Origin: Chryseobacterium sp.
Lineage (GTDB): Bacteria > Bacteroidota > Bacteroidia > Flavobacteriales > Weeksellaceae
Direction of reading: 5' to 3'
Length of the DNA stretch: 64,000 bases
NCBI GenBank assembly: GCA_003248755.1
Contig: QFQW01000006.1
Location: 4,993-68,992 of the forward strand
Shown here: in pieces, positions 1 through 64,000 of the stretch
How positions within the stretch are numbered: the stretch's first letter is position 1
Layout of the letters: every line of letters starts with the position of its first letter
Made by a program: the position numbers and the translations under genes
Notes under the pieces: model-generated
Databases searched by the model: none
What the model was told of the DNA's origin: nothing
What the model saw: the letters and a program-made list of their open reading frames with translations, nothing else

Positions 1-1
1 A

Positions 2-769
2 AAAATGAAATTCGATAAGGAAAAAATCACAATGCTGACGGCTTACGATTTTACAACTGCAAAAATGGTTGATGCCGGTGGTGTTGATTCAATTCTAATT
101 GGAGATTCTGCAGCAAACGTAATGGCTGGTCACGAAACCACTTTGCCGATTACACTTGACCAAATGATCTATCATACACAATGCGTTGTTCGTGGTGTGG
201 AAAGAGCTTTGGTTGTGGCTGATTTGCCATTCGGAACATATCAAAGTAATCCTGAAAAAGCTTTGGATTCTGCAGTAAGAATGATGAAAGAAGGTGGTGC
301 ACACGCCATCAAAATCGAAGGTGGTAAAGAAATTGAAGAATCTATCAGAAAAATCGTGAATGCAGGAATTCCTGTTTGCGGACATCTGGGTTTGACGCCT
401 CAAAGTATCTATCAATTCGGGACTTATAAAGTAAGAGCAAAAGAAGATGCAGAAGCTGAAAAATTGATTGCTGATTGTAAATTGTTGGAAGAATTAGGAT
501 GTTTTGCGGTTGTTTTAGAAAAGATTCCTGCTGCATTGGCGAAAAAAGCTTCGGAAAGTATTTCTATTCCTACAATCGGGATTGGAGCCGGCCCGGATTG
601 TGACGGACAGGTTTTGGTTTATCACGATATGGTTGGGATGAATCAAGGTTTTTCTCCGAAATTCCTCAGAAGATATCTTGACCTTTATTCTGAAATTACC
701 GGAGCAGTTTCTCAGTATGTGAAAGATGTGAAAAGTTCTGATTTCCCAAATGACAAGGAAAGTTATTAA
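2..769 (+). CDS. panB: 3-methyl-2-oxobutanoate hydroxymethyltransferase (ketopantoate hydroxymethyltransferase), probably 5'-truncated by the window edge
   Basis: Translation carries PanB blocks ([36 protein letters not shown]). The frame is open back to base 2, and homologues as I recall them have a slightly longer N-terminus. Confidence 0.85.
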
Positions 770-790
770 AATTAATTCAAAATAAAATTT

Positions 791-843
791 ACCCTTTCAG
801 AAATCGTAGATTCGACGTATGTCAATTTTAATTCTGAAAGGGT
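791..843 (+). terminator. Long-loop hairpin downstream of panB (possible terminator)
   Basis: 12-nt perfect inverted repeat accctttcagaa (791-802) / ttctgaaagggt (832-843) with a 29-nt loop, followed by a T-rich stretch. Confidence 0.3.
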
Positions 844-862
844 TTAATTTAAAATATCGCCA

Positions 863-1714
863 ATGTTAAAGTTGCTTAAAGTTTCATTATTTCTATTCGG
901 AATCTTGTTTCTTTTTTCCTGTACCTCACAGAAAATGAAATATGGAACTAAGACTGAATTTCACGACAAAGCGGATTCCTTACAATCATTAACCAGAATC
1001 AAATATATCAAGAGTCTGGATTATTCTGATTTCAAAGCGGGGAAATTTGATAACGGAAAAGTAGCTGTGAATTATCGTTTTTTGAAACCAAAAACAGTTG
1101 AAGAGAATAAAAAATATCCATTGGTTTTAGTTTTTCACGGTTCCGGTGCAGTTGGAACTAATAATACTTCACAAATGGGCGTTTTGTCTAAGATGTGGCT
1201 TCTTCCTGAAAACAGAGAGAATTATCCTGTTTATGTTTTAGCTCCGCAATTTCCCGTTCGTTCGTCCAATTATCATCTCGATGAAACCAGAAATGTCAAA
1301 GTTTCTGAATCTAATGAACATTTAGATTTAGTTTTGAAGTCTATTGATTCTTTAATCACTAATGAAAATATTGACCGAGACAGAATCTACGTAATGGGAT
1401 TCTCAATGGGAGGTGCAACAACTTCTAATGCAATTTCCAAAAGACCTGACTTATTTGCAGCTGCAATTAATGTTTCCGGAATTTCTCAATTTGATAAAAT
1501 GAATGAACTTCTCACAATGCCGATTTGGATTGTTCACGGAAGTTTAGATACGGATAATTTTCCTCAAAGTAATTTCAAGTTTTTTGATGAAATGAAATCC
1601 AAAGGCAAAGTTTTTCTCTGGGAGTATAAAGATAAGTATCACAATAATATCCTCTCAGCAGAACTCGTGGACGAAATTCCGAAATGGCTGTTGAAGCAGC
1701 ATAAGGAAGTTTAA
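863..1714 (+). CDS. Alpha/beta-hydrolase fold esterase (carboxylesterase / dienelactone-hydrolase-like), lipoprotein signal
   Basis: N-terminal signal with lipobox-like LFLFSC. VLVFHGSG oxyanion-type block, GFSMGG nucleophile elbow (GxSxG) and HGSLD near the C-terminus. Confidence 0.7.
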   Translation: MLKLLKVSLFLFGILFLFSCTSQKMKYGTKTEFHDKADSLQSLTRIKYIKSLDYSDFKAGKFDNGKVAVNYRFLKPKTVEENKKYPLVLVFHGSGAVGTNNTSQMGVLSKMWLLPENRENYPVYVLAPQFPVRSSNYHLDETRNVKVSESNEHLDLVLKSIDSLITNENIDRDRIYVMGFSMGGATTSNAISKRPDLFAAAINVSGISQFDKMNELLTMPIWIVHGSLDTDNFPQSNFKFFDEMKSKGKVFLWEYKDKYHNNILSAELVDEIPKWLLKQHKEV

Positions 1715-1757
1715 ATTTTTTTATTAATTTTAATAAAACATTTAAAAACACAAAAAG

Positions 1758-2186
1758 ATGGATTATCGTGCAGAATTACAAATTTTACTTGATGACGAGA
1801 ATATGAAATTCGAAACTTGGCTTTCTCGTTATCCAATCCAAGAATGTCCCAATTTGATTCTCGAATATAAAAAAGTTATGCAGAAATATGCCATTGAAAT
1901 TGGAGATTTCAAAAGCTTAGAGGAGTTACAAGAATTAGATGAATTGGCAGATAAAATCGAAAATTTCACTATTGATACATATGCTGCGAAACAGGAAAAA
2001 TTCAATGAAATAGAAGCTTTGAAAAGGAAAATAGAAGCCATGAAAGAATTGTTTTTAAAAAGTGATTCTAAAGAAATATCTCTTTCCGATGAAGTGCTGA
2101 CTGACTTACGAGAAATTGTGAAGTATTTAAAAAGCCATGGTTTATATGATGAAGAAATGTGGAAACCATTAAAACATCTGCTTTAA
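1758..2186 (+). CDS. Hypothetical protein (acidic, helical)
   Basis: Clean 142-aa ORF in the gap between flanking genes on the same strand. No motif recognised. Confidence 0.45.
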   Translation: MDYRAELQILLDDENMKFETWLSRYPIQECPNLILEYKKVMQKYAIEIGDFKSLEELQELDELADKIENFTIDTYAAKQEKFNEIEALKRKIEAMKELFLKSDSKEISLSDEVLTDLREIVKYLKSHGLYDEEMWKPLKHLL

Positions 2187-2201
2187 TATTACTAATTAAA
2201 A

Positions 2202-2894
2202 ATGAAGCAAAGTTTTTCCGAATCCCAAATTGTTTACGAAGATAATCATATGCTTGTCATCAATAAGAAGGCCGGACAGCTTGTTCAGGGCGATAAAACG
2301 GGTGACCTGTCTCTGCTGGAACTAATTAAGGATTTCATCAAAAAAAGAGATAATAAACCAGGCAATGTTTTCCTCGGTTTGGTTCACAGAATCGATAGGC
2401 CAACTTCCGGATTGGTGATTTACGCCAAAACTTCTAAAGCGCTTTCCAGGTTAACTCAAATGGTAAAAAACCGTGAAATCAAAAAAACGTATTGGGCGAT
2501 TGTCGGCAAAGAGATGATTCCAAATTCGCAGAGATTGATTCATTACCTCAAAAAGAATGAGAAAAATAATAAGGCAATTGTCTATCCCAAAGCAACTGAA
2601 GGTGCAAAAGAATCGATACTTACCTACAATTTAATCAAAACCTTAGACAATTATCTTCTATTGGAAGTCGATTTGGAAACAGGAAGACATCATCAGATTC
2701 GTGCTCAGCTTTCAAAAATTGGAATTCCAATCAAAGGTGATCTGAAATATGGTGCGCCACGTTCCAACTCCGATGGAGGAATTTCTCTTCACGCCAGGAA
2801 ATTGGAATTTGTACATCCGGTGACAAAAGAAAATGTTATTATAATCGCTCCTGTTCCGCAGAACGATGCAGTCTGGAAAGCTTGTGAAGAATAA
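2202..2894 (+). CDS. RluA-family 23S/tRNA pseudouridine synthase
   Basis: HRIDRPTSGLV catalytic-Asp motif and GRHHQIRAQL motif typical of the RluA family. Confidence 0.85.
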   Translation: MKQSFSESQIVYEDNHMLVINKKAGQLVQGDKTGDLSLLELIKDFIKKRDNKPGNVFLGLVHRIDRPTSGLVIYAKTSKALSRLTQMVKNREIKKTYWAIVGKEMIPNSQRLIHYLKKNEKNNKAIVYPKATEGAKESILTYNLIKTLDNYLLLEVDLETGRHHQIRAQLSKIGIPIKGDLKYGAPRSNSDGGISLHARKLEFVHPVTKENVIIIAPVPQNDAVWKACEE

Positions 2895-2900
2895 ATTAAT

Positions 2901-2932
2901 AAAAAAACCGAAAGGAATCTTTCGGTTTTTTT
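2901..2932. terminator. Bidirectional intrinsic terminator between convergent genes
   Basis: aaaaaaaccgaaag-gaat-ctttcggttttttt: 9-bp GC-containing stem flanked by an A-run and a T-run. Confidence 0.7.
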
Positions 2933-2937
2933 AGTTT

Positions 2938-5085
2938 TTATAAAGTGGACGTTTCTTCTTTTTTCTCCTGATTAAGCAGGTTTGGAGATTCTTTCGCCAA
3001 CTTATTTTTCGTCGGGATTTTATAATTGAAAGAAAGTCCAAAGTTTCTCGTGTCATTTTTATTTCTGATGTACACGTTTGGAAGTGCGTTAGTTGTTCTC
3101 AGATTTGTTTCGTTGGTATTGAAAACATCATTTGCAAACAACGTTAACGTCATTCTGTCTTTATTGAATTTCCTTGACAGTGATAAATTCAATGTGTTAT
3201 AGAATGATTTGTTTGGATAATAAAAGAACTCATTTCCTTTGGTAAGATACGTATAATTGGCATTGAACTTAACTTTGTATGGCAAAATAAACTGTCCGGA
3301 AACATTATATGTCCAGTAACCTTTCGGATTGATAATCTGGTCCATTTGCTGTAACTGGTAAGAACCATAGAGGAAAATAAAACTCACCTGGTCAGGATTC
3401 ATATCCATTTTCATAATGTCTTTGAACGGTGTATTGAAAATGGCCAAAGGAATTGGGAATCCGATATTGAAATTATGCGTTTTCAAACGGTCAAGATTGT
3501 CGCTTGTTTGAATAATCACATCGCCTTTTCTCTCCACGATTTGAACCACTTGATTTTTGGCATTTGTGAAATTATAACCAATGAATGCATAGTTCAAAGC
3601 GCTTAATTTTACTTCAAAATTGTCGAAAATCGTAGGTTGAAGATTTGGGTTTCCTGAGAAATCGATGTTTTCATTTCCGTATCTTGTGTTGTTTGGATTC
3701 AGATTGGCAACATTCGGTAATGTGATTTTCTTGTTATAATTAATATTAAAGAAAGCCATTTTTGGAATAATGTTGTACTGAATACTCGCATTGGGGAACA
3801 CTTTGAATTTTTCAAACGGTCTCAGGTTGTCATAATTTCCACTATCAAAATTGAGACTCGTCCCATTGATGTTGTAATACTCTCCTCGAAGTCCCAAAAC
3901 AAAATCCATTTTGCCTTTGGTTGCACTCGCTTCGGAATAGAAAGCCGTCGTTTTACTCTTGTAATCCAAGTTTTCTACGCCAAAATTATCAGCTGAAAAT
4001 TCCAATTGGTCGTAGAAAGCGCCTAAGCTCAGTTTTCCTTCATCTAAAACCTTGATTGGCTGAGCATAATCTACTCTGAAATTGTAAACATTTTGGTTGG
4101 AACCATTGTTTAAAACCTTATCACTCGTAGAAGGTGTTGGCAAGATATTCCTTCCGGTTTGACCAAAATCATTGCCGAAATTGGTATAAGAACCTTTGAA
4201 CTCCAGTTTTTTGTTCTTATCGTCAAACTTTTTCTGATACGTTGCTGTCACCTCATTTCTTGTATTGCTTTGGTCAATGATATCTCGGCCGGTAGATTCT
4301 GTTCCGTTGAATAGAGAATACTTGTCCACGTAACGGTCAGAAGAACCTAGCGAAAGATTATAATTCAAAAGCAGTCGGTCTTGTCCGATATCAAATGTGA
4401 AAGCACTTCGCAAATATTGATTTCTGTTGACGTTATCATTGTAAAGTCGTGAGATTTCGTCAATCGTGGATTTTGTTTCGCTTTCATTATAATTTTGTCC
4501 GACATTCAGCTGCCATCCAAACCATTTATTTTTTGAGTTGAGCGTTAAACTATTATTGAATTTACTTCTGTAATGGTTATAATTACTGAAACGATAACCA
4601 CCAGCATAAGTTGCAGACAAATAGGACTTGGCAGTTCTGCTGGTAATAATGTTGATAATGGCACCACCGGAAGTGGCCGGAAATTCTGCCCCAGGCTGTG
4701 TAATAATTTCAATTCTCTCGATGCTGTTTGCCGGAAGTCCTTCCAGATAAGCTGTTAGTTGCGTACTGTAGATATTCAGCGGTCGTCCGTCCATATAAAC
4801 ATCCAGCGATTTTCCCTGGTAAATCATTCCCGCCATCTCGGAAACTACCAACCCAGGGATTTTTTGTAAACCTTCTAATGTATTTCCGGAGTTAAGATGT
4901 GGCTGTTCAGAAAAATCGTAGATAGTTCTGTCTGCTTTTTGTTCAACAGCTTTTTTAGTTTTGGTAATCGTTACCGCTTCAATCTGTTTTTCCTTGTTGT
5001 CTGTTTCCTTTTTTTCAGCCTCCTGGGCAAAGTAGATTTGACTTAGAAATAGAGCCGAGATTGGAAGAATAGATTTTACTTTCAT
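2938..5085 (-). CDS. TonB-dependent-receptor-like outer-membrane protein (plug + beta-barrel), paralog 1
   Basis: Signal peptide. Plug-like block (IERIEIITQPGAEFPATSGGAIINIIT), long Asn/Tyr/Gly-rich barrel, aromatic-rich C-terminal strands and a basic C-terminal tail as in the neighbouring paralogs. Confidence 0.7.
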   Translation of the reverse strand: MKVKSILPISALFLSQIYFAQEAEKKETDNKEKQIEAVTITKTKKAVEQKADRTIYDFSEQPHLNSGNTLEGLQKIPGLVVSEMAGMIYQGKSLDVYMDGRPLNIYSTQLTAYLEGLPANSIERIEIITQPGAEFPATSGGAIINIITSRTAKSYLSATYAGGYRFSNYNHYRSKFNNSLTLNSKNKWFGWQLNVGQNYNESETKSTIDEISRLYNDNVNRNQYLRSAFTFDIGQDRLLLNYNLSLGSSDRYVDKYSLFNGTESTGRDIIDQSNTRNEVTATYQKKFDDKNKKLEFKGSYTNFGNDFGQTGRNILPTPSTSDKVLNNGSNQNVYNFRVDYAQPIKVLDEGKLSLGAFYDQLEFSADNFGVENLDYKSKTTAFYSEASATKGKMDFVLGLRGEYYNINGTSLNFDSGNYDNLRPFEKFKVFPNASIQYNIIPKMAFFNINYNKKITLPNVANLNPNNTRYGNENIDFSGNPNLQPTIFDNFEVKLSALNYAFIGYNFTNAKNQVVQIVERKGDVIIQTSDNLDRLKTHNFNIGFPIPLAIFNTPFKDIMKMDMNPDQVSFIFLYGSYQLQQMDQIINPKGYWTYNVSGQFILPYKVKFNANYTYLTKGNEFFYYPNKSFYNTLNLSLSRKFNKDRMTLTLFANDVFNTNETNLRTTNALPNVYIRNKNDTRNFGLSFNYKIPTKNKLAKESPNLLNQEKKEETSTL

Positions 5086-5140
5086 AGTTTAGTTTGTAAT
5101 GGATTAGACTTCCAAAAACTTAATTTGTTACATTAATAAA

Positions 5141-7264
5141 CTATTGAGCTCTGTTTTTTTCCTCAAAATTGACATTTCTGTTGTTGGCTTTCACCTTTTG
5201 ATTTCCAAAATTGTAAGTCACACTGAAAGTCAATCTTCTTGCATCCCAATAATTATCAAAAGATTGTGTATTATCTTTAAAATAAACACTTCCTCTATAA
5301 CCAGATGTTTTGAAGATATCGTTTACGGAAAGATTCATCTGCAAGGCTTTTTCCATTAGACTCATTTTGATACCAGCATTTACACTATATCTGTTTTTGG
5401 TAGAATTGTTTCCTCCTTTGGAAGGTAAAGATTGCCAGTAATTAGCAAAGAAAAAAAATGTTTTTGCCTTATTCAGTTGAAAAGTATTGTTAGCCGAATA
5501 ATAGAATGATTGTCCGTTTCTCGCAATAGCATCGTACTTTGTTATCTGTGTATCACTGTAGCTGAGTGAAGTCGATAAATTGGTTTCCCAAATCTTGACA
5601 AACGTATCAGTATAATTAAGATTAAGACCATAAGTATCCTGATTGTAATAATTATGAAAAGTGCTTACAATACTAACGCCGTCAATGAATGTAATCTGGT
5701 CAAAATTGGCAAGACTTCTTTCATAATATAAACTTGCATTAAACTTACTTTTGAAAATATAATTGAATTCAAAATTATGATTGAATGAAGGCTGAAGACT
5801 TGGATTTCCAGCATAATAACTATTCGGGTTGGAATACCAACGGAACGGGTCCAAAGCTCGGAAGTAGGGTCTGTTTATCCTTCTCGAGTAATTGATGCTG
5901 AATTGATTATTATCATTCGCTTTGTAAGAAATATATGCTGTTGGAAATAACTTCCCATAATTATTTTCTGAACTGGATTGAGTTGTTGGAGAGAAGCCTT
6001 TTGTTTCTGCATATTCATAACGCAAACCAAATTTTGCCGACCATTTTTCTCCGAAATCTTTGCTTGCGCTGATATAGGCTGCATAGTTTTTCTCATCATA
6101 ATTGAAAAGATTACTTCTTTGTGGATCGATGACGTAATTGCTATTAGTAAAATTAAAATAACCTATGTCAGAATTATTGGAAAACTGGCTGTATTTCAAT
6201 CCGGTTTCCAATTGTATCTTTTTGAAATTAAGTGTTAAATCTCCCTGCCCGGAATAGATTTTATAATCAACAGATGAGAGATTTTTCACGATTTGTTCAG
6301 ATTGGTCAGCTAAATCAGTCGTTACAAAATTAACATTAGTCTCCGGAAGATTTCCATAATAATTGGCTCCAAAACTTAACTTATGCTCACCGAATTTTTG
6401 GTCATAATAGAGATTCAGCATTTGAGAAGTTGAGGTTGAGCGGTGTTTGGAATCTGTGTCAATATTTAATGTATTGATGTCATTCGTAAAATAGTGCGAA
6501 ACCGAATTGATATCCATATTAGAATGGCCTTTCGCAAAATCATAGATGAATCCGATATTTGCTTTTTCACTTAATGAGTAATCCAAGCTTGCGTTCACTC
6601 CCAATCCATCGTTCATATCACGTCTTTCATCTCTGCTGATGCTGGAATTTTCTCCAATGATTTTATAATTTTCGACTGACCTTTTCTCACTATCATAACC
6701 TCGAAATTTAACCGAGGATTTTAGTTTCTCATTTTGATAATTGAGACCAAGCGCGCCGCCAAAACCTCCATAAGTGGATTGTTGATAATAGGTATTAGTG
6801 TAACCGCTCCAGCCAAGATTCTGATTTTTTTTCAGAATGATATTGATGATTCCACTGTTTCCCTGAGCTTCATACTTTGCAGGCGGAGTTGTGATAACCT
6901 CGATTTTTGAGATGTTTTCTGAACGAAGATTTTTCAGATAGTTCATCAGTTCCAATCCCGAGAGATTCAGCATTCTGTCGTTGACCATTACGGAAACGCC
7001 ACTTTTACCTGCAATATTAATTAATCCTTGTTCTTCATCAACTTTCAGCAAAGGTGTATTGGCAAGAACCTCTGTTCCAGAACTTCCTTCCGAAACCATC
7101 GAATTCTGAACATTATAAACCAAACGGTCCACTTTTCTTTCGATGATTTTTTTCTTTCCATCCACCGTTACGGTTTCTATGTTTTGAACTTTTACAGTAT
7201 CCTGTGTTTGGGCAAAAGATAATGTACTAAATAATGCTGAGGCAAAAAGTATTGATTTCTTCAT
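5141..7264 (-). CDS. TonB-dependent-receptor-like outer-membrane beta-barrel protein, paralog 2
   Basis: Signal peptide ending SFAQ. Plug block NISKIEVITTPPAKYEAQGNSGIINIILKKN, barrel repeats and a basic C-terminal tail FGNQKVKANNRNVNFEEKNRAQ. Confidence 0.7.
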   Translation of the reverse strand: MKKSILFASALFSTLSFAQTQDTVKVQNIETVTVDGKKKIIERKVDRLVYNVQNSMVSEGSSGTEVLANTPLLKVDEEQGLINIAGKSGVSVMVNDRMLNLSGLELMNYLKNLRSENISKIEVITTPPAKYEAQGNSGIINIILKKNQNLGWSGYTNTYYQQSTYGGFGGALGLNYQNEKLKSSVKFRGYDSEKRSVENYKIIGENSSISRDERRDMNDGLGVNASLDYSLSEKANIGFIYDFAKGHSNMDINSVSHYFTNDINTLNIDTDSKHRSTSTSQMLNLYYDQKFGEHKLSFGANYYGNLPETNVNFVTTDLADQSEQIVKNLSSVDYKIYSGQGDLTLNFKKIQLETGLKYSQFSNNSDIGYFNFTNSNYVIDPQRSNLFNYDEKNYAAYISASKDFGEKWSAKFGLRYEYAETKGFSPTTQSSSENNYGKLFPTAYISYKANDNNQFSINYSRRINRPYFRALDPFRWYSNPNSYYAGNPSLQPSFNHNFEFNYIFKSKFNASLYYERSLANFDQITFIDGVSIVSTFHNYYNQDTYGLNLNYTDTFVKIWETNLSTSLSYSDTQITKYDAIARNGQSFYYSANNTFQLNKAKTFFFFANYWQSLPSKGGNNSTKNRYSVNAGIKMSLMEKALQMNLSVNDIFKTSGYRGSVYFKDNTQSFDNYWDARRLTFSVTYNFGNQKVKANNRNVNFEEKNRAQ

Positions 7265-7328
7265 ACTATTATTGACAATTGATTCGCAGAATTTGTTACA
7301 TTATGTTAATTAGACTTATCAAATGAAG

Positions 7329-9431
7329 TTAGTTCGCTCTGTCTTTTTCTTCGAAATTAATCTGCTTTTTGTTGATTTGTTTTTTCTTATTTCCGAAAGT
7401 ATAATTCACGCTCAAACGAAAACTTCTTCCATCCCAATAATTATTGAAATGCTGACTGTTATCTCTGAAATACATATCTCCACGGAATCTCTGAGCAAAA
7501 ATATTCGTCACCGTTGCATTGATTTGAAGTTGCTTTTCCATTAGAGAAACCTTGATTCCGGAATTCAGATTGGAAAAATTATGGAAATAAGAATTCACAT
7601 TTTTATAAGGTAAACTTTGGTCATAGTTTAGGAATAGAGAAACCGTTTTTGATTTATTTAAAATAAATGTATTGTTGATAGAATAGCTTACCGAAGTTCC
7701 TTTGGATGTTTCCGCACTGATATTGAAAACTTCTGAGTTTTGATAAGATGCGTTTGCAGAAATAGTCGCTTCCCAGAATTTGAAAAAAGTATCTGTGTAA
7801 GAAACATTAGCTCCATAAAAATTATTGTTATAGTAGTTCTGATAATCTCCATTTTGAGAAATACCATCCAAGTAACCGATTTGCCCAAAAGCATTAGTCA
7901 ATCTAAGATAATAAACGCTTGTCGAAAGCTTGTTGTTATATGTATAACCCAATTCATAATTATTAATGTAAGAAGGCGTCAACAAAGGGTTTCCTGATGA
8001 ATAAGAATATGGATTTTCATACCAGCAGAACGGATTCAAATTGCTCATACTTGGTCTGTTGATTCTTCTGGAATAGGACAAGCTGAAAACATTTTTATCC
8101 TCTTTATAAGAAACGTAAACCGAAGGAAACCATTGCGCATAAGAGAAATTATTCACAGAGCTTTTTACAACTGTATTTTCATATCGGATTCCAGCTTTTG
8201 TTTCCCAATGTTCTCCGAAATTTTTAGCAAAACTTCCGTAAACAGCATAATTCTCCTCGCGATAATTGAAAGTACTGCTTTTTTCATTATCAATAATGAA
8301 TTGATTGTTTTCTAAATCAAAGTATTTCAAATCTGCAGAGTTTCTGAATTGATTGAATTTAACACCGGTTTCAATCGTTCCAAATTTAAATGGCAATTCT
8401 AAGTCGCCCTGAACAGAGAAAATCTGAGGTGTAATTTTTGACAACGTTTTCACATCCTGAATTGTATTTTCAGGAAGAGTCAAAGTCGAGAAATTAACTT
8501 CGGTTTCGTTATTATTTTTGTAAAAATTACCGGCGAAACTCAATTTCTTTCCAAGTGAATCCAACTTCAAATCATAATAAGTACTGAAAGTATGAGTCGG
8601 TGATTTTTCCCTGTGAAAAGTATTGGTCAAAAGATTTTTTTCTGTCAAATCAGGACTGATGTTTCTCGTTGTGTTAAAGATATCCATTCCTGATTTTTCG
8701 TGTCCGAAAATATATTCCATTCCAACTTCTGAGTTTTTATTGATTTTGTAAGAAGCGTTCAAACTCGGTGTCAAATCCTGCCACATATCTTTTCGTGTAG
8801 ACTCACTATAATTCTGTGATTCTCCAAGTATAGTATATCTTTCATTAGAGCGTTTTGCACCATCAATGTAGCTGGTTTTTAAACTTAAACTAAGCTTTTC
8901 GGTTTGGTAATTAAGTGTTCCGTTGGTTGTTCCATTGAAGTAAGTTCTCTGTGTAATGCCAGTGCTGATATTGCCACTAAAACCAAGATTCGGATTTTTT
9001 TTCAGAATAATATTGATGAGCCCGCTGTTTCCTTGCGCTTCATATTTCGAAGGCGGTGTGGTAATCACTTCGATTTTTGAGATGTTTTCTGAACGAATCG
9101 ATTTCAGATAATTCAAAAGAGCAGCTCCTGAGAGATTCAGCATTTTTCCGTTAATCATCACATTTACGCTACTTTTTCCTGTGATAGAAATCGTTCCGAG
9201 ATTCTCATCCACTTTCAACATTGGAACATTGGCAAGAGTTTCGCCGGCATCCATTCCCTGAGATGCGATAGACGCATCTACATTGAAGACCAATCTGTCA
9301 GCTTTTCTCTCCAATAATTTTTTCTTCACAAGAATATTAACCTGTTCGATTTCTTTAAGGCTGTCTTTCTGAGTCTGAGCAAAAGTTGCAGTTGAAAGTA
9401 AGCTGGCGATAAATAGATATTTTAGTTTCAT
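7329..9431 (-). CDS. TonB-dependent-receptor-like outer-membrane beta-barrel protein, paralog 3 (tandem copy of paralog 2)
   Basis: Collinear with 5141-7264 (NISKIEVITTPPSKYEAQGNSGLINIILKKN; same C-terminal FGNKKKQINKKQINFEEKDRAN-type tail). Start moved to the internal ATG at 9431 (MKLKYLFIASLL...), which gives a normal signal peptide. Confidence 0.7.
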   Translation of the reverse strand: MKLKYLFIASLLSTATFAQTQKDSLKEIEQVNILVKKKLLERKADRLVFNVDASIASQGMDAGETLANVPMLKVDENLGTISITGKSSVNVMINGKMLNLSGAALLNYLKSIRSENISKIEVITTPPSKYEAQGNSGLINIILKKNPNLGFSGNISTGITQRTYFNGTTNGTLNYQTEKLSLSLKTSYIDGAKRSNERYTILGESQNYSESTRKDMWQDLTPSLNASYKINKNSEVGMEYIFGHEKSGMDIFNTTRNISPDLTEKNLLTNTFHREKSPTHTFSTYYDLKLDSLGKKLSFAGNFYKNNNETEVNFSTLTLPENTIQDVKTLSKITPQIFSVQGDLELPFKFGTIETGVKFNQFRNSADLKYFDLENNQFIIDNEKSSTFNYREENYAVYGSFAKNFGEHWETKAGIRYENTVVKSSVNNFSYAQWFPSVYVSYKEDKNVFSLSYSRRINRPSMSNLNPFCWYENPYSYSSGNPLLTPSYINNYELGYTYNNKLSTSVYYLRLTNAFGQIGYLDGISQNGDYQNYYNNNFYGANVSYTDTFFKFWEATISANASYQNSEVFNISAETSKGTSVSYSINNTFILNKSKTVSLFLNYDQSLPYKNVNSYFHNFSNLNSGIKVSLMEKQLQINATVTNIFAQRFRGDMYFRDNSQHFNNYWDGRSFRLSVNYTFGNKKKQINKKQINFEEKDRAN

Positions 9432-9608
9432 AAGTTTTATTTTAATCGTTGTAAAATCTTGATGCAAATGTATTTTCAGGACTTCCCTAATGAAATAGCG
9501 TTTAGATTTGATAAGGTTTTAATTCGACCAAACTATTTTCATCGATGAAAAAAGGGTGTTCATAGAATTTGGCGGTTCAGATGTTTTCACTGTCCGTATT
9601 TTTGGAAT

Positions 9609-9956
9609 ATGAAAAAAGTAACTCTCATATTGATTTTGGCTTCAATGATGTCTTGTATCGGAACGCATCGGGTAGATGTTTGGAAAACAATGATAATTGC
9701 TCCTGGAGACAGTATTGTCGTGCAAAAAGTAAAAGCACCTGCAACTTTAGAAATTAAAAATTTTTCTGATAAAAAATTAACATTGGTTTCACAGTTAAAT
9801 ATGCCAAAAACCATTATCGCAAACTCTCAATTAAATTACAGATTACCGAAAAAAAGCAGATTGATATTGGAAAACCAAAATCCTGACCCGGTTTCTATAC
9901 ATTTGCATTATTCTTCGTCAAGGCCTATTCTAATTAATAACAAAGAACTACGATGA
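9609..9956 (+). CDS. Small putative lipoprotein, translationally coupled to the kinase gene
   Basis: MKKVTLILILASMMSC lipobox-like signal. Its stop overlaps the next start (ATGA at 9953). Confidence 0.5.
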   Translation: MKKVTLILILASMMSCIGTHRVDVWKTMIIAPGDSIVVQKVKAPATLEIKNFSDKKLTLVSQLNMPKTIIANSQLNYRLPKKSRLILENQNPDPVSIHLHYSSSRPILINNKELR

Positions 9957-10972
9957 AAAAACAACATATCCTTTTAATACATTTTTTTTACTGGCTATAT
10001 TTTATTTATTATCAGTTTCGTTTTCAGTTTTTACCTGACAGTTCAGAATCAGAATTTCAGACATATGCCTTAGGATATTCTTTTTTGTTTGTTAATGTGA
10101 TTGTGTTTTATCTTAATTATCTGGTCGTTCTTCCCTTCGCTTATAAAAAGCAAAAGCTTTATGCTATTATTTTAGGAATAATTTCTATGTTTTTGTGTTT
10201 CAGTTTTTTGAGATATTCTATTGAGGAAGTTCTTTATCCGATGTTTCTTGGCATCAGGAATTATAATGAAAAAACATCTTTGGCTTATTATATCTACGAC
10301 AATACTTTTTTTAGTTATACAACTATTTTTATAAGTTCTCTGATTTGGTTTTTAAATAATGCATTGAGCTCTGAAAAAGAAAAAAGTAAACTCATTGAAG
10401 AGAAAAAAATTTCTGAACTACAAGCTTTGAAAACCCAGATTAATCCGCATTTCATATTTAACACTCTTAATAATATTTATTCTTTGGTTTATCAGCAATC
10501 TGAAAAAGCTTTACCTGCAATAGAGGAACTGAGTCAATTATTGAGATACAGCACCAAAGATTTGGAAAGGGATTTTATATTTTTGGAAAAGGAAGTTGGT
10601 TATCTTGAAAGTCTGATTGAGCTTGAAAAATTAAGAATCAAAAATCCGGAATTATTAATCATTGAGAAGAGAATCAATTTTCCGAATCTTAATATTTCTC
10701 CAATGCTTCTCGTTCCGTTTGTAGAAAATGCTTTCAAACATGGCGATTTTTCAGGAAAAGGATTTACTTTGAAGATTTCTGATGAGAATCAAAAACTCAA
10801 TTTTCATCTTCATAATTTTAAAAAACAACGTTCCAAAGATTCACTTTCCGGAATAGGAATCGGAAATGTTAAAAAAAGACTGGAAATCCTCTATCCAAAA
10901 AAACACAAACTCAATATCATTGAAACCGAAACAGAATATTCTGTAGATTTGAAAATCGATTTAACTAATTAA
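9953..10972 (+). CDS. LytS/YehU-type sensor histidine kinase
   Basis: Several N-terminal TM helices, then the His_kinase block QINPHFIFNTLNNIYSL and an HATPase-like C-terminus (VENAFKHG, GIGIGNVKKRLE). Confidence 0.8.
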   Translation: MKKQHILLIHFFYWLYFIYYQFRFQFLPDSSESEFQTYALGYSFLFVNVIVFYLNYLVVLPFAYKKQKLYAIILGIISMFLCFSFLRYSIEEVLYPMFLGIRNYNEKTSLAYYIYDNTFFSYTTIFISSLIWFLNNALSSEKEKSKLIEEKKISELQALKTQINPHFIFNTLNNIYSLVYQQSEKALPAIEELSQLLRYSTKDLERDFIFLEKEVGYLESLIELEKLRIKNPELLIIEKRINFPNLNISPMLLVPFVENAFKHGDFSGKGFTLKISDENQKLNFHLHNFKKQRSKDSLSGIGIGNVKKRLEILYPKKHKLNIIETETEYSVDLKIDLTN

Positions 10973-10980
10973 ACTACTTT

Positions 10981-11043
10981 TGTCATTCTGAATGGAGCAA
11001 AGCGAAGTGAAGAATCTGAGATTCCTCCTACGCCGGAATGACA
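10981..11043. repeat. REP-like palindromic intergenic element between the kinase and regulator genes
   Basis: Terminal inverted repeat tgtcattc (10981-10988) / gaatgaca (11036-11043) with an internal palindrome gaatctgagattc. It resembles the GTCATTC...GAATGAC hairpin repeats I recall from Flavobacteriia intergenic DNA. Confidence 0.45.
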
Positions 11044-11055
11044 TTATGATTTGAT

Positions 11056-11739
11056 ATGAGAAAAATTAAATGCATCGTTGTGGATGACGAACCTCTCGCA
11101 GTTTCTTTGCTGGGAAGTTACGTTGAAAAAATTCCGTTTTTTGAATTGGTTTTTTCAACGGAAAACCCAATTGAAGCTTTAGAATATATTCAGAAAAACG
11201 AAGCCGATTTGATTTTTTTGGATATTCAAATGCCGGAACTCACGGGAATCAATTTTATGAAAATCGTGGGCAACAAACTGAAATATATCCTCACAACAGC
11301 TTACTCAGAATATGCCTTGGAAGGCTATGAACATAATGTGATTGATTATCTTCTGAAACCAATTTCGTTTGGTCGTTTTGAAAAAAGTGCTTTGAAAGCT
11401 CAGGAACGATTTCCAAATGAAGAATCCCAGAATTCTCATTTTTTCATAAAATCATCAGGACAACAGCACCGGATCAACTTTGATGACATTCTTTATATTG
11501 AAAGTATCAAAGATTATGTCAGCATCAAAACCGAAAATCAGGAATACATTGTACTTGACACGTTAAAATCTCTGGAAAATCAATTGCCTGAAAACTTTGC
11601 AAGAGTTCATAAATCCTTTATTCTGAACCTTGAGAAAATAGAGAAAATCGATGTGAAAAATGTCTTTCTTAATTCAGGAAAAGAAATTCCAATAGGCGAA
11701 ACCTACAAATCCGAATTCTTTTTGAAAATCAAAAAATAA
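11056..11739 (+). CDS. LytTR-family response regulator
   Basis: Receiver domain (VVDDEP, phospho-acceptor context DLIFLDIQMP) plus a C-terminal LytTR DNA-binding domain (ILYIESIKDYVSIKT..., VHKSFILNL). Confidence 0.85.
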   Translation: MRKIKCIVVDDEPLAVSLLGSYVEKIPFFELVFSTENPIEALEYIQKNEADLIFLDIQMPELTGINFMKIVGNKLKYILTTAYSEYALEGYEHNVIDYLLKPISFGRFEKSALKAQERFPNEESQNSHFFIKSSGQQHRINFDDILYIESIKDYVSIKTENQEYIVLDTLKSLENQLPENFARVHKSFILNLEKIEKIDVKNVFLNSGKEIPIGETYKSEFFLKIKK

Positions 11740-11779
11740 TAATTTATATATGTAATATTCTAACTTGTAACTTTGTTTA

Positions 11780-11811
11780 TTGCATTTTATGGAGAAAATA
11801 TGTTAATTTTG
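11780..11811 (+). promoter_or_regulatory. Candidate Bacteroidota sigma-A promoter for the ACP cassette
   Basis: TTG (11780-11782), 21-nt spacer, then TAATTTTG (11804-11811), which matches the TAnnTTTG -7 consensus. It lies 19 nt upstream of the ACP start. Confidence 0.35.
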
Positions 11812-11829
11812 CATTGTAAAAACACATAA

Positions 11830-12048
11830 ATGCAAGAAAAACTATTAACGATTATTAATTCTATCAAAAAAAATAAATTTGAGGAACCTGTTTTGGAAAT
11901 TAAACCTGAACAGAAACTTAGAGAAGACCTTAATTTCGATTCTTTTGATCTTGCAGAGCTTACCGTAAAAATTGAAGAAGAATTTGGAGTAGATATATTT
12001 GAGGATGGATTAGTGAATTCTGTGGACGAAATTTATGCAAAACTCTGA
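11830..12048 (+). CDS. Acyl carrier protein (phosphopantetheine-binding)
   Basis: 72 aa and acidic. LNFDSFDLAELTVKIEEEFG matches the ACP DS(L/F)D Ser attachment motif plus helix II. Confidence 0.75.
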   Translation: MQEKLLTIINSIKKNKFEEPVLEIKPEQKLREDLNFDSFDLAELTVKIEEEFGVDIFEDGLVNSVDEIYAKL

Positions 12049-13262
12049 TGCTTTTCTTAATAGATCGCAATTTTTCTCTCTCGTACGAAGAAATTCTGCA
12101 GCATATTGATTCCGAAGACTCTTATATCGATTGCTATATTTATCCTAATCTGAAATCATTTTTTCTTAATTGGATTTTTGCATTAGTTAATCAAAAGAGT
12201 ATTGCTTTGATAGATTCTGACATCTCAGAAAAAGAGATTTTGTCAAACGATTTACAGGTCAATCAATTAATAAAAATTGAGAATCCGGTTAAGATTGGTT
12301 CGATTGAAGAATTAGTTGATTCTATTAATAATTCAACTTCCGAGATTACACTTTTTACTTCCGGAACAACTGGATTTACAAGAAAATTCACTCATCCACT
12401 GAGAAACCTTATTAGAAAAATTAATATTTCTGAAGAGAGAAAAAACGATGTTTGGGGATTTGCTTTTAATCCGACACACGTTGCAGGTGTTCAGGTTTTT
12501 TTTCAGGCTATTTTGAATCGGAATCTTTTGGTTAACGTTTTTCTTGCGCCGAAAGATTTTGTGATTGATGCAATTGACGAATACAAAATTACGAACCTTT
12601 CATCAACTCCAACTTTTTATCGATTACTTTTACCGTTGAAAAAATCATTTGATTCGGTTAAAAAAATTACGATTGGTGGTGAAAAGTCAGATGCCTTTTT
12701 GATTTCTGAAGTTGAGAAAGCTTTTCCAAATGCAAGAATCAACAATGTTTATGGTTCTACGGAAACCGGACCTTTGTTCTCATCTCAAAATGATGAATTT
12801 TTTGTTCAGGATAAATATATTGGTTTTATAAAAGTGGTTGATGACGAATTATATATTCACAAGGATTTATTCGGAAAAACAACTCAACTGAATTTGATTG
12901 ACGGTTTTTATCCAACCGGAGATTTGATAGAATGGATTGATGATGAGCAGAAAAGATTCCGTTTTACATCAAGGAAAAATGAATTAATCAATGTTGGCGG
13001 TTACAAAGTGAATCCTTATGAAGTGGAAGATGAACTGATACAACATTCCAAAATCCGAAATGTAAGAGTCTACGGAAAAGCCAATGCTGTTTTAGGAAAT
13101 ATCATTTGTTGCGAAATTGAACTTCACCCGGATTCTGAACTGAAAGAAGAAGAAGTCAGATTTTTCTTGAACGGAAAAATTCAAAACTTTAAAATTCCTA
13201 GAAAAATAACCTTTGTTGACAAAATAGAGTTAACCAGAACCGGAAAAAAGAAAATAGTATGA
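12048..13262 (+). CDS. AMP-forming adenylating enzyme (acyl-ACP/CoA ligase-like), short N-terminal domain
   Basis: LFTSGTTGFTRKF (A3 / P-loop-like motif), YGSTETG (A5), YPTGDL (A7), NVGGYKVNPYEVE (A8), TRTGKKK (A10). The start overlaps the ACP stop (ATGA-type coupling). Confidence 0.75.
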   Translation: MLFLIDRNFSLSYEEILQHIDSEDSYIDCYIYPNLKSFFLNWIFALVNQKSIALIDSDISEKEILSNDLQVNQLIKIENPVKIGSIEELVDSINNSTSEITLFTSGTTGFTRKFTHPLRNLIRKINISEERKNDVWGFAFNPTHVAGVQVFFQAILNRNLLVNVFLAPKDFVIDAIDEYKITNLSSTPTFYRLLLPLKKSFDSVKKITIGGEKSDAFLISEVEKAFPNARINNVYGSTETGPLFSSQNDEFFVQDKYIGFIKVVDDELYIHKDLFGKTTQLNLIDGFYPTGDLIEWIDDEQKRFRFTSRKNELINVGGYKVNPYEVEDELIQHSKIRNVRVYGKANAVLGNIICCEIELHPDSELKEEEVRFFLNGKIQNFKIPRKITFVDKIELTRTGKKKIV

Positions 13263-13981
13263 ATGTATTGATAACAGGAGTTTCCAGAGGTGTTGGTTTA
13301 GAAATCAGCAAGTTATTTCTAGAAAATGGACACACAGTTTATGGAATCAGCAGAACCGAATCCGAAGAGTTGAAAGTTTTGAAAAAACAATATCCAAATC
13401 AGCTTTTCTTCAAAGCTTTTGACTTGTCTAATCCGGAAAATATCAAACAATCTGTTTTCAAAGACTTTATAAATAATCACATTCCGATTCATGTTTTAAT
13501 CAACAATGCGGCGGTTGCTTACGATGATATTGTGACAAATCTTAATATCGACGAGTTGAGAAAAATGTTCGATATCAATCTTTATTCACCAATGTTTATG
13601 ACAAAGTATGCGATTCGAAATATGATTTACAATCGGATTTCCGGAAGCATTATCCATATTTCGTCAATCAGTGCTCATACAGGTTACAAAGGTTTGTCGA
13701 TGTATGCTTCTTCCAAAGGCGCATTGCAGTCTTTCTCCAAAAATATTTCCAGAGAATGGGGCGAGCGTGGAATCCGTTCCAACATCATTGTTCCAGGCTA
13801 CATGGAAACTGCGATGAACGCCAAACTGACTCAGGAACACAAAAACCGAATCTTCAAAAGAACAGCTCTGAAAAAAGAAACCGACATGGTATCTGTAGCA
13901 GAAACCGTTTTGTTCTTGGCGGGGGAAAAATCAAAATCAATTACCGGACAGGAAATTTTCGTAGATTCTGGAACGTTATAA
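13259..13981 (+). CDS. SDR-family oxidoreductase (FabG-like ketoreductase)
   Basis: ITGVSRGVG (TGxxxGxG), NNAA, and the catalytic S...YxxxK (SSISAH..., YASSKGAL). Overlaps the preceding gene by 4 nt. Confidence 0.85.
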   Translation: MNVLITGVSRGVGLEISKLFLENGHTVYGISRTESEELKVLKKQYPNQLFFKAFDLSNPENIKQSVFKDFINNHIPIHVLINNAAVAYDDIVTNLNIDELRKMFDINLYSPMFMTKYAIRNMIYNRISGSIIHISSISAHTGYKGLSMYASSKGALQSFSKNISREWGERGIRSNIIVPGYMETAMNAKLTQEHKNRIFKRTALKKETDMVSVAETVLFLAGEKSKSITGQEIFVDSGTL

Positions 13982-13992
13982 AAAACAAAACA

Positions 13993-14568
13993 ATGATCAA
14001 TCTGATTTATAAAGCGCTTAACATCATTCCCAAAACGATTGCTAAAATCGAGAAACTTTACTCTTACAGCATTCTCAATTCGCATTCCGGAGTCAAGCTT
14101 CATTCTGATTTGAAGATTGGTAAAGCAACCACTTTTGAATTGGATGACAACGCCAAATTTGAGATTGGGAAAAACGTCATTTGGAGAGACCACAATGCTA
14201 TCAGGATCAGAAAAGGAGGTACACTCATTTTCGGAAACAATGTGGACCTCAGTCATTATATTTCTATCAATTGTTTGGATAAAATTGAATTAGGCGATGA
14301 TACCTGTATTGCAGAAGGCTGTAAATTTTATGACCACGACCACGCTTTTGACACAAAACCAGAATACGTTTGGCATAAAGACAAATTCAATACAGCACCA
14401 ATTATCATTGGGAAAAATGTCAAAATCTACAGCAATGTTACCGTTCTCAAAGGTGTAACAATTGGTGATAACTGCATCATCGGAGCCAACTGTGTCATTT
14501 CCAGAAATGTTCCCGCCAATTCAATCATCTTCGGAAAACACGAGCTGATGAGGTTGCCATTGATGTAG
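13993..14568 (+). CDS. Left-handed beta-helix (hexapeptide-repeat) acyl/acetyltransferase
   Basis: Hexapeptide repeats (IGKNVKIYSNVTVLKGVTIGDNCIIGANCVI) and a DHDH motif as in WcaF/MAT-like transferases. Start set at ATG 13993 because the longer track ORF overlaps the SDR gene out of frame. Confidence 0.75.
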   Translation: MINLIYKALNIIPKTIAKIEKLYSYSILNSHSGVKLHSDLKIGKATTFELDDNAKFEIGKNVIWRDHNAIRIRKGGTLIFGNNVDLSHYISINCLDKIELGDDTCIAEGCKFYDHDHAFDTKPEYVWHKDKFNTAPIIIGKNVKIYSNVTVLKGVTIGDNCIIGANCVISRNVPANSIIFGKHELMRLPLM

Positions 14569-14609
14569 TTTCTATTTGACTGCGTCGAACCACTTCGCTA
14601 GGTTTGGGC

Positions 14610-14686
14610 AGCTTAATCCGCCTTCCGTTCCCGCTTTTTTCTTTTTTTGTAAAAAAGAAAAAGAGCTCCACTCAAGTCGGGCTGCG
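14610..14686 (+). repeat. REP-like ~75-bp element, copy 1 (inverted copy at 48661-48733)
   Basis: agcttaatccgccttccgttcccgcttttttctttttttgtaaaaaagaaaaagagctccactcaagtcgggctg aligns with the reverse complement of 48661-48733. It contains a T-run/A-run hairpin and sits just 3' of a gene. Confidence 0.6.
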
Positions 14687-14768
14687 AGAGATTTACCGTT
14701 TTAAAAAATACTATGAAAAAAATTAAAAACTTTTTAAGGTAAAAAAAAATCTGTACCGTCTTATTCGT

Positions 14769-15344
14769 ATGGAGTCGCTATCTTTACAGCAAATGTCCGA
14801 AAAAAAATCTGCATCGATTACGGAAGTCGTGAAAAATTACGGCTCTCAGCTTTTGCGCTTTATTAATTCTAAAGTGGCAAAGACGGAAGATGCAGAAGAT
14901 ATTCTTCAGGAAGTTTGGTTTCAAACCAGCAGATTGACCAATCTGGATGAACTGGAAAATGTCGGAGCCTGGTTATATTCGGTCACCAGAAACAAGATCA
15001 TCGATAGTTATCGGAAAAAGAAAACTGAATCACTGGAAGATTTTGTCTATCAGGACGAAGACGGCGAACTGAATGTGAAGGATATTCTTTTGGCTGATGA
15101 TACCAATAATCCGGAAATCGGTGTGTTCAAAGAAATGTTTTGGAATGAGTTAATGAAAGCTCTGGATGAATTACCGGAAAAACAAAAGCGTGTTTACATA
15201 CAAAACGAACTTGAGGATAAAACTCTGCAAGAAATTGCGGATGAAGAGGGCGAAAACATAAAAACAATAATCAGTAGAAAATCTTATGCTGTAAAACATT
15301 TGCGAAAAAAATTGCAGATACTTTACAACGATTTAAATGATTAA
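14769..15344 (+). CDS. ECF-type RNA polymerase sigma-70 factor
   Basis: Region 2 (DAEDILQEVWFQ..., WLYSVTRNKIIDSYRKK) and region 4 HTH (LPEKQKRVYIQNELEDKTLQEIADEEGENIKTIISRKSYAVKHLR). Confidence 0.8.
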   Translation: MESLSLQQMSEKKSASITEVVKNYGSQLLRFINSKVAKTEDAEDILQEVWFQTSRLTNLDELENVGAWLYSVTRNKIIDSYRKKKTESLEDFVYQDEDGELNVKDILLADDTNNPEIGVFKEMFWNELMKALDELPEKQKRVYIQNELEDKTLQEIADEEGENIKTIISRKSYAVKHLRKKLQILYNDLND

Positions 15345-15355
15345 TTATTAAAAAA

Positions 15356-15745
15356 ATGAAAAGAAATAGAAAGAAATTTTGGATGATTTTTCCTTGCGTG
15401 ATAGGTGCAGTGGGATTATTTATTTGGTTTTTCCAATGGCTTTGGAATATTCTATTACCCGATATTTTGGGAGTGAAAGCAATTAATTATTGGCAATCGG
15501 CTGGAATCTTATTGTTATCGAAAATCTTGTTTGGAGGTTTCAATGGTGCTAAAGAAAAGTTTAAAAGACGAAATGATTTTAATATTGGAATAGGAGATAG
15601 AAGAGAACATTGGAGGCAGAAATTTGAAACTCAATTTTGTGGAAGCGAAGAAGAACGTGAGAAGTTTAAGGAAATGTGGAAGCAAAGATTCGAATCTAAA
15701 TTCTGCAGACCAGAAGAATCTCGGCCAGAAGAAAATAAAATATAA
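15356..15745 (+). CDS. Small membrane protein, possible cognate anti-sigma factor
   Basis: Two predicted TM helices followed by a charged tail with a duplicated (K/R)FExxFCxxEE motif. Lies 11 nt after the ECF sigma gene. Confidence 0.45.
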   Translation: MKRNRKKFWMIFPCVIGAVGLFIWFFQWLWNILLPDILGVKAINYWQSAGILLLSKILFGGFNGAKEKFKRRNDFNIGIGDRREHWRQKFETQFCGSEEEREKFKEMWKQRFESKFCRPEESRPEENKI

Positions 15746-15776
15746 AAAAGTCTCACAAATTTGTGAGACTTTTTTA
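15744..15776. terminator. Bidirectional intrinsic terminator (end of the ECF pair and of the ABC-exporter operon)
   Basis: Perfect palindrome aaaaaagtctcacaa-a-ttgtgagactttttt. Confidence 0.75.
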
Positions 15777-15780
15777 TATT

Positions 15781-17997
15781 TTAACCGCCTAATTCTAATT
15801 GATTCTTTACAAGCTCAAAGTAGCTCCCTTTCATTTTTGTTAATTCTTGATGACTCCCAATTTCTACAATTTTACCATTATCCAGCACTACAATTTTATC
15901 CGCATTTTTAACCGTTGAAAGTCGATGAGCAATAATAATTACTGTTTTCTCTTTGAAAAAAAACTGCAAATTGTCATGAATGATTTTTTCATTTTCTGAA
16001 TCAAGAGCAGATGTAGCTTCATCGAAGAATAAAAATTGCGGATTTTTGTAAACTGCTCTCGCGATAAGAATTCTTTGTTTCTGCCCTCCTGATATGCCAT
16101 TACCGTCTGCTCCAATTTGAGTACTTAATTTAAGAGGAAGTGTACTTATAAAATCATTTAAATTAGCAATCTCTATCGCATAATTTAATTTTTGAAAATT
16201 AATATCTTCTTCACCAACGGCAATGTTTTTTGCAATTGTATCATTAAAAATAAAACCGTCTTGCATTACTGCGCCTATGTTTTTTCTCCATTCTCCCGAA
16301 TGTATATCCATAAAATTGGTTTTTCCTAAAGATATATTTCCCAAATCTGGTTCATAGAATTTTAGAAGTAATTTCATAAGGCTCGTTTTACCACTTCCGC
16401 TTGTTCCTACTATTGCCGTAATTTTATTTTTTGGAATAGTTAAAGAGATATTATCTAAAACTCTCATGTCGTTTCCAAAATAAGAAAACGATATTTCTTT
16501 AAGGTAGATATCTTCGGATTTGACTGCCGGTTCATTCTCTATATTTTTTCTCTCATCTTCGTTTTCTTTTTCGTAAATCTCATTTAGCCTTTCCAAGCTT
16601 ATTTTTGCATCTTGAGAACTTCTGATAAAATCAACTAGTTGGGAAAGCGGAATATTAAGCTGTCCAACAATAAATTGTATAGACAACATCTCTCCTAGTG
16701 TAATTTTATTATTTATAACTAGACTAGCGGAAATAAAAGTGATTAAAATATCTTTCAAATGGTTTAAAAAACTAGATCCTATGTTCTGCCATAGTTCTAC
16801 GTTTTGTAATTTTATTTGAATACGATATATTTTATTTTGAATTTTTTCCCAATCTGTTGTTTTCTGAGATTCAGCTCTGTTCAATTTGATTTCCTGCATT
16901 CCGGAAATAATTTCCATCGTCTTTGACCTTTCTTCTGCTTGTTGTTCAAACCTCATGTAATCTAGAATTTTTCTTTTCTTTGAAAAAAATAATAGCCACA
17001 AAGTGTATAGAATACTTCCAATAAAAAAGATTACAAACACCTGATAATTGTAATACAGCAAAATACTTCCAAACACAATGAAATGAATGAAGGAAAAAAA
17101 GGTATTTAGAGAACTTCCGGTAAGATAGGATTGCACTCTGTAATTATCATTCATCCTCTGTATCAAGTCTCCGGTAATTCTGGAATCGAAGAACGAAATA
17201 GGAAGTCTCATCATTTTTTTTAAAAAGTCAGAAACCAATACAATATTGATTCTATTGCTTAAATGAAGTAAAATTCTTGACCTGATTGCCTCAACGATAA
17301 TTTGTCCTAAAAACAATGCTAATTGAGCAAAAAGAATTGTGTAGATAAAATTTATATTTTTAGGTTTAATACCTTTATCCACAATGTTTTTTGTGAAAAA
17401 TGGAAAGAAAAAAGATATAATATTTTCTATCAGTAGAGCTAAAATAAGATATAGAAGTAGTGTTTTTTGCTTCTTTAGATATTTTATGAAACGAGAATAT
17501 GGATTCGTTTTTTTACAATTAAATCTTTGTTTCCCAAAATCGGAATTGGGTTCTAATAAAAGAATAATACCTTCTTCTGTATTTCCATTTGCAGTTTCAT
17601 TAATCCAATTTTTAATAAAATCACTATGACTATATTTTACTTTTCCCATCGCAGGGTCAGCCACATAGACTCTGTTTGGGTCGATTTTATATAATACCAC
17701 ATAATGGTAGTTTTTCCAAAAAACAATACTTGGCAGAGGTGCCTCCAATAAAGTTTCAAAACTAATTTTTGTTCCAAATGCATCAAACCCAATACTTTCT
17801 GCTGCTTTGGAAATATTATAAAGACTGCTTCCTTCACGGCTAGTTTTAGAAAGATTACGCAAATCCTGAATAGAAAGATGCTTTTTGTAATAAGCACTGA
17901 TGATTTTTAAACAAGTGGGGCCACAGTCTTTTCCATCAAATTGTTTGTAAAAAGGAAAGGGTCTAAGTCTATTTTTTATTCTTGAAATTAATTTCAT
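15781..17997 (-). CDS. Peptidase C39 domain-containing ABC transporter (double-glycine leader-cleaving bacteriocin/RiPP exporter)
   Basis: N-terminal C39 domain with an intact triad context (QFDGKDCGPTC; NYHYVVLY; VADPA). Six-TM ABC membrane domain. Walker A GTSGSGKTS, signature ISGGQKQR, Walker B LFFDEATSALD, H-loop IIIAHRL. Confidence 0.9.
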   Translation of the reverse strand: MKLISRIKNRLRPFPFYKQFDGKDCGPTCLKIISAYYKKHLSIQDLRNLSKTSREGSSLYNISKAAESIGFDAFGTKISFETLLEAPLPSIVFWKNYHYVVLYKIDPNRVYVADPAMGKVKYSHSDFIKNWINETANGNTEEGIILLLEPNSDFGKQRFNCKKTNPYSRFIKYLKKQKTLLLYLILALLIENIISFFFPFFTKNIVDKGIKPKNINFIYTILFAQLALFLGQIIVEAIRSRILLHLSNRINIVLVSDFLKKMMRLPISFFDSRITGDLIQRMNDNYRVQSYLTGSSLNTFFSFIHFIVFGSILLYYNYQVFVIFFIGSILYTLWLLFFSKKRKILDYMRFEQQAEERSKTMEIISGMQEIKLNRAESQKTTDWEKIQNKIYRIQIKLQNVELWQNIGSSFLNHLKDILITFISASLVINNKITLGEMLSIQFIVGQLNIPLSQLVDFIRSSQDAKISLERLNEIYEKENEDERKNIENEPAVKSEDIYLKEISFSYFGNDMRVLDNISLTIPKNKITAIVGTSGSGKTSLMKLLLKFYEPDLGNISLGKTNFMDIHSGEWRKNIGAVMQDGFIFNDTIAKNIAVGEEDINFQKLNYAIEIANLNDFISTLPLKLSTQIGADGNGISGGQKQRILIARAVYKNPQFLFFDEATSALDSENEKIIHDNLQFFFKEKTVIIIAHRLSTVKNADKIVVLDNGKIVEIGSHQELTKMKGSYFELVKNQLELGG

Positions 17998-18856
17998 CTA
18001 ATTCTTTTTGAACATCTTGGATATATATATCATCAAAAACCACTTGGTAATTATCATTATTTTTTATTCCATTTTTTATTAAATCGAATGCCTGATTGAT
18101 ATTGTCTCGATAATCATTAAAACGATTCATTTTTTTAAGAAGGAGTGCTTTGTAGTAATAGTTATCTGCTATTTTTGTAATACTATTTGCGAGATCGTAG
18201 TGTTTTAAAGCTTCCTCATTTTTTCCTAATTTATCCAGACATCTGGCTTTATATAATGCTACTTGGTATGGGAAAAAATTGTTCTCTCGGGTTGCTTCGT
18301 AAGTTTCTTTTATATTACGGTCAAACTCTTGTATCGCTTTTTCATATTGTTTGAGTTGCATATAATTAATCCCTTTCAAATAATGAAAATTATCGCCATT
18401 GGCTACCAAATTTGGCTGATGCTGCATGTGAGTTTCATATAGCTCTAATTTTTCTAAAGATTTTTTATAATCATGGTAAAAAAACAAAAGAACCCAGCCA
18501 TAATAGGCATTTGTAGCTGGATCTATTTTTGAGGCTTCATCCAATTTTTCAATCGCTTGAACCCAATAGCCATTTTTAGTATTTTGTACGGAAGAATGTC
18601 TTATCATCTCAGGTTTTATATTCTTGATATTATGAATTCCGTATTGCATCATTTCTTCGCCAATATCATCCATTCCGAAATAGCTTGACCAATATCCAAT
18701 TTCAAATATCTTTTCAGGAGATTTAATATCGATTGTGTCATTATATTTTTTGGAAATTTGGGCTAATCTATCAACTGCTTTTGGGGAAAGTTTCTGAGCA
18801 TTTGATAGAATATAAATTCCCAAAAAGAATAATACCGTTGCAATTTTTTTTATCAT
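17969..18856 (-). CDS. Secreted/periplasmic TPR-repeat protein
   Basis: Signal peptide (MIKKIATVLFFLGIYILSNAQ). TPR-like helical repeats (YLKGINYMQLKQYEKAIQEFDRNI; ALYKARCLDKLGKNEEALKHYDLA; YYKALLLKKMNRFNDY). The 3' end overlaps the ABC gene start by 29 nt. Confidence 0.6.
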   Translation of the reverse strand: MIKKIATVLFFLGIYILSNAQKLSPKAVDRLAQISKKYNDTIDIKSPEKIFEIGYWSSYFGMDDIGEEMMQYGIHNIKNIKPEMIRHSSVQNTKNGYWVQAIEKLDEASKIDPATNAYYGWVLLFFYHDYKKSLEKLELYETHMQHQPNLVANGDNFHYLKGINYMQLKQYEKAIQEFDRNIKETYEATRENNFFPYQVALYKARCLDKLGKNEEALKHYDLANSITKIADNYYYKALLLKKMNRFNDYRDNINQAFDLIKNGIKNNDNYQVVFDDIYIQDVQKELDEINFKNKK

Positions 18857-18866
18857 TTAATTGATT

Positions 18867-19325
18867 TTATTTGGGTAGAATGTCAGTAATCTCGCCATTT
18901 TGTATTTTAAAAATATAATACTGGTGAAAGTTTTGTATTGCTTGATTTTCTGCAATAGGTTTCCATATTTTCAAAGATTTCACAAGATTCAAAATGTCTT
19001 GTTTTATTTTATCATTTAGTTCACAGTATTTATAATCAAACCCGAAACTTTCGAGAGAGTAATTTCCGGTTTCTCCTTTACAATTGACCCAGAAAGTAAT
19101 ATGCAAGATTCCGGTATTATTTTCTAAATGAGAATAGTCTTCTGCGTGATATTTTGCCTTAAAAATTGATTTTACCGCATAAAAATCTGGAACATAATTT
19201 CCTGAATTTTGCAGATAATAATATGGATATACTTTTTTATCCCCACATAACTGTAGATCTTGGCTTTGTTGACCAAAACTTTTTAAGCTAATTAAAAAGA
19301 ACAAGAAAATTATACTTCTAAACAT
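18867..19325 (-). CDS. Secreted hypothetical protein (152 aa)
   Basis: Signal peptide MFRSIIFLFFLISLKSFGQ. The central GILHITFWVNCKGETGNYSLE block is vaguely TonB-C/beta-sandwich-like. Overlaps the upstream gene by 16 nt and lies 10 nt from the next gene. Confidence 0.5.
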   Translation of the reverse strand: MFRSIIFLFFLISLKSFGQQSQDLQLCGDKKVYPYYYLQNSGNYVPDFYAVKSIFKAKYHAEDYSHLENNTGILHITFWVNCKGETGNYSLESFGFDYKYCELNDKIKQDILNLVKSLKIWKPIAENQAIQNFHQYYIFKIQNGEITDILPK

Positions 19326-20497
19326 TGTGGATTATTTTTCAGAAAAGTAGAAAAATTAAAATTATAAGTTTGATTTTCCATGTTAAAATTTTCTACAATT
19401 GGATAGTATTTGTTATATATTTCAATCCACTTGTCTTTTATTTTGTAAAATATTTCCAATCCAATCTCTGTGAAAATATCTTTTGATCTGTTATTTACAA
19501 ATGAAATATCTCTAGGAATTCTATTAAAAAGCTCTGATACAGGAATAGACGTATAAAACAATTGTAGATCATAATGACATCTTTGAATATAAAGCAATAT
19601 TCTTCCAAGGGCCTCTAATCTTTGTATTTCAGAAAAATCATTGTTTTCCAAAGATGCGTCTAAACATATAAAACTTGCATAATATGTATATAAAGCATGA
19701 AACCAAATCTCAACGCTCCTGTTTTGTTCAGTTTTATATGGCATAGCCAAACTCTGTATTGTTGTATTCTCATCATCTATCAGGAAAAAAAGTTTTTTAT
19801 CAAAAAGCATCGTATACATTAAGACATGACCAGTCTGATGCGCTATGTCATCTACAAAAAAAACTTCGTCATAATTTTCTTGATAAGCATTATAAAAAGA
19901 AATCCCAAGAGCTTTTTTATATGCAAAAGAATTTGTGTTGTATGGTAAAGTATCAAAGACAATGCATTTTGGACAATATTTATCTATCAATACAAAATAT
20001 TCAGGCAGATTTTTTTTGATTAATTGATAAGCTCTTGTTAAATGATGTATATTTTCTTTACTGATTTTGGAAATTTCATACTCATATTCACCAAAACATT
20101 GATCCAGTAATTTGTCTTTGTAAACTAATAGTTCAATATTAGTATCTTCTATAATTGTAGGGTGCTCCGTAATTGTTTCAATATCATTACGCCGGTTATA
20201 TTTGTGGTTGTCTATCCATCCAATGTTTCTGATATATGTTTTTTCAAAATTACTCGTGACTATTTTCTTATTGCCAGTCCAATCTGCATACAGAATAGTT
20301 TCTATCAAATCTGGATCTTTTGTAATATTATCATTGTTGCTAAAATACAGGTTGATAAAAGGATTTGAATAAATAGATTCATCCTCAAAATCTATATGAT
20401 CAAAAATATCTTCATTATTTTTATATAATAGCATTTTTATATTGTCATTCCATTCTTGACGTCCTTGTTCTAATAAAGGAAGAATTGTTGGTAACAT
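19310..20497 (-). CDS. Orphan 395-aa cytoplasmic protein with an H-x3-H motif; candidate peptide-modifying enzyme
   Basis: No signal peptide. DDIAHQTGHVLMY (H220/H224, nt 19826-19840) plus WFHALY (H267). It is the first gene after the precursor peptide. Confidence 0.5.
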   Translation of the reverse strand: MLPTILPLLEQGRQEWNDNIKMLLYKNNEDIFDHIDFEDESIYSNPFINLYFSNNDNITKDPDLIETILYADWTGNKKIVTSNFEKTYIRNIGWIDNHKYNRRNDIETITEHPTIIEDTNIELLVYKDKLLDQCFGEYEYEISKISKENIHHLTRAYQLIKKNLPEYFVLIDKYCPKCIVFDTLPYNTNSFAYKKALGISFYNAYQENYDEVFFVDDIAHQTGHVLMYTMLFDKKLFFLIDDENTTIQSLAMPYKTEQNRSVEIWFHALYTYYASFICLDASLENNDFSEIQRLEALGRILLYIQRCHYDLQLFYTSIPVSELFNRIPRDISFVNNRSKDIFTEIGLEIFYKIKDKWIEIYNKYYPIVENFNMENQTYNFNFSTFLKNNPQCLEV

Positions 20498-20520
20498 TTA
20501 TTATTTGTGTTTTTAGTTTA

Positions 20521-20553
20521 TAAAAAGAGAGAGAGAAATAATCCTCTCTCTCA
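20521..20553 (-). terminator. Intrinsic terminator / attenuator between the precursor peptide and the downstream genes
   Basis: The minus strand reads gagagagag-gattattt-ctctctctc-ttttta. It begins 8 nt after the peptide stop and ends about 24 nt before the next ATG. Confidence 0.6.
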
Positions 20554-20559
20554 AAATTA

Positions 20560-20706
20560 TTATAGTGAAGTAGATGCGCTACAAGAATTATCACCAGGAT
20601 GACAATCTTGAGCTGGAGTTTTTCCTCCTACAACTTGCGTTAATAATGTAGTTACTTCTGTAACGTTCGCTTTCTTTTTGAAAGATTCTAAATTTAATTT
20701 TTTCAT
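20560..20706 (-). CDS. 48-aa double-glycine-leader precursor peptide (bacteriocin/RiPP-like)
   Basis: MKKLNLESFKKKANVTEVTTLLTQVVGG | KTPAQDCHPGDNSCSASTSL. The MKKLxLE start and the hydrophobic -4/-7 positions before GG fit C39 substrates. Lies in the same operon as the C39 ABC exporter. Start set at the internal ATG 20706. Confidence 0.65.
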   Translation of the reverse strand: MKKLNLESFKKKANVTEVTTLLTQVVGGKTPAQDCHPGDNSCSASTSL

Positions 20707-20827
20707 TTTGATAATTTTAAATATTTTGCCTACTCTTTTATGATGCTTTTCGGCGTTCGCATTTTTTGATTGCAATCGTATATAAAAACCTAAAATATTT
20801 GCAACTATTTTTTGGTTTTGACATTCC

Positions 20828-22984
20828 TTATAATGAATTATTTCCTTCTTCGACTCTTCCTTTATCAGATTCCTGTTTGTTGGTTTCTTTACTTTTTTTG
20901 TTGCCGAAAGATTTTGATATAGATAAGGTTATACTTCTTATGTCTCTTCTGTTATTTCTATAAATCTCTCCGATATTAGAGTAATTTACAGTTTTCCAAG
21001 TCAAAAAATTAAAAGGATCTGTTGTTTCTAATCTAATTTTAACCCCTTGTTTATCAAAATTTCTTGATAAACTGAATGTAAATCTATTTGAGGCTTCTGT
21101 CAATTTATAATTAACTAAAGAAAAATTATTGTAAAAAGAAAAATATGCCTCAGAATTAATACCAGTATTCAGGATGTTTTTATAATAAACTTTCAAATCA
21201 AAATTACTAAACGTTGAGTTTGGAACATTCAAATCATTTTTTCTATTAATCTCAGAATTGTCATTAAAAGTAAATGAAGGATTAAAATTCACACTTAATT
21301 TATCCTTAATTATTGATTTATTTATGTTTAGACCTACAAAAAACTGGTAATTATTCCCTCTGTAATTTATTGTTTGGATTACTAGTTGATTATTTTGATA
21401 ATAGTATGAGGATCTCATCACATCATTATTTATCTTGTATGCAAGTGTCAGATTATAATTTTTTCTAAAAGAATAATTTAATCTATAGATTTCTTGTTTA
21501 TAAACCCCTAGGCTTGGGTTTCCTTTATGAATGTAATTATCATTAATGTAATAAATGAAAGGGTTTATTTCGTTTGCATAAGGTCTTATAATTGATTTTT
21601 TATAACTTAAGGCAATTGTGTTTTTGTCATTTGCTTTGTATGATACTATTATGGTAGGGAGCCAATTGTTGTAATCCATTTTATTCACTTCATCAGTTAA
21701 TATTTGAATGCCGTCGATATTTGTAAATTCACTCCTTAATCCAGCTTTAATAGTTAGTTTTTTAAAATATGTTTTGCTAATTGTTGTGTAAATTCCCAAT
21801 ATATTTTCTTTATACTTAAAAATATTGGTCAAATTACTATTTGGAATATATTCCATACCATTCCAAGAATTAACATAATAAGGGCTATGTTGACTTAAAA
21901 AATTATTTTTAAATCCTGTTTCTATAGAGTATCCAGAGTTTCCTAATGATTGAGAATAATCAACCTTAAGAGAATAATTTCTTCTTTCTTCATTAATAGA
22001 ATTATTGTAAGCATTTATAAGTGTGTTGTCATAGGAATTATAATTACCATCTCCATTACTTTTTCTATATACCCAGTCTAAATTAATTTCTAAATTTCGA
22101 TTAGATTTTTTGCCTTGAAATTTGTAAAAAAGATTATTAGAAAATAACACGTTTTTATAATTATCATCTTGATTCGTAAAATATTCGTGGGAATTATCTG
22201 AATAGTTTTTACTGAATAAAAAAGTTTTAGGATTTGAATAATTCAATTCTAAAATCCCGCCAATACTATTTTCAGGATTAATCTCATATTCAAAAGAATT
22301 ATTAATACCTATATAATATTCTTCAGTTTTTCTATCTGTATCAATGTATTGTTCCTCAAGAGCATTATAAATCTTATTAATATTATATTCGTAGGATTTT
22401 CTTCTATCAACCCCGATGTCAAAAGTTGAACTTTGGCTATATCTACTACGATGATAATTAAGATATGCCATAATCTCTTGACTATTTTTCCTTGTCTGTT
22501 TATCTGTAAATGAAATACTACCTTTCCAGCCGTCATCTTCCATTTTCTTCAAAATCAAATCAATCACGGCGCCATCATTTGCATCATATTTTGAAGAAGG
22601 CGTTGTGATAATTTCTATTTTTATCAGATTATCTGCCGGCATAGATTTCAGGTAGCCATACAAATCTTTGCCAAGTAATATAGATTTCCTGCCATTAATA
22701 TAAACTACAGCTGTTTGAAATCCCATTACACTTATACCATTGTCGTCATCTACCATCAATAATGGTGTCTGCTGAAGTACATTCCAAGCATTATTACCAA
22801 TAACCAAACCCGTATTTTCTACATTAAAAACGAACCTGTCAGATTTAGTCTCCAAAACCGGTTTCTTACCAGTAATGACTACTTCTTGGATTTGTTTTTC
22901 CGCAATTATTTTCAAAGAGTCATGCTTTTGGGCAAAAGCATTCCCAATGATAAAAATGAATACTAGATATTTAATCTTTTTCAT
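20828..22984 (-). CDS. TonB-dependent-receptor-like outer-membrane beta-barrel protein, paralog 4
   Basis: Signal peptide and plug block NLIKIEIITTPSSKYDANDGAVIDLILKK. Same architecture and basic C-terminal tail as 5141-7264 and 7329-9431, but with a much more Asn/Ile/Tyr-rich (AT-rich) composition. Confidence 0.7.
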   Translation of the reverse strand: MKKIKYLVFIFIIGNAFAQKHDSLKIIAEKQIQEVVITGKKPVLETKSDRFVFNVENTGLVIGNNAWNVLQQTPLLMVDDDNGISVMGFQTAVVYINGRKSILLGKDLYGYLKSMPADNLIKIEIITTPSSKYDANDGAVIDLILKKMEDDGWKGSISFTDKQTRKNSQEIMAYLNYHRSRYSQSSTFDIGVDRRKSYEYNINKIYNALEEQYIDTDRKTEEYYIGINNSFEYEINPENSIGGILELNYSNPKTFLFSKNYSDNSHEYFTNQDDNYKNVLFSNNLFYKFQGKKSNRNLEINLDWVYRKSNGDGNYNSYDNTLINAYNNSINEERRNYSLKVDYSQSLGNSGYSIETGFKNNFLSQHSPYYVNSWNGMEYIPNSNLTNIFKYKENILGIYTTISKTYFKKLTIKAGLRSEFTNIDGIQILTDEVNKMDYNNWLPTIIVSYKANDKNTIALSYKKSIIRPYANEINPFIYYINDNYIHKGNPSLGVYKQEIYRLNYSFRKNYNLTLAYKINNDVMRSSYYYQNNQLVIQTINYRGNNYQFFVGLNINKSIIKDKLSVNFNPSFTFNDNSEINRKNDLNVPNSTFSNFDLKVYYKNILNTGINSEAYFSFYNNFSLVNYKLTEASNRFTFSLSRNFDKQGVKIRLETTDPFNFLTWKTVNYSNIGEIYRNNRRDIRSITLSISKSFGNKKSKETNKQESDKGRVEEGNNSL

Positions 22985-23078
22985 TCTTTATTTGAATGGG
23001 TTTTTAATTTTATGAATCGAGAATTGGGTAGAATAATTACTAAAGTTTCTAGCAATTATTTATTAGGATTTGAAACCG

Positions 23079-23285
23079 TTATTTTCTTGGAGGAGACTTG
23101 GGATCGTCTTCTAATATAGACTGAGGTATTTCTGAATTTGGCTGTATAGTATCCGAAATAATAGATTTACGATCTTTAGAAGTAGGGTAATAATTTGATT
23201 GAATTTCTTCAGAGCTGAAACTTTCGTTTCTACATCCTATTAGAATTAGAAATAATAGTAATAAAATTACTTTTGATATTTTCAT
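23079..23285 (-). CDS. Small lipoprotein (68 aa)
   Basis: MKISKVILLLLFLILIGC lipobox followed by a Ser/Pro/Asp-rich mature part. Lies directly downstream of a good TAnnTTTG promoter match. Confidence 0.45.
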   Translation of the reverse strand: MKISKVILLLLFLILIGCRNESFSSEEIQSNYYPTSKDRKSIISDTIQPNSEIPQSILEDDPKSPPRK

Positions 23286-23301
23286 CGGTTTGTATTTTTG
23301 C

Positions 23302-23332
23302 CAAAACTATATAAGTAATAAGTTCAATCCAA
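23302..23332 (-). promoter_or_regulatory. Candidate promoter for the minus-strand lipoprotein / OM-receptor / peptide operon
   Basis: On the minus strand: TTG (23332-23330), 20-nt spacer, then TAGTTTTG (23309-23302), a perfect TAnnTTTG match. It lies 17 nt upstream of ATG 23285. No equally good box occurs directly upstream of 22984 or 20706. Confidence 0.35.
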
Positions 23333-23462
23333 ATTATAAATTTTCAAAACAGTTATTAACTTAAAAAAAATAAATACTTGCAAAGAAAATATTGATACAT
23401 ACAAAAAAATTATTTGTAAAAAAATAAATCGACATTTGTAATTAGTTGATTATAAATGCTAA

Positions 23463-23493
23463 TTGGCATTGACTGGAATTTTCCTTAAATTTG
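23463..23493 (+). promoter_or_regulatory. Candidate promoter of the TPR/AraC regulator gene
   Basis: TTG (23463-23465), 20-nt spacer, then TAAATTTG (23486-23493), 17 nt upstream of ATG 23511. Confidence 0.35.
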
Positions 23494-23510
23494 TTTTTCT
23501 AAACACACAA

Positions 23511-25247
23511 ATGAAATATTTCTTATCAATTTTGTTGATTTTTTCAATGTTTTTTAATGGTTTTGCTAATGATAGCCTGCTGATTTCTTATTCAAATATT
23601 CAAAAGGAAATCCAAAAATTGGACAAAGAACCTAAAAAACAATTCAAATGGATTCTCCTACTGATTGAAAAAGCTAAAAAAGAGAATAATTTAGAAAAAC
23701 TTAACCAAGGCTATTCCTTCGCCAGTACTTATACCCGAGGTAATATTCAAATGAAATATGGTGATAGTCTCTTAAGTACTGCTTTACAGATCAATAATCC
23801 AGATATTATTGGAGATTGCTATCTATCAAAGGGTATGATTTATACAAATGAAGAAAAGTATCCTTTGGCATTGGATTATTTTATGAAAGGTTATAATTAT
23901 ATTAAAATTAATAACGACGAATATTTAATTCATAACGCAGAATATCAGATTGCTCAAATAAAAATTTATTTAGGAGAATATCAAGAAGCAAGAAAAATCC
24001 TAAAAAGAACCCTGTCTTTTTTTAGAAAGAATCATACAAAAATCAAGAACACAGATTATGCATTGTATTACATATATTCATTGATAAGTTATATAGATGC
24101 TAATAGTAAGTTAGGGAATTTCTCCGAAAATGTCGCATTGATAAAAGAGGGTTTGCACTTTACCCGCAACACAAATTATAACAGTTATTATTCCTATTTT
24201 GTATCGTTGATAGGTACAGATTTCTATTATCAAAAAAAATATAATTTAGCTATTGAAAAACTTAACTCTGCATTAGAATTAAGCAATGATAACTGGAAGC
24301 ATTTGACAGAGAATTATTATTTGGGGCTGTCCTACTGGTACAAAGGTGACAAAGAATTTGCGTTGCCATATTTAAAAAAATTGGACGCAGAATATAACTC
24401 CAACGGAAAAATAGATCCACAGTTTCGCCCCGCTTTCGAAGCTTTACTAAATTATTATCGTGATAAAGATGATATTAAAAAACAGCTTAATTATATAAAT
24501 AAACTAATAAAATTAGATAAGATCTACGAGAAAGATTATAAGTACTTATATGCAGCTTTAAAAAAAGAATATGATACTGAAAATTTAAAAAAGCAAAAAG
24601 CATTCTTGGAAAAATCGTTAATTAATGAGAAAGATAATAATTTTTTGATAAAATTTATTTTAGTAATCGTTTCAGGAGTCCTTTCTTATATAGTATATTC
24701 CTTATATCAAAGACATAAATATTACAAAATACTTTATCTTCAATTTATAAGTAATGAAAATAAGCAAAACCTTACGGAAGAAGATAAATATATTATTCCC
24801 TATGTTTCGGATAATATTGATATTAAAGTTTCAAATCACATTGCAGAGAATTATGATTCGTTGGATTTGAATCCAAATCTTGTGAAGGATATGCTTTTGT
24901 ATTTGTCGGATTTTGAAGCAAAAAAAGGGTTTCTTGATAAGGACATTACCCTAACTAAAATGGCTTCACAATTTGGTACCAATGTTTCTTACTTATCCAA
25001 AGTTATTAATTTTTACAAACAAGAAAATTTCCTTAGTTATATTAATACACTTAGATTGAATTATACTCTTGAATTATGGCAAAAAGATCCTCTCACTCGA
25101 TACTATAGAATTAGTGAAATTTCTAATATGGTAGGATTTAAAACAGTTCAAAGCTTTGCCAAAAACTTTAGAGAGAAATATAAAATATCTCCCAAATATT
25201 TTTTGACAAATCTTAATGAAAATAAAAAAGTAGATAAAATGAGTTAG
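23511..25247 (+). CDS. Transmembrane one-component regulator: N-terminal signal/anchor, TPR-like sensor region, TM helix, C-terminal AraC-type HTH
   Basis: MKYFLSILLIFSMFFNGFA signal. TPR-like repeats. TM helix FLIKFILVIVSGVLSYIVYSLY (about nt 24643-24708). AraC HTH (LTKMASQFGTNVSYLSKVIN...EISNMVGFKTVQSFAKNFREKYKISP). Confidence 0.75.
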   Translation: MKYFLSILLIFSMFFNGFANDSLLISYSNIQKEIQKLDKEPKKQFKWILLLIEKAKKENNLEKLNQGYSFASTYTRGNIQMKYGDSLLSTALQINNPDIIGDCYLSKGMIYTNEEKYPLALDYFMKGYNYIKINNDEYLIHNAEYQIAQIKIYLGEYQEARKILKRTLSFFRKNHTKIKNTDYALYYIYSLISYIDANSKLGNFSENVALIKEGLHFTRNTNYNSYYSYFVSLIGTDFYYQKKYNLAIEKLNSALELSNDNWKHLTENYYLGLSYWYKGDKEFALPYLKKLDAEYNSNGKIDPQFRPAFEALLNYYRDKDDIKKQLNYINKLIKLDKIYEKDYKYLYAALKKEYDTENLKKQKAFLEKSLINEKDNNFLIKFILVIVSGVLSYIVYSLYQRHKYYKILYLQFISNENKQNLTEEDKYIIPYVSDNIDIKVSNHIAENYDSLDLNPNLVKDMLLYLSDFEAKKGFLDKDITLTKMASQFGTNVSYLSKVINFYKQENFLSYINTLRLNYTLELWQKDPLTRYYRISEISNMVGFKTVQSFAKNFREKYKISPKYFLTNLNENKKVDKMS

Positions 25248-25264
25248 ACTACATATCGATTAAA

Positions 25265-25306
25265 AATAAGTTTTATGAAACTCTATTATGATTCATAAAA
25301 CTTATT
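25265..25306. terminator. Bidirectional hairpin between convergent genes
   Basis: 15-nt perfect inverted repeat aataagttttatgaa / ttcataaaacttatt with a 12-nt loop. Confidence 0.55.
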
Positions 25307-25316
25307 TGTAAAAATT

Positions 25317-27587
25317 TTAACCTTGTTTTTCCATCTTTTTGATGAGGTTAAGGGCCGAACCGGCTTTGAACCATTCGATTTGTCCGGCATTGTAAGTATG
25401 GTTTGCCATAATAATATCTTTAGTTCCATCAGCGTGAACAAACTCCAAGGTCAATTGTTTACCTGGTGCGAATTGGTCTAAATCTAAGAAGTTAATTGTA
25501 TCATCTTCCTGAATCTTGTCATAATCGTCTTTATTTGCGAATGTGATTCCTAACATTCCTTGTTTTTTAAGATTGGTTTCGTGGATACGCGCAAAAGACT
25601 TAACCAAAACAGCTTTTACACCAAGATGTCTTGGTTCCATCGCAGCGTGTTCTCTGGAAGACCCTTCACCATAATTCTCGTCACCAACTATAATTGTAGG
25701 AATGCCATCAGCTTTATATTGTCTTGCAGAATCCGGAACTGGTTTGTATTTCCCATCTTCTTCATTTTTAACATTGTTGGTTTCCATATTGAAAGCATTC
25801 ACAGCACCAATCAACATATTATTGGAAATATTATCAAGATGTCCTCTGTACTTTAACCAAGGTCCAGCCATAGAAATATGGTCAGTTGTACATTTTCCGT
25901 AAGCTTTGATTAATAATTTAGCTCCTGTAATATTTTTTCCGTCCCAAGCCGGGAACTCTTCTAATAGCTGAAGTCTATCTGATGTTGGAGAAACAATCAC
26001 TTCTACATTAGAACCATCTTCAGCTGGAGCAATATAGCCTGGGTCATCCACATCAAATCCTAATCTAGGAAGGTCGTCTCCGCTTGGTTCATCAAGAAGA
26101 ACTTCGATTCCGTCTTTGTTTTTAAGTTTATCTGTCAATGGATTGAATCTCAAATCCCCTGCAATTGCCAAAGCTGTTACCAATTCCGGCGAACCTACGA
26201 AGGCGTAAGTATTGGGATTTCCGTCTGCTCGTTTTGAAAAGTTTCTGTTAAAAGAATGAACAATCGTGTTTTTCTCTTGTTTTTCAGCACCTTCTCGAGC
26301 CCATTGTCCAATACAGGGACCACAAGCATTAGCAAAAACTTTACCACCGATTTCATCAAAGGTTTTTAAAAAGCCATCTCGCTCAACAGTGAATCTTACT
26401 TGTTCAGAACCTGGGGTAATAGTGTATTCTGCTTTTACTTCCAGATTTTTATCTTTTGCTTGTTTTGCAACGGAGGCAGCTCTTGCAATATCTTCGTAAG
26501 AAGAGTTGGTACAAGAACCGATTAATCCAACTTCTATCTTTGTTGGCCATCCGTTTTTCTCTGCAATTTCTTTCATTTTAGAAATCGGAGTATAAAGGTC
26601 CGGCGTGAAAGGTCCATTCAGTGCAGGCTCTAGCTCATTTAAGTTGATTTCAATAAGCTGGTCATAATATTTTTCCGGTTCTGCATGAACTTCTGGGTCA
26701 GCTTTCAGAACGTGGGCAATTGCATCAGCCGCCTCAGCCAAATCTTCTCTGTCTGTGGAGCGTAGATATTTGCTCATATTTTGGTCGTATTCGAAAATGG
26801 AAGTTGTAGCGCCGATTTCCGCACCCATATTACAAATTGTTCCTTTTCCGGTACAAGAAAGCGAATTGGCACCTTCTCCAAAATATTCTACAATCGCACC
26901 AGTTCCTCCTTTTACAGTAAGAATTCCGGCCACTTTTAGAATAATATCTTTTGGAGCAGTCCAGCCATTCAGTCTTCCTGTTAATTTAACCCCAATCATT
27001 TTTGGGAATTTAAGTTCCCAAGCCATTCCTGCCATTACATCAACCGCATCAGCACCGCCAACTCCGATGGCAACCATTCCTAGCCCTCCTGCATTTACGG
27101 TGTGAGAATCGGTTCCGATCATCATTCCTCCGGGAAAAGCATAATTTTCTAAAACAACCTGGTGAATAATACCGGCTCCGGCTTTCCAAAATCCGATTCC
27201 ATATTTGTTGGAAACTGATTGCAGGAATTGATAAACTTCATTGTTCTTATTTTCAGCCTCAATCAAATCTTTTGCTGCACCAACTCTTGCTTGAATCAAG
27301 TGGTCTGCGTGAACAGTTGATGGAACAGCCACTTTTTTCTTACCAGCCTGCATAAACTGTAAAAGAGCCATTTGCGCCGTCGCATCTTGCATTGCAACTC
27401 TGTCCGGAGCAAAATCTACATAAGATTCTCCTCGTTTGAATGCTTCTTTTGTCTGTGAAGAGAAAAGATGAGCACAAAGAATTTTTTCTGAATAAGTAAG
27501 AGGTCTTCCCATAAAGGCTCTTGCTTCGTTTACTCTGGTTTCGAAATCAGAATAAACTTTTTTTATCATATCCAAGTCAAAAGTCAT
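25317..27587 (-). CDS. Aconitate hydratase (monomeric AcnA/mitochondrial-type, 756 aa)
   Basis: Aconitase family blocks: [19 protein letters not shown], the three Fe-S cluster Cys contexts ([17 protein letters not shown]) and a swivel domain with [10 protein letters not shown]. Confidence 0.9.
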
Positions 27588-27817
27588 ATCTCGATTTTAT
27601 TTTTTATTCTTTTTAATAGATTTTTCCTAGAATCAAAAAGGAAAATTTAGTTTGATATAATTCATCAAATTCTATTCCTACACTTGATGTAATAGGATAA
27701 ATATGATGAATGATTACAATATTTTATGACTATGAAGTTAAGCAAAAAATGAAAATTTTGTTATTGACATAAGTTAAAATAATCCCAACACTTCTAAAAT
27801 GGAAAGATTCTAAACAA

Positions 27818-27852
27818 AAAATGGAAGACTTCAAAAAGAAACCTTCCATTTT
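27818..27852 (-). terminator. Intrinsic terminator after acnB
   Basis: The minus strand reads aaaatggaag-gtttctttttgaagt-cttccattttttg. A second small hairpin (aaagtcttagacttt) lies nearer the stop codon. Confidence 0.5.
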
Positions 27853-27887
27853 ATATTTAAAAAGTCTAAGACTTTAATTTCAATTAA

Positions 27888-30668
27888 TTAATGACCAACC
27901 GTTACCAATTCTTTGATAGATGGAACGAAAGTCGTTAAGTTAATTCCTTCAACAGCTTGTTTGTATTCTTCAATACTTGGAATTCTACCGATAATAGCTG
28001 ATAAAACAACTACCGGAGTAGAAGCTAATAAAGATTCTCCTTTTTTACGTTCAGAATCCTCAACCACTCTTCCCTGGAAAAGTCGGGTAGAAGTTGCTAA
28101 AACGGTATCTCCTTTCTCAGCTTTTTCCTGGTTACCCATACAAAGGTTACAACCGGGACGCTCAAGGTACATCATATTTTCATATTGCGTACGAGCTTCG
28201 CCTTTCGGAGCTGCATCGTTGAATTCGAAACCTGAATATTTTTCTAATAATTCCCAGTCGCCTTCTGCTTTTAATTCATCGATGATGTTATAAGTAGGAG
28301 CCGCAACTACCAATGGAGCCTGGAATTCTACTTTACCATTTTGCTTTTCAAGATTTCTCAACATCTGAGAAACGATTTTCAGGTCACCTTTGTGAACCAT
28401 ACAAGAGCCTACGAAACCAAGGTCAACTTTCTTTTCACCTCCGTAATATGTAAGGTCTCTGATAGTATCGTGAGTGTATCTTTTAGAAACGTCATCGTTG
28501 TTTACATCCGGGTCAGCAATCATTGGTTCAACAATTACATCTAGGTCGACAACAACTTCAGCATAATATTTTGCATTAGCATCAGGAGTTAAAGCCGGTT
28601 TTTCGCCAGTTCTGATTTCCTCGATTCTCTTGTTTGCTTTGTTGATTAATCCTTGAAGAACATGGTTTTTATTATCCATTCCTTTGTCAATCATAATCTG
28701 GATTCTGCTTTTCGCAATTTCCAATGATTCAATCAAAGTGTCGTCTTCAGAAATACATATAGAAGCCTTAGCTTTCATTTCTGCAGTCCAGTCTGTGAAT
28801 GTAAATGCTTGGTCGGCAGGAAGAGTTCCGATATGAACCTCGATAATTCTACCTTGGAAAACATTTTCTCCGTCGAATTGCTTCAACATCTGAGCTTGGG
28901 TTGCGTGAACGACATCACGGAAATCCATATGCTCTTTCATATTACCTTTGAAAGTTACTTTCACAGATTCAGGAATTGGCATTGATGCTTCACCAGTTGC
29001 CAAAGCCAAAGCTACAGTTCCTGAGTCAGCGCCGAAAGCAACACCTTTTGACATCCTCGTGTGAGAGTCTCCTCCGATGATGATTGCCCATTCGTCAACT
29101 GTAATATCGTTAAGAACTTTGTGAATAACGTCCGTCATTGCGTGGTATTCACCTTTCGGGTCACGGGCTGTAATCACTCCGAAATCGTTCATGAATTTCA
29201 TTAATTTAGGAATATTAGCCTGCGCTTTTTTATCCCAAACTGAAGCCGTATGACATCCTGATTGGTAAGCTCCGTCAACAATTGGAGAAATTACAGTTGC
29301 AGCCATAGATTCCAATTCCTGAGAAGTCATCAAACCTGTTGTATCCTGAGAACCCACGATATTTACTTCTACACGAACGTCAGAACCTGCGTGTAATAAT
29401 TTACCTTCAGTTACGCCCACTGCATTTCTGTTGAAGATTTTTTCAACGGCAGTCAAACCTTGTCCTTCTATAGAAATTTCTTTTGAAGGAGCGAAAACTG
29501 TCGGAGCTGTAATTCCTAAAGTTTTTGCAGCAAACGTCTGGATTTTTTTACCAAAAACGATAGCATAAGAACCACCCGCTTTGATAAACTCTAATTTTTG
29601 AGGAGTAAATGACTTTGAAATATCTTTCAATTCAACATCTCCTCGGTATAATTTCTTTTCTTTAGTATTGATAGTAAGAACGGTTCCTGTTGCTACTGAA
29701 TATTTTTCTTCCAAAACAATATCGCCATTCTCATTACGAACGGGATGTCCGTTTTCGTCTGTTTTCTTCACCCAGTTTTGTAAATCGATTCCGATACCTC
29801 CGGTTACGTCAACTGTTGTAAGGAAAATCGGAGAAATACCGTTTGTCCCGGCTACGATTGGAGCAATGTTTACGAAAGGTACGTAAGGACTTGCTTGTCT
29901 ACCAGTCCAAAGCGCAACGTTGTTCACACCCGACATACGAGAAGAACCAACTCCCATTGTCCCTTTTTCTGCAATAAGCATCACGCTTGCATCAGGGTGT
30001 TGAGCCTGTAAAGCTTTTATCTCTTCCTGTTGAGCAGGAGACATCATGCATTTTCCATGTAACTCACGGTCAGAACGGGAGTGCGCCTGATTTCCCGGAG
30101 ACAATAAATCTGTTGAAATATCACCTTCTGCAGCGATGTAAGTAACAACTTTTATTTCTTCTGGAACTTCAGGAAGCTTAGTGAAAAACTCTGCTTTTGC
30201 ATAGCTTTCCAAAATGTCTTTAGCAATTTTACTCCCCAATTCGTAAGCTTCTTTCAAGCGTGCAGTATCAGCATCATACAAGTAAACCTGGGCTTTAAGA
30301 ACTTCAGCAGCCTGTTTTGCTATAGCTTCATCATTTCCTAAAGCCAAATCAAGCAAAACTTCGATAGAAGGTCCTCCTTTCATGTGAGACAACAATTCGA
30401 AAGCGTAAGCTGGTGAAATTTCAAGTACGACAGATTCGCCAAGAATGATTTCTTTTAAAAATTTAGCTTTTACACCAGCCGCACTTGTTGTGCCCGGTAG
30501 AGTATTGTAGATGAAAAAATTTAGAGAATCAGCTCTGTGTTCGTTGGCTGTATCTTTAATCTGCTCAATAATTGCGCTTAATAAATCTGCGCCGTCAATT
30601 GGTTTTGGATGGAGCCCTTGTGCTTTTCTTTCTTCGATTTCTTGGATGTAATCCTGATAAATATTCAT
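27888..30668 (-). CDS. acnB: Bifunctional aconitate hydratase 2 / 2-methylisocitrate dehydratase
   Basis: N-terminal AcnB-specific HEAT-like domain (YIQEIEERKAQGLHPKPID resembles the E. coli AcnB N-terminus), then aconitase domains (GGDSHT, GSCM, RPGCNLCMGNQ). ATG 30668 aligns best with AcnB N-termini, and an in-frame ATG at 30680 is also possible. Confidence 0.9.
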   Translation of the reverse strand: MNIYQDYIQEIEERKAQGLHPKPIDGADLLSAIIEQIKDTANEHRADSLNFFIYNTLPGTTSAAGVKAKFLKEIILGESVVLEISPAYAFELLSHMKGGPSIEVLLDLALGNDEAIAKQAAEVLKAQVYLYDADTARLKEAYELGSKIAKDILESYAKAEFFTKLPEVPEEIKVVTYIAAEGDISTDLLSPGNQAHSRSDRELHGKCMMSPAQQEEIKALQAQHPDASVMLIAEKGTMGVGSSRMSGVNNVALWTGRQASPYVPFVNIAPIVAGTNGISPIFLTTVDVTGGIGIDLQNWVKKTDENGHPVRNENGDIVLEEKYSVATGTVLTINTKEKKLYRGDVELKDISKSFTPQKLEFIKAGGSYAIVFGKKIQTFAAKTLGITAPTVFAPSKEISIEGQGLTAVEKIFNRNAVGVTEGKLLHAGSDVRVEVNIVGSQDTTGLMTSQELESMAATVISPIVDGAYQSGCHTASVWDKKAQANIPKLMKFMNDFGVITARDPKGEYHAMTDVIHKVLNDITVDEWAIIIGGDSHTRMSKGVAFGADSGTVALALATGEASMPIPESVKVTFKGNMKEHMDFRDVVHATQAQMLKQFDGENVFQGRIIEVHIGTLPADQAFTFTDWTAEMKAKASICISEDDTLIESLEIAKSRIQIMIDKGMDNKNHVLQGLINKANKRIEEIRTGEKPALTPDANAKYYAEVVVDLDVIVEPMIADPDVNNDDVSKRYTHDTIRDLTYYGGEKKVDLGFVGSCMVHKGDLKIVSQMLRNLEKQNGKVEFQAPLVVAAPTYNIIDELKAEGDWELLEKYSGFEFNDAAPKGEARTQYENMMYLERPGCNLCMGNQEKAEKGDTVLATSTRLFQGRVVEDSERKKGESLLASTPVVVLSAIIGRIPSIEEYKQAVEGINLTTFVPSIKELVTVGH

Positions 30669-30964
30669 AATAATAGACATCTTTTCATTCCTAAAATATT
30701 ATAGATTTGTGGAACTGTAGTTCTGGTAAAACCTAATAGTCAACAAAATCTATACGTGTTTTAGATAATTTTGATTAATTTTAATCAAAACTTTATCTAT
30801 AAACTTTTAATCTTGTTAAATTCGCCCAAATTTACGAAATTCTGCGCTTTTTTAAGAATAGAATAATTTAGATTGAAAATAAATTAGATGTGTTTTATCT
30901 ATATTTTGTATTTTTACCATAATAATTTCTATTTTGAAAATCGAACAGTTTTAAAAAATATATA

Positions 30965-31387
30965 GTGTTGCAGATCAGGTTATTATTGAAAAATAGAAAA
31001 AGAGCAATCGTATTTTTAGTCTTTTTATTAGCATTGATTTGTGTCTATTATTTTTTTGATCCGGTAAAATATCCATTTTTTTTAAAATGTCCTTTAAAAA
31101 CAATTATGGGCTATGATTGTGCAGGTTGTGGTGTGCAGAGGTCATTTCATTCATTATTGCACTTTAGGTTTTTGGAAGCGTTTAAGTTTAATCCATTATT
31201 TGTACTGTCAATCCCAACGGCTATTTTTTGGGTTCTCCTTAATTGTTTTAAATCTAATTATGAAAAAAATAATTTTTTCAAATTATTTTTTAGAAAATCA
31301 TTTTTTATTGTGTTGATAATGATAATTTTATTATTTTCGCTTTTCAGGAATACGGAGATGTATCAATGCTTTCTTGAAACTTTATAA
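30965..31387 (+). CDS. DUF2752-like small membrane protein
   Basis: CPLKTIMGYDCAGCGVQRSFHSLL matches the CPxxxxxGxxCPGCGxxR signature, followed by TM helices. The GTG start is uncertain. Confidence 0.55.
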   Translation: MLQIRLLLKNRKRAIVFLVFLLALICVYYFFDPVKYPFFLKCPLKTIMGYDCAGCGVQRSFHSLLHFRFLEAFKFNPLFVLSIPTAIFWVLLNCFKSNYEKNNFFKLFFRKSFFIVLIMIILLFSLFRNTEMYQCFLETL

Positions 31388-31400
31388 CACACAAAAAACG

Positions 31401-32066
31401 ATGAAAAATTTATTAAACTTCCTGTTTACAGGCTTTGTTACTATAGCCTATTCCCAAATGATGGACAAAGTTCCGGCGCTTATCCCGCAAATGATAAATC
31501 AAAAATCGGGATACATTAATCAACAAGGAAAAACTGTAATCACACCTCAATATCATATTGCTATGTTTTTTTCTGAAGATTGTAATCTGCTTAATTCTCC
31601 AAATAAAAAAGCCAGAGTTTTTGGTTCGGCTAACTATGCTACGGTTGAGAAAGATGAAATAGCTTATAGAATTAATAAAAAAGGAGTGCGTGTTTATCAA
31701 TATAAAAAAGAAGATCTGGGGAAATGTAATTTTCCATACGAAGCTCCAAAATACAAAGCATTCGTTTTGAATGGTTATTACGGATTGGTAAGCAAGGATA
31801 ATGTTGATTATAAAAATCATAAAGACTTTGAAATTTACCCGCAATACCAGATGTTACACGTTCTAGATGGTGATAAAGAGAATCCGATGATTATTGCTGT
31901 TTTGGATAATAAGTTTGGCGTTATTGATAAAAACAACCATATTGTAATTCCTTTTGTCTATGAGGATATCAAAACTAATTTGAGTTGGAAGACAGCCAAT
32001 CTTTTTGAGGTTTCCAAGGATGGAGAGGTTTATTTTTTCATTGACAGAAATAATAATGCATATTAA
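31401..32066 (+). CDS. WG-repeat-containing secreted protein
   Basis: Signal peptide. Repeated (Y/F)G(L/V)(I/V)(D/S)K...VIP..Y motifs (SGYINQQGKTVITPQY; YYGLVSKDN; KFGVIDKNNHIVIPFVYEDI). Start moved to ATG 31401. Confidence 0.5.
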   Translation: MKNLLNFLFTGFVTIAYSQMMDKVPALIPQMINQKSGYINQQGKTVITPQYHIAMFFSEDCNLLNSPNKKARVFGSANYATVEKDEIAYRINKKGVRVYQYKKEDLGKCNFPYEAPKYKAFVLNGYYGLVSKDNVDYKNHKDFEIYPQYQMLHVLDGDKENPMIIAVLDNKFGVIDKNNHIVIPFVYEDIKTNLSWKTANLFEVSKDGEVYFFIDRNNNAY

Positions 32067-32082
32067 TTAAAAAAAATGTAAT

Positions 32083-32170
32083 TTCGCAGTCAGAAATTTA
32101 AGGGGTGCTGTCACAAGCTGAGATTATACCCAATGAACCTAGAACAGATAATGCTGTTTAGGGAAGCGAT
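32083..32170 (+). promoter_or_regulatory. TPP (thiamine pyrophosphate, THI-box) riboswitch
   Basis: aggggtgctgtcacaagctgagattatacccaatgaacctagaacagataatgctgtttagggaagcg matches the conserved GGGGUGC...GCUGAGA...ACCC...GAACCU...GAUAAUGC...UAGGGAA core with a compensatory P4/P5 (aacag/ctgtt). Confidence 0.85.
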
Positions 32171-32302
32171 TTTTAATTATACATTAAAAATTAAAAAATT
32201 AATAAGATGTAATTTCCGGAGATTATAGATTATTAATTCTTCATTGCTAATTCTTTTCGCCCCTTTTATTCCAATAAATTTTAACAACAAAAATTTAAAC
32301 GA

Positions 32303-34408
32303 ATGAAAGGATTTATTTTTTTAGGGGTATTCATTGCTCCATTTTATCTTTCACAAACGGTAGAGGATTCTACAAAAATCACCTCAATTCCAGCAGTTGA
32401 ATTTACAAAAAGAACACCGGTTGCAAAAGCAATCATCAATGTCGAAAAAGATTTGGCAGACAAAAACTTGGGACAGGATTTACCAATCCTCCTGAAAAAT
32501 CAGATGTCAGTTGTCTCTACTTCTGATGCTGGAAATGGAGTAGGTTACACAGGCCTTAGGATTAGGGGAACTTCTGGAACAAGTATCAATGTGATGTTGA
32601 ATGGAGTTCCTTATAATGATTCCGAATCTCAAGGGACGTTCTTTGTTAATGTTCCGGATTTGACAAGTTCTGCTTCACAAATTGTAATTCAAAGAGGTGT
32701 TGGGACGTCTTCAAACGGAGTTTCGGCGTTTGGAGCAAGTGTAAACGTGATTTCCAAAGATCCGTCTGACGAATTCTCTGTGAAAACGGATGATTCTTAT
32801 GGTTCTTTCAATACTTACAAATATTCTGCTGAGGTCAACTCCGGGAAGTTCTGGAACAATCGCTTGTCCGTAATGGGAAGATACACTTACATCCATTCTG
32901 ATGGTTATATTGATAGAGCATTTTCAAAACTTCATTCTTATAACTTCTCTGCCTTATTCCAAGAAAAAAATACTGAATTGAGATTTTTAGCTTTTGGAGG
33001 AAAAGAGAAAACTTATCAGGCTTGGAATGGTGTTGACAAAGAGACTTGGGAAACTAATCCAAGATTCAATTATTCTGGAGCAATTTATGATTCCAATTGG
33101 GAAAATATCACAGGATATTATAATAATGAAACCGATAATTACAGACAGAATCATTATCAGTTATTATGGAATCAAAAGTTCTCTGATGATTGGAAATTGG
33201 AAACAACAGCTCATTATACCAAAGGAAAAGGTTATTATGAAAATTATAAACAAGGAGACCCTTTTGCGAGATATAATTTACCAAATCAAATTGTTGGAGG
33301 TAACGAAGAAGAATATTCTGATTTTATCAGAAAGAAATGGCTGGACAATGATTTTTATGGTATCATTTCTACATTGTATGGAAATTTGGGTGATTTAAGT
33401 CTTAATGTTGGAGCGGTTGCGAATCAATATTATGGGAGACATTTTGGAAATGTTACAGGCGTTTTTATCCCGGAGATTAATGAATTTGAATATTACAGAA
33501 ATCGTTCTATCAAGAATGAAGTGTCTGGTTTTGCAAAAGCAATTTACAAACTGAATCAATTTGAGTTCTTTGGAGACTTACAATTGAGAAATATCGATTA
33601 TGATACAAAAGTGATTCAGCAAGGTGATGATGAAGGTGTGAATCTTGACAAAAAATGGACTTTTTTCAACCCAAAAGCTGGTGTTAATTTTAACTTGAAA
33701 AACGGGAAAGTTTTTGTTTCGTACGCTAATGCACATCGTGAACCAAACAGAGATGATCTTTTCGCCAATCCGGAAACAAAAGCCGAAACACTTCACGATT
33801 TTGAAGCAGGTTGGGAACAGCAGATCGGAAAAGTTGCTTTGACTGCAAATGCTTATTATATGTACTACAAAAACCAATTGGTTTTGAATGGACAAGTCAA
33901 TAATGTTGGAGCTTTTATTAGAACCAATAGCGGGAAAAGTTATAGACTTGGTCTGGAATTAGGAGTTCTGTCAAAAATTACAAAAGATTTACAGGTTTCT
34001 GCTAACGCAACTTTCAGCGATAACAAAAACAAAGATTTTTATATAGAGACAGAGTCCGGAATTCAGAACTTAGGAAATACAGAAATCTCTTTTTCGCCAA
34101 GTTTTCTTGCTAATGGAAATATTCTCTATTCACCTTTCAAGAATTTTAATCTTGGCGTTACAGCACAATATGTTGGTAAACAACATTTGGATAACAATGG
34201 AGATAAAGAGAATCAGTTAGATGTGTATTTTGTTCCTGATTTTAATATGTCATATAAGCTGCCTCTTAAGAAACAAGATGTGACTTTGAGGTTCTTATTA
34301 AATAATTTCACTGATACGAAGTATGTCAACAACGGTTTTAGTGGACCGTATTACTTCGCACAAGCCGGAATTAACTTCCTTTTTGGGGTTTCTTTGAAGC
34401 TGAAATGA
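32303..34408 (+). CDS. TonB-dependent receptor, TPP-riboswitch-controlled (thiamine or thiamine-precursor uptake candidate)
   Basis: Plug domain (VSTSDAGNGVGYTGLRIRGTSGTSINVMLNGVPYNDSESQG), a 22-strand-type barrel, and a C-terminal strand ending in an aromatic residue (FGVSLKLK). Confidence 0.85.
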   Translation: MKGFIFLGVFIAPFYLSQTVEDSTKITSIPAVEFTKRTPVAKAIINVEKDLADKNLGQDLPILLKNQMSVVSTSDAGNGVGYTGLRIRGTSGTSINVMLNGVPYNDSESQGTFFVNVPDLTSSASQIVIQRGVGTSSNGVSAFGASVNVISKDPSDEFSVKTDDSYGSFNTYKYSAEVNSGKFWNNRLSVMGRYTYIHSDGYIDRAFSKLHSYNFSALFQEKNTELRFLAFGGKEKTYQAWNGVDKETWETNPRFNYSGAIYDSNWENITGYYNNETDNYRQNHYQLLWNQKFSDDWKLETTAHYTKGKGYYENYKQGDPFARYNLPNQIVGGNEEEYSDFIRKKWLDNDFYGIISTLYGNLGDLSLNVGAVANQYYGRHFGNVTGVFIPEINEFEYYRNRSIKNEVSGFAKAIYKLNQFEFFGDLQLRNIDYDTKVIQQGDDEGVNLDKKWTFFNPKAGVNFNLKNGKVFVSYANAHREPNRDDLFANPETKAETLHDFEAGWEQQIGKVALTANAYYMYYKNQLVLNGQVNNVGAFIRTNSGKSYRLGLELGVLSKITKDLQVSANATFSDNKNKDFYIETESGIQNLGNTEISFSPSFLANGNILYSPFKNFNLGVTAQYVGKQHLDNNGDKENQLDVYFVPDFNMSYKLPLKKQDVTLRFLLNNFTDTKYVNNGFSGPYYFAQAGINFLFGVSLKLK

Positions 34409-34564
34409 AATTTTTATGACTGAAAATCAGTTATTTGTAAAATTTTAAGGTCTATTTTGTAAATTTTTATTTGTTAACTTAAAATTAATATTAGATTTAC
34501 AACAATTTCAAGTACATGTATAATGTACATTGAAATTATATATAGACCTTAAAAATTTACATCT

Positions 34565-35233
34565 ATGAAAAAAATCTATTCATTAATGCTTGCCGCATTG
34601 GCAGGTGTTACGCTTTCTGCACAATTGACTTATACTGTATCGAACGGTGTTTATAAGCTAACTTACGGAAAAACAGGAGACTGGACTTTTTATAATCCTC
34701 AGAGTCAACCAACGTTTTATGTACATGTTTGGTCTTCTCAAACAGACGGAGATAACAATCAAGGTAACTTCGATGATGCCTGGAGTAATTCCAATACAAC
34801 AATGACTTGGGACAACGCAGAGGGCGCTTATGTCGGAACTATTAATTTGAACACAAAACTCTTCACAAATTCTAATAATACAATGCCTCAAGGGACTGTA
34901 GTTCAAAGAATTGGAGTTGTTTTTAAAAACAAATCAAATGGTGCAGATTTCCAATCCGGAGACAGAGACCTTGAAGGACCAACAACTTTGACAACGCTGG
35001 CTGTATCTGAAGCTGGTTCGAAAACAAAATCTCAAGTAGCTGCAGGTAAATTATTTACTTCTGCAAAAGGAAATCTGGACTTGACTGTCTATGATTTCGG
35101 AGGGAAAGTAATAAAGACCTTAAAAATAAATGCAAATGGAAATCCGATTGACTTAAATCTTTCTCAGAAAGGTTTATATCTGATTAAGATTTCTGGTAAC
35201 AATATTTCAGAAGTTGTGAAATTTGCGTATTAA
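34565..35233 (+). CDS. Secreted protein with a T9SS type-A C-terminal sorting domain
   Basis: Signal peptide. The C-terminal ~75 aa resemble the Por secretion tail (LDLTVYDFGGKVIKTLK...GLYLIKISGNNISEVVKFAY). Confidence 0.65.
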   Translation: MKKIYSLMLAALAGVTLSAQLTYTVSNGVYKLTYGKTGDWTFYNPQSQPTFYVHVWSSQTDGDNNQGNFDDAWSNSNTTMTWDNAEGAYVGTINLNTKLFTNSNNTMPQGTVVQRIGVVFKNKSNGADFQSGDRDLEGPTTLTTLAVSEAGSKTKSQVAAGKLFTSAKGNLDLTVYDFGGKVIKTLKINANGNPIDLNLSQKGLYLIKISGNNISEVVKFAY

Positions 35234-35257
35234 CACTTTAATTAATTCATATCAAAT

Positions 35258-35286
35258 CAAAAGGTTGCTGTAAAAAGCAACCTTTT
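35258..35286 (+). terminator. Intrinsic terminator
   Basis: aaaaggttgct-gtaaaa-agcaacctttta. Confidence 0.6.
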
Positions 35287-35326
35287 ATATTTTCTTTAAC
35301 ATCAAAAATTATGTAGTTTTGTGGCG

Positions 35327-36007
35327 ATGAATTTTGAATATCTTTTATATCAATATCTTCTGAAGCATAATAGAGCAGAAGTTCCGGAATTTGGTGTTTT
35401 CGAACTTACAAAGGAATCGGCTAAAATAGATGCTGAGAATTCTATTATTATCCCACCAAAAGAGTCTGTAACTTTTGAATATAATTTGGCTGTATATGAT
35501 AATCATTTAGCCAAATATATTGCGGAAGAAACCAATACGAATCTGTTTGTCGTTCAGATGAATTTGAAATCAGAAGTTGCAAAATGGTTTCAAAAACTAC
35601 AACACGATAATTTTCTGGATTTAGAAAATCTTGGACAGTTTCAATTGGATGAGCAAAGCAAAGTTGTTAAGATAACAGATACTAGTGCAGATGTTTTTGG
35701 TTTTGAAGAAGTTAATATGCAGCAACTTAAAAATTTGAAATCAAAAAAAACTTCAATAGAAGAAGATTATGCTTTTAATAAAAGTGTGCTTTGGACTTTC
35801 TTAAGTATTATTGTTGCTGGAACAGCAGCATTATTCCTTTTCGGAGACCAAGAACTGATATTCGGAAAAACATCTCAAATTCCTACAAAAAAACTTGCCA
35901 AAAAAACTATAGTTAAGAAAGTTTCGACATCTCCTAAAACAGATTCAACAAAAATAGATAGTATAAAATCAACAACGAATGCAAAAATCCAAAAAACCAA
36001 TAGATAG
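35327..36007 (+). CDS. Hypothetical membrane protein with an HU/CCDC81-like N-terminal domain
   Basis: YLLKHNRAEVPEFGVFELTKE resembles bacterial HU_CCDC81 N-termini. One TM helix (VLWTFLSIIVAGTAALFLF). Basic Lys/Thr-rich tail. Confidence 0.45.
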   Translation: MNFEYLLYQYLLKHNRAEVPEFGVFELTKESAKIDAENSIIIPPKESVTFEYNLAVYDNHLAKYIAEETNTNLFVVQMNLKSEVAKWFQKLQHDNFLDLENLGQFQLDEQSKVVKITDTSADVFGFEEVNMQQLKNLKSKKTSIEEDYAFNKSVLWTFLSIIVAGTAALFLFGDQELIFGKTSQIPTKKLAKKTIVKKVSTSPKTDSTKIDSIKSTTNAKIQKTNR

Positions 36008-36500
36008 CCTTACGGTAATGACGAACATCGTCTTGCCCAACGAAACCAATTCATTAAGAAATCTTTTCGGAGGCGAACTGTTGTCAAGAATGGACCGAGC
36101 AGCTTCTATATCGGCAACCAGGCATTGCGAAAGAAGAGTGGTGACGGCTTCAGTGAATCACGTTTCCTTTAATCATCCGATTCCTGAAGGTGGAATTGTG
36201 GTCTTGGAATCCAAAGTTTCCAGAGCATTTGGTACATCTATGGAAATCTACGTGGATGTTTGGTTGGATGACCCGATTAATCAGACAAAAATCCAAACTA
36301 ACGAAGGAATTTATACTTTTGTTGCCGTTGATGAGTTCAATCGTCCGATTCCAATACCGAAAATAGAACCTGAAACAGAATTGGAAGTTATCCGTTACGA
36401 TGCGGCATTGAGAAGAAAAGAACTATCACTAATCCTTTCCGGAAGAATGAAACCTTCAGAATCTGTAGAACTCAAAAAGTTATTTTTGGGAACAGATTAA
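35979..36500 (+). CDS. Acyl-CoA thioesterase (hotdog fold, YciA/BFIT-like)
   Basis: VLPNETNSLRNLFGGELLSRMDRAASISATRH and VTASV...F..P blocks typical of the family. Confidence 0.8.
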   Translation: MQKSKKPIDSLTVMTNIVLPNETNSLRNLFGGELLSRMDRAASISATRHCERRVVTASVNHVSFNHPIPEGGIVVLESKVSRAFGTSMEIYVDVWLDDPINQTKIQTNEGIYTFVAVDEFNRPIPIPKIEPETELEVIRYDAALRRKELSLILSGRMKPSESVELKKLFLGTD

Positions 36501-36606
36501 ACCACAAATGACACGAATGTTTTCACAAATTTTCACAACCATATTATTGTGTCATTTTTGAAAATATTTGTATTGAAATAAAAAGAAACCACAAATATGA
36601 AAAACT

Positions 36607-36999
36607 ATGAAAATGGATATTTCAGAGAATGAAATATCTAAAATTGTTTATGAATCTGGATATTTGATTCATAAATCCTTAGGTCCCGGACTTTTAGAAA
36701 GTGCTTATGAGGAATGTATGTGCTATGAACTCAGAAAACAAGGCTTATTTGTTGAAAAGCAAAAACCGATGCCTCTTTTCTATGATGAAGTAAAAATGGA
36801 TGTTGGCTATAGATTGGATTTATTTATTGAAAATAAATTCATTTTAGAAATCAAATCTGTAGAAACTTTAAATGATATTCATTTGGCTCAAATTCTTACA
36901 TATCTTAGATTAAGCAAGTGCAAATTAGGAATGTTGATAAACTTCAATACACTTCATTTCAAAAATGGTGTAAAAAGAGTTATCAATGGGAAGCTATAA
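36607..36999 (+). CDS. GxxExxY protein (PD-(D/E)XK-like)
   Basis: LGPGLLESAYEECMCYEL (GxxExxY), then DLFIENKFILEIKS (D...E.K nuclease-like core) and the family's typical ~130-aa length. Confidence 0.85.
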   Translation: MKMDISENEISKIVYESGYLIHKSLGPGLLESAYEECMCYELRKQGLFVEKQKPMPLFYDEVKMDVGYRLDLFIENKFILEIKSVETLNDIHLAQILTYLRLSKCKLGMLINFNTLHFKNGVKRVINGKL

Positions 37000-37045
37000 C
37001 CTGTGAGATTTGTGAAAAAATATTTGTGCAATTAGTGTTTAAAAA

Positions 37046-37978
37046 ATGAAAATCCTTCAACTCGATAAAAATCATCCATTAATTTCTGAACAATTGACAG
37101 CAAGAGGTTTTGTTGTAGAAGAAGACCATTCTTCGACTTATGATGAGGTTTTGGAGAAAATCAAAGATTATCAGGGAATTATTATCAGAAGCAGGATTCC
37201 ATTAGACAAAAACTTTCTAACAAAGGCTTCTCATCTCAAATTCATTGCGAGAGTAGGAGCGGGAATGGAAAATATTGATATTGAAACGGCGGAGAATCTT
37301 GGAATTAAATTAATTAATTCTCCTGAAGGCAACCGAGATTCTGTTGCGGAACACGTTGTTGGGATGTTGTTGATTCTGATGAACCGATTATTCATTGCAT
37401 CAAATGAAGTGAAAAACGGAATCTGGAAACGTGAAGAAAATCGTGGTGACGAATTATTAGGAAAAACTTTCGGAATTATCGGCTACGGAAATATGGGAAA
37501 AGCAACAGCAAAAAGATTGTCGGGTTTTGGGGTGGATGTTATTTTCCACGATATTTTACCCAATCTTTCCGATGAATTTGCAACGCAGGTCTCTTTGGAA
37601 GAGCTTCAGAAAAGAGCAGATATTTTGAGTCTTCATATTCCTTTAACTTCGGAAACCCATTATTTGATTGATGAAGAATTCATTTCAAAAATGGAAAAGA
37701 ATTTCTATTTTGTCAACACAGCTCGGGGGAAAAATTTAAAAACTAAAGCTTTAGTACAAGCGATTGAATCAGGTAAAATATTGGGAGCATGTCTTGATGT
37801 TTTAGAGTACGAAAAGTCTTCTTTTGAAAACCTTGAAACTGAAAATCAGGACTTGAAATATTTATTAAGTTCTGATAAAGTGATTGTTACGCCACATATT
37901 GGTGGCTGGACCAATCAAAGTAAAATTAAGTTGGCTCAGTTTATTGTAGATAAGATTCTCGCAGATTTTAAAAATTAA
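37046..37978 (+). CDS. D-isomer-specific 2-hydroxyacid dehydrogenase (phosphoglycerate dehydrogenase-like)
   Basis: GIIGYGNMGKATAKRL NAD-binding motif. Catalytic R/E/H context (NTARG; CLDVLEYE; TPHIGGWT). Confidence 0.85.
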   Translation: MKILQLDKNHPLISEQLTARGFVVEEDHSSTYDEVLEKIKDYQGIIIRSRIPLDKNFLTKASHLKFIARVGAGMENIDIETAENLGIKLINSPEGNRDSVAEHVVGMLLILMNRLFIASNEVKNGIWKREENRGDELLGKTFGIIGYGNMGKATAKRLSGFGVDVIFHDILPNLSDEFATQVSLEELQKRADILSLHIPLTSETHYLIDEEFISKMEKNFYFVNTARGKNLKTKALVQAIESGKILGACLDVLEYEKSSFENLETENQDLKYLLSSDKVIVTPHIGGWTNQSKIKLAQFIVDKILADFKN

Positions 37979-38079
37979 GTCTCGAAAAATTTCTCCACAT
38001 TTAACAATTCTTAAGATAATTACTTTCGTTCAAAATTTCATTTTATGTTAACTTGCGAATCCTTAGAAGTTGGCAAAGA

Positions 38080-39336
38080 ATGAATTTTAGAAAAGTAATC
38101 ACAGTAGGTTTAGCGGTTGTATGTATTAGTTCTTGTAAAAAGAAAGAAGAACAAATCAATGAAAATTACGAATCTAAACTTCCCAATTACGGCAACGTAG
38201 ATTTGACCAAAGTTTTCACACCACAAGAATCCACACTTTCCAACGAAGCTACTATTCTTCCTCAAATCAATAATTATTACCAAAAAGTTTGGGAACAAGG
38301 TGACCTCAGTGGAGGAATTCTTGTTGCAAAAGGAGACAAAATTATCTTTGAAAAATACAGAGGATTTGGAAGAGAAGGCAAACAAATGCCAATTGATGCG
38401 AACACACCTCTTCATGTAGCCTCAGTCAGCAAGACGATGACAGCAATGGCTGTTTTGAAATTGGTAGAAGCGGGAAAACTGAAAATGGAAGATGACTTGA
38501 CCAAGTTTTTTCCAAAATTCCCTTACAAAGAAATCACGGTTTTCAGTCTGTTGTCACAAAGAAGCGGACTTCCGAAATACGAGCATTTTGACCAAAGCAT
38601 AAAACCAGCTCCCGAAGAACTTAAAAAAGAATTTCTCACAAATCAGGATGTTCTGGATATGTTGATTAAGTATAAGCCAGAATTAGCGAGAATTTCCAAC
38701 ACTGGATTTATGTATTGCAACACAAACTTTGCATTGTTGGCGCTAGTAGTTGAGAAAGTGACTGCAACTCCTTTTCCGGAAGCGATGCAAGAGATTGTCT
38801 TCAAACCGTTGAAAATGAATCATACATTTATCTTCCAGAAAAAGGATATTCCTATAGCTTCGCAATCGTTTTACAGCGGCTTCAGATTGTATCCTTTAGC
38901 GAATCTGGATTTGATTTACGGCGACAAAAATGTTTACACGACACCAAAGGATTTGCTTAATTTTTCAATTGCGTTATATTCCAAAGATTTCCTGAAACCG
39001 GAATTAGAAAACAAAATCTTCGAGCCTTACAGCAACGAGAAAAAAGGAGTCAACAATTATGGTCTTGGTTTCCGGATGAAAGAATTTGATAATGGCGAAA
39101 AGCTGACTTATCACAATGGTTGGTGGCACGGGACCAATTCGGTTTTTGCACATCTCTTGAAATCGAAAGTGACGATTATTGCCATTGGAAACAAGTATTC
39201 TGGGAAAGTTTATTCCGCATTATCGTTGTCCGGATTGTTTGAAAATTTCCCTTTTGAAATGGACAAATTCAACAAAACAATGAATCCAGCTGGTGCTGAA
39301 AAAGATACAATATCTGCTGGAAACGGAGAGTTGTAA
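38080..39336 (+). CDS. Serine hydrolase / class-C beta-lactamase-family lipoprotein
   Basis: Lipobox (VVCISSC). SxxK (ASVSKTM), YxN (YCNTNF) and HNGWWHGT (K/H-T/x-G). Start moved to ATG 38080. Confidence 0.8.
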   Translation: MNFRKVITVGLAVVCISSCKKKEEQINENYESKLPNYGNVDLTKVFTPQESTLSNEATILPQINNYYQKVWEQGDLSGGILVAKGDKIIFEKYRGFGREGKQMPIDANTPLHVASVSKTMTAMAVLKLVEAGKLKMEDDLTKFFPKFPYKEITVFSLLSQRSGLPKYEHFDQSIKPAPEELKKEFLTNQDVLDMLIKYKPELARISNTGFMYCNTNFALLALVVEKVTATPFPEAMQEIVFKPLKMNHTFIFQKKDIPIASQSFYSGFRLYPLANLDLIYGDKNVYTTPKDLLNFSIALYSKDFLKPELENKIFEPYSNEKKGVNNYGLGFRMKEFDNGEKLTYHNGWWHGTNSVFAHLLKSKVTIIAIGNKYSGKVYSALSLSGLFENFPFEMDKFNKTMNPAGAEKDTISAGNGEL

Positions 39337-39352
39337 ATTCTTAAAAATCAAT

Positions 39353-39842
39353 ATGGGAGTAAGAAGACAATTAACTTTATTTCTGGATGAGAAATATACT
39401 TCAGAAATTGAGAGAATACGTCGCACATTTAATCCTAGTACAATATGGATTAATAAAGTCTCATGTTACTTTATGCAGAGAAGATGAAATAGGAAATTTA
39501 CAGCAAATTTTAGATAATATTCATTCTGTGGATCAAAAACCGATTACGATTAATTTCGAAAAAATTGTGAGATTCTCAGATGGAAAAGGTATTTTAATTT
39601 CTGCTCATCAAAATAATCCGGAATATCACGAATTGAGAAAAAAGATCTTGTCCAGTGATAAAATTAAATTCTCAGAACCTCACATCACTTTAATGCATCC
39701 CAGAAATTCAATTTGTACAGATGAAATATTTGATGACATCAAACAACTTGATTTCTCCCCAAAAATCATATTTGATACAATATCTCTCATTGAGCAAATT
39801 GATGGTGGAGAATGGAAAACGCTGCAGAAATTTGAACTTTAG
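39353..39842 (+). pseudogene. 2H-phosphoesterase (LigT / 2'-5' RNA ligase-like) gene interrupted by a +1 frameshift
   Basis: Frame A (from ATG 39353) gives MGVRRQLTLFLDEKYTSEIERIRRTFNP. Frame B continues VQYGLIKSHVTLCRED...EPHITLMHP, which carries both HxT motifs. Deleting the single A at 39437 joins them into one 2H-family ORF. Confidence 0.6.
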
Positions 39843-39887
39843 TATGATTTCAAACAAAATATTTTATAAAATAATAAATTGATTATC

Positions 39888-39920
39888 AGAACTTTAATAA
39901 TTATTAAAGTTCTTTTTTTA
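39888..39920 (+). terminator. Intrinsic terminator
   Basis: agaactttaataa/ttattaaagttct 13-bp perfect stem followed by ttttttt. Confidence 0.65.
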
Positions 39921-40029
39921 TTTTTGATGTAATAATTATTACATTACAAATGTCTTACTTTTAAACAACCGAGAAATTAAAAAGGTTTCAAGAATAAAAA
40001 CTTTTAACCTCAAACATTAAACTGAATCT

Positions 40030-40548
40030 ATGACTCAAGAAAACTTTAAACAAACGGTATTTATTCTCAAGGATGAGATGTATCGTTTTGCGAAAAAGTT
40101 TTTGATGAGCGCAGATGAAGCCGAAGATGTGGTAATGGATTTGATGATGAAATTTTGGCAAAAAAAAGATGAATTGATGGTTGTAGAAAATCTGAAAAGT
40201 TTTGCCTTGAGAAGTGTAAAAAACGAATGTCTGAACCGACTGAAACATCATGAAGTAAAACTCGGATTTGCAAGCCAGACAAGGCATCAGTCAGAACTTT
40301 ATCAGATAGAAACCAATAATATGAGAGAGCAGATTTTGGGATTCATCAACCAGCTGCCAGAGAAACAAAAAATGGTCATTCACTTAAAAGATGTCGAGGA
40401 ATATGAGATTTCGGAGATATCGGAAATTATGGAGATGGAGGAAAATGCAGTCCGAGTCAACCTGATGAGAGCCAGACAAAAAGTGAAAGATTCTATTAAC
40501 AAACTTTATGAATATGAAAACAGACAGATACAAGGATTGGGAATCTAG
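40030..40548 (+). CDS. ECF-type RNA polymerase sigma-70 factor
   Basis: Region 2 (EAEDVVMDLMMKFW, FALRSVKNECLNRLKH) and region 4 (LPEKQKMVIHLKDVEEYEISEISEIMEMEENAVRVNLMRARQKV). Confidence 0.85.
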   Translation: MTQENFKQTVFILKDEMYRFAKKFLMSADEAEDVVMDLMMKFWQKKDELMVVENLKSFALRSVKNECLNRLKHHEVKLGFASQTRHQSELYQIETNNMREQILGFINQLPEKQKMVIHLKDVEEYEISEISEIMEMEENAVRVNLMRARQKVKDSINKLYEYENRQIQGLGI

Positions 40549-41236
40549 ATTCTTCGAAGGCGAAGAGCTGACGCCGGAAGAACATCTGTTTCTCAAAAAC
40601 GAAAGCGATAATCCTTATTTTTCTTTTCTGAATGAAGAGAAACAGGAAAAATTAGATATAAGCTTCGAAGCTTTCTTAAAGAAAACAGAAGAACCAAAAA
40701 TAGTTGCACTTCCGATTGCAAAAAGAAAATCTTACACACAATATTGGATGGCAGCGAGTTTAGTTCTTTTAATGGGAATCAGTGGGTTTTGGATGTTCAA
40801 CAATCCTGAAAATGTTGAGCCTAAAATTGCAAAACACACAGAAACTCCGAAGAAAGTTGAAACTCCAAAAGTTTCTACAGTTGAAGAAACTTCAGCTCAA
40901 CAACCAGTTTTAACTCAACAAAATGTTCAGCCGGCGAAACAAGATATTGAGAAGAAAAAAGCAGTTGAAAATAAAGAATCAAAAGCACAGTTTGCTTATC
41001 ATCAGCCAAAACAAATTAAAACAGATAATCAAAACCAAAATAAAGTAAACTCAGATTCGGATTATAATCCTAATTATGTTATCATCAATGGAAAACCAAT
41101 CTATAGTGAACAGGAAGCTATTGCTGTGACAGAGGATACTTTTAATTATTTTGCAAGTAACGTTACCCAAACCATAAATCACGCAGAATCTGCACAAAAT
41201 CAATCATTGGATTTTTACAGGATTCTTAATTTTTAA
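40508..41236 (+). CDS. Putative anti-sigma factor (single-pass membrane protein)
   Basis: Overlaps the sigma gene by 41 nt. Short cytoplasmic N-terminus, one TM helix (YWMAASLVLLMGISGFWMF) and a low-complexity periplasmic region. Confidence 0.45.
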   Translation: MNMKTDRYKDWESRFFEGEELTPEEHLFLKNESDNPYFSFLNEEKQEKLDISFEAFLKKTEEPKIVALPIAKRKSYTQYWMAASLVLLMGISGFWMFNNPENVEPKIAKHTETPKKVETPKVSTVEETSAQQPVLTQQNVQPAKQDIEKKKAVENKESKAQFAYHQPKQIKTDNQNQNKVNSDSDYNPNYVIINGKPIYSEQEAIAVTEDTFNYFASNVTQTINHAESAQNQSLDFYRILNF

Positions 41237-41341
41237 TATCAATCAAATCAAAAAATGAAATCGCTATCAACGAATCTTCTGAAATAGTACTAACGAAATG
41301 GTGATTGCATAAGACCTTAGACAACAATTTATAAAATTATT

Positions 41342-42673
41342 ATGAAAAAAATATCAATATTCATCGTATTATTTCTTCTGTCCACTAATATTTTCGGACA
41401 AACAGAAGAACTTAATAAGCTCTTTGATAAGTATCAGGACACAGAAGGTGTGACCTCTATCAAGATTGCAAAACCTATGTTCAAATTATTGAACAATCTC
41501 AAAATCGATAACGAAGAATTAGGTAAAATACAACCCTTGCTTGCAAAAGTTAATGGACTGAAAATGCTAATTCTGGAAAAACCAGAAATATCAAAAAATC
41601 CACTCATAGACGAGAAGAAAATCGAAAAAGAAATTGCGAATTCTCTAAAGAATATGAAATATGAGGAATTGGTGACTGTGAACAATCGTGATGCTAAAAT
41701 CAAGTTTATGGCACAGGATATTACAGCCAATGTGATGGATAATTTGATTCTTAACATTATGTCAGAAGATACTTCTGTTCTGATGATGCTGGATGGAAAA
41801 ATCTCGATGGATGACGTGAGCAGAATGATGGAAGAGAGCCAAAATGTAACTTCTATTAACCCTGCAAAAACGATTAATTCATCCACATTTAGCAACACTA
41901 GTACATCCACTCATACTATAACTGACGGTTCTGGAACAACAACCTTTACGACTACAAATGATTCTGGTGCATCTAATGTTGGAAGTGAAAGAAATGTTCC
42001 TGCTTTTAATGGGATAGAAACATCTTCAGGAGTGGATGTGGAATTCAGTCAAAGTCCAAAACAAAGTGTGGTTGTAAAAGTAGAGCCGGAAAAACAACAG
42101 TATGTCATCACAGAAGTTGAAAACGGTATTTTGAAAATATTTGTAAGAAACAAAGGCGTTAGGAACTTAAATTTCAATAGTCTTAAAGTGATTGTTTCCG
42201 GACCAAAATTATCGAAATTGATAACTAAATCAGGTTCTACATTCAAGGCGGTAACTCCAGTTAACGAAAGTACTTTTGCGGCAAGTTGTTCATCTGGGTC
42301 GCAGGTTTCGGGAAGCTTTAAAGTTTCTACAAACACAGCTTTGGATGTTTCTTCCGGCGTAAATGTGAAAATCAATCTTGAAACCAAATCTCTGGCTCTG
42401 GAAGCAAGCAGCGGAAGTTCCATCAAGTTAACAGGAAAAGCAGATTCGGGAGTTTACAGCGCAAGCAGCGGAAGTTCTATCTCAGCAGGGGATTTCGTAA
42501 CAAAATCTGCAGTTGTAGATGCGTCTTCCGGAGCAAGTGTGAAAATCAATACAACAGAGAGTTTAACAGCAAGTGCAACATCAGCAGCGTCTGTGCAATA
42601 CAAAGGAAATCCTTCTAAAGTGACAAAATCTGCCAACGAAAGGACAGGTTCAACTATTAACTCAGTAAACTAA
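41342..42673 (+). CDS. Secreted DUF4252-like N-terminal domain fused to a GIN/DUF2807-type beta-helical C-terminal domain
   Basis: LFDKYQDTEGVTSIKIAKPMFKLL (DUF4252-type start). The C-terminal half shows the VSGP.LSKL...SGS...ASSGS repeat pattern of head-GIN domains. Confidence 0.55.
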   Translation: MKKISIFIVLFLLSTNIFGQTEELNKLFDKYQDTEGVTSIKIAKPMFKLLNNLKIDNEELGKIQPLLAKVNGLKMLILEKPEISKNPLIDEKKIEKEIANSLKNMKYEELVTVNNRDAKIKFMAQDITANVMDNLILNIMSEDTSVLMMLDGKISMDDVSRMMEESQNVTSINPAKTINSSTFSNTSTSTHTITDGSGTTTFTTTNDSGASNVGSERNVPAFNGIETSSGVDVEFSQSPKQSVVVKVEPEKQQYVITEVENGILKIFVRNKGVRNLNFNSLKVIVSGPKLSKLITKSGSTFKAVTPVNESTFAASCSSGSQVSGSFKVSTNTALDVSSGVNVKINLETKSLALEASSGSSIKLTGKADSGVYSASSGSSISAGDFVTKSAVVDASSGASVKINTTESLTASATSAASVQYKGNPSKVTKSANERTGSTINSVN

Positions 42674-42679
42674 AGAATT

Positions 42680-43204
42680 ATGTTAAGATTTATATATATT
42701 ATCATTTTGACGATTGTCGGTTTTTTTCTACAGTCGTGCATGGTTTCTCAGAAAAAAGTTCACACCGATTTTTTTGATAATCCGGGATTCAAAGAAAGTT
42801 CAACTTTTGTAAGTATCAATGTTCCGACTTTCTTGGCAAAATCTTATGTGAAGCAAGCTTTGAGAGAAGACGGCGAAAGTCAGGAAGTGATAGACTTGGT
42901 AAAGAAAATCAGCGATGTAAAAGTCCTGATTGTTGAAAGTTCTACAACACCAGTCAAAGCAGAATTCCAAAAGTATCTTGACAAAAATAACTATGAAGAA
43001 TGGATGTCTGTAAAACAGCAAGGAAATCTGATAAGCCTTAATGCTAAACAAACAGACGACATCATCAAACGTATGATAATTACAGTCAGAGATGAAAATG
43101 ATGAAACGATTTTCGTAGATGTGAAAGGGAAATTCACGCCGGATGATGTTTCAAAAATCATCAATGCTACCGAAAAAAATCAAATCAAAATCAATAGAAA
43201 TTAA
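42680..43204 (+). CDS. DUF4252-like lipoprotein
   Basis: Lipobox (FFLQSC). VSINVPTFLAKSYVK...DLVKKISDVKVLIVE pattern shared with the N-terminus of the preceding protein. Confidence 0.55.
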   Translation: MLRFIYIIILTIVGFFLQSCMVSQKKVHTDFFDNPGFKESSTFVSINVPTFLAKSYVKQALREDGESQEVIDLVKKISDVKVLIVESSTTPVKAEFQKYLDKNNYEEWMSVKQQGNLISLNAKQTDDIIKRMIITVRDENDETIFVDVKGKFTPDDVSKIINATEKNQIKINRN

Positions 43205-43210
43205 TTTTTC

Positions 43211-43236
43211 AAGACCACTATTTTGTAGTGGTTTTT
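43211..43236. terminator. Hairpin terminator between convergent genes
   Basis: aagaccacta-ttttg-tagtggttttt. Confidence 0.6.
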
Positions 43237-43252
43237 ATGCTTTGGAGAATTT

Positions 43253-43708
43253 TTAAAAATGAGTTTTTGTGACTTTATCATGAGATTTCAGATAAAGCGG
43301 AAGAGCAGCAGAACCGTACCATTTATAAATTTCAACATCAAAAATTCCTGATTTTACAGAAGGGTCGGTCAAAACTAAACTTTCAGCCTCTTCTTTTGTT
43401 TTCGCATCCAGAATGAAAATTCCTGAATAATTTTTGTCATTTTTCTCAGCCATTGGTCCAGCTACAATCAGTTTCCCATCTTTTGCTAATTTGCCGATGT
43501 TGTCCATATGACCTTTCATCAATTCTGATTTCTTAGCTTTATCCGTAATTTCGGCTTTTCCTTTTTTGAGAATCACGAGATAATAAGATTTCATTCCGTA
43601 TTGGTCAGCTCCGAGAGAATCTGCTAATTTTTGGTCAAAATCCTTATTCTGAGCATTGATGAATGAAAAAAATAAGACTAATGACAGAATTGTAAATAGT
43701 GATTTCAT
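43253..43708 (-). CDS. YciI-family protein with a signal peptide
   Basis: Signal peptide. YYLVILKKG...HMDNIGKLAKDGKLIVAGP...GIFIL...A..L...DP pattern typical of YciI-like proteins. Confidence 0.65.
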   Translation of the reverse strand: MKSLFTILSLVLFFSFINAQNKDFDQKLADSLGADQYGMKSYYLVILKKGKAEITDKAKKSELMKGHMDNIGKLAKDGKLIVAGPMAEKNDKNYSGIFILDAKTKEEAESLVLTDPSVKSGIFDVEIYKWYGSAALPLYLKSHDKVTKTHF

Positions 43709-43768
43709 TTGTTTAAGTTTATTCCAAATTTAGAATAAAAAATGAAATCCTAGATTCTCATAAGACAA

Positions 43769-44974
43769 TTATCTTCGAAACCTGAAATATTCTGATAACT
43801 CGTGTTTCTTTCCTTTTAGAAAATCAGAAGTCATTTCCATTCCGATGACCGAAAATGTAATTCCATTTCCTCCAAAACCTAAAACAAAATAAGCACTTGG
43901 AAAATCCGGATGTTCACCAATGTAAGGCAATCCGTCTTTGGTTTCTCCGAAAGTTCCGGCCCAGACAAAGTCAGTTCGGAAATCGTTTTCAGGAAGGTAT
44001 TTATTGAGTTTTTTGACCAGTTTTTTTTCTTTGTCCAAAAGTAGAGAATCTCGTTTTTGAGCATCTACAAATTCCTCATCTTCACCGCCAATCAGAATTC
44101 GATTGTCATCCGTTGTTCGCATATAGATGTAAGGTTCAGCGGTATTCCAAACTAATAAATCATTCAGTTCTTTATGACTTTTCTCGTGACGTTCGCCCAC
44201 AATCGCAAATGTTGAAAGTAAGTTTACAAATTGGTCTTTGATGATTTCTGTACTTTCGAAACCGTTGCAGAAAATTACTTTTTTAGCTTTAATCTTGTTT
44301 CCGTAATCTGTTTTTGCTGTAACTCCATTTTTCTTATAATCGAATTTGATAATGTCGGTTTTATCAAAAACTTGTAATCCTTTTTTGTGGTTGTAATGCA
44401 AAATGTCGTGAGCCAGGCAAAACGCATCAATACTTCCGCCTTGTTCAGATAAGATTCCGCCAAAAGTATTATCAATTTTGAATTTCTTTCTGATTTCTTC
44501 TGAGGAAAGCCACTTCACAGGAAACTTCGCTGCTTTTCTAGCTTCGAATTCCTTTTTCAAATCATCAACATCTTTTTTGAAAGCTGCGAAATAAAGCGAT
44601 TCCTTTTTCTTAAAACCACAATCCGATTTCACTTCTTTAGCAATTTTCTGTAAGTCATCGATTGAATCATAACACGCCCGATACGATTTTTCTGCACCCT
44701 CTTTCCCAATCATTTCTGAGAGTTCAAATAGTGGAACATCAATCTCATATTGCAGCATAGAAGTTGTGGCGCTTGTGCTTCCGTTCCCGATTTCCCGACG
44801 GTCAACTAAAACAGTTTTGTAGCCATCTTTTATCATTTGATGAGCAAGAAGAGAACCGGTGATTCCGCCGCCGACAATTAATATTTCAGTTTCAATATCT
44901 TCTCGAAGTGAAGGATAAGAATGTTTCAGTCCGTCTTTGACGAGCCAGAATGGTTCGGGAGATTTTAGTTTCAT
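43769..44974 (-). CDS. FAD-dependent oxidoreductase (DAO family)
   Basis: ILIVGGGITGSLLAHQM dinucleotide-binding motif. C-terminal GFGGNGIT block. Confidence 0.8.
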   Translation of the reverse strand: MKLKSPEPFWLVKDGLKHSYPSLREDIETEILIVGGGITGSLLAHQMIKDGYKTVLVDRREIGNGSTSATTSMLQYEIDVPLFELSEMIGKEGAEKSYRACYDSIDDLQKIAKEVKSDCGFKKKESLYFAAFKKDVDDLKKEFEARKAAKFPVKWLSSEEIRKKFKIDNTFGGILSEQGGSIDAFCLAHDILHYNHKKGLQVFDKTDIIKFDYKKNGVTAKTDYGNKIKAKKVIFCNGFESTEIIKDQFVNLLSTFAIVGERHEKSHKELNDLLVWNTAEPYIYMRTTDDNRILIGGEDEEFVDAQKRDSLLLDKEKKLVKKLNKYLPENDFRTDFVWAGTFGETKDGLPYIGEHPDFPSAYFVLGFGGNGITFSVIGMEMTSDFLKGKKHELSEYFRFRR

Positions 44975-45085
44975 ATGAAGATTCAGTTATTTTAAACGTC
45001 ACATGTAATCGCAAAAACGATTTCATAGTTTCTTTTTGATTTGATTGTTGTTGCTAATCAAAAAGTAAACCGTGAATTTTTTGGA

Positions 45086-45118
45086 ATACAAAAACCTCAA
45101 AGAAAATCCTTGAGGTTT
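45086..45118 (-). terminator. Intrinsic terminator after icmF
   Basis: The minus strand reads aaacctcaa-ggattttct-ttgaggtttttgta. Confidence 0.55.
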
Positions 45119-45172
45119 AATTTATATTATACATTTAGTAGCCAATAATTGTTCGTACGGCTACGGACCGGA

Positions 45173-48100
45173 CTACATATTTCTTCTATATTTACCACCC
45201 ACTTCAAACAAAGCGTTGGTAATTTGTCCTAAAGAACAATATTTCACGGCATCCATCATCACTTCAAATAAGTTTTGTTGGTTGATTGCTGCGTGTTGCA
45301 ATGTTTTCAAAGCTTTTGCAGATTTATCTTCATTAGACTTTTGGAAATTATGAAGCATTTCGATCTGGAATTGCTTTTCTTCCTCTGTCGAACGAATCAC
45401 TTCTCCCGGACGAACTGTTGGCGAACCATCTTTTCCTAAGAAGGTATTAACTCCGATAATCGGATATTCTCCGGTATGCTTCAACCATTCGTAATGCATC
45501 GATTCTTCCTGAATTTTTGAACGTTGATACATTGTTTCCATTGCTCCAAGAACACCGCCTCTTTCTGTAATTCTGTCGAATTCTGTATAAACAGCTTCTT
45601 CAACTAAATCCGTCAATTCTTCAATAATAAATGAACCTTGAAGCGGATTTTCATTTTTCGCCAATCCTAATTCTTTGTTGATAATCAACTGGATCGCCAT
45701 TGCTCTTCTTACAGATTGCTCAGTTGGAGTCGTAATTGCCTCGTCATAAGCATTGGTGTGGAGTGAGTTACAGTTATCATAGATTGCATACAATGCCTGT
45801 AAAGTAGTTCTGATATCGTTGAAATCAATTTCCTGAGCGTGAAGCGAACGTCCCGAAGTTTGAATATGATATTTCAACATTTGGCTTCTTTCATCGGCTC
45901 CGTATTTTAACTTCATCGCTTTTGCCCAGATTCTTCTTGCAACACGTCCGATTACTGAATATTCAGGGTCGATACCGTTGGAGAAGAAGAAAGATAAGTT
46001 TGGTGCAAAATCATTGATGTCCATACCTCTCGACAAATAATATTCCACATAAGTGAAACCATTTGCCAAAGTAAACGCCAGCTGAGAAACCGGATTTGCG
46101 CCAGCTTCGGCAATGTGATAACCGGAAATCGAAACGGAGTAGAAATTTCTTACTTTTTCTTTAATGAAATATTCCTGAACGTCACCCATTAATCTTAATG
46201 CAAATTCAGTAGAAAAAATACAGGTGTTTTGAGCCTGGTCTTCTTTTAAAATATCTGCCTGAACGGTTCCACGAACAGTTGAAATGGTTTTAGCTTTGAT
46301 TTCAGCATAAATATCTGCAGGAATAATTTCGTCTCCAGTGATTCCTAATAATTTCAAACCTAAACCATTGTTGGAAGGTGGAAGTTCTCCGTTATATTTT
46401 GGTCTTGCTATACCTTTATCATCGAATTTTGATTTTAAAACTTCCTCAACTTTAGATTCCAAACCATTTTCTGTAATATATTTTTCAACATTTTGGTCGA
46501 TAGCGGCATTCATAAAGAAAGCCAACAACATCGGCGCAGGTCCATTGATGGTCATTGAAACGGATGTCAATGCATTGACCAAATCAAAACCTGAATATAA
46601 TTTTTTAGCATCATCTAAAGTCGCAATAGAAACACCTGCATTTCCGATTTTACCATAAATATCCGGTGGTAAAGCCGGATCTTGTCCATACAATGTTACC
46701 GAGTCAAAAGCTGTAGACAAACGTTTTGCAGGCATTTCCGCAGAAACATAATGAAATCTTCTGTTGGTTCTTTCAGGACCTCCTTCTCCGGCGAACATTC
46801 TCGTTGGATCTTCTCCTGTTCTTTTGAAAGGATAAATTCCCGCTGTAAAAGGGAATCCTCCTGGAAGATTTTCCTGACCTTTCCATTTGATTAAATCACC
46901 CCAATCATTATATTTTGGTAACGCAATTTTTGGAATTCTTAAATGAGATAAAGATTCTGTTGAGGTTTCAACTTTAATTTCTTTTCCTCTTACAAAATAG
47001 GAGTAAAACTCTTCGTGGAAAGCTTTTTTTGTATCATCCCAAGTTTTTAGGAAATCGATGTTTTCTTGTTGAAGTTCTTTTTCTGCTTTTTGATATTCGG
47101 TGTCTAAAGTTTCGTTAGAAATGATATTTTTAACACCATCAATATGATACATTTTTCTTGCTAATTCAGCTTGTTTTTCGATGTTAGCATCATATTGTTT
47201 GTTATTTTCAACGATTTCAGAAAGATAACGAACTCTTTTTGGTGGGATAATTGTTACTTCGTCTGTAATTTCTTGTTCAACAAATGTTTGAAATTGGAGC
47301 GCATTGTCACCCTGAGCCTGTCGAAGGGTCTCATTGACTTTAGAAACTAATCTGTTGTATAATTCTGTCGTTCCATGGTCGTTGAACTGAGATGCTTTTG
47401 TCGCATAAACCGGCATTTCATCCAATGGTTGTTCCCACAAGAAATGGTTTCTCTGGAACTGTTTCCTAACTGCTTGAAGCGCATCAAGAGCTCCTCTTTT
47501 ATCAGATTTATTTAAAGCAACCAAATCCGCATAATCCAACATATCGATTTTTTCCAACTGTGTAGAAGCTCCATATTCCGGAGTCATTACATACATTGAA
47601 ACGTCAGCGAAATCAGAAACTTCCGAACCAGATTGTCCAATACCTGAAGTTTCAAGGATGATAACATCTGGATGAGCTAATTTTAAAACATTCAAAGCAG
47701 AGTGGATGAACGGAGAAACCGAAACATTGTTTTCTCTCGTCGCCATCGAGCGCATATAAACTCGTGGGTCATTGATCGCGTTCATACGAATTCTGTCTCC
47801 CAAAAGTGCTCCTCCTGTTTTCTTTTTCGAAGGGTCAATCGAAATAATAGCAATTTTTTTATCAGGATTTGAACGTAGGAAACGTCTAACCAATTCGTCT
47901 GTCAAAGAAGATTTTCCTGCTCCACCTGTGCCTGTGATTCCGATAATCGGAATATTTAAATCTTTTGCTTTTTCGTCAATTGCTTTTACCAATTCCGGTT
48001 TTTCTTCTGAGAAGTTTTCAACAGCTGAAATGATTTTGGCAATGCTTGTAGAATTTTCAAAGCTGATAGAATCTAAATCGCTTGCTTCAACCTCTTTTCC

Positions 48101-48538
48101 AGTTGCGAAATCAGATCTTTTCACCAAATCATCAATCATTCCTTGCAGGCCAAGTTCACGACCATCGTCCGGTGAATAGATACGGTCGATTCCGTAAGCC
48201 ATGATATCTTCGATTTCTTCCGGCAGAATTACACCGCCGCCACCGCCGAAAATCTTGATTTGCGGCGAGTTTTTTTCTCTTAAAAGGTCGTAGATGTATT
48301 TAAAATATTCGTTGTGACCGCCTTGATAAGAAGTTAAAGCAATTGCGTTCGCATCTTCCTGAATGGCTGTGTTTACAACTTCCTCTGCAGATTTGTCGTG
48401 GCCAAGGTGGATGACTTCGCATCCTGTTCCCTGAATCACACGGCGCATAATATTGATGGCAGCATCATGACCGTCGAATAACGAGGCAGCGGTTACGATT
48501 CTGACCTTGTTTCTAGGAGTGTATTTTGTGGTTTCCAT
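45173..48538 (-). CDS. icmF: Fused isobutyryl-CoA mutase (B12-binding domain + MeaB-like G-protein + mutase barrel)
   Basis: N-terminal cobalamin-binding [10 protein letters not shown]...GG. G-domain [12 protein letters not shown] / ALNKSD. C-terminal methylmalonyl-CoA-mutase-family substrate barrel. The 1121-aa length fits IcmF. Confidence 0.9.
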
Positions 48539-48660
48539 TTCTTAATATCGATAGTTTCCAAAGATAAAATTTTTTTTGAAATGGTAAATAGAGACGAGAT
48601 TCTAGACGAAAATATGAGGTTTTTCTTTTGACAAAACTAAAATTTTATGACAAATCCCAT

Positions 48661-48733
48661 AGCCCCGATTGTAGTGGAAATCCTTTTTCTTTTTTGAAAA
48701 GAAAAAGATTGCAACGGAAAGCGGGATTAAGCT
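48661..48733 (-). repeat. REP-like ~75-bp element, copy 2 (inverted relative to 14610-14686)
   Basis: The reverse complement agcttaatcccgctttccgttgcaatctttttcttttcaaaaaagaaaaaggatttccactacaatcggggct aligns with copy 1 along its length. It sits 10 nt 3' of the LRR gene stop, in the same gene-relative orientation as copy 1. Confidence 0.6.
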
Positions 48734-48742
48734 CCTAAAAAA

Positions 48743-50377
48743 TTATTGTTTGATGAACTTGAAGTTTTTGTTCCCTTCCTGTGTTTTGATAATCAACATA
48801 TAAACACCGCTTGGAAGTTTTGAAACATCGATTTTCGATTTGGTTTCTGAAAGCATTTGTTTACCGCTGAGGTCATAGATATGAACTTTTTGGATGTCAT
48901 ATTTTGAACTTACGATGTTGAGATAATCCGAAGTTGGATTGGGATAAATATTGAAATATTTTGCAGTTTCTGCTGTTCCAAGAAACTTTACAAGAGAAAT
49001 AGGTTCCCTGAAAAGCGACAGGTCGAATAGGACATTATTCTCCAAAACAGAATAAGTGTATGCTTCGACCGTGTATGTTGCATAATCTGATTCTTCCACA
49101 CTGTTGAAGTTGAGGTCTGCTGAGGTTACACTCATTTTCTGATCCAGATTTTTGAACCAGGTGAAGGTGTAATCATTTCCGGATAGCGATTGATCCAACT
49201 TTGCGGATTGCCCAGCTACGCCCAGAACTTCTTTCTCTTCATCATAACGTTGAGGTGAATAATCGAGTTCGGTCTGTTTGTTATGATCTACGATGTAATT
49301 TGAAAGTTGATTTTTGTTGAAACGATTGTTGCTAATGTGGGTGATTTCCGGTAGCTTATCGTTGAGGTCTCCGGAAAGTTGATTACTGTTCAGATTCAAC
49401 ATCAGCAATTTTGGCATATTTAAAAATTCGGAAGGAATATCGCCTGACAACAAATTATTGTTCAAGAATAGTTGCTGAAGATTTGTAAGACCTGTTAATA
49501 GGGGAATTCCACCTGATATTTTATTTCTTCCAAGATTGAGGGTCTGAAGCTTTTGAAGCTGGGCAATCTGAGAAGGAATCTGAGTGAGCTGGTTATTTTC
49601 CAAAGACAGCCAAGTTAAATTAGTTAGGTTTGATAAACTTGAAGTGTTCTGCTCGGTTAGATTATTGCTACTCAAATTAAGACTTACCAATTGCGTTAGC
49701 TGAGCAAGTGGTGTTGGAGTCTGCGTGATCTGTGTTCCCGAAAGAGAAAGTGTAGTAAGTTTGGTGTTTCCTGCAATATTTCCAAATGCGTTGAATGGAA
49801 TTGGATTGTTATCGAGAATTAAGGTTTCCAGATTTGTAAAAGCTGTTATTTTGGATGGAACAGCTGTTAAACCTAAATCCGCAATGTTTAAAATTTTGAT
49901 ATTATTAAAACTTTGAAGCAGGCCATTTGTATCAGCAATTGAAAACTTGTTTCCTCCTAAACCAAGGTCTTCCAAATTAAACAGACCAGATAGAGAATTA
50001 GTTGGGTCTCCTGTTAACAAGTTATTACTAATGTCTAATTTTGTTAAAAAACTGAGAGACGATATTCCTAAAGCAACTTCACCGGAAATTTGGTTGTTGC
50101 TGATGTCTATTTTTGTAAGCTTTGGAAAAGAAGTAATGTATGTTGGAAAATCACCTTTTAAAGCGTTGCCGGCAAGATTTAGTTCTGTAACCGTGCCGTT
50201 TTTAACGACAACACCAAACCAGTTTCTTGGGTCTTTTTCCAAATCCCAAGTTCTGTTCCAATTTTCTCCGTTTGTGGAATTATATATATTAACGAGCGCA
50301 CTTCGCTCAGCATTGGAGATACTCCATTGTGAAAAAGCGAAATTAGAAATCAGTAAAAAGAATAAAAGTTTTTTCAA
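48743..50377 (-). CDS. Leucine-rich-repeat protein (plant-type LRR) with a T9SS C-terminal sorting domain
   Basis: About 12 tandem 24-aa LRRs (LxxLxLxxNxLSGxIPxx). N-terminal cap ERSALVNIYNSTNGENWNRTWDL...WFGVVV. C-terminal YPNPTSDYLNI...GVYMLIIKT...FKFIKQ. Confidence 0.8.
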   Translation of the reverse strand: MKKLLFFLLISNFAFSQWSISNAERSALVNIYNSTNGENWNRTWDLEKDPRNWFGVVVKNGTVTELNLAGNALKGDFPTYITSFPKLTKIDISNNQISGEVALGISSLSFLTKLDISNNLLTGDPTNSLSGLFNLEDLGLGGNKFSIADTNGLLQSFNNIKILNIADLGLTAVPSKITAFTNLETLILDNNPIPFNAFGNIAGNTKLTTLSLSGTQITQTPTPLAQLTQLVSLNLSSNNLTEQNTSSLSNLTNLTWLSLENNQLTQIPSQIAQLQKLQTLNLGRNKISGGIPLLTGLTNLQQLFLNNNLLSGDIPSEFLNMPKLLMLNLNSNQLSGDLNDKLPEITHISNNRFNKNQLSNYIVDHNKQTELDYSPQRYDEEKEVLGVAGQSAKLDQSLSGNDYTFTWFKNLDQKMSVTSADLNFNSVEESDYATYTVEAYTYSVLENNVLFDLSLFREPISLVKFLGTAETAKYFNIYPNPTSDYLNIVSSKYDIQKVHIYDLSGKQMLSETKSKIDVSKLPSGVYMLIIKTQEGNKNFKFIKQ

Positions 50378-50476
50378 ATCTGTGTAAAATTAAAACACAA
50401 ATATAGTAGATAATTGAATTGGTTAATCTTATTTTAATAAAATTAATGATTATTTTCGCTTTGCAATTGGACATCT

Positions 50477-52072
50477 ATGCAGAGATATTTACTTTATTAC
50501 CTTGTTATTTTTACGATAGTTACAGGATTTTACTTCATTTATTCATATTATCAGCTATCTGGGAATCAGTTTATATATCCGATTGATGATGCCTATATAC
50601 ATTTATCGATTGCAAAAAATTTTGGAGAATCTGGCTTTTGGTCGGTTAATACTGGTAGTTTTGATAGTGGTTCTTCTTCCATTCTTTACACCTTATTATT
50701 AGGATCGTTAATAAAAATTCTTGGTGACAGTATTTACTATCCAATGTTGCTGAATATCGTAGCGGGTTATATTACGGTCTATTGGATTTATAGATTTTTC
50801 AAAGATTTTTATACTGAACAAGAACTCAAACTAGGATTACTGCTTTTTTTACCTACAACTTTACTGTATTATATGGTGATTCTGGGAATGGAGCAGACTA
50901 TTCATATGATGTTGTCGGTGATTGCTGTTTATTTTATCAAGAAGAATTTCGACACCAATTTTGAAAAGTCTGATTTTATCAAATTATTACTAACGATTCT
51001 CTTCCTGGGGATGATCCGTTTCGAAAGTATGTTTTTTGTTTTTTGCTTAGTATTAATATTGTTGCAGGATAAGAAAGTCAGGGAAGCATTTTTTATTTTT
51101 CTGATGGGATTTTTACCAATTGTAGTTTTTGGAATAATATCAATTAATAAGGGTGGCTTTTTCTTTCCCAATTCTGTTATTATAAAAGGAAGCTATCCCG
51201 AAGGCAATATATTTTTGAGTATCTGGAGGATATTTGAAAAAGGAATTCTGTTCAATGTCTCTTTTTATAAATTATTTCTTTTTCCGATTATTTGCATTGT
51301 CATTTTTTTGTTTGATTCTAACAAAAGACAAGGTTTTAAATCATCATTCAGAAATAATCTAATTCTATTGCTTGTTTTTGGAACGATACTATTACAAAGT
51401 CTTTTTGCTGTTATCAAATTTCGATATGAAAATTATCTGATGATAATGCTGCTTTTGGTTTTGGTTCCCATTGCCGTAGATTATTTAAGGCGACTTAAAT
51501 CAAATAAGAAAAGTATTAATAATATATTATTTGTATACTCATTTGTTGGTTTTTGTTTGATAGGAGTTTACAGATTTGCGTTTGCTCATCCTGTTTTGAA
51601 AAATTCTTCTAAAAATATAGAAGAGCAACAAGTGGAAATGGGGAAGTTTCTAAATCAGTTTTATAAAGGACAAAAAGTGGTAGCCAATGATATTGGAGCA
51701 ATTGCTTATTTTGGGAATGTCCAATTATTGGATATTGTAGGTTTGGGGTCTACAGATGTTGCCCAATTTTATATTAAAAATAAAGGATTAACAGATAATG
51801 ATTTTAATAGAAGATACCATGATTTTTTATCTGATTATATCTCTAAAAATAATTATAAAGTCGCTGTAATTTATCCCAAATGGTTTCCGGATAATGTTCC
51901 AAAAGATTGGATTCCGGTAGCTTCTTGGAAAATTAAAAATAATCTTGGAACAGCTCAGAATAGAGTTGTCTGGTATTCTTTTAATAAAAAGGATGCAGAA
52001 GTTTTAAAAGGGAATTTGCAACAATTCCGTTTGAATAAAAATGTTACTCAATATTACTACATTTACAAATAA
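50477..52072 (+). CDS. Polytopic membrane protein (possibly an ArnT/PMT-like glycosyltransferase)
   Basis: About 10-12 predicted TM helices in the first 370 aa, with an early PIDDAYIH acidic-loop motif. Soluble C-terminal domain. The functional call is weak. Confidence 0.45.
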   Translation: MQRYLLYYLVIFTIVTGFYFIYSYYQLSGNQFIYPIDDAYIHLSIAKNFGESGFWSVNTGSFDSGSSSILYTLLLGSLIKILGDSIYYPMLLNIVAGYITVYWIYRFFKDFYTEQELKLGLLLFLPTTLLYYMVILGMEQTIHMMLSVIAVYFIKKNFDTNFEKSDFIKLLLTILFLGMIRFESMFFVFCLVLILLQDKKVREAFFIFLMGFLPIVVFGIISINKGGFFFPNSVIIKGSYPEGNIFLSIWRIFEKGILFNVSFYKLFLFPIICIVIFLFDSNKRQGFKSSFRNNLILLLVFGTILLQSLFAVIKFRYENYLMIMLLLVLVPIAVDYLRRLKSNKKSINNILFVYSFVGFCLIGVYRFAFAHPVLKNSSKNIEEQQVEMGKFLNQFYKGQKVVANDIGAIAYFGNVQLLDIVGLGSTDVAQFYIKNKGLTDNDFNRRYHDFLSDYISKNNYKVAVIYPKWFPDNVPKDWIPVASWKIKNNLGTAQNRVVWYSFNKKDAEVLKGNLQQFRLNKNVTQYYYIYK

Positions 52073-52074
52073 AA

Positions 52075-52106
52075 AATTCCAGCCTCTAAAAGCTGGAATT
52101 CTATTT
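52075..52106. terminator. Bidirectional intrinsic terminator
   Basis: aattccagc-ctctaaaa-gctggaatt flanked by A and T runs, between convergent genes. Confidence 0.65.
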
Positions 52107-52117
52107 TGAATAAAAAT

Positions 52118-52594
52118 TTATTTTCCGAGGTAAGAGTTATACATCCATACTTCTTTTTCTTGTTCTGTAATGTAATCGCTCATTTGGGAATTGGTTCCTT
52201 CGTCACCCGCTTTATCTGTAATGTCGAGAAGTTCTCTTTGAAGATCAATTACAACTTTGAAAGAATTTAGAATAATTTCCACACTCTTATTACCGTCGCT
52301 TACTTCTTTGCTTTCTTTGATTGTAGAAACAGTTAAGTAATCAGAGTAATTATGAGCAGGAGTTGCTCCCAATGTCAAGATTCTTTCTGCGATCTCATCA
52401 ATTTTCAAAACCAAACTGTTATATAACTCCTCAAATTTCGGATGAAGTGTGAAAAATTGTTCTCCTTTTATATTCCAATGAGAACCTCTTGTATTCTGAT
52501 AAAAAACAGAGTAGTTAGCTAATAAAATATTTAATTTTTCCGCGATTTTTTTGCAATCGGCTTCTTTGAGTACAATTAATGCTGCATTTTTCAT
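52118..52594 (-). CDS. dps: Dps-family DNA-protection/ferritin-like protein
   Basis: YQNTRGSHWNIKGEQFFTLHPKFEELY and DEIAERI ferroxidase-site blocks. 158 aa. Confidence 0.85.
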   Translation of the reverse strand: MKNAALIVLKEADCKKIAEKLNILLANYSVFYQNTRGSHWNIKGEQFFTLHPKFEELYNSLVLKIDEIAERILTLGATPAHNYSDYLTVSTIKESKEVSDGNKSVEIILNSFKVVIDLQRELLDITDKAGDEGTNSQMSDYITEQEKEVWMYNSYLGK

Positions 52595-52683
52595 TTTTTA
52601 AACAATTTTATCCATAGTATTATTAATAATTATGCCAAATCATAGAATCTTAATATCGAGAAAAAATGATTTTTTTCATCAAC

Positions 52684-53568
52684 TTATTTTATAATATCTA
52701 TTGCTTTTCTCACTTCGATATTATCAGGTTGTTGTTTAGGGCATTTTTGAACACCATTTGGATATTTGTCCTTTATAAAATCATTATAGTCTTCACAGTT
52801 TTTGAAAATATTAAACTCCTGATTTTTATAATCCCAAACAATTCCTTTTCCGGTATTTAACGTTCCCGCCAAAACTCCACCGGCAGCTCCAGCATTGTAA
52901 GCCAATCCTTTTGCCCAGACATTGGCTAAAGCAGCTTCTGTGTATAAGTAATTGTCTCCGCCAAATAAAACCTTAACGAAACTGTTAGGAAAATCAGAAG
53001 TCTGAGCTCTGTCTGTTTTGTTTCGGTTTGTCAATATAGCAGCAATGTTGAAATACAGGCTACCATGATAAACAACTGCAAATACATCTTTCAGCTTTTT
53101 GTCGGAATTAAAATCATAGAAAAAACATTCGGAGACACTATCATCTACCAACTCCTTTGTGAAGCCAATCAAACCTTTTTTGGAAAGTTTTTGGTTTTTA
53201 GAAGGTGTTTTTTTTATAAAATCTTCTTTTGTAGTGTATATTCCTTCCGGGTAATCGGTTTTTGCAGTGTTTTCTTTACCTGCATTAGAACTGCTTGGCT
53301 GAAAAGTTTCTCCTGTTATAGAAGTGAATTTTGGGTCAGACTCCGATACTTCTTCTATGTTTTTAATGGAATTGTCAAATAACTCTTCCATTTCCTTGTT
53401 TGTTGCGTTTAGATAATGAGCTTTACCGTTTTTGTCCCAAGTTAAATCCTTAAAAGCGATGATTTCATTGGTTGAAGTTGTAATAATACCTTCTTTGTAG
53501 TTTTTTTTCTCTTGTCCAAAAGTAAATGCAAATATAAAAATTGCTACAGGTAATAATATTTTTTTCAT
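52684..53568 (-). CDS. Secreted hypothetical protein
   Basis: Signal peptide MKKILLPVAIFIFAFTFGQ. No motif recognised. Confidence 0.45.
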   Translation of the reverse strand: MKKILLPVAIFIFAFTFGQEKKNYKEGIITTSTNEIIAFKDLTWDKNGKAHYLNATNKEMEELFDNSIKNIEEVSESDPKFTSITGETFQPSSSNAGKENTAKTDYPEGIYTTKEDFIKKTPSKNQKLSKKGLIGFTKELVDDSVSECFFYDFNSDKKLKDVFAVVYHGSLYFNIAAILTNRNKTDRAQTSDFPNSFVKVLFGGDNYLYTEAALANVWAKGLAYNAGAAGGVLAGTLNTGKGIVWDYKNQEFNIFKNCEDYNDFIKDKYPNGVQKCPKQQPDNIEVRKAIDIIK

Positions 53569-53662
53569 GATTGAAGATTAATAAATTGGTTTCTTGCAAA
53601 CATACAAAAAGCCTTATATACTTACACTGAGTAAATTAAAATTTTAAAATTTATATAACTGC

Positions 53663-53692
53663 TTGTGGATTAAAAAATTATTTATATTTTTG
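53663..53692 (+). promoter_or_regulatory. Candidate str-operon promoter
   Basis: TTG (53663-53665), 19-nt spacer, then TATTTTTG (53685-53692), 24 nt upstream of the rpsL ATG. Confidence 0.4.
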
Positions 53693-53716
53693 CACCCTAA
53701 AATAAAAAGCAATTAA

Positions 53717-54130
53717 ATGCCTACTATTCAACAATTAGTAAGAAAAGGAAGAGCCACGCTTGCCAAGAAGAGCAAATCGGCTGCCCTTGATTCTTGTCCA
53801 CAAAGACGAGGTGTATGTACTAGAGTATATACTACCACTCCTAAGAAACCTAACTCTGCACTTAGAAAAGTGGCAAGGGTAAGACTTTCAAACGGTAAAG
53901 AAGTTAACGCCTACATCCCGGGCGAAGGACATAATCTTCAAGAGCACTCGATAGTATTGGTAAGAGGCGGAAGGGTGAAAGACCTACCGGGAGTACGTTA
54001 CCACATCGTAAGAGGTGCATTGGACACTGCGGGTGTAAATGGAAGAACTCAGAGAAGATCTAAGTACGGTGCTAAGAGACCTAAACCAGGACAAGCTGCT
54101 GCAGCTCCTGCAAAAGGAAAGAAAAAATAA
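53717..54130 (+). CDS. rpsL: 30S ribosomal protein S12
   Basis: [12 protein letters not shown]...[16 protein letters not shown]...[15 protein letters not shown], the canonical S12 sequence. Confidence 0.97.
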
Positions 54131-54152
54131 TCATTAAATAAGGTACAAAACA

Positions 54153-54629
54153 ATGAGAAAGACAAAAGCGAAAAAAAGACCGTTGTTACCAGATCCAAAG
54201 TTTAATGATCAATTGGTAACTAGATTTGTAAATAATTTGATGCTTGACGGTAAGAAGTCAATTGCGTTCAAAATATTCTATGATGCATTGGATATCGTAG
54301 AAACTAAAAAAGGTGAAACTGAAAAAACATCTCTTGAAATCTGGAAAGATGCATTAACAAATGTTATGCCTCACGTAGAAGTACGTTCTAGAAGAGTAGG
54401 TGGTGCTAACTTCCAGATTCCAATGCCAATCAGAGCAGATAGAAAAATTTCTATGGCAATGAAATGGTTAATCAAATATTCTAAGGCTAGAAATGATAAG
54501 TCTATGGCTTTGAAATTGGCTAACGAAGTTGTGGCTGCTTCTAGAGAAGAAGGTGCTGCTTACAAAAAGAAGAGTGATACTCACAAAATGGCGGAAGCTA
54601 ACAAAGCGTTTTCACACTTTAAATTCTAA
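54153..54629 (+). CDS. rpsG: 30S ribosomal protein S7
   Basis: [24 protein letters not shown]...A...; [15 protein letters not shown]; canonical S7. Confidence 0.97.
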
Positions 54630-54635
54630 TCTGAA

Positions 54636-56753
54636 ATGGGAAGAGATCTTAAATTTACAAGAAATATCGGTATTGCTGCGCACATTGATGCGGGTAAGAC
54701 TACCACTACAGAAAGAATTTTATTCTATACAGGTGTAAACCACAAAATTGGTGAGGTTCACGATGGTGCTTCTACAATGGACTGGATGGAGCAGGAAGCA
54801 GAAAGAGGTATTACAATTACTTCCGCTGCAACTACTTGTTCTTGGAACTTTCCAACAGACCAAGGAAAAGCTTTGCCAGAAACTAAACCTTACCACTTCA
54901 ACATCATCGATACACCGGGACACGTTGACTTCACAGTAGAAGTGAACAGATCTTTGAGAGTATTGGATGGATTGGTATTCCTTTTCTCTGCAGTAGATGG
55001 AGTAGAGCCTCAGTCTGAAACAAACTGGAGACTTGCTGACAACTATAAAGTTGCGAGAATGGGATTTGTAAACAAAATGGACAGACAAGGTGCTGACTTC
55101 CTTAACGTGGTAAACCAAGTTAAGACAATGTTAGGATCTAATGCCGTTCCAATCGTTTTACCAATCGGTTCAGAAGAGGATTTCAAAGGTGTAGTTGACT
55201 TAATTAAAAACAGAGCGATCATCTGGGATGAAGCAGGACAAGGAGCTACTTTCGAAGTAGTGCCAATTCCTGAAGACATGAAAGCTGAAGTTCTGGAATA
55301 TAGAGAGAAACTAGTAGAAGCTGTTGCTGACTACGATGAGACTTTGATGGAGAAATTCTTCGAAGATCCGGATTCTATCTCTGAAGAAGAAATCAACGAA
55401 GCGCTTAGAAAAGCTACTATTGATTTATCTATTATCCCGATGACTTGTGGTTCTTCATTCAAGAATAAAGGAGTACAGTTTATGCTGGATGCAGTATGTA
55501 AATATTTGCCTTCTCCATTGGATAAAGATGATATCAAAGGTACTGACCCAAGAACTGATGCTGAAATCACAAGAAAACCATCTGTAGATGAGCCTTTCGC
55601 AGCTTTAGCATTTAAGATTGCTACCGATCCTTTCGTAGGAAGATTAGCATTCTTCAGAGCATACTCTGGAAGACTTGATGCTGGTTCTTATATCTTGAAC
55701 ACTCGTTCAGGTGATAAAGAAAGAATCTCAAGAATCTATCAGATGCATGCTAACAAGCAAAACCCGGTAGAATATATTGAAGCTGGAGATATTGGTGCAG
55801 CTGTTGGATTCAAATCTATCAAAACTGGTGATACAATGTGTGACGAGAAAAACCCGATCATTCTTGAATCGATGGTTTTCCCTGATCCGGTAATTGGTAT
55901 CGCTGTTGAGCCTAAAACTAAAGCTGACCAGGATAAAATGGGTAACGCTCTAGCTAAATTGGCTGAAGAAGATCCTACGTTTACGGTGAGAACTGACGAG
56001 GCTTCTGGACAAACGATCATCTCTGGTATGGGTGAGCTTCACTTAGATATCATTGTAGACCGTATGAAAAGAGAGTTCAAGGTTGAAGTAAATCAAGGAC
56101 AACCTCAGGTAGAGTACAAAGAAAACTTAACAAAAGTTGCCAGCCACAGAGAAGTTTACAAAAAGCAGTCTGGTGGTAAAGGTAAATTTGCTGACATTGT
56201 ATTTGAACTAGGACCTGCAGACGAGGGTAAAGTTGGTTTAGAATTCATCAATGAGATCAAAGGTGGTAACGTTCCTAAAGAATTTGTTCCTGCAATTGAA
56301 AAAGGCTTTAAAGCTGCAATGAAAAACGGTCCTTTGGCTGGTTTCGAAGTTGAAGGTATTAAAGTTACTCTTAAAGATGGATCTTTCCACGCAGTGGATT
56401 CTGATGCCCTTTCTTTTGAAATGGCTGCTAAATTAGGATTCAAAGAAGCGGGACGTGCTGCTAAGCCAGTAATCATGGAGCCTATTATGAAACTGGAAGT
56501 TGTAACTCCGGAAGAATATATGGGTAACATCATTGGTGACCTTAACAAGAGAAGAGGTACTATCAGTGGACAAGAAGAGAAGAACGGAGCTGTTGTTATC
56601 AAAGGTTCGGTTCCATTGTCTGAAATGTTTGGTTATGTTACTACTCTAAGAACACTTTCATCAGGAAGAGCTACTTCTTCTATGGAATTAGAGAAGTACC
56701 AAGCTACTCCGCAAAACGTTGCTGAAGATATCATTGCTAAAGCAAAAGGTTAA
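54636..56753 (+). CDS. fusA: Translation elongation factor G
   Basis: [33 protein letters not shown] and GELHLDI blocks. 705 aa. Confidence 0.97.
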
Positions 56754-56770
56754 TTTTTAAAGTACAAGAA

Positions 56771-57076
56771 ATGTCACAAAGAATCAGAATAAAACTAAAA
56801 TCTTACGATTACAACTTGGTAGACAAGTCTGCTGAGAAAATCGTAAAAACGGTAAAGGCTACTGGTGCTGTTGTAAACGGACCAATTCCATTGCCAACGA
56901 ACAAGAGAATCTTCACAGTGTTGAGATCTCCGCACGTAAACAAGAAAGCAAGAGAGCAGTTCCAATTATCAGCTCACAAGAGATTGATGGATATCTACTC
57001 TTCTTCTTCTAAAACTGTTGATGCTCTAATGAAATTAGAACTTCCTTCAGGAGTTGACGTAGAAATTAAAGTGTGA
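56771..57076 (+). CDS. rpsJ: 30S ribosomal protein S10
   Basis: IRIKLKSYD...[14 protein letters not shown]...HKRL.DI, canonical S10. Confidence 0.97.
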
Positions 57077-57101
57077 TAAATCGCATTTTGCTATGATACC
57101 T

Positions 57102-57131
57102 AAATCCCTTTTCGAAAGAAAGGGATTTTTT
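57102..57131 (+). terminator. Intrinsic terminator directly after rpsJ
   Basis: aaatcccttt-tcgaaag-aaagggattttttat. Confidence 0.7.
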
Positions 57132-57323
57132 ATGTTCCTACCTTAAATGTTAATTAAATTAAGATAGCTTAAAAAAAACTTAATAAAGTTTATTTAATAA
57201 ATTTATTGAAAATGAATTTTTGGATAGATAAATTAAATAGAATTGTTAAAATTTTATTATTATTTTAAAATTAATGAATTAATCTCAATAAAATATTAAA
57301 TTTGTCGCCTTAATTTTAAAAAT

Positions 57324-59609
57324 ATGAAGAAAATTTTAGTCACTTTGTTGTTCGCTGCGACACTTCCTATGGTAAGTGCACAGTGGCGCAAAACAGAAAT
57401 GCATGGCAGTAAGCTTAGAGCAACTGCAGATGATAAGTCTTATTATACTTTAGACCTGTCTCAATTGCGAAACCAATTATCATCAGCTCAAAGAATGAGA
57501 GAAGGAAATGGAGGAGTTGAAATCAGTATCCCAACAATAGATGGGAAGGCGGAAAGGTTCAAAGTTTTCAGTTTTCCGGTAATGGTAGACGAACTTGCGG
57601 AGAAATATCAGCTTGGATCATATTATGGTGTAAGTGTTTCTGATCCTACTGTTACAGTTAGATTTAGTGTTGCTCCCAACGATTTCCAATCTATGATGTT
57701 CAGAAATGGTGTTTCAGAATTTATTGAGCCTGCAAATACGGATAAAACAGTTTACGGTATCCATTATAAAACTGGAAAATCAGAAGCGAACGGGGTTTTC
57801 TGCTCTACAAAAGAGCCGGGGCGTGAAGATATGAGTCAACTGATTCAGCTAGGTAATGATTATGTAAATAGCCCAATGTTTACACAAAGGAGTTCTGATA
57901 AAAAATATAGAACATTGCGTTTGGCAATGTCCACTACCGCAGAATATGGCAACTTCTTTGGAGGAACAACTGCTGGTGCTTTGGCTCAAGTCAATGCAAC
58001 TTTAACAAGGGTAAACGGAGTGTTTGAAAAAGAGTTAGGTCTGCATTTGATTATGCAAAATTATCCATCTTTACTGTATTATGGTACAGTCACAGCGGAT
58101 CCCTATTCTACTGTAACGAGTGCTACTTCTCCTCCGGATGCTTGGAACACCCAATTAATGAATACTTTGCATTCTGTTGTGGGTGATGCCAATTTTGATA
58201 TAGGACATTTGTTCGGTGCTTCTGGTGGTGGTGGTAATGCAGGTTGTATTGGTTGTGTTTGTAGTAATACTCTCGCAATCGGGAATGGAACAGCTACAGA
58301 TACCTATAAAGGAGCAGGAATTACTTCTCCTGCTACAGGATCTAAAAATCCCTCGACAACATATCCGCCTTCCGGAGATAGTTTTGACATAGATTATGTA
58401 GCTCACGAGATGGGACACCAGCTTGGAGCTTATCATACATATAGCTGGTATGAGGGGACAGGTGTTAATTATGAACCAGGTTCGGGATCTACAATAATGG
58501 GATATGCAGGTATTACGGGAACTGATCTCGATGTTCAGGCTCATTCAGATGCATATTTCCATGTAGGAAGTATCGCAAATATACAGACAAATTTGGCGCT
58601 GGCTTCTAAAACTTGTGATATAGAAACTGCTATTACAAATAGTCCTCCTGTAATTAACACAATGCCTGCCTATACAATTCCGTTGAATACAGCTTTTGCA
58701 TTAACGGCTACAGCTACTGATCCTGATGGTGATGCTATGACTTACTGTTGGGAACAAGTAAACAGCTCTTCTTCTGCTATTGGCCAACCATGGGGGGCTG
58801 GTGCTGGTATTAGTAATAATACATCTTACGGAAGTGGCCATGTTTTAGGAACAACTGCTACAGGAGCTATGTTTCGTTCGTTAGCTCCGGTATCATCACC
58901 AACAAGATATTTTCCAACTCTTGGAACTGTATTAGGTGGTGCAGTGAAAAATTTGTCAATTTGGGAGTCAACTTCTTCAGTAGCAAGATCAACGATATTT
59001 AGAGTTACTGTTAGAGATTTAAATATAAGCAATCCACAAACTGCTTTTGCAAATCAAGTTGTAACGGTAGGTTCTGCTCCAGCATTTACAGTAAGTACCA
59101 CTTCATTATCAGCGGGTTCTAATTCAACTATTAATTGGGTACCTTCCGGAACAACAGCTTCGCCTTACAATGTTGCTAATGTGAAAATTGATTTCACATC
59201 TGATGGTGGTGAAACTTGGACAACTTTAGCAGAGTCTGTGCCTAATTCAGGGTCGGCTAGTGTTGTTGTGCCTTCATCATTGTCGGGTAAATCTGGACAT
59301 ATCAGAGTCTCTGCTATCGGTAATGTATTTTATGCTGTGAAAGCGGCTTCAGTTACAGATTTAGCAGTGTCTGATGTTAATAATACTAAATCTGTACAAG
59401 TTTATCCAAATCCGGTAAAAGAAGTGCTAAATGTATCTAATGCTTCTGCGACTTCATCTTACGAGATCTTCAATGCTGCAGGACAGCTGGTTTCTAAAGG
59501 AAATCTTGGAACTGGAAAAGTAGCAGTAAATAAATTAGCAAAAGGCGTTTACTTTATCAATATAGATGATAAAGGGACAGTTGTTAAGACTAAATTTATT
59601 AAAGAATAA
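57324..59609 (+). CDS. Reprolysin/M12B-like zinc metalloprotease with a T9SS C-terminal sorting domain
   Basis: HEMGHQLGAYH (HExxHxxGxxH). Signal peptide. C-terminal VYPNPVKEVLNV...GVYFINIDDKGTVVKTKFIKE Por tail. Confidence 0.8.
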   Translation: MKKILVTLLFAATLPMVSAQWRKTEMHGSKLRATADDKSYYTLDLSQLRNQLSSAQRMREGNGGVEISIPTIDGKAERFKVFSFPVMVDELAEKYQLGSYYGVSVSDPTVTVRFSVAPNDFQSMMFRNGVSEFIEPANTDKTVYGIHYKTGKSEANGVFCSTKEPGREDMSQLIQLGNDYVNSPMFTQRSSDKKYRTLRLAMSTTAEYGNFFGGTTAGALAQVNATLTRVNGVFEKELGLHLIMQNYPSLLYYGTVTADPYSTVTSATSPPDAWNTQLMNTLHSVVGDANFDIGHLFGASGGGGNAGCIGCVCSNTLAIGNGTATDTYKGAGITSPATGSKNPSTTYPPSGDSFDIDYVAHEMGHQLGAYHTYSWYEGTGVNYEPGSGSTIMGYAGITGTDLDVQAHSDAYFHVGSIANIQTNLALASKTCDIETAITNSPPVINTMPAYTIPLNTAFALTATATDPDGDAMTYCWEQVNSSSSAIGQPWGAGAGISNNTSYGSGHVLGTTATGAMFRSLAPVSSPTRYFPTLGTVLGGAVKNLSIWESTSSVARSTIFRVTVRDLNISNPQTAFANQVVTVGSAPAFTVSTTSLSAGSNSTINWVPSGTTASPYNVANVKIDFTSDGGETWTTLAESVPNSGSASVVVPSSLSGKSGHIRVSAIGNVFYAVKAASVTDLAVSDVNNTKSVQVYPNPVKEVLNVSNASATSSYEIFNAAGQLVSKGNLGTGKVAVNKLAKGVYFINIDDKGTVVKTKFIKE

Positions 59610-59628
59610 TAATTCTAAAGCAACATTA

Positions 59629-59668
59629 CAAAGAAAAAGACCTTCTATTTTGAAGGTCTTTTTCTTTG
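59629..59668 (+). terminator. Intrinsic terminator
   Basis: caaagaaaaagaccttc-tatttt-gaaggtctttttctttg (17-bp stem). Confidence 0.7.
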
Positions 59669-59708
59669 TATGATAAGATGTTTATTTAATTAACTTTGAA
59701 AATAAAAA

Positions 59709-60152
59709 ATGAACAATAAAAATCTTTTCGAGAAATTCTCAAATTGGGCGACTAATTTTACCGGAAGCTCATATGCTTTTATAGGAGCGACGTCTATTGT
59801 TATAATCTGGGCGATATGCGGACCTGTTTTCAATTATTCAGAAACTTGGCAATTGATTATTAATACAGGAACAACTATTATTACTTTCTTGATGGTCTTT
59901 CTTATACAAAAAGCTCAGAATAAGGATAGTAAAGCCATTCAATTAAAATTGAATGAACTTATTGCTGCAAGTAGGCAAGCTAGTAATAGAATGGTTGATA
60001 TAGAAGATTTAACCGAAAAAGAACTGGATCAACTCCATCGGTATTTTGTGAAAATTGCAGAATTATCCAAGCAAGAAGGTAATATACACAAGTGTTATTC
60101 TATAGATGCCGCCGTTGAAAAACATAAACTTAAAAATGAAGAAAAACTCTAA
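59709..60152 (+). CDS. Low-affinity iron permease-family membrane protein
   Basis: FSNWATNFTGSSYAFIGA...WQLIINTGTTIITFLMVFLIQKAQNKDSKAIQLKLNELI matches the family's conserved core as I recall it. Confidence 0.7.
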   Translation: MNNKNLFEKFSNWATNFTGSSYAFIGATSIVIIWAICGPVFNYSETWQLIINTGTTIITFLMVFLIQKAQNKDSKAIQLKLNELIAASRQASNRMVDIEDLTEKELDQLHRYFVKIAELSKQEGNIHKCYSIDAAVEKHKLKNEEKL

Positions 60153-60245
60153 GTGTTAAATTATATGCTTACGATATTATCCAACAAGTCTATTTGTTCA
60201 TAATTCTGTAACTAACAAAAAATCAAATAATTTCTGTGAAAATAT

Positions 60246-60275
60246 TTGCCATTATGAAAAATATCCTTACATTTG
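60246..60275 (+). promoter_or_regulatory. Candidate promoter for the rplC-led (S10-type) operon
   Basis: TTG (60246-60248), 19-nt spacer, then TACATTTG (60268-60275), about 100 nt upstream of rplC. Confidence 0.4.
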
Positions 60276-60374
60276 CACACTCATTTTAGGGAAGGAGTAT
60301 GCCTATTTCAAACATAGAATATGACGAAAACCGCTAAAATGCTGAAGTGAAATATAATAGATATATAATAAATA

Positions 60375-61001
60375 ATGTCAGGTATTATTGGTAAAAAAAT
60401 CGGTATGACATCTTTGTTTGACGAAGCAGGGAAAAATATTCCTTGTACGGTTATTCAAGCTGGTCCATGCTCGGTTTTACAGGTCAGAACCGAAGAAGTT
60501 GACGGATATGTTGCTGTTCAACTAGGTTTCGATGACAAGAGTGAGAAGAACGTTGGTAAAGCGTTAGCTGGTCATTTCAAAAAGGCTGGTTCAACTCCTA
60601 AAGCTAAGTTGGTAGAATTCAGAAATGCATTCGAGCACGAAGTAAAAACAGGAGATAAGGTAGAAGTTGATATGTTTGCAGAAGGTGAGTATGTGGATGT
60701 AACAGGTACTTCTAAAGGTAAAGGTTTCCAAGGTGTTGTTAAAAGACACGGATTTGGAGGTGTAATGCAAGCTACTCACGGTCAGCACAACAGACTTAGA
60801 GCTCCAGGTTCTATCGGTGCTGGATCGGATCCTTCAAGAGTATTCAAAGGAATGAGAATGGCTGGTAGAATGGGAGGTAAGCAGGTAACTGTTCAAAACC
60901 TTCAAGTGTTAAAAGTTGATCAAGAACAAAATCTTTTAGTGGTAAAAGGTGCTGTTCCGGGAGCTAAAAATTCTTATGTAATTATCAAGAAATGGAACTA
61001 G
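60375..61001 (+). CDS. rplC: 50S ribosomal protein L3
   Basis: [12 protein letters not shown]...G...P.TVI; [14 protein letters not shown]; canonical L3. Confidence 0.97.
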
Positions 61002-61621
61002 TAGTATTAAATACATCAGGAAAAGAAACCGGAAGAAAAGTAACTCTTGACGAATCAGTATTCGGAATTGAGCCAAATCAGCATGCGGTTTACTTAGAGG
61101 TTAAACAATACCTTGCTGCTCAAAGACAAGGTACTCATAAATCAAAAGAAAGAAGCGAAATTACTGCTTCTACAAGAAAACTTAAGAAACAAAAAGGTTC
61201 AGGATCTGCGAGATATGGTGATATCAAGTCACCAACTTTCAAAGGTGGAGGTAGAGTTTTTGGTCCAAAACCAAGAGACTACAGATTCAAATTGAACAAA
61301 GCGCTTAAGAGATTAGCTAAAAAATCTGTTCTTTCTCAAAAATTGAAAGATAACAGTATTAAAGTTTTGGAGAATTTGAGTTTTGATGCTCCTAAGACTA
61401 AAGAATTCATCACTGTATTGAATGCTTTAGAACTTACTGGGAAAAAGTCATTGTTCATTATTCCTGAAGCAAATAAGAATGTGTATTTATCTTCAAGAAA
61501 CTTGCCTAAAACAAGGGTTTTAAATTATAATGAAATTTCTTCTTATGATTTGATCAATGCAGGTGAGATTGTTTTCTTTGAAGGTGCAGTAGAAAAATTC
61601 CAGGACAACTTAAAGAAATAA
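60992..61621 (+). CDS. rplD: 50S ribosomal protein L4
   Basis: Canonical L4 blocks ([26 protein letters not shown]). Overlaps rplC by 10 nt. Confidence 0.97.
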
Positions 61622-61624
61622 ATC

Positions 61625-61915
61625 ATGTCAGTTATTATTAAACCAGTTATTTCAGAAAAGGCAAACTATCTTACAGATTTAAGAGGTGCTTATTCTTTCT
61701 TGGTTGCTCCAAAAGCAAACAAGATCCAAATCAAAGGTGCTATTGAGGCAGCTTACGGTGTAAAAGTAGCAGACGTTAGAACCATGATTTATGCGCCTAG
61801 AGTTTCTTCTAAATACACGAAAAAAGGACTTCAAGTTGGGAAAACTAACAAATTGAAAAAGGCAGTTGTAACATTGGCTGCTGGAGAAGTTATTGATATT
61901 TTCGCAACAAATTAA
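61625..61915 (+). CDS. rplW: 50S ribosomal protein L23
   Basis: IKPVISEKA...F.V...ANK..IK.A.E..Y.VKV..V.T; canonical L23. Confidence 0.97.
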   Translation: MSVIIKPVISEKANYLTDLRGAYSFLVAPKANKIQIKGAIEAAYGVKVADVRTMIYAPRVSSKYTKKGLQVGKTNKLKKAVVTLAAGEVIDIFATN

Positions 61916-61934
61916 TTAATCATAAATAATAGTA

Positions 61935-62756
61935 ATGTCTGTTAGAAAATTAAAACCTATCACCCCGGGACAGAGATTCAGAGTTGTTAATAACTTTGAG
62001 GAAATTACTACCAACAAACCAGAGAAGTCTCTAACTGTTGGTATTAGTAAGTCAGGTGGACGTAACCAAACTGGTAAAATGACCATGCGTTACACCGGCG
62101 GTGGACACAAAAAGAAATACAGAATTATCGACTTCAAAAGAAATAAACATGACGTTGAAGCTACGGTAAAAACTGTAGAGTATGATCCAAACAGAACTGC
62201 ATTCATCGCTTTAGTAGAGTATGCAGATGGAGAGAAAAGATATATCATCGCTCCAAACGGGATCAAAGTTGATCAGAAAATTGTTTCTGGAGAAACTGCT
62301 GAGCCTAATGTAGGTAATGCTATGAAATTGAAAAACATTCCTTTGGGAACTGTGATTTCTTGTATCGAAATGAAGCCTGGTCAAGGTGCTATTTTGGCAA
62401 GAAGTGCTGGATCTTCAGCTCAATTAACTTCAAGAGATGGAAAGTATGCAATCATCAAGTTGCCTTCTGGAGAGTCTAGAATGATTCTTACTGAATGTAT
62501 GGCAATGATTGGATCTGTTTCTAATTCTGATCACCAATTAACTGTATCAGGTAAGGCTGGTAGAAGCAGATGGTTGGGTAGAAGACCAAGAACAAGACCA
62601 GTAGTAATGAACCCGGTTGATCACCCAATGGGAGGTGGTGAAGGACGTTCTTCTGGAGGTCACCCAAGATCTAGAAACGGTAAGCCGGCTAAAGGTTACA
62701 AAACTAGAAAGAAAAACAAAGTGTCTAACCGTTACATCGTATCTAAAAGAAAATAA
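61935..62756 (+). CDS. rplB: 50S ribosomal protein L2
   Basis: KPITPG.R...GGGHK..YR.IDFKR; [13 protein letters not shown]; canonical L2. Confidence 0.97.
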
Positions 62757-62758
62757 TT

Positions 62759-63037
62759 ATGGCAAGATCACTTAAAAAAGGACCATTCATTCATCATACT
62801 TTAGATAAGAAGGTTCAGGCAAATGTAGAGTCTGGTAAAAAGACTGTAATAAAAACTTGGTCTAGAGCGTCTATGATTTCTCCAGACTTTGTTGGACAAA
62901 CTATAGCTGTACACAATGGGAAATCTTTTATCCCTGTTTATGTTACAGAAAACATGGTAGGTCACAAGTTAGGCGAATTTTCTCCGACAAGATCTTTCAG
63001 AGGTCACGGTGGTAACAAAAATAAAGGAGGTAGATAA
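62759..63037 (+). CDS. rpsS: 30S ribosomal protein S19
   Basis: ARSLKKGPF...[35 protein letters not shown]; canonical S19. Confidence 0.97.
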
Positions 63038-63039
63038 TC

Positions 63040-63435
63040 ATGGGATCAAGAAAAAGAGAAAGTGCATTAGCACGTAAAATAGCAAACCAAGATGTGGCAA
63101 AAGCGTTACATAACGATTGCCCATCTTCTCCAAGAAAAATGAGATTAGTTGCTGATATCATTAGAGGAGTAGAGGTAGAAAAAGCTTTATCTATTCTTAA
63201 ATATTCTAAGAAAGATGCTTCTAATAAATTAGAAAAAGTATTGCTTTCTGCTATTGCAAACTGGCAATCAAAAAACGAAGGCGCTGATATTGAAGAGGCT
63301 AACCTTATCGTGAAAGAAATATTTGTAGACAGTGCAAGACAATTGAAGAGACTAAGACCTGCTCCACAAGGTAGAGGTTACAGAATCAGAAAAAGATCAA
63401 ACCACATTACATTAATCTTAGGTACTAAAAATTAA
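63040..63435 (+). CDS. rplV: 50S ribosomal protein L22
   Basis: [20 protein letters not shown]; [19 protein letters not shown]; canonical L22. Confidence 0.97.
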
Positions 63436-63443
63436 TTCAAGGT

Positions 63444-64000
63444 ATGGGACAGAAGACAAATCCAATTGGTAACAGATTAGGTATCATCAGAGGATGGGAT
63501 TCTAACTGGTTTGGTGGTAAAAACTACGGTGATAGAATCGCTGAGGATTACAAAATCAGAAGATACCTTGAAGCAAGATTATCTAAAGGTGGTATTTCAA
63601 AAATCTTTATTGAAAGAACACTTAAATTAGTAACTGTAACGATTACAACTGCCAGACCAGGTTTAATCATCGGGAAAGGTGGACAGGAAGTTGACAAACT
63701 AAAAGAAGAGTTGAAAAAATTGACCGGAAAAGATATCCAGATCAATATTTTCGAAATCAAGAGACCTGAGCTAGATGCAGTATTGGTTGCTGACAGCATC
63801 GCTAAGCAAATCGAAAACCGTATCTCTTACAGAAGAGCTGTGAAAATGGCAATCGCTTCTACTATGAGAATGGGTGCTGAAGGAATCAAAGTTCAGATTT
63901 CTGGAAGATTGAACGGAGCTGAAATGGCACGTTCTGAAAACTTCAAAGAAGGAAGAATTCCTTTATCTACTTTCCGTGCTGATATCGATTATCACATCGG
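63444..64000 (+). CDS. rpsC: 30S ribosomal protein S3 (3'-truncated by the window edge)
   Basis: My own translation from ATG 63444 reads [23 protein letters not shown]...IIGKGG.EV..L...L...; the frame is open to the end of the window and the ORF is not in the supplied track. Confidence 0.95.

Follow-up and report, generated by a model that had tools for sequence, protein, structure and literature searches.

A compact peptide operon on the minus strand

The window, that is, the entire 64-kb stretch of Chryseobacterium sp. DNA analyzed here, carries a compact operon whose features all lie on the minus strand, and the structural claims made for it were re-checked against the sequence. The operon and its flanking features are as follows.

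20560-20706, minus strand: precursor peptide gene, 48 aa (leader MKKLNLESFKKKANVTEVTTLLTQVVGG, core KTPAQDCHPGDNSCSASTSL)
20527-20552, minus strand: hairpin and U-run between the precursor and enzyme genes
19310-20497, minus strand: enzyme gene, 395 aa, the proposed maturase
18867-19325, minus strand: gene for a 152-aa secreted or lipoprotein-type protein
17969-18856, minus strand: gene for a 295-aa secreted TPR protein
15781-17997, minus strand: gene for a 738-aa C39-peptidase ABC exporter
15737-15782, both strands: bidirectional terminator, a perfect palindrome
20727-20763, minus strand: match to Rfam RF02914 (DUF805b motif)
20828-22984, minus strand: 718-aa outer-membrane beta-barrel protein (Pfam OMP_b-brl_3)
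23463-25247, plus strand: divergent 594-aa TPR-AraC protein (Pfam HTH_18, HTH_AraC, and TPR families)

A first-pass annotation had described a double-glycine (GG) leader peptide of 48 aa followed on the same strand by packed genes of 395, 152, 295, and 738 aa, and the coordinates agree. The junctions it claimed were reproduced from the gene coordinates: the 395- and 152-aa genes overlap by 16 nt, the 152- and 295-aa genes are 10 nt apart, and the 295- and 738-aa genes overlap by 29 nt. Because related genomes were found to share this gene set along with its precursor ORF and hairpin, the locus is more than a chance arrangement. The operon is real, widely conserved in Bacteroidota, and unstudied, and its product is a small exported peptide, in support of the earlier reading as a peptide-maturation and export operon.

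The terminator proposed at the operon end also held up; it folds with -26.1 kcal/mol on either strand (z about -11), and it closes both the operon and a convergent ECF-sigma unit. The hairpin behind the precursor gene has an 11-bp stem (-17.6 kcal/mol, z = -4.1) followed by a U-run, and an equivalent GAGAG...CTCTC hairpin occurs in the related loci L001 and L002. It is probably a leaky terminator that would act as an attenuator, setting the ratio of precursor to enzyme transcript. The RF02914 match scored 45.3 bits, versus a gathering score of 35.6, was the sole such match in the 64 kb, and ends 21 nt before the precursor ATG. This motif was located just 5' of the precursor ORFs in nine of ten related loci scanned. 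A folding computation gave the element no stable fold of its own, and it is either a 5' leader or a promoter/operator element.

Family distribution and precursor peptides

The enzyme family comprises about 730 clusters at 50% identity, and all 60 genome loci fetched came from Bacteroidota; the operon belongs to a large, unnamed family found in this phylum. Partner genes across the 60 loci were the C39-ABC exporter (42), the TPR protein (39), HlyD (33), CPBP-type genes (18), and the 152-aa protein (15). The idea of a fixed trio of 395-, 152-, and 295-aa genes was not upheld, since the TPR protein is common and the 152-aa protein optional. Homologues are not, however, widespread without GG peptides. 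We identified 76 GG-leader precursors in 54 of 61 loci (the 60 fetched plus the window), each on the strand of the enzyme gene and adjoining it in one to six copies.

Precursors of the family share one common leader, KLSLxALK...ELLxxIxGG, and a core that starts x4-Cys-His. The window precursor consists of a 28-aa leader and a 20-aa core with two Cys, and its orthologues are present in L001-L003, with synonymous changes in the leader codons at least as numerous as non-synonymous ones. Searching with the leader only gave 86 ORFs, of which 76 have Cys-His within core residues 1-12, and core residue 5 was Cys in 55 of 74 cores. A further 577 precursors exist, annotated as "hypothetical" throughout; GG-x4/5-CH was present in each of the 120 examined. 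Three loci were reached from precursors alone, and all three encode the enzyme, the TPR protein, and the C39-ABC exporter. Additionally, in all six loci that pair an intact enzyme with a degenerate paralogue, the cores contain two Cys-His motifs. In the window precursor, the invariant pair Cys35-His36 is the putative modification site.

A disulfide-type class II bacteriocin, offered earlier as an alternative, fails as a rationale for the family because most cores have one Cys (47 of 74, and 94 of 120 further precursors). Cores of the window clade are short (11-22 aa) and of the form CHPG(D/E)xxC or CHPGEC. The products of most relatives look like bacteriocins, given their long, hypervariable, and often amphipathic cores, multi-copy precursor genes, and CPBP-type genes.

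The 395-aa protein has an oxygenase-type fold

The 395-aa protein was modeled confidently by AlphaFold2 (pLDDT 89.1, pTM 0.91), and the model shows the zincin-like fold of alpha-KG-HExxH oxygenases. The top Foldseek match in the PDB was the HExxH domain of the alpha-ketoglutarate/iron peptide hydroxylase ChlBH (8S5F; E 1.3e-8, probability 1.0, TM 0.53-0.63) at 14% identity, followed by SjiH-Ni (22ob; E 7.8e-6, TM 0.56, 10% identity). These two were the only significant matches, the next having an E value of 0.45. A profile search of PDB sequences returned nothing. The first-pass annotation had seen no recognizable enzyme, which was overstated in light of this fold. Its narrower claim that no class-defining RiPP enzyme is encoded stood insofar as Pfam and NCBIfam gave no lanthipeptide, radical-SAM, YcaO, ATP-grasp, or methyltransferase family in the five proteins. 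The suggested check against NCBIfam TIGR04267 (aKG-HExxH-type peptide beta-hydroxylase; InterPro IPR026337) gave no match for the window protein, but matches in the correct register, at 11-17 bits and thus below the cut-off of 40 bits, for 6 of 39 and 3 of 10 relatives.

The HxxxH motif noted earlier was confirmed as H220-Q-T-G-H224. The wider motif DDIAHQxGH was present in 60 of 72 family ORFs at the loci, the other 12 being fragments, or second copies whose motif is degenerate or variant, and more divergent members retain HQGSH. DDIAHQxGH, R260, and R299 are invariant in the family and H267 is near-invariant. From this conservation, H220, H224, and H267 probably hold a metal, most likely iron, and R260 and R299 may bind the co-substrate. 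Second-copy paralogues have lost H220, Q221, H224, H267, and Y272 together, and retain R260, R299 (K in one), and D310.

In every family member, Gln stands in place of the Glu of HExxH, and catalysis may therefore differ from that of characterized members or be absent. Zinc peptidases are classically inactivated by a Glu-to-Gln change in HExxH, and CPBP-type genes are commonly linked to bacteriocin self-protection. Both points, the latter with the 18 loci counted above, would suit an unmodified, at most disulfide-bonded class II-type bacteriocin, for which a GG leader and C39-ABC exporter are typical and in which the two Cys of the window core could simply form a disulfide. The 395-aa protein would then be an immunity or chaperone-like factor, a catalytically inactive zincin whose only action is to bind the peptide, for instance by metal coordination of the Cys-His pair. 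We consider this quite unlikely, as it accords poorly with the single-Cys cores of the family, with His residues and two Arg that are invariant over the roughly 730 clusters, and with the occurrence of His-less enzyme copies only next to an intact copy. Moreover, the best structural matches are oxygenases rather than peptidases, and the 395-aa protein lacks a signal sequence, while a protective factor would be expected in the envelope.

Hydrolytic trimming of the precursor or leader at the zincin-like site is very improbable. The fold itself and weak Foldseek matches to zincin proteases, including botulinum and anthrax metalloproteases, are compatible with a peptidase, and the HExxH enzyme PflC hydrolyzes truncated substrates in a metal-dependent manner (PMC12636437). 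However, the general-base Glu is Gln in every member, the intact C39 domain already provides leader removal, and the peptidase matches have E values above 0.4, versus 1e-8 for the oxygenase. The 395-aa protein is the best candidate for a maturase.

Export and envelope proteins

The 738-aa exporter has the Pfam domains Peptidase_C39 (E 1.6e-33), ABC_membrane, and ABC_tran, and its homologues (44-74% identity) accompany the enzyme in the 42 exporter-bearing loci. As claimed earlier, its C39 domain is intact, with Gln19, Cys25, His98, and Asp114 all present, and the ATPase has Walker A, signature, Walker B, and H-loop motifs. From these domains and residues, the exporter is predicted to cut after Gly-Gly and to export the core. 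The reported lack of HlyD was borne out for the window, where tblastn with the HlyD partner of the enzyme family gave no hit and four other ORFs of 400-445 aa had unrelated Pfam domains. This absence is peculiar to the window clade; the 33 related loci with HlyD encode it nearly always directly 3' of the exporter.

Both smaller proteins have N-terminal signal-like sequences, in keeping with their earlier description as periplasmic. The 295-aa protein matched Pfam TPR_2 (E 3e-8); its family is the most frequent accessory partner, usually encoded directly 3' of the enzyme gene, with N-termini of the signal, lipoprotein, or TM-anchor type. The family of the 152-aa protein has signal sequences throughout and two conserved Cys, and matched no Pfam family. 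Its low-confidence model (pLDDT 53) gave weak Foldseek matches (E 0.05-1) enriched in TonB, HasB, and TolA C-terminal domains, and its fold is possibly of this type.

The 718-aa barrel (OMP_b-brl_3, E 7.6e-54) belongs to a TonB-dependent-receptor-like family, and a window paralogue also matches TonB_dep_Rec_b-barrel. Its gene shares the strand of the peptide gene and lies immediately upstream of it. Barrels of this family immediately precede the enzyme gene in L001-L003, L039, and L044. The 594-aa protein has, in order, a signal-like N-terminus, TPR repeats, a hydrophobic segment, and an AraC-type HTH, and its homologues adjoin the enzyme gene in eight related loci plus L001 (tblastn). It is a candidate membrane-spanning regulator of the operon.

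For the window clade (L001-L003, perhaps L039 and L044), this context raises a role as a metal-binding peptide (metallophore) or signal instead of a toxin. The peptide would be released into the envelope, where the TPR and 152-aa proteins would handle it, and the barrel would take it up or let it through; the TPR-AraC protein would sense it. Consistent with such a role are the short Cys/His/Asp-rich cores, the absence of HlyD and CPBP genes from the clade, the recurring TPR-AraC neighbor, and, in five loci, a barrel gene immediately preceding that of the enzyme or precursor; these loci represent three lineages far apart from one another (Chryseobacterium/Epilithonimonas-like, Mucilaginibacter, and Aureivirga). 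The weak likeness of the 152-aa protein to TonB/TolA C-terminal domains points the same way, but its model is of low confidence and the matches are non-significant. All of the support is from context, no metal-responsive regulator was identified, and the majority of the family resembles hypervariable bacteriocins whose precursors are multi-copy; we regard this role as unlikely. It concerns the role of the product and is compatible with the biosynthesis proposed below.

Proposed biosynthesis

We propose, with a probability of roughly 60%, that this operon directs the biosynthesis of a ribosomally made peptide that is oxidatively modified at Cys-His, cleaved at its GG site, and exported. The 48-aa precursor would be transcribed in excess, the hairpin passing some transcripts into the translationally coupled downstream genes. 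The cytoplasmic 395-aa enzyme would recognize the conserved leader and oxidatively modify the invariant Cys-His pair near the core start. The likeliest single chemistry would be beta-hydroxylation of His, possibly also of the preceding Asp, as by ChlBH; oxidation or a cross-link at the invariant Cys is a serious alternative. The C39-ABC transporter would cleave after Gly-Gly and then export the 20-aa core. Judging from their signal peptides, the TPR and 152-aa proteins would act outside the cytoplasm as putative binding, hand-over, or self-protection factors. Since HlyD is absent from the window clade and the barrel present instead, outer-membrane passage or re-uptake might, speculatively, proceed through the TonB-dependent-receptor-like barrel.

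Comparison with known systems

Three-His non-haem iron thiol enzymes include the sulfoxide synthases EgtB and OvoA, which join Cys and His partners, and cysteine dioxygenase. As in these, three conserved His of the 395-aa family seem to work as a single functional unit, and the precursor offers an adjacent Cys and His, a likeness to EgtB/OvoA drawn here as a mechanistic analogy only. Their folds are of the DinB/FGE or cupin type, whereas that of the 395-aa protein is zincin-like, and neither Pfam, NCBIfam, nor Foldseek gave a sequence or structure match of the EgtB, OvoA, or cysteine dioxygenase type.

With class II bacteriocins and bacteroidetocins the family shares the ELLxxIxGG-type leader, a C39-ABC exporter with intact Cys/His/Asp, and, in most relatives, the HlyD partner and CPBP-type genes. 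It differs from them in the obligatory putative metallo-enzyme gene found with the precursors, the invariant Cys-His at a fixed distance from the cleavage site, the usual secreted TPR partner, and cores that, mostly having a single Cys, are not disulfide peptides.

Alpha-KG-HExxH peptide oxygenases have been known from RiPP pathways since 2024; those compared here were ChlBH, BpmH/BipH, PflC/PosC, and PesO. Enzymes of this kind hydroxylate His, Asp, Phe, Gln, and Pro in RiPPs (PMC13060819), and one also performs oxidative backbone cleavage (PMC12636437). For ChlBH, a later paper that cites its study implies binding of alpha-KG by positively charged residues (PMC12614342). SjiH ("Crystal structure of SjiH-Ni", released 2026-02) resembles the 395-aa protein in structure but has no sequence-level match to it. 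Unlike the known enzymes, the 395-aa family has HQxGH and never HExxH, matches TIGR04267 below the cut-off or not at all, is stand-alone with neither a radical-SAM nor an MNIO partner, and was found only in Bacteroidota; it would act on GG-leader peptides that leave through a C39-ABC transporter and carry an invariant Cys beside the His. Like them, it has the same overall fold, an HxxxH-spaced His pair on a helix, conserved Arg residues that could hold a co-substrate, and a gene that adjoins RiPP precursor genes. His and Asp, both of which occur at the conserved D-C-H site here, are among the substrates known for these enzymes (PMC12636437, PMC13060819). Because it combines the oxygenase fold with weak, in-register TIGR04267 matches in relatives, we place the 395-aa protein on a divergent branch of a known kind of enzyme; it is not necessarily a new class.

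Organization of the operon and its exporter

The operon lies on the minus strand and consists of five genes, a hairpin, and a terminator:

20560-20706, minus strand: ORF of the 48-aa precursor (leader MKKLNLESFKKKANVTEVTTLLTQVVGG, core KTPAQDCHPGDNSCSASTSL)
20527-20552, minus strand: hairpin 3' of the peptide gene, an 11-bp GAGAG/CTCTC stem followed by a U-run (-17.6 kcal/mol, z = -4.1)
19310-20497, minus strand: ORF of the 395-aa enzyme
18867-19325, minus strand: ORF of the 152-aa protein
17969-18856, minus strand: ORF of the 295-aa protein
15781-17997, minus strand: ORF of the 738-aa exporter
15737-15782, both strands: perfect palindromic terminator closing the operon (-26.1 kcal/mol on each strand)

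At the successive junctions of the last four genes, the reading frames overlap by 16 nt, are separated by 10 nt, and overlap by 29 nt. The coordinates bore out the whole layout (same-strand genes, junctions, and terminator) read by a first-pass annotation from the sequence alone. The hairpin was kept within the window's clade, that is, the window and the related loci L001-L003. As that annotation had also proposed, none of the five operon proteins belonged to a class-defining RiPP enzyme family: Pfam and NCBIfam returned no lanthipeptide, radical-SAM, YcaO, ATP-grasp, MNIO, or methyltransferase family at E <= 0.1, and had no match for the peptide, the 395-aa protein, or the 152-aa protein. A hypothetical protein from a Chryseobacterium sp. 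metagenome-assembled genome has exactly the sequence of the 395-aa protein.

The exporter carried Peptidase_C39 (1.6e-33), ABC_membrane (1.9e-32), and ABC_tran (1.5e-28) domains. The C39 residues predicted to be retained were found as Cys25, His98, and Asp114, together with Gln19, and the Walker, signature, and H-loop motifs were all present. With its C39 catalytic residues, oxyanion Gln, and transmembrane and ATPase domains, the protein is classed by sequence within the peptidase-containing ABC superfamily. It belongs to none of three named subfamilies, scoring below the NCBIfam cut-offs of TIGR03796 (469 versus 853 bits), TIGR01193 (424 versus 524), and TIGR01846 (441 versus 726). No HlyD protein was detected in the 64-kb window by tblastn or by Pfam on candidate ORFs, in agreement with the earlier reading; the system of this genome is not a complete tripartite type I secretion system (ABC, HlyD, and outer-membrane channel).

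Fold and family of the 395-aa enzyme

The AlphaFold2 model of the 395-aa protein, built on an alignment of 39 relatives (pLDDT 89.1, pTM 0.91), has the zincin-like fold of the ChlBH HExxH domain. Only two PDB targets were significant in Foldseek: chains of 8S5F, the ChlBH alpha-KG oxygenase domain itself (E 1.3e-8 to 3.7e-8, probability 1.0, TM 0.51-0.63), and 22ob, "SjiH-Ni" (E 7.8e-6, TM 0.56), an enzyme for which our literature search found no description. The next matches were zinc metalloproteases at E > 0.4. A profile of the enzyme matched no PDB sequence even at E <= 10. A word-indexed search found 243 relatives, and an exhaustive profile search found about 730 clusters at 50% identity; the best 150 of these 730 matches all belonged to the 395-aa family and included no canonical HExxH protein. 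Across the 39 aligned relatives, the FF(V/I)DDIAHQxGH block, R260, R299, Y303, C307, and D310 were invariant and H267 nearly so.

We assembled 60 loci around homologues of the enzyme by a pattern scan with one genome per species, clustering the ORFs and annotating representatives. All 60 came from Bacteroidota (Flavobacteriia, Sphingobacteriia, Cytophagia, Chitinophagia, and Saprospiraceae). HQxGH was found in 60 of 72 family ORFs (HQTGH 43, HQCGH 12, HQSGH 3, HQKGH 1, HQGGH 1), with HQGSH in more divergent copies; the Glu of HExxH is replaced by Gln in all intact members, with both His retained. The first-pass annotation had suggested a search with TIGR04267, the model for aKG-HExxH-type peptide beta-hydroxylases. 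The window protein gave no match at E <= 0.1, and only some relatives scored, at 11.8-16.5 bits against the curated cut-off of 40 bits for TIGR04267.2 (InterPro counterpart IPR026337). The model matched 6 of the 39 family members (best E 0.0045), these weak matches being in the correct register from the motif helix onwards. Because it stays below the HMM cut-off and lacks the Glu of HExxH, two features that define the family at the sequence level, we place the protein outside TIGR04267, as a remote relative of the alpha-KG-HExxH oxygenases. A few family members are labelled "HEXXH motif domain-containing protein" in UniRef; the oxygenase link is therefore latent in the databases.

Second, degenerate copies of the enzyme gene were observed only next to an intact copy:

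L031, 2634-3770: paralogue with degenerate motif
L033, 9464-10603: paralogue with degenerate motif
L037, 9480-10619: paralogue with degenerate motif
L039, 9901-11034: paralogue with degenerate motif
L042, 9472-10635: paralogue with degenerate motif
L044, 9438-10583: paralogue with degenerate motif

In these paralogues, which look like pseudo-enzymes, most or all of H220, Q221, H224, H267, and Y272 are missing together, and R260, R299 (K in one), and D310 remain. Such copies were confined to loci whose cores bear two Cys-His motifs (6 of 6 loci, e.g., ..DCHTDNCH..), with the precursor gene between both enzyme copies. Since H220, H224, and H267 are lost together, they probably form a single functional metal unit, a reading drawn from residue loss rather than geometry. 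Together with the invariant R260 and R299, this unit provides indirect clues to a putative Fe(II)/alpha-KG oxygenase activity on peptide; a paper that cites the ChlBH work implies that ChlBH binds alpha-KG through positively charged residues (PMC12614342).

Precursor peptides share a Cys-His site

Small ORFs adjoining the enzyme gene on the same strand carried a family leader, xxKLSLxALKxxAExxxSxELLxxIxGG. The earlier reading had named two outcomes that would speak against it, enzyme homologues widespread without GG peptides and an unconserved peptide ORF. Neither was observed: the ORF was conserved, and the enzyme gene stood beside a RiPP precursor gene in 54 of 61 loci (the 60 plus the window; 76 precursors, 1-6 per locus). 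In the reverse direction, precursors alone led to three loci (in Tenacibaculum maritimum, Mariniflexile, and a Flavobacterium), and each of them encoded a C39-ABC exporter and a TPR protein along with an HQxxH protein. The window leader ends in ...TTLLTQVVGG, a Gly-Gly with the hydrophobic residues of a double-glycine leader at -4, -7 (and -12); family leaders had I/V at -4 (71/74), L/M at -7 (69/74), and E at -9 (47/74). Within the window's clade, synonymous changes in leader codons were at least as many as non-synonymous ones.

A search with the leader only recovered Cys-His inside the first 12 core residues of 76 of 86 ORFs; the remaining 10 were either spurious or encoded other GG peptides at different places in the loci. 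Position 5 of the core was the Cys in 55 of the 74 unique cores. Across the cores, the residue ahead of the Cys was Asp (32), Ser (11), Gly (10), or Glu (10), and sequence downstream of the His was hypervariable. A precursor-profile search added 577 proteins, all "hypothetical" and none named or with a Pfam domain; GG-x4/5-CH was present in all 120 precursors listed of these 577. The window core has two Cys, and the first-pass annotation had offered a disulfide-type class II bacteriocin as an alternative. This reading does not readily extend to the family, in which most cores have a single Cys (47 of 74 unique cores; 94 of the 120 listed) and a conserved metallo-enzyme gene is always adjacent.

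Partner genes and lineage-specific accessories

Partner families at the 60 related loci
C39-ABC exporter: 42 of 60
Secreted TPR protein of about 270 aa, the family of the window's 295-aa protein: 39 of 60
HlyD-family protein, nearly always directly 3' of the exporter: 33 of 60
CPBP/Rce1-like membrane protein: 18 of 60
152-aa protein family: 15 of 60
Secreted metallo-beta-lactamase-fold protein: 10 of 60
TPR-AraC regulator: 8 of 60
Further secreted protein of no known family: 7 of 60
TonB-dependent-receptor-like barrel: 5 of 60

The TPR and 152-aa families are placed outside the cytoplasm because of their signal, lipoprotein, or membrane-anchor type N-termini. PDB sequence searches with the 295-aa TPR protein and a 152-aa profile gave no meaningful match. 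The AlphaFold2 model of the 152-aa protein was poor (pLDDT 53), and the weak Foldseek matches of this poor model were mostly to TonB, HasB, and TolA C-terminal domains; there was also one Pfam TonB_C match (E 0.11). A TonB-C-terminal-like nature is only a lead. The window's clade was atypical, with a barrel upstream and neither HlyD nor CPBP, and the window contained no CPBP, metallo-beta-lactamase-fold, or other accessory family of the relatives.

The stretch from the enzyme (or TPR) gene to the exporter gene held different accessory proteins in different lineages:

490-aa metallo-beta-lactamase-fold protein: L050-L053, L057-L060, L011, L020
390-aa protein of no known family: L030, L036, L046, L049, L057, L060
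Aspartyl-protease-like protein: L008, L014, L015
Amidohydrolase: L062, 8906-10228

Representatives of 488, 391, and 401 aa had signal-like N-termini. The differing insertions suggest lineage-specific peptide processing in the envelope.

Three tandem paralogues of the operon's TonB-dependent-receptor-like barrel lie 11 kb from it in the window, the middle one matching both OMP_b-brl_3 and TonB_dep_Rec_b-barrel:

2938-5085, minus strand: 715-aa barrel
5141-7264, minus strand: 707-aa barrel
7329-9467, minus strand: 712-aa barrel

Among complete loci, L002 is the nearest relative of the window's. Its segment 1555-5107, a short way upstream of the barrel gene, encodes a 451-aa protein and, after it, a second C39-ABC exporter that is 47% identical to the window's. 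This segment is absent from the window and may be another, different peptide cluster.

Regulatory and side elements

14769-15344, plus strand: ECF-type sigma factor (Sigma70_r2 and r4)
15356-15745, plus strand: 129-aa protein with hydrophobic N-terminus, possible anti-sigma factor
20727-20763, minus strand: RF02914 (DUF805b motif), 45.3 bits versus a gathering threshold of 35.6
23463-25247, plus strand: TPR-AraC protein (signal-like N-terminus, TPR, hydrophobic segment at about 405-425, C-terminal HTH)

The DUF805b motif, an orphan cis-regulatory entry of Rfam whose window copy stops 21 nt short of the precursor ATG, was the sole Rfam match near the operon, and no tRNA or other RNA gene was found there. 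A scan of 10 related loci placed it ahead of precursors in 9. Many family loci have a copy directly ahead of their GG-leader precursor genes:

L001, 7659-7693
L002, 7631-7665
L013, 7570-7602
L016, 4027-4059
L018, 3430-3465
L019, 7649-7681
L024, 3682-3714
L031, 2058-2092
L039, 9329-9363
L062, about 5946-5978

A regular expression gave 16 sites, 12 of them followed within 120 nt by a detected precursor; a relaxed motif preceded only 11 of 75 precursors. The GTAGG box lies 22-30 nt ahead of the ATG, and the outermost stem pair covaries (U:A, A:U, G:C). A riboswitch-like element is not proposed, as the window copy had no stable fold (z about 0); the motif may be a promoter, operator, or protein-bound leader rather than a structured RNA.

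The sigma factor and 129-aa genes converge with the operon and share its bidirectional terminator. TPR-AraC homologues adjoin the enzyme gene in 8 other loci, and the protein has the topology of a one-component transmembrane sensor whose TPR domain is extracytoplasmic. Flavo-1 sRNAs (RF01705; window 48657-48732, plus strand, 84 bits; L019 5969-6054, minus strand, 60 bits) have, as far as can be told, no connection to the operon.

Proposed pathway and chemistry

Beyond the observed gene order and coupling, fold relationship, intact C39 and ABC domains, and co-occurrence counts, we propose a pathway in which the hairpin 3' of the precursor would act as a leaky terminator. The cytoplasmic HQxGH enzyme would bind the leader and oxidatively modify the Cys-His site at its His220/His224/His267 metal centre, the exporter would cut after Gly-Gly, and the secreted TPR and 152-aa proteins would act in the envelope, either handling the peptide or protecting against it.

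The alpha-KG-HExxH enzymes are Fe/alpha-KG oxygenases of zincin-like fold that hydroxylate His, Asp, Phe, Gln, and Pro of RiPP precursors (PMC12636437, PMC13060819). One of them cleaves the backbone oxidatively, or hydrolytically without leader (PMC12636437), and a related HExxH scaffold uses pterin in place of alpha-KG (PMC12614342). Authors in this field regard the reactions as not yet predictable (PMC13060819). Because characterized relatives hydroxylate His and Asp, beta-hydroxylation of the His, with or without the Asp, would be the single likeliest reaction, at a probability of about one in three. A hydrolytic role is disfavoured by the Glu-to-Gln change. A reaction involving the Cys would be a real possibility, since this residue is as invariant as the His and the three-His site is like that typical of thiol-directed iron enzymes. 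One study, cited by others, reportedly describes alpha-KG-dependent Cys-Tyr macrocyclisation; the sulfoxide-forming enzyme CoiH was judged unrelated from its paper. That the HQxxH clade is distinct and performs, instead of simple beta-hydroxylation, a new Cys-His transformation, such as an intramolecular Cys-S-to-imidazole cross-link or another oxidation directed at the thiol by three-His iron, we consider fairly unlikely; if true, it would constitute a new RiPP class widespread in Bacteroidota (about 730 enzyme clusters and >570 precursors).

For most relatives, the multi-copy, hypervariable, often amphipathic cores and the CPBP genes point to bacteriocins as products. In the window's clade, the peptide could have a metal-binding or signalling role: its cores are short (CHPG(D/E)xxC), a TonB-dependent-receptor-like barrel is present, HlyD and CPBP are absent, and the 152-aa protein may be TonB-C-terminal-like.

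Significance and comparison with known systems

The alpha-KG-HExxH enzymes were recognized only in 2024, and our search found no paper describing the 395-aa Bacteroidota family. The HQxGH branch is large, phylum-specific, and sequence-divergent, and because it escapes the HMM, genome mining based on TIGR04267/IPR026337 or on class-defining enzymes should mostly miss it. The invariant Cys-His, whose distance from the leader is fixed, combined with the Glu-to-Gln change, gives a specific site to probe, at which new chemistry may occur. Bacteroidota peptide natural products are under-explored; the hypervariable cores, with the CPBP-type genes, suggest that soil, freshwater, marine, and fish-pathogen genera (e.g., Tenacibaculum and Flavobacterium) are a reservoir of narrow-spectrum antimicrobials.

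The operon is real and conserved. Of the "new class" put forward by the first-pass annotation, the conserved operon stands, and the claim to a class is reduced by the kinship of the enzyme with alpha-KG-HExxH oxygenases. Compared with TIGR04267, the enzyme lies outside by the model's own criteria; compared with disulfide bacteriocins, the family is probably not one of them. In its workings, the system resembles an alpha-KG-HExxH RiPP pathway coupled with the export module of class II bacteriocins.

Follow-up and report, generated by a model that had tools for sequence, protein, structure and literature searches.

What is the function of the 395-aa protein whose gene directly follows a short peptide gene in Chryseobacterium sp., and is the peptide its substrate? 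The preliminary description of the locus treated the protein as an orphan with an H-Q-x-x-H motif and proposed it as a maturase of the peptide, possibly related to the HExxH peptide β-hydroxylases of the NCBIfam family TIGR04267. Here, "the window" is the whole analysed stretch of 64,000 nucleotides. In the reading that we consider rather probable, the protein is a cytoplasmic Fe(II)/α-ketoglutarate (α-KG) metalloenzyme from the aKG-HExxH superfamily, which alone matures a Gly-Gly-leader peptide, oxidizing the peptide core at or next to a Cys-His dipeptide.

The operon and the precursor peptides

The precursor, the enzyme, the secreted accessory proteins and an ABC exporter with a C39 peptidase domain are all encoded on one strand. 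The features, from upstream to downstream, are as follows.

20828–22984, minus strand: 718-aa outer-membrane β-barrel protein (OMP_b-brl_3, Pfam E = 7.6e-54), directly upstream, possibly a non-core member of the locus.
20560–20706, minus strand: precursor peptide gene (ORF, 48 aa plus stop codon), leader MKKLNLESFKKKANVTEVTTLLTQVVGG, core KTPAQDCHPGDNSCSASTSL.
20599–20604, minus strand: TGT CAT, codons for Cys35-His36 of the precursor (core residues 7–8), the invariant dipeptide of the precursor family and presumed modification site.
20527–20552, minus strand: terminator- or attenuator-like G/A-rich stem-loop with a T-run behind it, in the gap that separates the precursor and enzyme genes (terminator scan; RNA fold −18 kcal/mol, z = −5.1).
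19310–20497, minus strand: 395-aa HQxxH protein, a divergent candidate peptide oxygenase of the aKG-HExxH type with a predicted zincin-like fold (ORF, homologues, model, profiles).
18867–19325, minus strand: 152-aa secreted accessory protein with a signal-peptide-like N-terminus (ORF), possibly similar to the TonB/TolA C-terminal domain.
17969–18856, minus strand: 295-aa TPR protein (Pfam TPR_2 and related families) whose N-terminus carries a signal peptide or membrane anchor.
15781–17997, minus strand: 738-aa ABC exporter, C39 peptidase domain at its N-terminus (Peptidase_C39, E = 1.6e-33; ABC_membrane, ABC_tran; TIGR01193, TIGR03796).
15737–15782, minus strand: operon terminator, a long hairpin with a T-run behind it where the ABC gene ends (terminator scan).

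In the ORF list the enzyme gene starts with ATG at 20497 and ends at 19310. As the preliminary description had it, this is the first gene downstream of the peptide gene; the gap is 62 nt, so that the enzyme stands beside a precursor as in RiPP clusters. The leader ends with Gly-Gly (...TQVVGG), and the exporter carries the C39 domain, an arrangement of double-glycine-leader export. Two gene pairs overlap: the 152-aa protein and the enzyme share 16 nt at the junction of their genes, and the exporter gene starts within the TPR gene, with 29 nt in common. The N-terminus of the 395-aa protein (MLPTILPLLEQGRQEW...) has no signal-peptide character and forms a conserved helix in the AlphaFold2 model; the claim that the protein lacks a signal peptide is thus borne out. 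It is the only cytoplasmic candidate maturase of the operon.

The family of the 395-aa protein was located in 60 genome loci, all of them from Bacteroidota. Precursors with the same type of leader were found in 50 of the 60 loci. Same-strand neighbors include the C39-ABC exporter (44 loci), the TPR protein (42), HlyD (35) and a CPBP protein (20); the TPR protein is among the most constant neighbors of the enzyme, nearly level with the exporter. No other modifying enzyme is conserved in the 60 loci. This conserved context supports the proposal that the protein is a candidate maturase of the adjacent peptide.

The 152-aa protein adjoins the enzyme in 19 of the 60 loci. Searches of Pfam and PDB sequences did not identify it beyond a single weak Pfam TonB_C match; its model, built from a shallow alignment, has pLDDT 53 and gives weak fold matches to TonB/HasB/TolA C-terminal domains (E from 0.05 to 1), a hint that the protein may be TonB/TolA-like. 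The OMP_b-brl_3 gene stands upstream of the precursor in five loci, those of the closest relatives and a few others. In 23 of the 27 loci checked, the last precursor gene is followed by a hairpin comparable to the one behind the window precursor (uncontrolled count). Scans for σ70 promoters are uninformative for Bacteroidota.

In total, 70 precursors from 50 loci share the leader type. The window precursor is 80% and 76% identical to the precursors of loci L001 and L002, respectively. All 70 contain Cys-His just after the Gly-Gly cleavage site, in 55 of them at offset 4 after GG (core residues 5–6). The core is otherwise hypervariable: identity is 7.6% for the tails after Cys-His against 39% for the leaders, and outside the dipeptide Cys and His make up 1.7% and 2.0% of residues, respectively. 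Asp, Asn and His of the core had been suggested as hydroxylation sites. This list is narrowed by the alignment, since only Cys-His is invariant, and Asp precedes it in 32 of the 70 precursors. No match to the precursors was found among the leader families of NCBIfam and Pfam, and the libraries and literature searched contain no description of the precursor family. Operons that pair such precursors with an invariant Cys-His point to an uncharacterized peptide natural product.

Relation to the aKG-HExxH oxygenases

In the aKG-HExxH superfamily, a zincin-like helical fold is re-used as a mononuclear Fe(II)/α-KG oxygenase. These enzymes were recognized only in 2024, and each new member has so far brought a new reaction or target residue. 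In RiPPs they hydroxylate His, Asp, Gln, Asn, Phe and Pro, and oxidative backbone cleavage has been described too (PMC12636437, PMC13060819). In this superfamily α-KG is bound by positively charged residues, as stated in PMC12614342, which cites Morishita 2024.

The AlphaFold2 model of the 395-aa protein (pLDDT 89.7, pTM 0.91) was compared with PDB by Foldseek, a check that the preliminary description had itself proposed. Significant matches were obtained only to oxygenases, namely the HExxH-domain chains of ChlH (8s5f; E from 3.1e-8 to 7.7e-8, probability 1.00, TM 0.51–0.66 over ~375 columns) and SjiH (22ob; E = 4.6e-5), for which we found no paper in the literature. The next match had E = 1.0, and all ordinary zincins had E ≥ 1. 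By prediction the protein folds like the HExxH domain of ChlH, with its distinct helical, zincin-like architecture.

In sequence, the link to aKG-HExxH enzymes was seen only by profile–profile methods. The 395-aa protein has no match to TIGR04267.2 even at E ≤ 1 (curated cut-off 40 bits; the PosC-like protein P0121, used as a positive control, scores 115 bits). Searches of Pfam, NCBIfam and PDB sequences (phmmer) with the protein, as well as the search of PDB sequences with the profile of the family alignment A1, gave nothing relevant. Weak TIGR04267 matches were obtained for 7 of the 44 family members (best E = 0.018); P0079 and P0074 reach 15.1 and 12.9 bits on TIGR04267.2 in the correct register. 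Alignment of A1 to the alignment of the PosC clade (A2) by hhalign gave E = 3.6e-5 and probability 71%, with H220 paired to His, Q221 to Glu, H224 to His, R260 to Arg, H267 to His, and the C-terminal FT..G motifs to each other. When A1 was aligned to the single PosC sequence the probability was only 7%, hence the family alignment is needed. A bridge is provided by the family member P0244 (HQFGH): the A1 profile finds it at 7.6e-70, it reaches 46.1 bits on TIGR04267.2, and it aligns to A2 with 95.4% probability. Thus the HMM check against TIGR04267 failed for the 395-aa protein itself and succeeded for a member of its family; since it is P0244 that passes the cut-off, membership in aKG-HExxH is assigned at the superfamily level.

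The residues that matter for this comparison are encoded as follows.

19826–19840, minus strand: H220-Q221-T222-G223-H224, predicted metal-binding motif with Gln for Glu, invariant and aligned to HExxH of PosC, ChlH and SjiH (H220, 19838–19840; Q221, 19835–19837; H224, 19826–19828).
19697–19720, minus strand: R260 to H267 (RSVEIWFH), counterpart of R..(Y/L)FHA of aKG-HExxH enzymes, with the invariant Arg R260 and the downstream His H267 (19697–19699).

The translation, FFVDDIAH(220)Q(221)TGH(224)VLMY and EIWFH(267)ALY, was checked, and both the ORF and the three His lie where the preliminary description had placed them. Its third proposed ligand, H267, matches the conserved downstream His of the aKG-HExxH family: the segment R260...F266-H267-A268-L269-Y270 aligns with R..YFHAFY in PosC and R..LLHAIF in ChlH. 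The sequence contains the downstream segment R-x(5,6)-(F/L)-H-A-(F/I/L)-(Y/F) as well as the second conserved Arg, which together presumably surround the metal and α-KG, R299 being placed by MAFFT opposite the invariant R322 of PosC. Both His of H-E-x-x-H are present and aligned, with Gln in place of Glu.

Compared with the characterized aKG-HExxH enzymes (TIGR04267.2, IPR026337; ChlH 8s5f, SjiH 22ob/22nu, PflC/PosC, BpmH/BipH, PesO), the 395-aa protein has, according to its model, the same overall fold. Also shared are the H-x-x-x-H helix with R-x(5,6)-hydrophobic-H-A-aromatic 36–43 residues on, the second invariant Arg, the C-terminal FT..G, the cytoplasmic location and the position of the gene beside RiPP precursors. 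In contrast to these enzymes, the window clade has Gln for Glu (~98%), and the 395-aa protein stays below the TIGR04267 cut-off. The clade consists of stand-alone proteins, is confined to Bacteroidota and is paired with Gly-Gly-leader/C39-ABC export, with no radical SAM, MNIO or other tailoring enzymes in the loci examined. For the characterized members, no motif like the invariant Cys-His of its substrates is described. Judged from the alignments and the model, the 395-aa protein is a real, divergent member of a large Bacteroidota branch of aKG-HExxH oxygenases, a Gln variant, and the suggested relation to the peptide β-hydroxylases of TIGR04267 is supported by the fold search, hhalign and P0244.

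The motif across the family

The word-indexed search gave 243 matches to the 395-aa protein, and the exhaustive profile search gave 728 representative clusters at 50% identity, so the label "orphan" has to be dropped. With about 700 sequence clusters, this is a large, phylogenetically confined aKG-HExxH branch mostly missed by current curated models. Our literature search found nothing relevant on HQxxH enzymes or on flavobacterial HExxH enzymes of RiPP pathways.

The 395-aa protein contains nine His, and ~0.2 HxxxH would be expected by chance; the pattern alone is therefore not significant, and we consider the motif real because it is conserved. HQxxH was found in 57/57 loci where the motif was located, in 120/120 homologues from the first search and in 132/145 further representatives, and it is retained down to members that are 24–27% identical to the 395-aa protein. 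R260 and R299 are, like H-Q-x-x-H, essentially invariant across the family. The preliminary description named conservation of the His among homologues as a test, and its outcome is favorable for H220 and H224, which are essentially invariant, and for H267, conserved in ~90%. In ~10% of the representatives H267 is replaced, some members having Q, Y, N, G or F instead, and this makes the assignment of the third ligand less sure.

The Glu of the motif is invariant in the characterized aKG-HExxH clade. In the family alignment A1 Q221 is invariant, and Gln occupies the position in all 309 sequences where a regular expression found the motif; two further representatives, found separately, retain Glu (HEGAH, HEGGH), and in the Bacteroidota clade as a whole Gln accounts for ~98%. 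A small sister subclade with HEGxH occurs in the same operon type, one such locus having a GG-x4-CH precursor; hence Gln itself is not decisive. The view that the change from Glu to Gln marks a repurposed metal center does not hold, since characterized aKG-HExxH oxygenases retain Glu and so does the sister subclade. The companion claim, that the protein is not a hydrolase, is upheld. With Gln predominant and a small Glu-retaining group serving a similar substrate, the clade offers a natural experiment on the function of this Glu.

Chemistry at the Cys-His dipeptide

The 395-aa enzyme most likely oxidizes the precursor at or beside Cys-His, as suggested by the conservation of the dipeptide. In the proposed scheme, the conserved leader would be bound by the enzyme; the core would then be oxidized at or next to Cys-His, in the simplest case by β-hydroxylation of His or of the preceding Asp, as done by ChlH; finally, the C39-peptidase ABC exporter would cut the leader after Gly-Gly and export the product. 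H220 and H224 would ligate the metal, presumably Fe, and R260 and R299 would bind the carboxylate of α-KG. Q221 may stand in for Glu as a hydrogen-bonding residue and thereby abolish latent peptidase activity of the kind known from PflC. While homology, fold, the conserved His pair and two Arg, the operon context and the invariant Cys-His are shown by the comparisons, the use of Fe and α-KG, the target residue and the product are inferred. It ties the enzyme to one residue pair, Cys-His after the Gly-Gly site, which is a precise, testable substrate site. Since one enzyme and one short peptide suffice, the system should be easy to reconstitute and could reveal new peptide chemistry and a further family of secreted peptides in Flavobacteriia, Sphingobacteriia and Cytophagia.

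Plain β-hydroxylation may be the wrong chemistry, given that the Cys is invariant and the literature examined offers no precedent for Cys as target or neighbor in characterized aKG-HExxH substrates. The same family and metal site might instead perform Cys-centered chemistry, in which the thiolate would bind iron and undergo oxidation; the outcome might be a Cys-His C–S cross-link, sulfur oxidized to sulfinic acid or sulfoxide, or an aldehyde that arises from Cys once it is β-hydroxylated. We regard this as possible but doubtful. The Cys is as invariant as the His (70/70), whereas the preceding Asp is present in only 32/70, and the reactions of aKG-HExxH enzymes are already diverse (hydroxylation of several residues, oxidative backbone cleavage, hydrolysis). 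EgtB and OvoA are His-ligated non-haem iron enzymes that join cysteine sulfur to an imidazole carbon. On the other hand, no aKG-HExxH member acting on Cys was found in the literature examined, a cross-link between adjacent residues would probably require a strained 9- or 10-membered ring, and the Cys could serve the mature peptide (metal binding, disulfide) rather than the enzyme. CoiH, which forms a sulfoxide and whose paper mentions HExxH, was considered as a relative and rejected, since its authors report a different fold without a metal site.

We raise only tentatively the possibility that these loci form a new Bacteroidota RiPP class, whose Gln-variant aKG-HExxH iron enzyme would act on Cys-His by a chemistry unseen in the superfamily, for example oxidative Cys-His C–S cross-linking or another sulfur-centered oxidation. 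If the chemistry on Cys-His is indeed new, the peptide product, hypervariable elsewhere, would bear a conserved warhead or metal-binding unit at its N-terminus.

A further alternative, which we consider unlikely, is that the 395-aa protein is a catalytically dead zincin-like pseudoenzyme that only binds the leader (as a chaperone, scaffold or export adaptor), the peptide being exported unmodified like a class II bacteriocin. The change from Glu to Gln is a classic inactivating change in zincins, and the E335Q mutant of botulinum toxin is among the Foldseek matches; HQxxH pseudoproteases are known, e.g. ACE3 and CLCAs. Some paralogues have lost the motif His altogether, but such copies always adjoin an intact one. 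Moreover, both His, the two Arg and many polar residues are preserved across the 728 clusters, down to ~24% identity, the nearest structures are oxygenases rather than proteases, and an invariant Cys-His within a core that otherwise varies so strongly would make little sense unless chemistry took place there. A point in favor of a pseudoenzyme is that the other genes of the operon make up an ordinary export set for Gly-Gly bacteriocins. Double-glycine-leader class II bacteriocin-type loci share with the window-type loci the GG leader and the C39-ABC exporter, as well as HlyD (35 of 60) and the immunity-like CPBP protein (20 of 60). The window-type loci differ from such bacteriocin loci by the Gram-negative Bacteroidota hosts, the secreted TPR and TonB-C-like accessory proteins, and above all by the conserved metalloenzyme and the Cys-His site, so that their product is probably modified.

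The α-KG-dependent reading also has to be weighed against a different set of cofactors, either Zn(II) activating the Cys thiolate without redox chemistry or Fe and pterin in an oxidase that resembles PolE, an HD/ExxH protein; this we find improbable. PolE (DUF6421; HD/ExxH...E) shares with the window family a zincin-derived HExxH-like site re-used for iron oxidation and runs Fe/pterin chemistry on it (PMC12614342). Hydrolysis by PflC works with Zn, Co or Fe, and with no carboxylate at position 221 the second coordination sphere is altered. Nevertheless, the invariant Arg of the α-KG clade have aligned counterparts in R260 and R299, whereas PolE, which acts on a free amino acid, is reported to lack the α-KG-binding basic residues. 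In addition, there is no Pfam DUF6421 match at E ≤ 1, and the loci contain no conserved dehydratase or other enzyme that could supply the electrophile for thiol chemistry.

Finally, it is very improbable that the 395-aa protein is a zincin-type leader or processing peptidase. In favor of a peptidase are the latent peptidase activity of PflC and a distant zincin-like fold, with faint matches to thermolysin-like enzymes, botulinum toxin, anthrax lethal factor and M32 enzymes (E from 1 to 8). With gluzincin-type zincins the protein shares a helix that bears both His ligands at a spacing of one turn, as well as a candidate for the third ligand on the next helix. The general-base Glu is missing from nearly the whole clade, no peptidase family matched in Pfam, NCBIfam or PDB sequences, the Foldseek zincins are insignificant, the gene neighborhood fits a modifying enzyme, and the operon already contains a leader peptidase of its own, the C39 domain of the exporter.

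The 395-aa protein and its family

The open reading frame at 19310-20497(-) starts with ATG and encodes 395 aa. Its translation contains FFVDDIAH220-Q221-T-G-H224VLMY and EIWFH267ALY, and signal-peptide features are absent from the N-terminus. The frame, motif and codon coordinates of the preliminary description are exact on translation, and its remark on the lack of a signal peptide agrees with the N-terminus. An identical protein was deposited as DI529_02465 (Chryseobacterium sp. MAG). Approximately 0.2 HxxxH motifs are expected by chance in a 395-aa protein with nine His; a lone motif is therefore unremarkable, and its significance must rest on conservation.

The protein had been considered an orphan, which is incorrect: a word-indexed search yielded 243 homologues, and an exhaustive profile search against 1.84 billion representatives retrieved 728 clusters at E <= 1e-3 (591 at E <= 1e-10). 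Scanning one genome per species identified 60 enzyme loci (L001-L060), all in Bacteroidota (Flavobacteriales, Sphingobacteriales, Cytophagales, Chitinophagales, Saprospiraceae and one Paludibacter). In the alignment of 44 family sequences (A1), F-F-x-D-D-I-A-H-Q-x-G-H, R260, R299 and about 30 further positions are invariant. H267 is conserved there at a level of at least 90%; Q, Y, N, G or F occupies this position in about 10% of representatives. Gln follows the first His in 57 of 57 loci with the motif, 120 of 120 homologues from the first search and 132 of 145 further representatives, where "Gln throughout" covers only sequences in which a regular expression located the motif. The other 13 representatives did not fit the expression, and their inspection revealed genuine exceptions among them. 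Two representatives carry HEGAH or HEGGH instead of HQxxH, and a few family copies lack one or both motif His. The His pair, on whose conservation the preliminary description had made its reading depend, is kept in nearly all family sequences collected.

The existence of these His-less paralogues, along with the change of Glu to Gln, would suit a pseudoenzyme or a leader-binding scaffold. This explanation is disfavoured, given that the site is conserved and that in every locus with visible context the degenerate copy lies beside an intact HQxxH copy, which points to a functional need for the His pair. A second, divergent paralogue without the His motif is encoded 100-900 nt from the first copy in L017 (where it reads AKQSGH), L031, L033, L037, L039, L042 and L044; this arrangement suggests an enzyme/pseudoenzyme pair.

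Relationship to aKG-HExxH oxygenases

No match to the window protein was found in Pfam, NCBIfam or PDB sequence searches. Its AlphaFold2 model, built on A1, has pLDDT 89.7 and pTM 0.91. Only two PDB targets were significant in Foldseek: the ChlB/ChlH HExxH domain (8s5f; E 3e-8 to 8e-8, probability 1.00, TM 0.51-0.66, about 375 columns), described as "a novel alpha-ketoglutarate dependent oxygenase", and SjiH-Ni (22ob; E 4.6e-5), whose sequence is a portion of a radical-SAM fusion protein. Classical zincins (botulinum neurotoxin, anthrax lethal factor, thermolysin-like enzymes, M32 carboxypeptidases) were listed only at E >= 1.

The sequences of PflC and PosC were taken from the supplement of PMC12636437, and their homologues, named "aKG-HExxH-type peptide beta-hydroxylase" at NCBI, formed the alignment A2. 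Comparison of A1 with A2 by hhalign gave E 3.6e-5 and probability 71% over 175 columns, and the residue pairings are chemically sensible.

Residues of the window family (A1) and of the PflC/PosC homologues (A2) paired by hhalign
DDIAHQTGH (A1) with ESLVHEaGH (A2)
R260 (A1) with the invariant Arg of PWSGQxRD (A2)
FHALYTYY (A1) with FHAFYIY (A2)
C-terminal FT..G (A1) with C-terminal FT..G (A2)

The same pattern is seen in ChlH (IHEHRH...R......LLHAIF) and SjiH (IHEFQH...R......LFQGTY). Further, MAFFT paired R299 with the invariant R322 of PosC. A bridging family member, P0244 (motif HQFGH), matches the A1 profile at 7.6e-70, scores 46.1 bits on the NCBIfam model TIGR04267.2 (curated cut-off 40) and matches A2 with probability 95.4% and E 1.8e-8. 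The fold matches, the A1/A2 alignment and P0244 place the window protein in the aKG-HExxH (iron/alpha-ketoglutarate peptide oxygenase) superfamily, as a divergent member beyond the reach of the curated model. Hence the kinship to TIGR04267 proposed earlier holds via fold, hhalign and P0244, but the model does not match the window protein itself. A Zn- or pterin-dependent variant is improbable, since the Arg residues are common to the window family and the alpha-ketoglutarate clade.

The Glu-to-Gln change had been read as the mark of a repurposed metal centre. Such repurposing did take place, but in the superfamily as a whole: the oxygenases ChlH, SjiH, PflC and PosC keep the motif Glu, whereas the window family mostly has Gln. 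A small subclade inside the family also keeps HEGxH; its metagenomic loci have the same ABC-HlyD-enzyme-TPR arrangement, and the precursor encoded in one of these loci ends ...LTGG-ILGA-CH-KTD.... This limited evidence suggests that enzymes with Glu and those with Gln act on one kind of substrate. Position 221 is proposed to be a hydrogen-bonding second-sphere residue, neither a ligand nor an essential base; Gln221 would then remove the latent zincin-type peptidase activity that the characterised enzyme PflC has when the leader is missing. A role of the window enzyme as a protease is very unlikely. Given its replacement in the family (about 10%) and the natural Gln at the matching position of SjiH, H267 may not be an obligatory ligand.

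Operon, precursor peptides and proposed reaction

Elements of the window operon
20560-20706 (-), precursor gene, 48 aa, 62 nt 5' of the enzyme gene
20527-20552 (-), strong hairpin (-18 kcal/mol, z = -5.1), then a T-run, between precursor and enzyme genes
19310-20497 (-), enzyme gene, 395 aa, third element, after precursor and hairpin
18867-19325 (-), secreted protein, 152 aa, start overlapping the enzyme gene by 16 nt
After the 152-aa gene, same strand, TPR protein with signal peptide, 295 aa
After the TPR gene, same strand, C39-peptidase ABC exporter, 738 aa, start overlapping the TPR gene by 29 nt
15737-15782, bidirectional terminator hairpin, last element, at the end of the ABC exporter gene

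Among clustered ORFs on the enzyme strand, a C39-ABC exporter is found in 44 of the 60 loci, a TPR protein in 42, an HlyD-type protein in 35, a CPBP-type membrane protein between precursor and enzyme in 20, and the 152-aa protein in 19. Because no further cytoplasmic modifying enzyme is conserved among the 60 loci, the HQxxH protein is the sole candidate maturase.

The sequence of the window precursor is MKKLNLESFKKKANVTEVTTLLTQVVGG / KTPAQDCHPGDNSCSASTSL, with a typical double-glycine leader. A search with the leader pattern alone, leaving the core unconstrained, retrieved 70 distinct precursors; they come from 50 loci, with as many as six copies in a single locus. All 70 contain Cys-His shortly after Gly-Gly, at core residues 5-6 in 55 cases and one to five residues later in the remainder (C35-H36, nt 20599-20604, in the window). 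Asp precedes Cys in 32 of 70, and the residue following His is variable. Outside the motif, Cys and His constitute 1.7% and 2.0% of core residues, and the tails after CH are 7.6% identical vs 39% for the leaders. A dipeptide kept at constant spacing from the leader, within a core that is otherwise free to vary, is to be expected if a leader-guided enzyme acts at this site. Neither NCBIfam nor Pfam has a family that matches the precursors, and a literature search found no published description of them.

In some loci (L030, L032, L036, L047), four to six precursors are encoded in tandem; they have nearly identical leaders and share GG-x4-CH, but their core tails are unrelated, a diversification pattern resembling other hypervariable RiPP families. 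Beside the CH precursors, L035 (6087-6561) and L023 (6075-6248) encode additional Gly-Gly peptides with another leader and no Cys-His, e.g. ...IKGGQSSSIIIEDIAGF in three copies; these may be unmodified and use the same exporter.

Beyond the observed homology, fold, motif conservation, operon and substrate motif, we infer the cofactor and chemical steps as follows. Fe(II) would be held by H220 and H224, plus H267 in most members, and alpha-ketoglutarate would be bound by R260 and R299; PMC12614342 describes basic residues binding alpha-ketoglutarate in the aKG-HExxH family. The leader would bring the Cys-His region to the metal, where a C-H bond would be oxidised by an Fe(IV)-oxo species. The C39-ABC exporter would then cut after Gly-Gly and export the peptide. 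ChlH hydroxylates His and Asp; by analogy, beta-hydroxylation of H36 and/or D34 is the most economical prediction. This mechanism does not account for the Cys, which is as invariant as the His, so new chemistry is conceivable: the Cys might anchor the substrate to the metal, become oxidised or cross-linked to the His, or have a role in the mature peptide.

Enzymes of this kind have been known since 2024 (aKG-HExxH). What is new is a Gln-variant clade that is restricted to Bacteroidota and that TIGR04267 mostly misses, the combination of this clade with a plain Gly-Gly export system, and the Cys-His precursor family tied to it. As a genome-mining lead the system is well defined and easy to test, and the chance that it will reveal new chemistry is fair.

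Surroundings of the locus

The 152-aa protein has a signal peptide and no family match and is translationally coupled to the enzyme gene. The top fold matches of its low-confidence model (pLDDT 53) are TonB/HasB/TolA C-terminal domains (E 0.05-1); for one homologue, Pfam gives a weak TonB_C match. An OMP_b-brl_3 beta-barrel gene, 20828-22984(-), lies directly upstream of the precursor; its paralogues, three tandem genes of 707-715 aa, occupy 2938-9467(-) (24-49% identity among them). Taken together, the beta-barrel and 152-aa proteins could hint at an outer-membrane transport step. In Cytophagales L050-L053, L055 and L057-L060, the enzyme gene is followed by that of a secreted protein of about 488 aa with an HHHPDH (metallo-beta-lactamase-like) motif, in the slot of the 152-aa/TPR genes of other loci; in L053 and L058 the 152-aa/TPR pair is also present elsewhere in the locus.

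The G+C content across the peptide locus (16001-26000) is 26-30%, compared with 34-40% in flanking DNA; horizontal acquisition of the locus is possible. The product of the adjoining gene 23463-25247(+), 594 aa long, combines TPR repeats and a membrane segment with an AraC-type region at its C-terminus. Homologues of this protein occur beside nine related loci (including L005, L006, L008, L012, L030, L038 and L045), which makes it a candidate regulator. In 13 other loci, a small gene of XRE type is present on the opposite strand. At 14769-15745(+), genes for an ECF-type sigma factor (191 aa) and then a 129-aa membrane protein converge on the end of the ABC exporter gene, and the terminator hairpin is common to both.

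Follow-up and report, generated by a model that had tools for sequence, protein, structure and literature searches.

A family of small double-glycine-leader peptides with an invariant Cys-His dipeptide and an adjoining enzyme of predicted oxygenase fold in Bacteroidota

The peptide gene described here lies on the minus strand of the window (the whole 64-kb stretch of DNA that was analysed), in an operon that leads from the precursor through the 395-aa enzyme and then the 152-aa and TPR proteins, both predicted to be secreted, to the C39-peptidase ABC exporter, its genes overlapping or abutting. The locus holds the following features:

23463..25247, plus strand: TPR protein with an AraC-type HTH regulator domain, divergently transcribed (HTH_18 and TPR matches)
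22984..20828, minus strand: 718-aa outer-membrane beta-barrel OMP_b-brl_3, directly upstream of the precursor (PF14905, E 7.6e-54)
20763..20727, minus strand: DUF805b RNA motif, Rfam RF02914, a cis-regulatory candidate (45.3 bits against a gathering threshold of 35.6, E 1e-11)
20706..20560, minus strand: precursor gene, 48 aa and stop (translation, homologues, HMM)
20706..20623, minus strand: leader, MKKLNLESFKKKANVTEVTTLLTQVVGG
20622..20563, minus strand: core, KTPAQDCHPGDNSCSASTSL; the stop codon is 20562..20560
20599..20604, minus strand: codons TGT CAT of Cys7-His8, read directly; the dipeptide is invariant and is the putative modification site
20552..20527, minus strand: terminator-like or attenuator hairpin in the precursor-enzyme gap, 11-bp stem GAGAGAGAGGA/TCTCTCTCTC followed by TTTTTAT
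20497..19310, minus strand: 395-aa putative modifying enzyme with a predicted divergent alpha-KG-HExxH fold and the motif DDIAHQTGH (fold, conservation)
19325..18867, minus strand: 152-aa protein with an N-terminal signal-like sequence (gene clustering, 17/53 loci)
18856..17969, minus strand: core accessory gene for a 295-aa TPR protein whose N-terminus is signal-like (38/53 loci)
17997..15781, minus strand: 738-aa C39-peptidase/ABC exporter of the PCAT type (Peptidase_C39 E 1.6e-33, ABC_membrane, ABC_tran)

The strand, the putative modifying enzyme, the upstream RNA motif and the downstream hairpin were absent from the preliminary description of this peptide. The exporter also matches TIGR01193 and TIGR03796, and its N-terminal C39 domain carries the catalytic residues Q19, C25, H98 and D114, located by their motifs in the sequence. 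The 152-aa protein gave nothing useful in Pfam and NCBIfam scans, even at E values up to 10, and its structure model is unusable (pLDDT 53). A label as TonB-dependent receptor was dropped for the barrel, because Pfam did not confirm an N-terminal Plug domain. The AraC-type TPR protein is a candidate regulator of the cluster.

Translated on the minus strand, positions 20560-20775 read LQSKNANAEKHHKRVGKIFKIIK-MKKLNLESFKKKANVTEVTTLLTQVVGGKTPAQDCHPGDNSCSASTSL*. The list of open reading frames holds the precursor as a 71-aa TTG ORF (20560..20775) whose last 48 codons are the peptide, and the 23 codons before them had been called a spurious extension. Two observations agree with this: the homologues all begin M(K/N)KLSL... 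at the Met equivalent to ATG 20706, and the RF02914 match (20763..20727) overlaps the extension; ATG 20706 is therefore the real start codon. The translation also bears out the peptide as it had first been described, with a leader of 28 residues that ends in GG (...TQVVGG) and has V at -4 and L at -7, and a core of 20 residues with C7 and C14 as CX6C and with S13, S15, S17, T18 and S19. The core is acidic and hydrophilic (pI 5.2, GRAVY -0.85) and rich in Cys, His and Asp. In classical C39 substrates a leader of about 15-30 aa ends in GG (or GA or GS), and the consensus is hydrophobic at -12 and -15 as well; the window leader has Glu at -12 and Asn at -15, and the consensus of its own family is ELLxxIxGG. 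The GG leader is conserved and the catalytic residues of the C39 domain are present, supporting the earlier proposal that this is a double-glycine precursor which the neighbouring C39 transporter would process.

Two lines of evidence confirm that the ORF lies far beyond chance expectation. An HMM built solely from the precursors of other clades, with the window and its close relatives (L001-L004) excluded, gives the ORF an E of 8.5e-12 in a search of the window's 1780 six-frame segments, where the runner-up stands at E 0.44. Substitutions relative to the orthologues in L001 and L002 are concentrated at third codon positions, and between these two orthologues all five of five nucleotide changes fall at third positions and are synonymous. 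The exact window peptide is recorded solely in a Logan assembly; the Epilithonimonas orthologue is annotated as "hypothetical protein".

The peptide belongs to a large family. Fifty-two loci were fetched via the enzyme and their six-frame translations searched with the precursor HMM, which detected 76 homologous small ORFs in 50 of these 52 related Bacteroidota loci; most lie directly upstream of the enzyme gene, and tandem arrays of 2-7 are frequent. With the precursors as a profile query, 547 database proteins were retrieved, all named "hypothetical" and none informative. Together these searches gave a positive answer to the suggestion, made in the preliminary description, to ask whether Flavobacteriia conserve the leader while the core is hypervariable. 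No curated precursor family was found: NCBIfam scans of 34 precursors returned noise only, and Pfam and NCBIfam scans of the window precursor gave nothing useful, even with E up to 10. In the members inspected, the double-glycine leader is conserved, the Cys-His dipeptide (core residues 5-6 as a rule) never varies, and the tail is hypervariable. When 34 precursors are aligned, no column is invariant apart from G27 (-2), C35 and H36, the latter two corresponding to core C7 and H8 in the window, and G28 is at least 90% conserved. Among the 120 matches listed of the 547, the CH dipeptide is present in all 120 and stands exactly 4 residues after GG in 109; it is also kept in the strong precursor matches of the loci. 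The residue that precedes the Cys is variable (D, S, A, G or E), and everything C-terminal to the His is hypervariable.

The family signature is thus a GG leader followed by xxxx-Cys-His, since CH is invariant and most cores have a single Cys (97 of the 120 listed). The CX6C spacing that had first drawn attention holds for the window peptide itself but was rejected as a family signature: outside G(-2), C7 and H8 nothing is invariant, and a second Cys is confined to the window's clade (the window and L001-L004), where its spacing varies between CX4C, CX5C and CX6C. The core had also been likened to a lanthipeptide, with the remark that no dehydratase or cyclase was present. The remark holds: Pfam and NCBIfam scans showed no LanB with LanC, LanM, LanKC or LanL in the region from 15356 to 25247, which holds eight genes, nor among the conserved neighbour families of the related loci. 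The likeness itself is superficial, because neither the Ser/Thr tail nor the HPGDN turn is kept beyond the window's clade; with mostly one Cys per core across the family, the lanthipeptide reading was rejected.

The gene neighbourhood is as recurrent as the peptide. When all ORFs of the loci were clustered (n=53 loci including the window), the families found were:

enzyme: 53/53 loci
C39-ABC transporter: 39/53 loci
secreted TPR protein: 38/53 loci
HlyD: 30/53 loci
152-aa protein: 17/53 loci
CPBP/Rce1-like: 12/53 loci
AraC-TPR regulator: 10/53 loci, next to the cluster
Xre-type HTH: 8/53 loci
OMP_b-brl_3: 7/53 loci

The barrel adjoins the cluster in L001-L004, L042 and L046, and its adjacency is conserved in the window's clade. 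Co-occurrence of peptide and enzyme holds in both directions: loci seeded with the enzyme carry precursors, and in the reverse test all three loci seeded with the peptide (Mariniflexile, Tenacibaculum maritimum and a Flavobacterium haoranii MAG) carry the enzyme, the TPR protein and the C39-ABC transporter. In six loci (L033, L036, L040, L042, L045, L046) the precursors have two CH motifs (CHxxxCH), and in 6/6 of these the precursor is flanked by two enzyme paralogs. No other indirect evidence speaks as strongly for action of the enzyme at CH as this match between two CH motifs and two paralogs.

Two putative regulatory elements frame the precursor gene. The RF02914 match, one of only two Rfam matches in the window, ends 20 nt before the precursor ATG, inside the 23-codon extension. 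In the related loci, searched with a bipartite pattern and Rfam scans (a fuzzy search allowing 3 mismatches was too noisy), the motif lies 16-24 nt upstream of CH-precursor starts in about 23 loci of several genera and is absent from 21 others. Its P1 stem pairs with compensatory changes across loci, and three loop nucleotides covary with three nucleotides past the conserved GAGTA box, which suggests a candidate pseudoknot. DUF805b owes its name to its location upstream of DUF805-domain genes. The element described here resembles it in scoring above the gathering threshold and in having the P1 stem; it differs in that the first downstream gene, here and in the related loci, encodes a small GG-leader peptide rather than a DUF805 protein, and no DUF805 domain was matched among the genes scanned. 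On the other side of the gene, the hairpin begins 8 nt past the precursor stop codon and has a folding energy of -18 kcal/mol (z -4.9); three terminator-like sites were found against 0.6 expected. Folds place comparably strong hairpins 3' of the precursor stop in most related loci, while a crude automatic terminator flag picked out 4/38. The hairpin would fit an attenuator that keeps precursor mRNA in excess.

The 395-aa protein is the constant partner of the peptide, and sequence searches alone say little about it. It has 243 database relatives and, at 50% identity, 726 representative clusters, the named organisms being all Bacteroidota. Pfam and NCBIfam yielded no match to the window protein even with E up to 10, and PDB sequences searched with a profile of the enzyme family gave 0 matches. 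Its AlphaFold2 model (pLDDT 88, pTM 0.90) was searched with Foldseek against the PDB, and the best matches are chains of 8s5f (E 5e-8 to 8e-8, prob 1.0, TM 0.54-0.66), a structure entitled as the HExxH domain of ChlBHExxH, a "novel alpha-ketoglutarate dependent oxygenase". One further PDB target is significant, 22ob (SjiH-Ni, E 1.4e-5), a protein for which our literature search found no paper. Zincin matches, to the botulinum neurotoxin E light chain and in one case to its E212Q mutant, are non-significant (E > 0.3, TM ~0.23). The alpha-KG-HExxH enzymes are non-haem iron, alpha-ketoglutarate-dependent RiPP tailoring enzymes of zincin-like fold that bind iron via HExxH and act on leader-bearing precursors (PMC12636437, PMC13060819). 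CoiH, a sulfoxide-forming enzyme, was checked as a relative and is unrelated.

The motif of the enzyme family is [DE][DE]hxHQxGH, read in the window as DDIAHQTGH with H220, Q221 and H224. HQxxH is found in 259 of 265 proteins, a 98% replacement of Glu by Gln, and HExxH only in two members (P0164 and P0252); as these two retain the canonical motif, the HQxxH clade grades into it. Among 246 full-length members both motif His are conserved at 98-99%, and conservation reaches at least 93% at each of H220, Q221, H224, R260, H267, T271, E295 and R299. From this pattern the predicted metal ligands would be the two His and a third residue, H267 or E295, with Arg residues available for alpha-ketoglutarate. 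The conserved R260, R299, H267 and E295 lend indirect support to an Fe(II)- and alpha-ketoglutarate-dependent oxidation of the precursor. TIGR04267 is matched by 2 of 22 enzyme relatives, at E 0.018, by 0 of 8 further members, and by neither of the two that keep HExxH. Homology to the alpha-KG-HExxH enzymes thus rests on the fold and a partial motif, because neither HMM nor PDB-sequence searches gave a significant match, and the use of cofactors could differ from that of the characterised enzymes since Gln replaces the Glu of HExxH. We therefore regard the protein as a predicted divergent sister clade of the alpha-KG-HExxH enzymes and not as a member of them: the modelled fold fits, whereas the HMM and the eponymous motif do not.

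Taken together, these observations make it probable, and we hold this with good confidence, that the ORF is the structural gene of a RiPP, ribosomally made, modified by the 395-aa enzyme and exported. The 48-aa precursor would be translated from an mRNA with the DUF805b motif in its leader, and the hairpin past the stop codon probably makes precursor transcripts exceed those that read through into the enzyme genes. The cytoplasmic HQxGH enzyme, a putative non-haem-iron and probably alpha-ketoglutarate-dependent oxygenase of the ChlB-HExxH fold, would then bind the leader and oxidise Cys7-His8 just past the cleavage site, which is the most likely course given that the enzyme is cytoplasmic and the leader conserved. 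Finally, the C39 domain of the transporter would cut after Gly-Gly and export the 20-residue product. It had been remarked that D6, C7, H8, D11 and C14 are potential metal ligands or hydroxylation targets; for C7 and H8 the remark was apt as regards modification, because the next gene encodes an enzyme whose predicted fold is that of the alpha-KG-HExxH oxygenases.

As to the reaction at Cys-His, our leading guess, to which we give about an even chance, is a reaction that consumes the thiol, either a Cys-His thioether cross-link or another Cys oxidation. We lean towards it because the Cys is invariant and because a single thiol would otherwise be left unpaired in most exported cores: with the CH Cys counted as consumed, 105 of the 120 listed cores keep an even number of thiols, against 15 of the 120 with it retained. 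The second Cys, always present in the window's clade, runs counter to thiol consumption, and for that reason this clade better fits a free Cys7 held in a disulfide. The enzyme could instead be a plain beta-hydroxylase like ChlB-HExxH, acting on His8 and possibly on the preceding acidic residue and leaving Cys7 untouched, so that the free thiol would form a C7-C14 disulfide in the window's clade or serve as a metal ligand together with a hydroxy-His. For the characterised alpha-KG-HExxH enzymes, beta-hydroxylation is in fact the documented reaction, on His, Asp, Phe, Gln or Pro, with oxidative backbone cleavage as a further activity of one pair (PMC12636437, PMC13060819). ChlB-HExxH is the best structural match, Asp precedes the Cys in 59 of the 120 listed cores, and the window's clade always has the second Cys. 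Yet hydroxylation would leave unexplained why the Cys is as invariant as the His in some 200 precursors, and 97 of the 120 listed members would be exported with a single unpaired thiol. Hydroxylation of Asp cannot be what defines the family, given that the residue before the Cys varies. We consider plain hydroxylation possible but rather unlikely; that it stands as high as it does, and thiol consumption no higher than about even, is because the window's clade, with its extra Cys, fits the free-thiol or disulfide picture better. The invariant Cys could also serve only enzyme recognition or the function of the product.

Two further readings would remove oxidation from the pathway altogether. The peptide could be exported unmodified, as a class II bacteriocin or a pheromone, the 395-aa protein then having an accessory, immunity or chaperone role. 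Unmodified class II bacteriocins typically have such a leader and such a C39-ABC/HlyD/CPBP context, one locus (L038) additionally carries tandem GG-leader peptides without CH, and the 395-aa protein lacks the catalytic Glu of a zincin motif. This is nevertheless improbable, given that the protein has neither a signal peptide nor a membrane segment and has a predicted oxygenase fold, that its near-invariant HQxGH, H267, E295 and R299 would suit the binding of a metal and of alpha-ketoglutarate, that it always adjoins CH precursors in a copy number that tracks the number of CH motifs, and that a dipeptide held invariant at a fixed distance from the cleavage site, while the rest of the core is hypervariable, is what marks a modification site. 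Alternatively, the 395-aa protein could be a zincin-type metallopeptidase that cleaves the precursor hydrolytically, for example around Cys-His. Its fold is zincin-like, with the weak BoNT/E light chain matches ranking just below the oxygenase ones, and the related PflC hydrolyses under some conditions (PMC12636437). We regard a hydrolytic role as very improbable, because the general-base Glu is lost to Gln in 98% of members; moreover, the zincin matches fall short of significance and the transporter already provides a dedicated leader protease. In zincins, Glu-to-Gln is the classic inactivating change. The HQxxH of ACE3 and CLCA proteins is discussed as a substituted catalytic site (PMC1925091, PMC3650047). 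Modification at Cys-His by an oxygenase, with thiol consumption as its leading form, remains our preferred reading.

Compared with known systems, the locus combines features of two. With the alpha-KG-HExxH RiPP oxygenases (TIGR04267/IPR026337: ChlB-HExxH/ChlH, BpmH, PflC/PosC, PesO) it shares the predicted overall fold (8s5f), two His on one helix (HxxxH), a conserved downstream His/Glu and Arg, and the layout of a stand-alone cytoplasmic enzyme encoded beside a leader-bearing precursor. It differs from them in lacking a significant TIGR04267 match, in having Gln for Glu family-wide, in a substrate motif, Cys-His, that lies 5-9 residues past the GG cleavage site, and in the lack of a radical-SAM or MNIO partner; the window family was found here only in Bacteroidota. 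With the PCAT-exported GG-leader peptides, class II bacteriocins and some lanthipeptides, it shares GG at -2/-1, hydrophobic residues at -4 and -7, a hypervariable core and an adjacent transporter with catalytic Cys, His and Asp, as well as HlyD and CPBP immunity-type genes in many related loci; the invariant modification-type dipeptide within the core and the obligatory partner of oxygenase fold set it apart, and the window's own clade has neither HlyD nor CPBP and carries the OMP_b-brl_3 barrel instead. Iron enzymes that act on a Cys thiol are found among the MNIOs (MbnB, and ChrH of Chryseobacterium) and the sulfoxide synthases OvoA and EgtB, which join Cys sulfur to His imidazole in ovothiol and ergothioneine biosynthesis. 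These offer an analogy only; the coupling envisaged for this family would take place between neighbouring Cys and His residues of one peptide. No match to MNIO/DUF692, DinB or FGE-sulfatase was obtained in Pfam, NCBIfam or Foldseek searches.

The products may serve different ends in different clades. Long, often amphipathic tails (for example DCHGFWGQAHKAAVEIGKAIL...) mark most clades, whose clusters include CPBP immunity-type and HlyD genes, so that the product looks bacteriocin-like; for the short acidic peptide of the window's clade a metal-binding or signalling role is conceivable. More speculatively, the HQxxH clade might catalyse a reaction new to RiPPs, an iron-dependent oxidative coupling of the adjacent Cys and His side chains, a counterpart within a peptide to the C-S bond of ovothiol and ergothioneine, or another thiol-consuming rearrangement, and thereby define a new Bacteroidota-wide RiPP class, in which the short product of the window's clade, with its outer-membrane barrel, could be a secreted metal-binding peptide and DUF805b the dedicated regulatory leader of small GG-leader peptide genes. 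We offer this combined picture tentatively, as a rather doubtful possibility.

Bacteroidota RiPPs are little explored. The family described here is a large one among peptide natural products and has no curated model; its enzymes form hundreds of clusters at 50% identity, and its precursors number more than 500, every one of them labelled hypothetical. Neither the CH-motif precursors nor the HQxxH enzyme clade were found described in the literature searched, where queries on Cys-His cross-link RiPPs, Bacteroidota HExxH RiPPs and HQxxH returned nothing on this family. The system is made of familiar components, and its novelty lies in the substrate motif and the enzyme clade, probably also in the chemistry: the enzyme would extend the recently discovered alpha-KG-HExxH fold to a sequence-divergent clade with Gln for Glu, and an invariant Cys-His substrate dipeptide is unprecedented for alpha-KG-HExxH enzymes in the literature examined, in which no Cys chemistry or CH motif is reported for them. 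With its putative modification site fixed and the tail behind it hypervariable, the peptide may be a scaffold for natural diversification. The orphan Rfam motif DUF805b, for its part, gains a concrete genetic context, that of unannotated small peptide genes.

The Cys-His (CH) precursor genes, which encode GG-leader peptides, are preceded by a structured RNA in part of the family: in about 23 of 56 Bacteroidota loci (those related to the window carry L-numbers), a DUF805b motif (Rfam RF02914) lies 16-24 nt 5' of the start codon, and the motif is missing from 21 other loci of the same set. Examples are as follows.

Window 20727-20763, minus strand: DUF805b motif (RF02914)
L001 6659-6693: DUF805b motif
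L014 6570-6602: DUF805b motif
L017 4027-4059: DUF805b motif
L019 3430-3465: DUF805b motif
L036 8126-8160: DUF805b motif
L042 8329-8363: DUF805b motif
L043 6698-6737: DUF805b motif
L053 5948-5980: DUF805b motif

Covariation is also seen outside P1, the stem already annotated: three bases of the loop (nCC/nCT) change together with three located 3' of the GAGTA box (GGn/AGn), a pattern suggestive of a pseudoknot. Further copies occur in L043 (12889-12928 and 933-969) 5' of non-CH genes, one encoding another GG-leader peptide rich in Cys (MKKLSFFKSKEIKSNLIANNGGCFQTETTCEAQCGE...), the other being lipoprotein-like; CH-type precursors are therefore not the sole partners of the RNA. The only other Rfam match in the window is a Flavo-1 RNA (48657-48732, plus strand; RF01705, 84.3 bits), of which a second copy is found in L009 (12479-12559).

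Six loci (L033, L036, L040, L042, L045 and L046) encode two-CH precursors (CHxxxCH, e.g. GDCHTDNCH), each flanked by two diverged paralogs of the HQxGH enzyme, an arrangement that amounts to one enzyme per site. In L038 (6081-6561, plus strand), three tandem GG-leader peptides lacking Cys-His (...GGQSSSIIIEDILGF) lie directly 5' of a CH-type precursor; these may remain unmodified and share its exporter. In the protein collection, the 48-aa peptide represents a cluster at 90% identity to which a 383-aa 'ClpP protease subunit' is also assigned, a membership that looks like a clustering artefact.

Additional genes are inserted between enzyme and transporter in several loci, encoding a metallo-beta-lactamase-fold protein in four (L012 6157-7578, L021, L035 and L050), an aspartyl-protease/PDZ protein in three (L009 5770-6975, L015 and L016) and an amidohydrolase in L053 (8906-10228), all possible further tailoring or processing steps. 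In L055 (6987-9265), which comes from a MAG of Flavobacterium haoranii, the gene for the enzyme seems to be fragmented into several short ORFs and incomplete copies, with the C39 domain split off from the ABC part; this could reflect decay of the cluster or frameshifts in the assembly.

The window also carries three tandem ORFs of ~710 aa each.

2938-5085, minus strand: first ORF
5141-7264, minus strand: second ORF
7329-9467, minus strand: third ORF

Because the third groups by clustering with the OMP_b-brl_3 barrel adjoining the precursor gene, the genome has several paralogs of this barrel.
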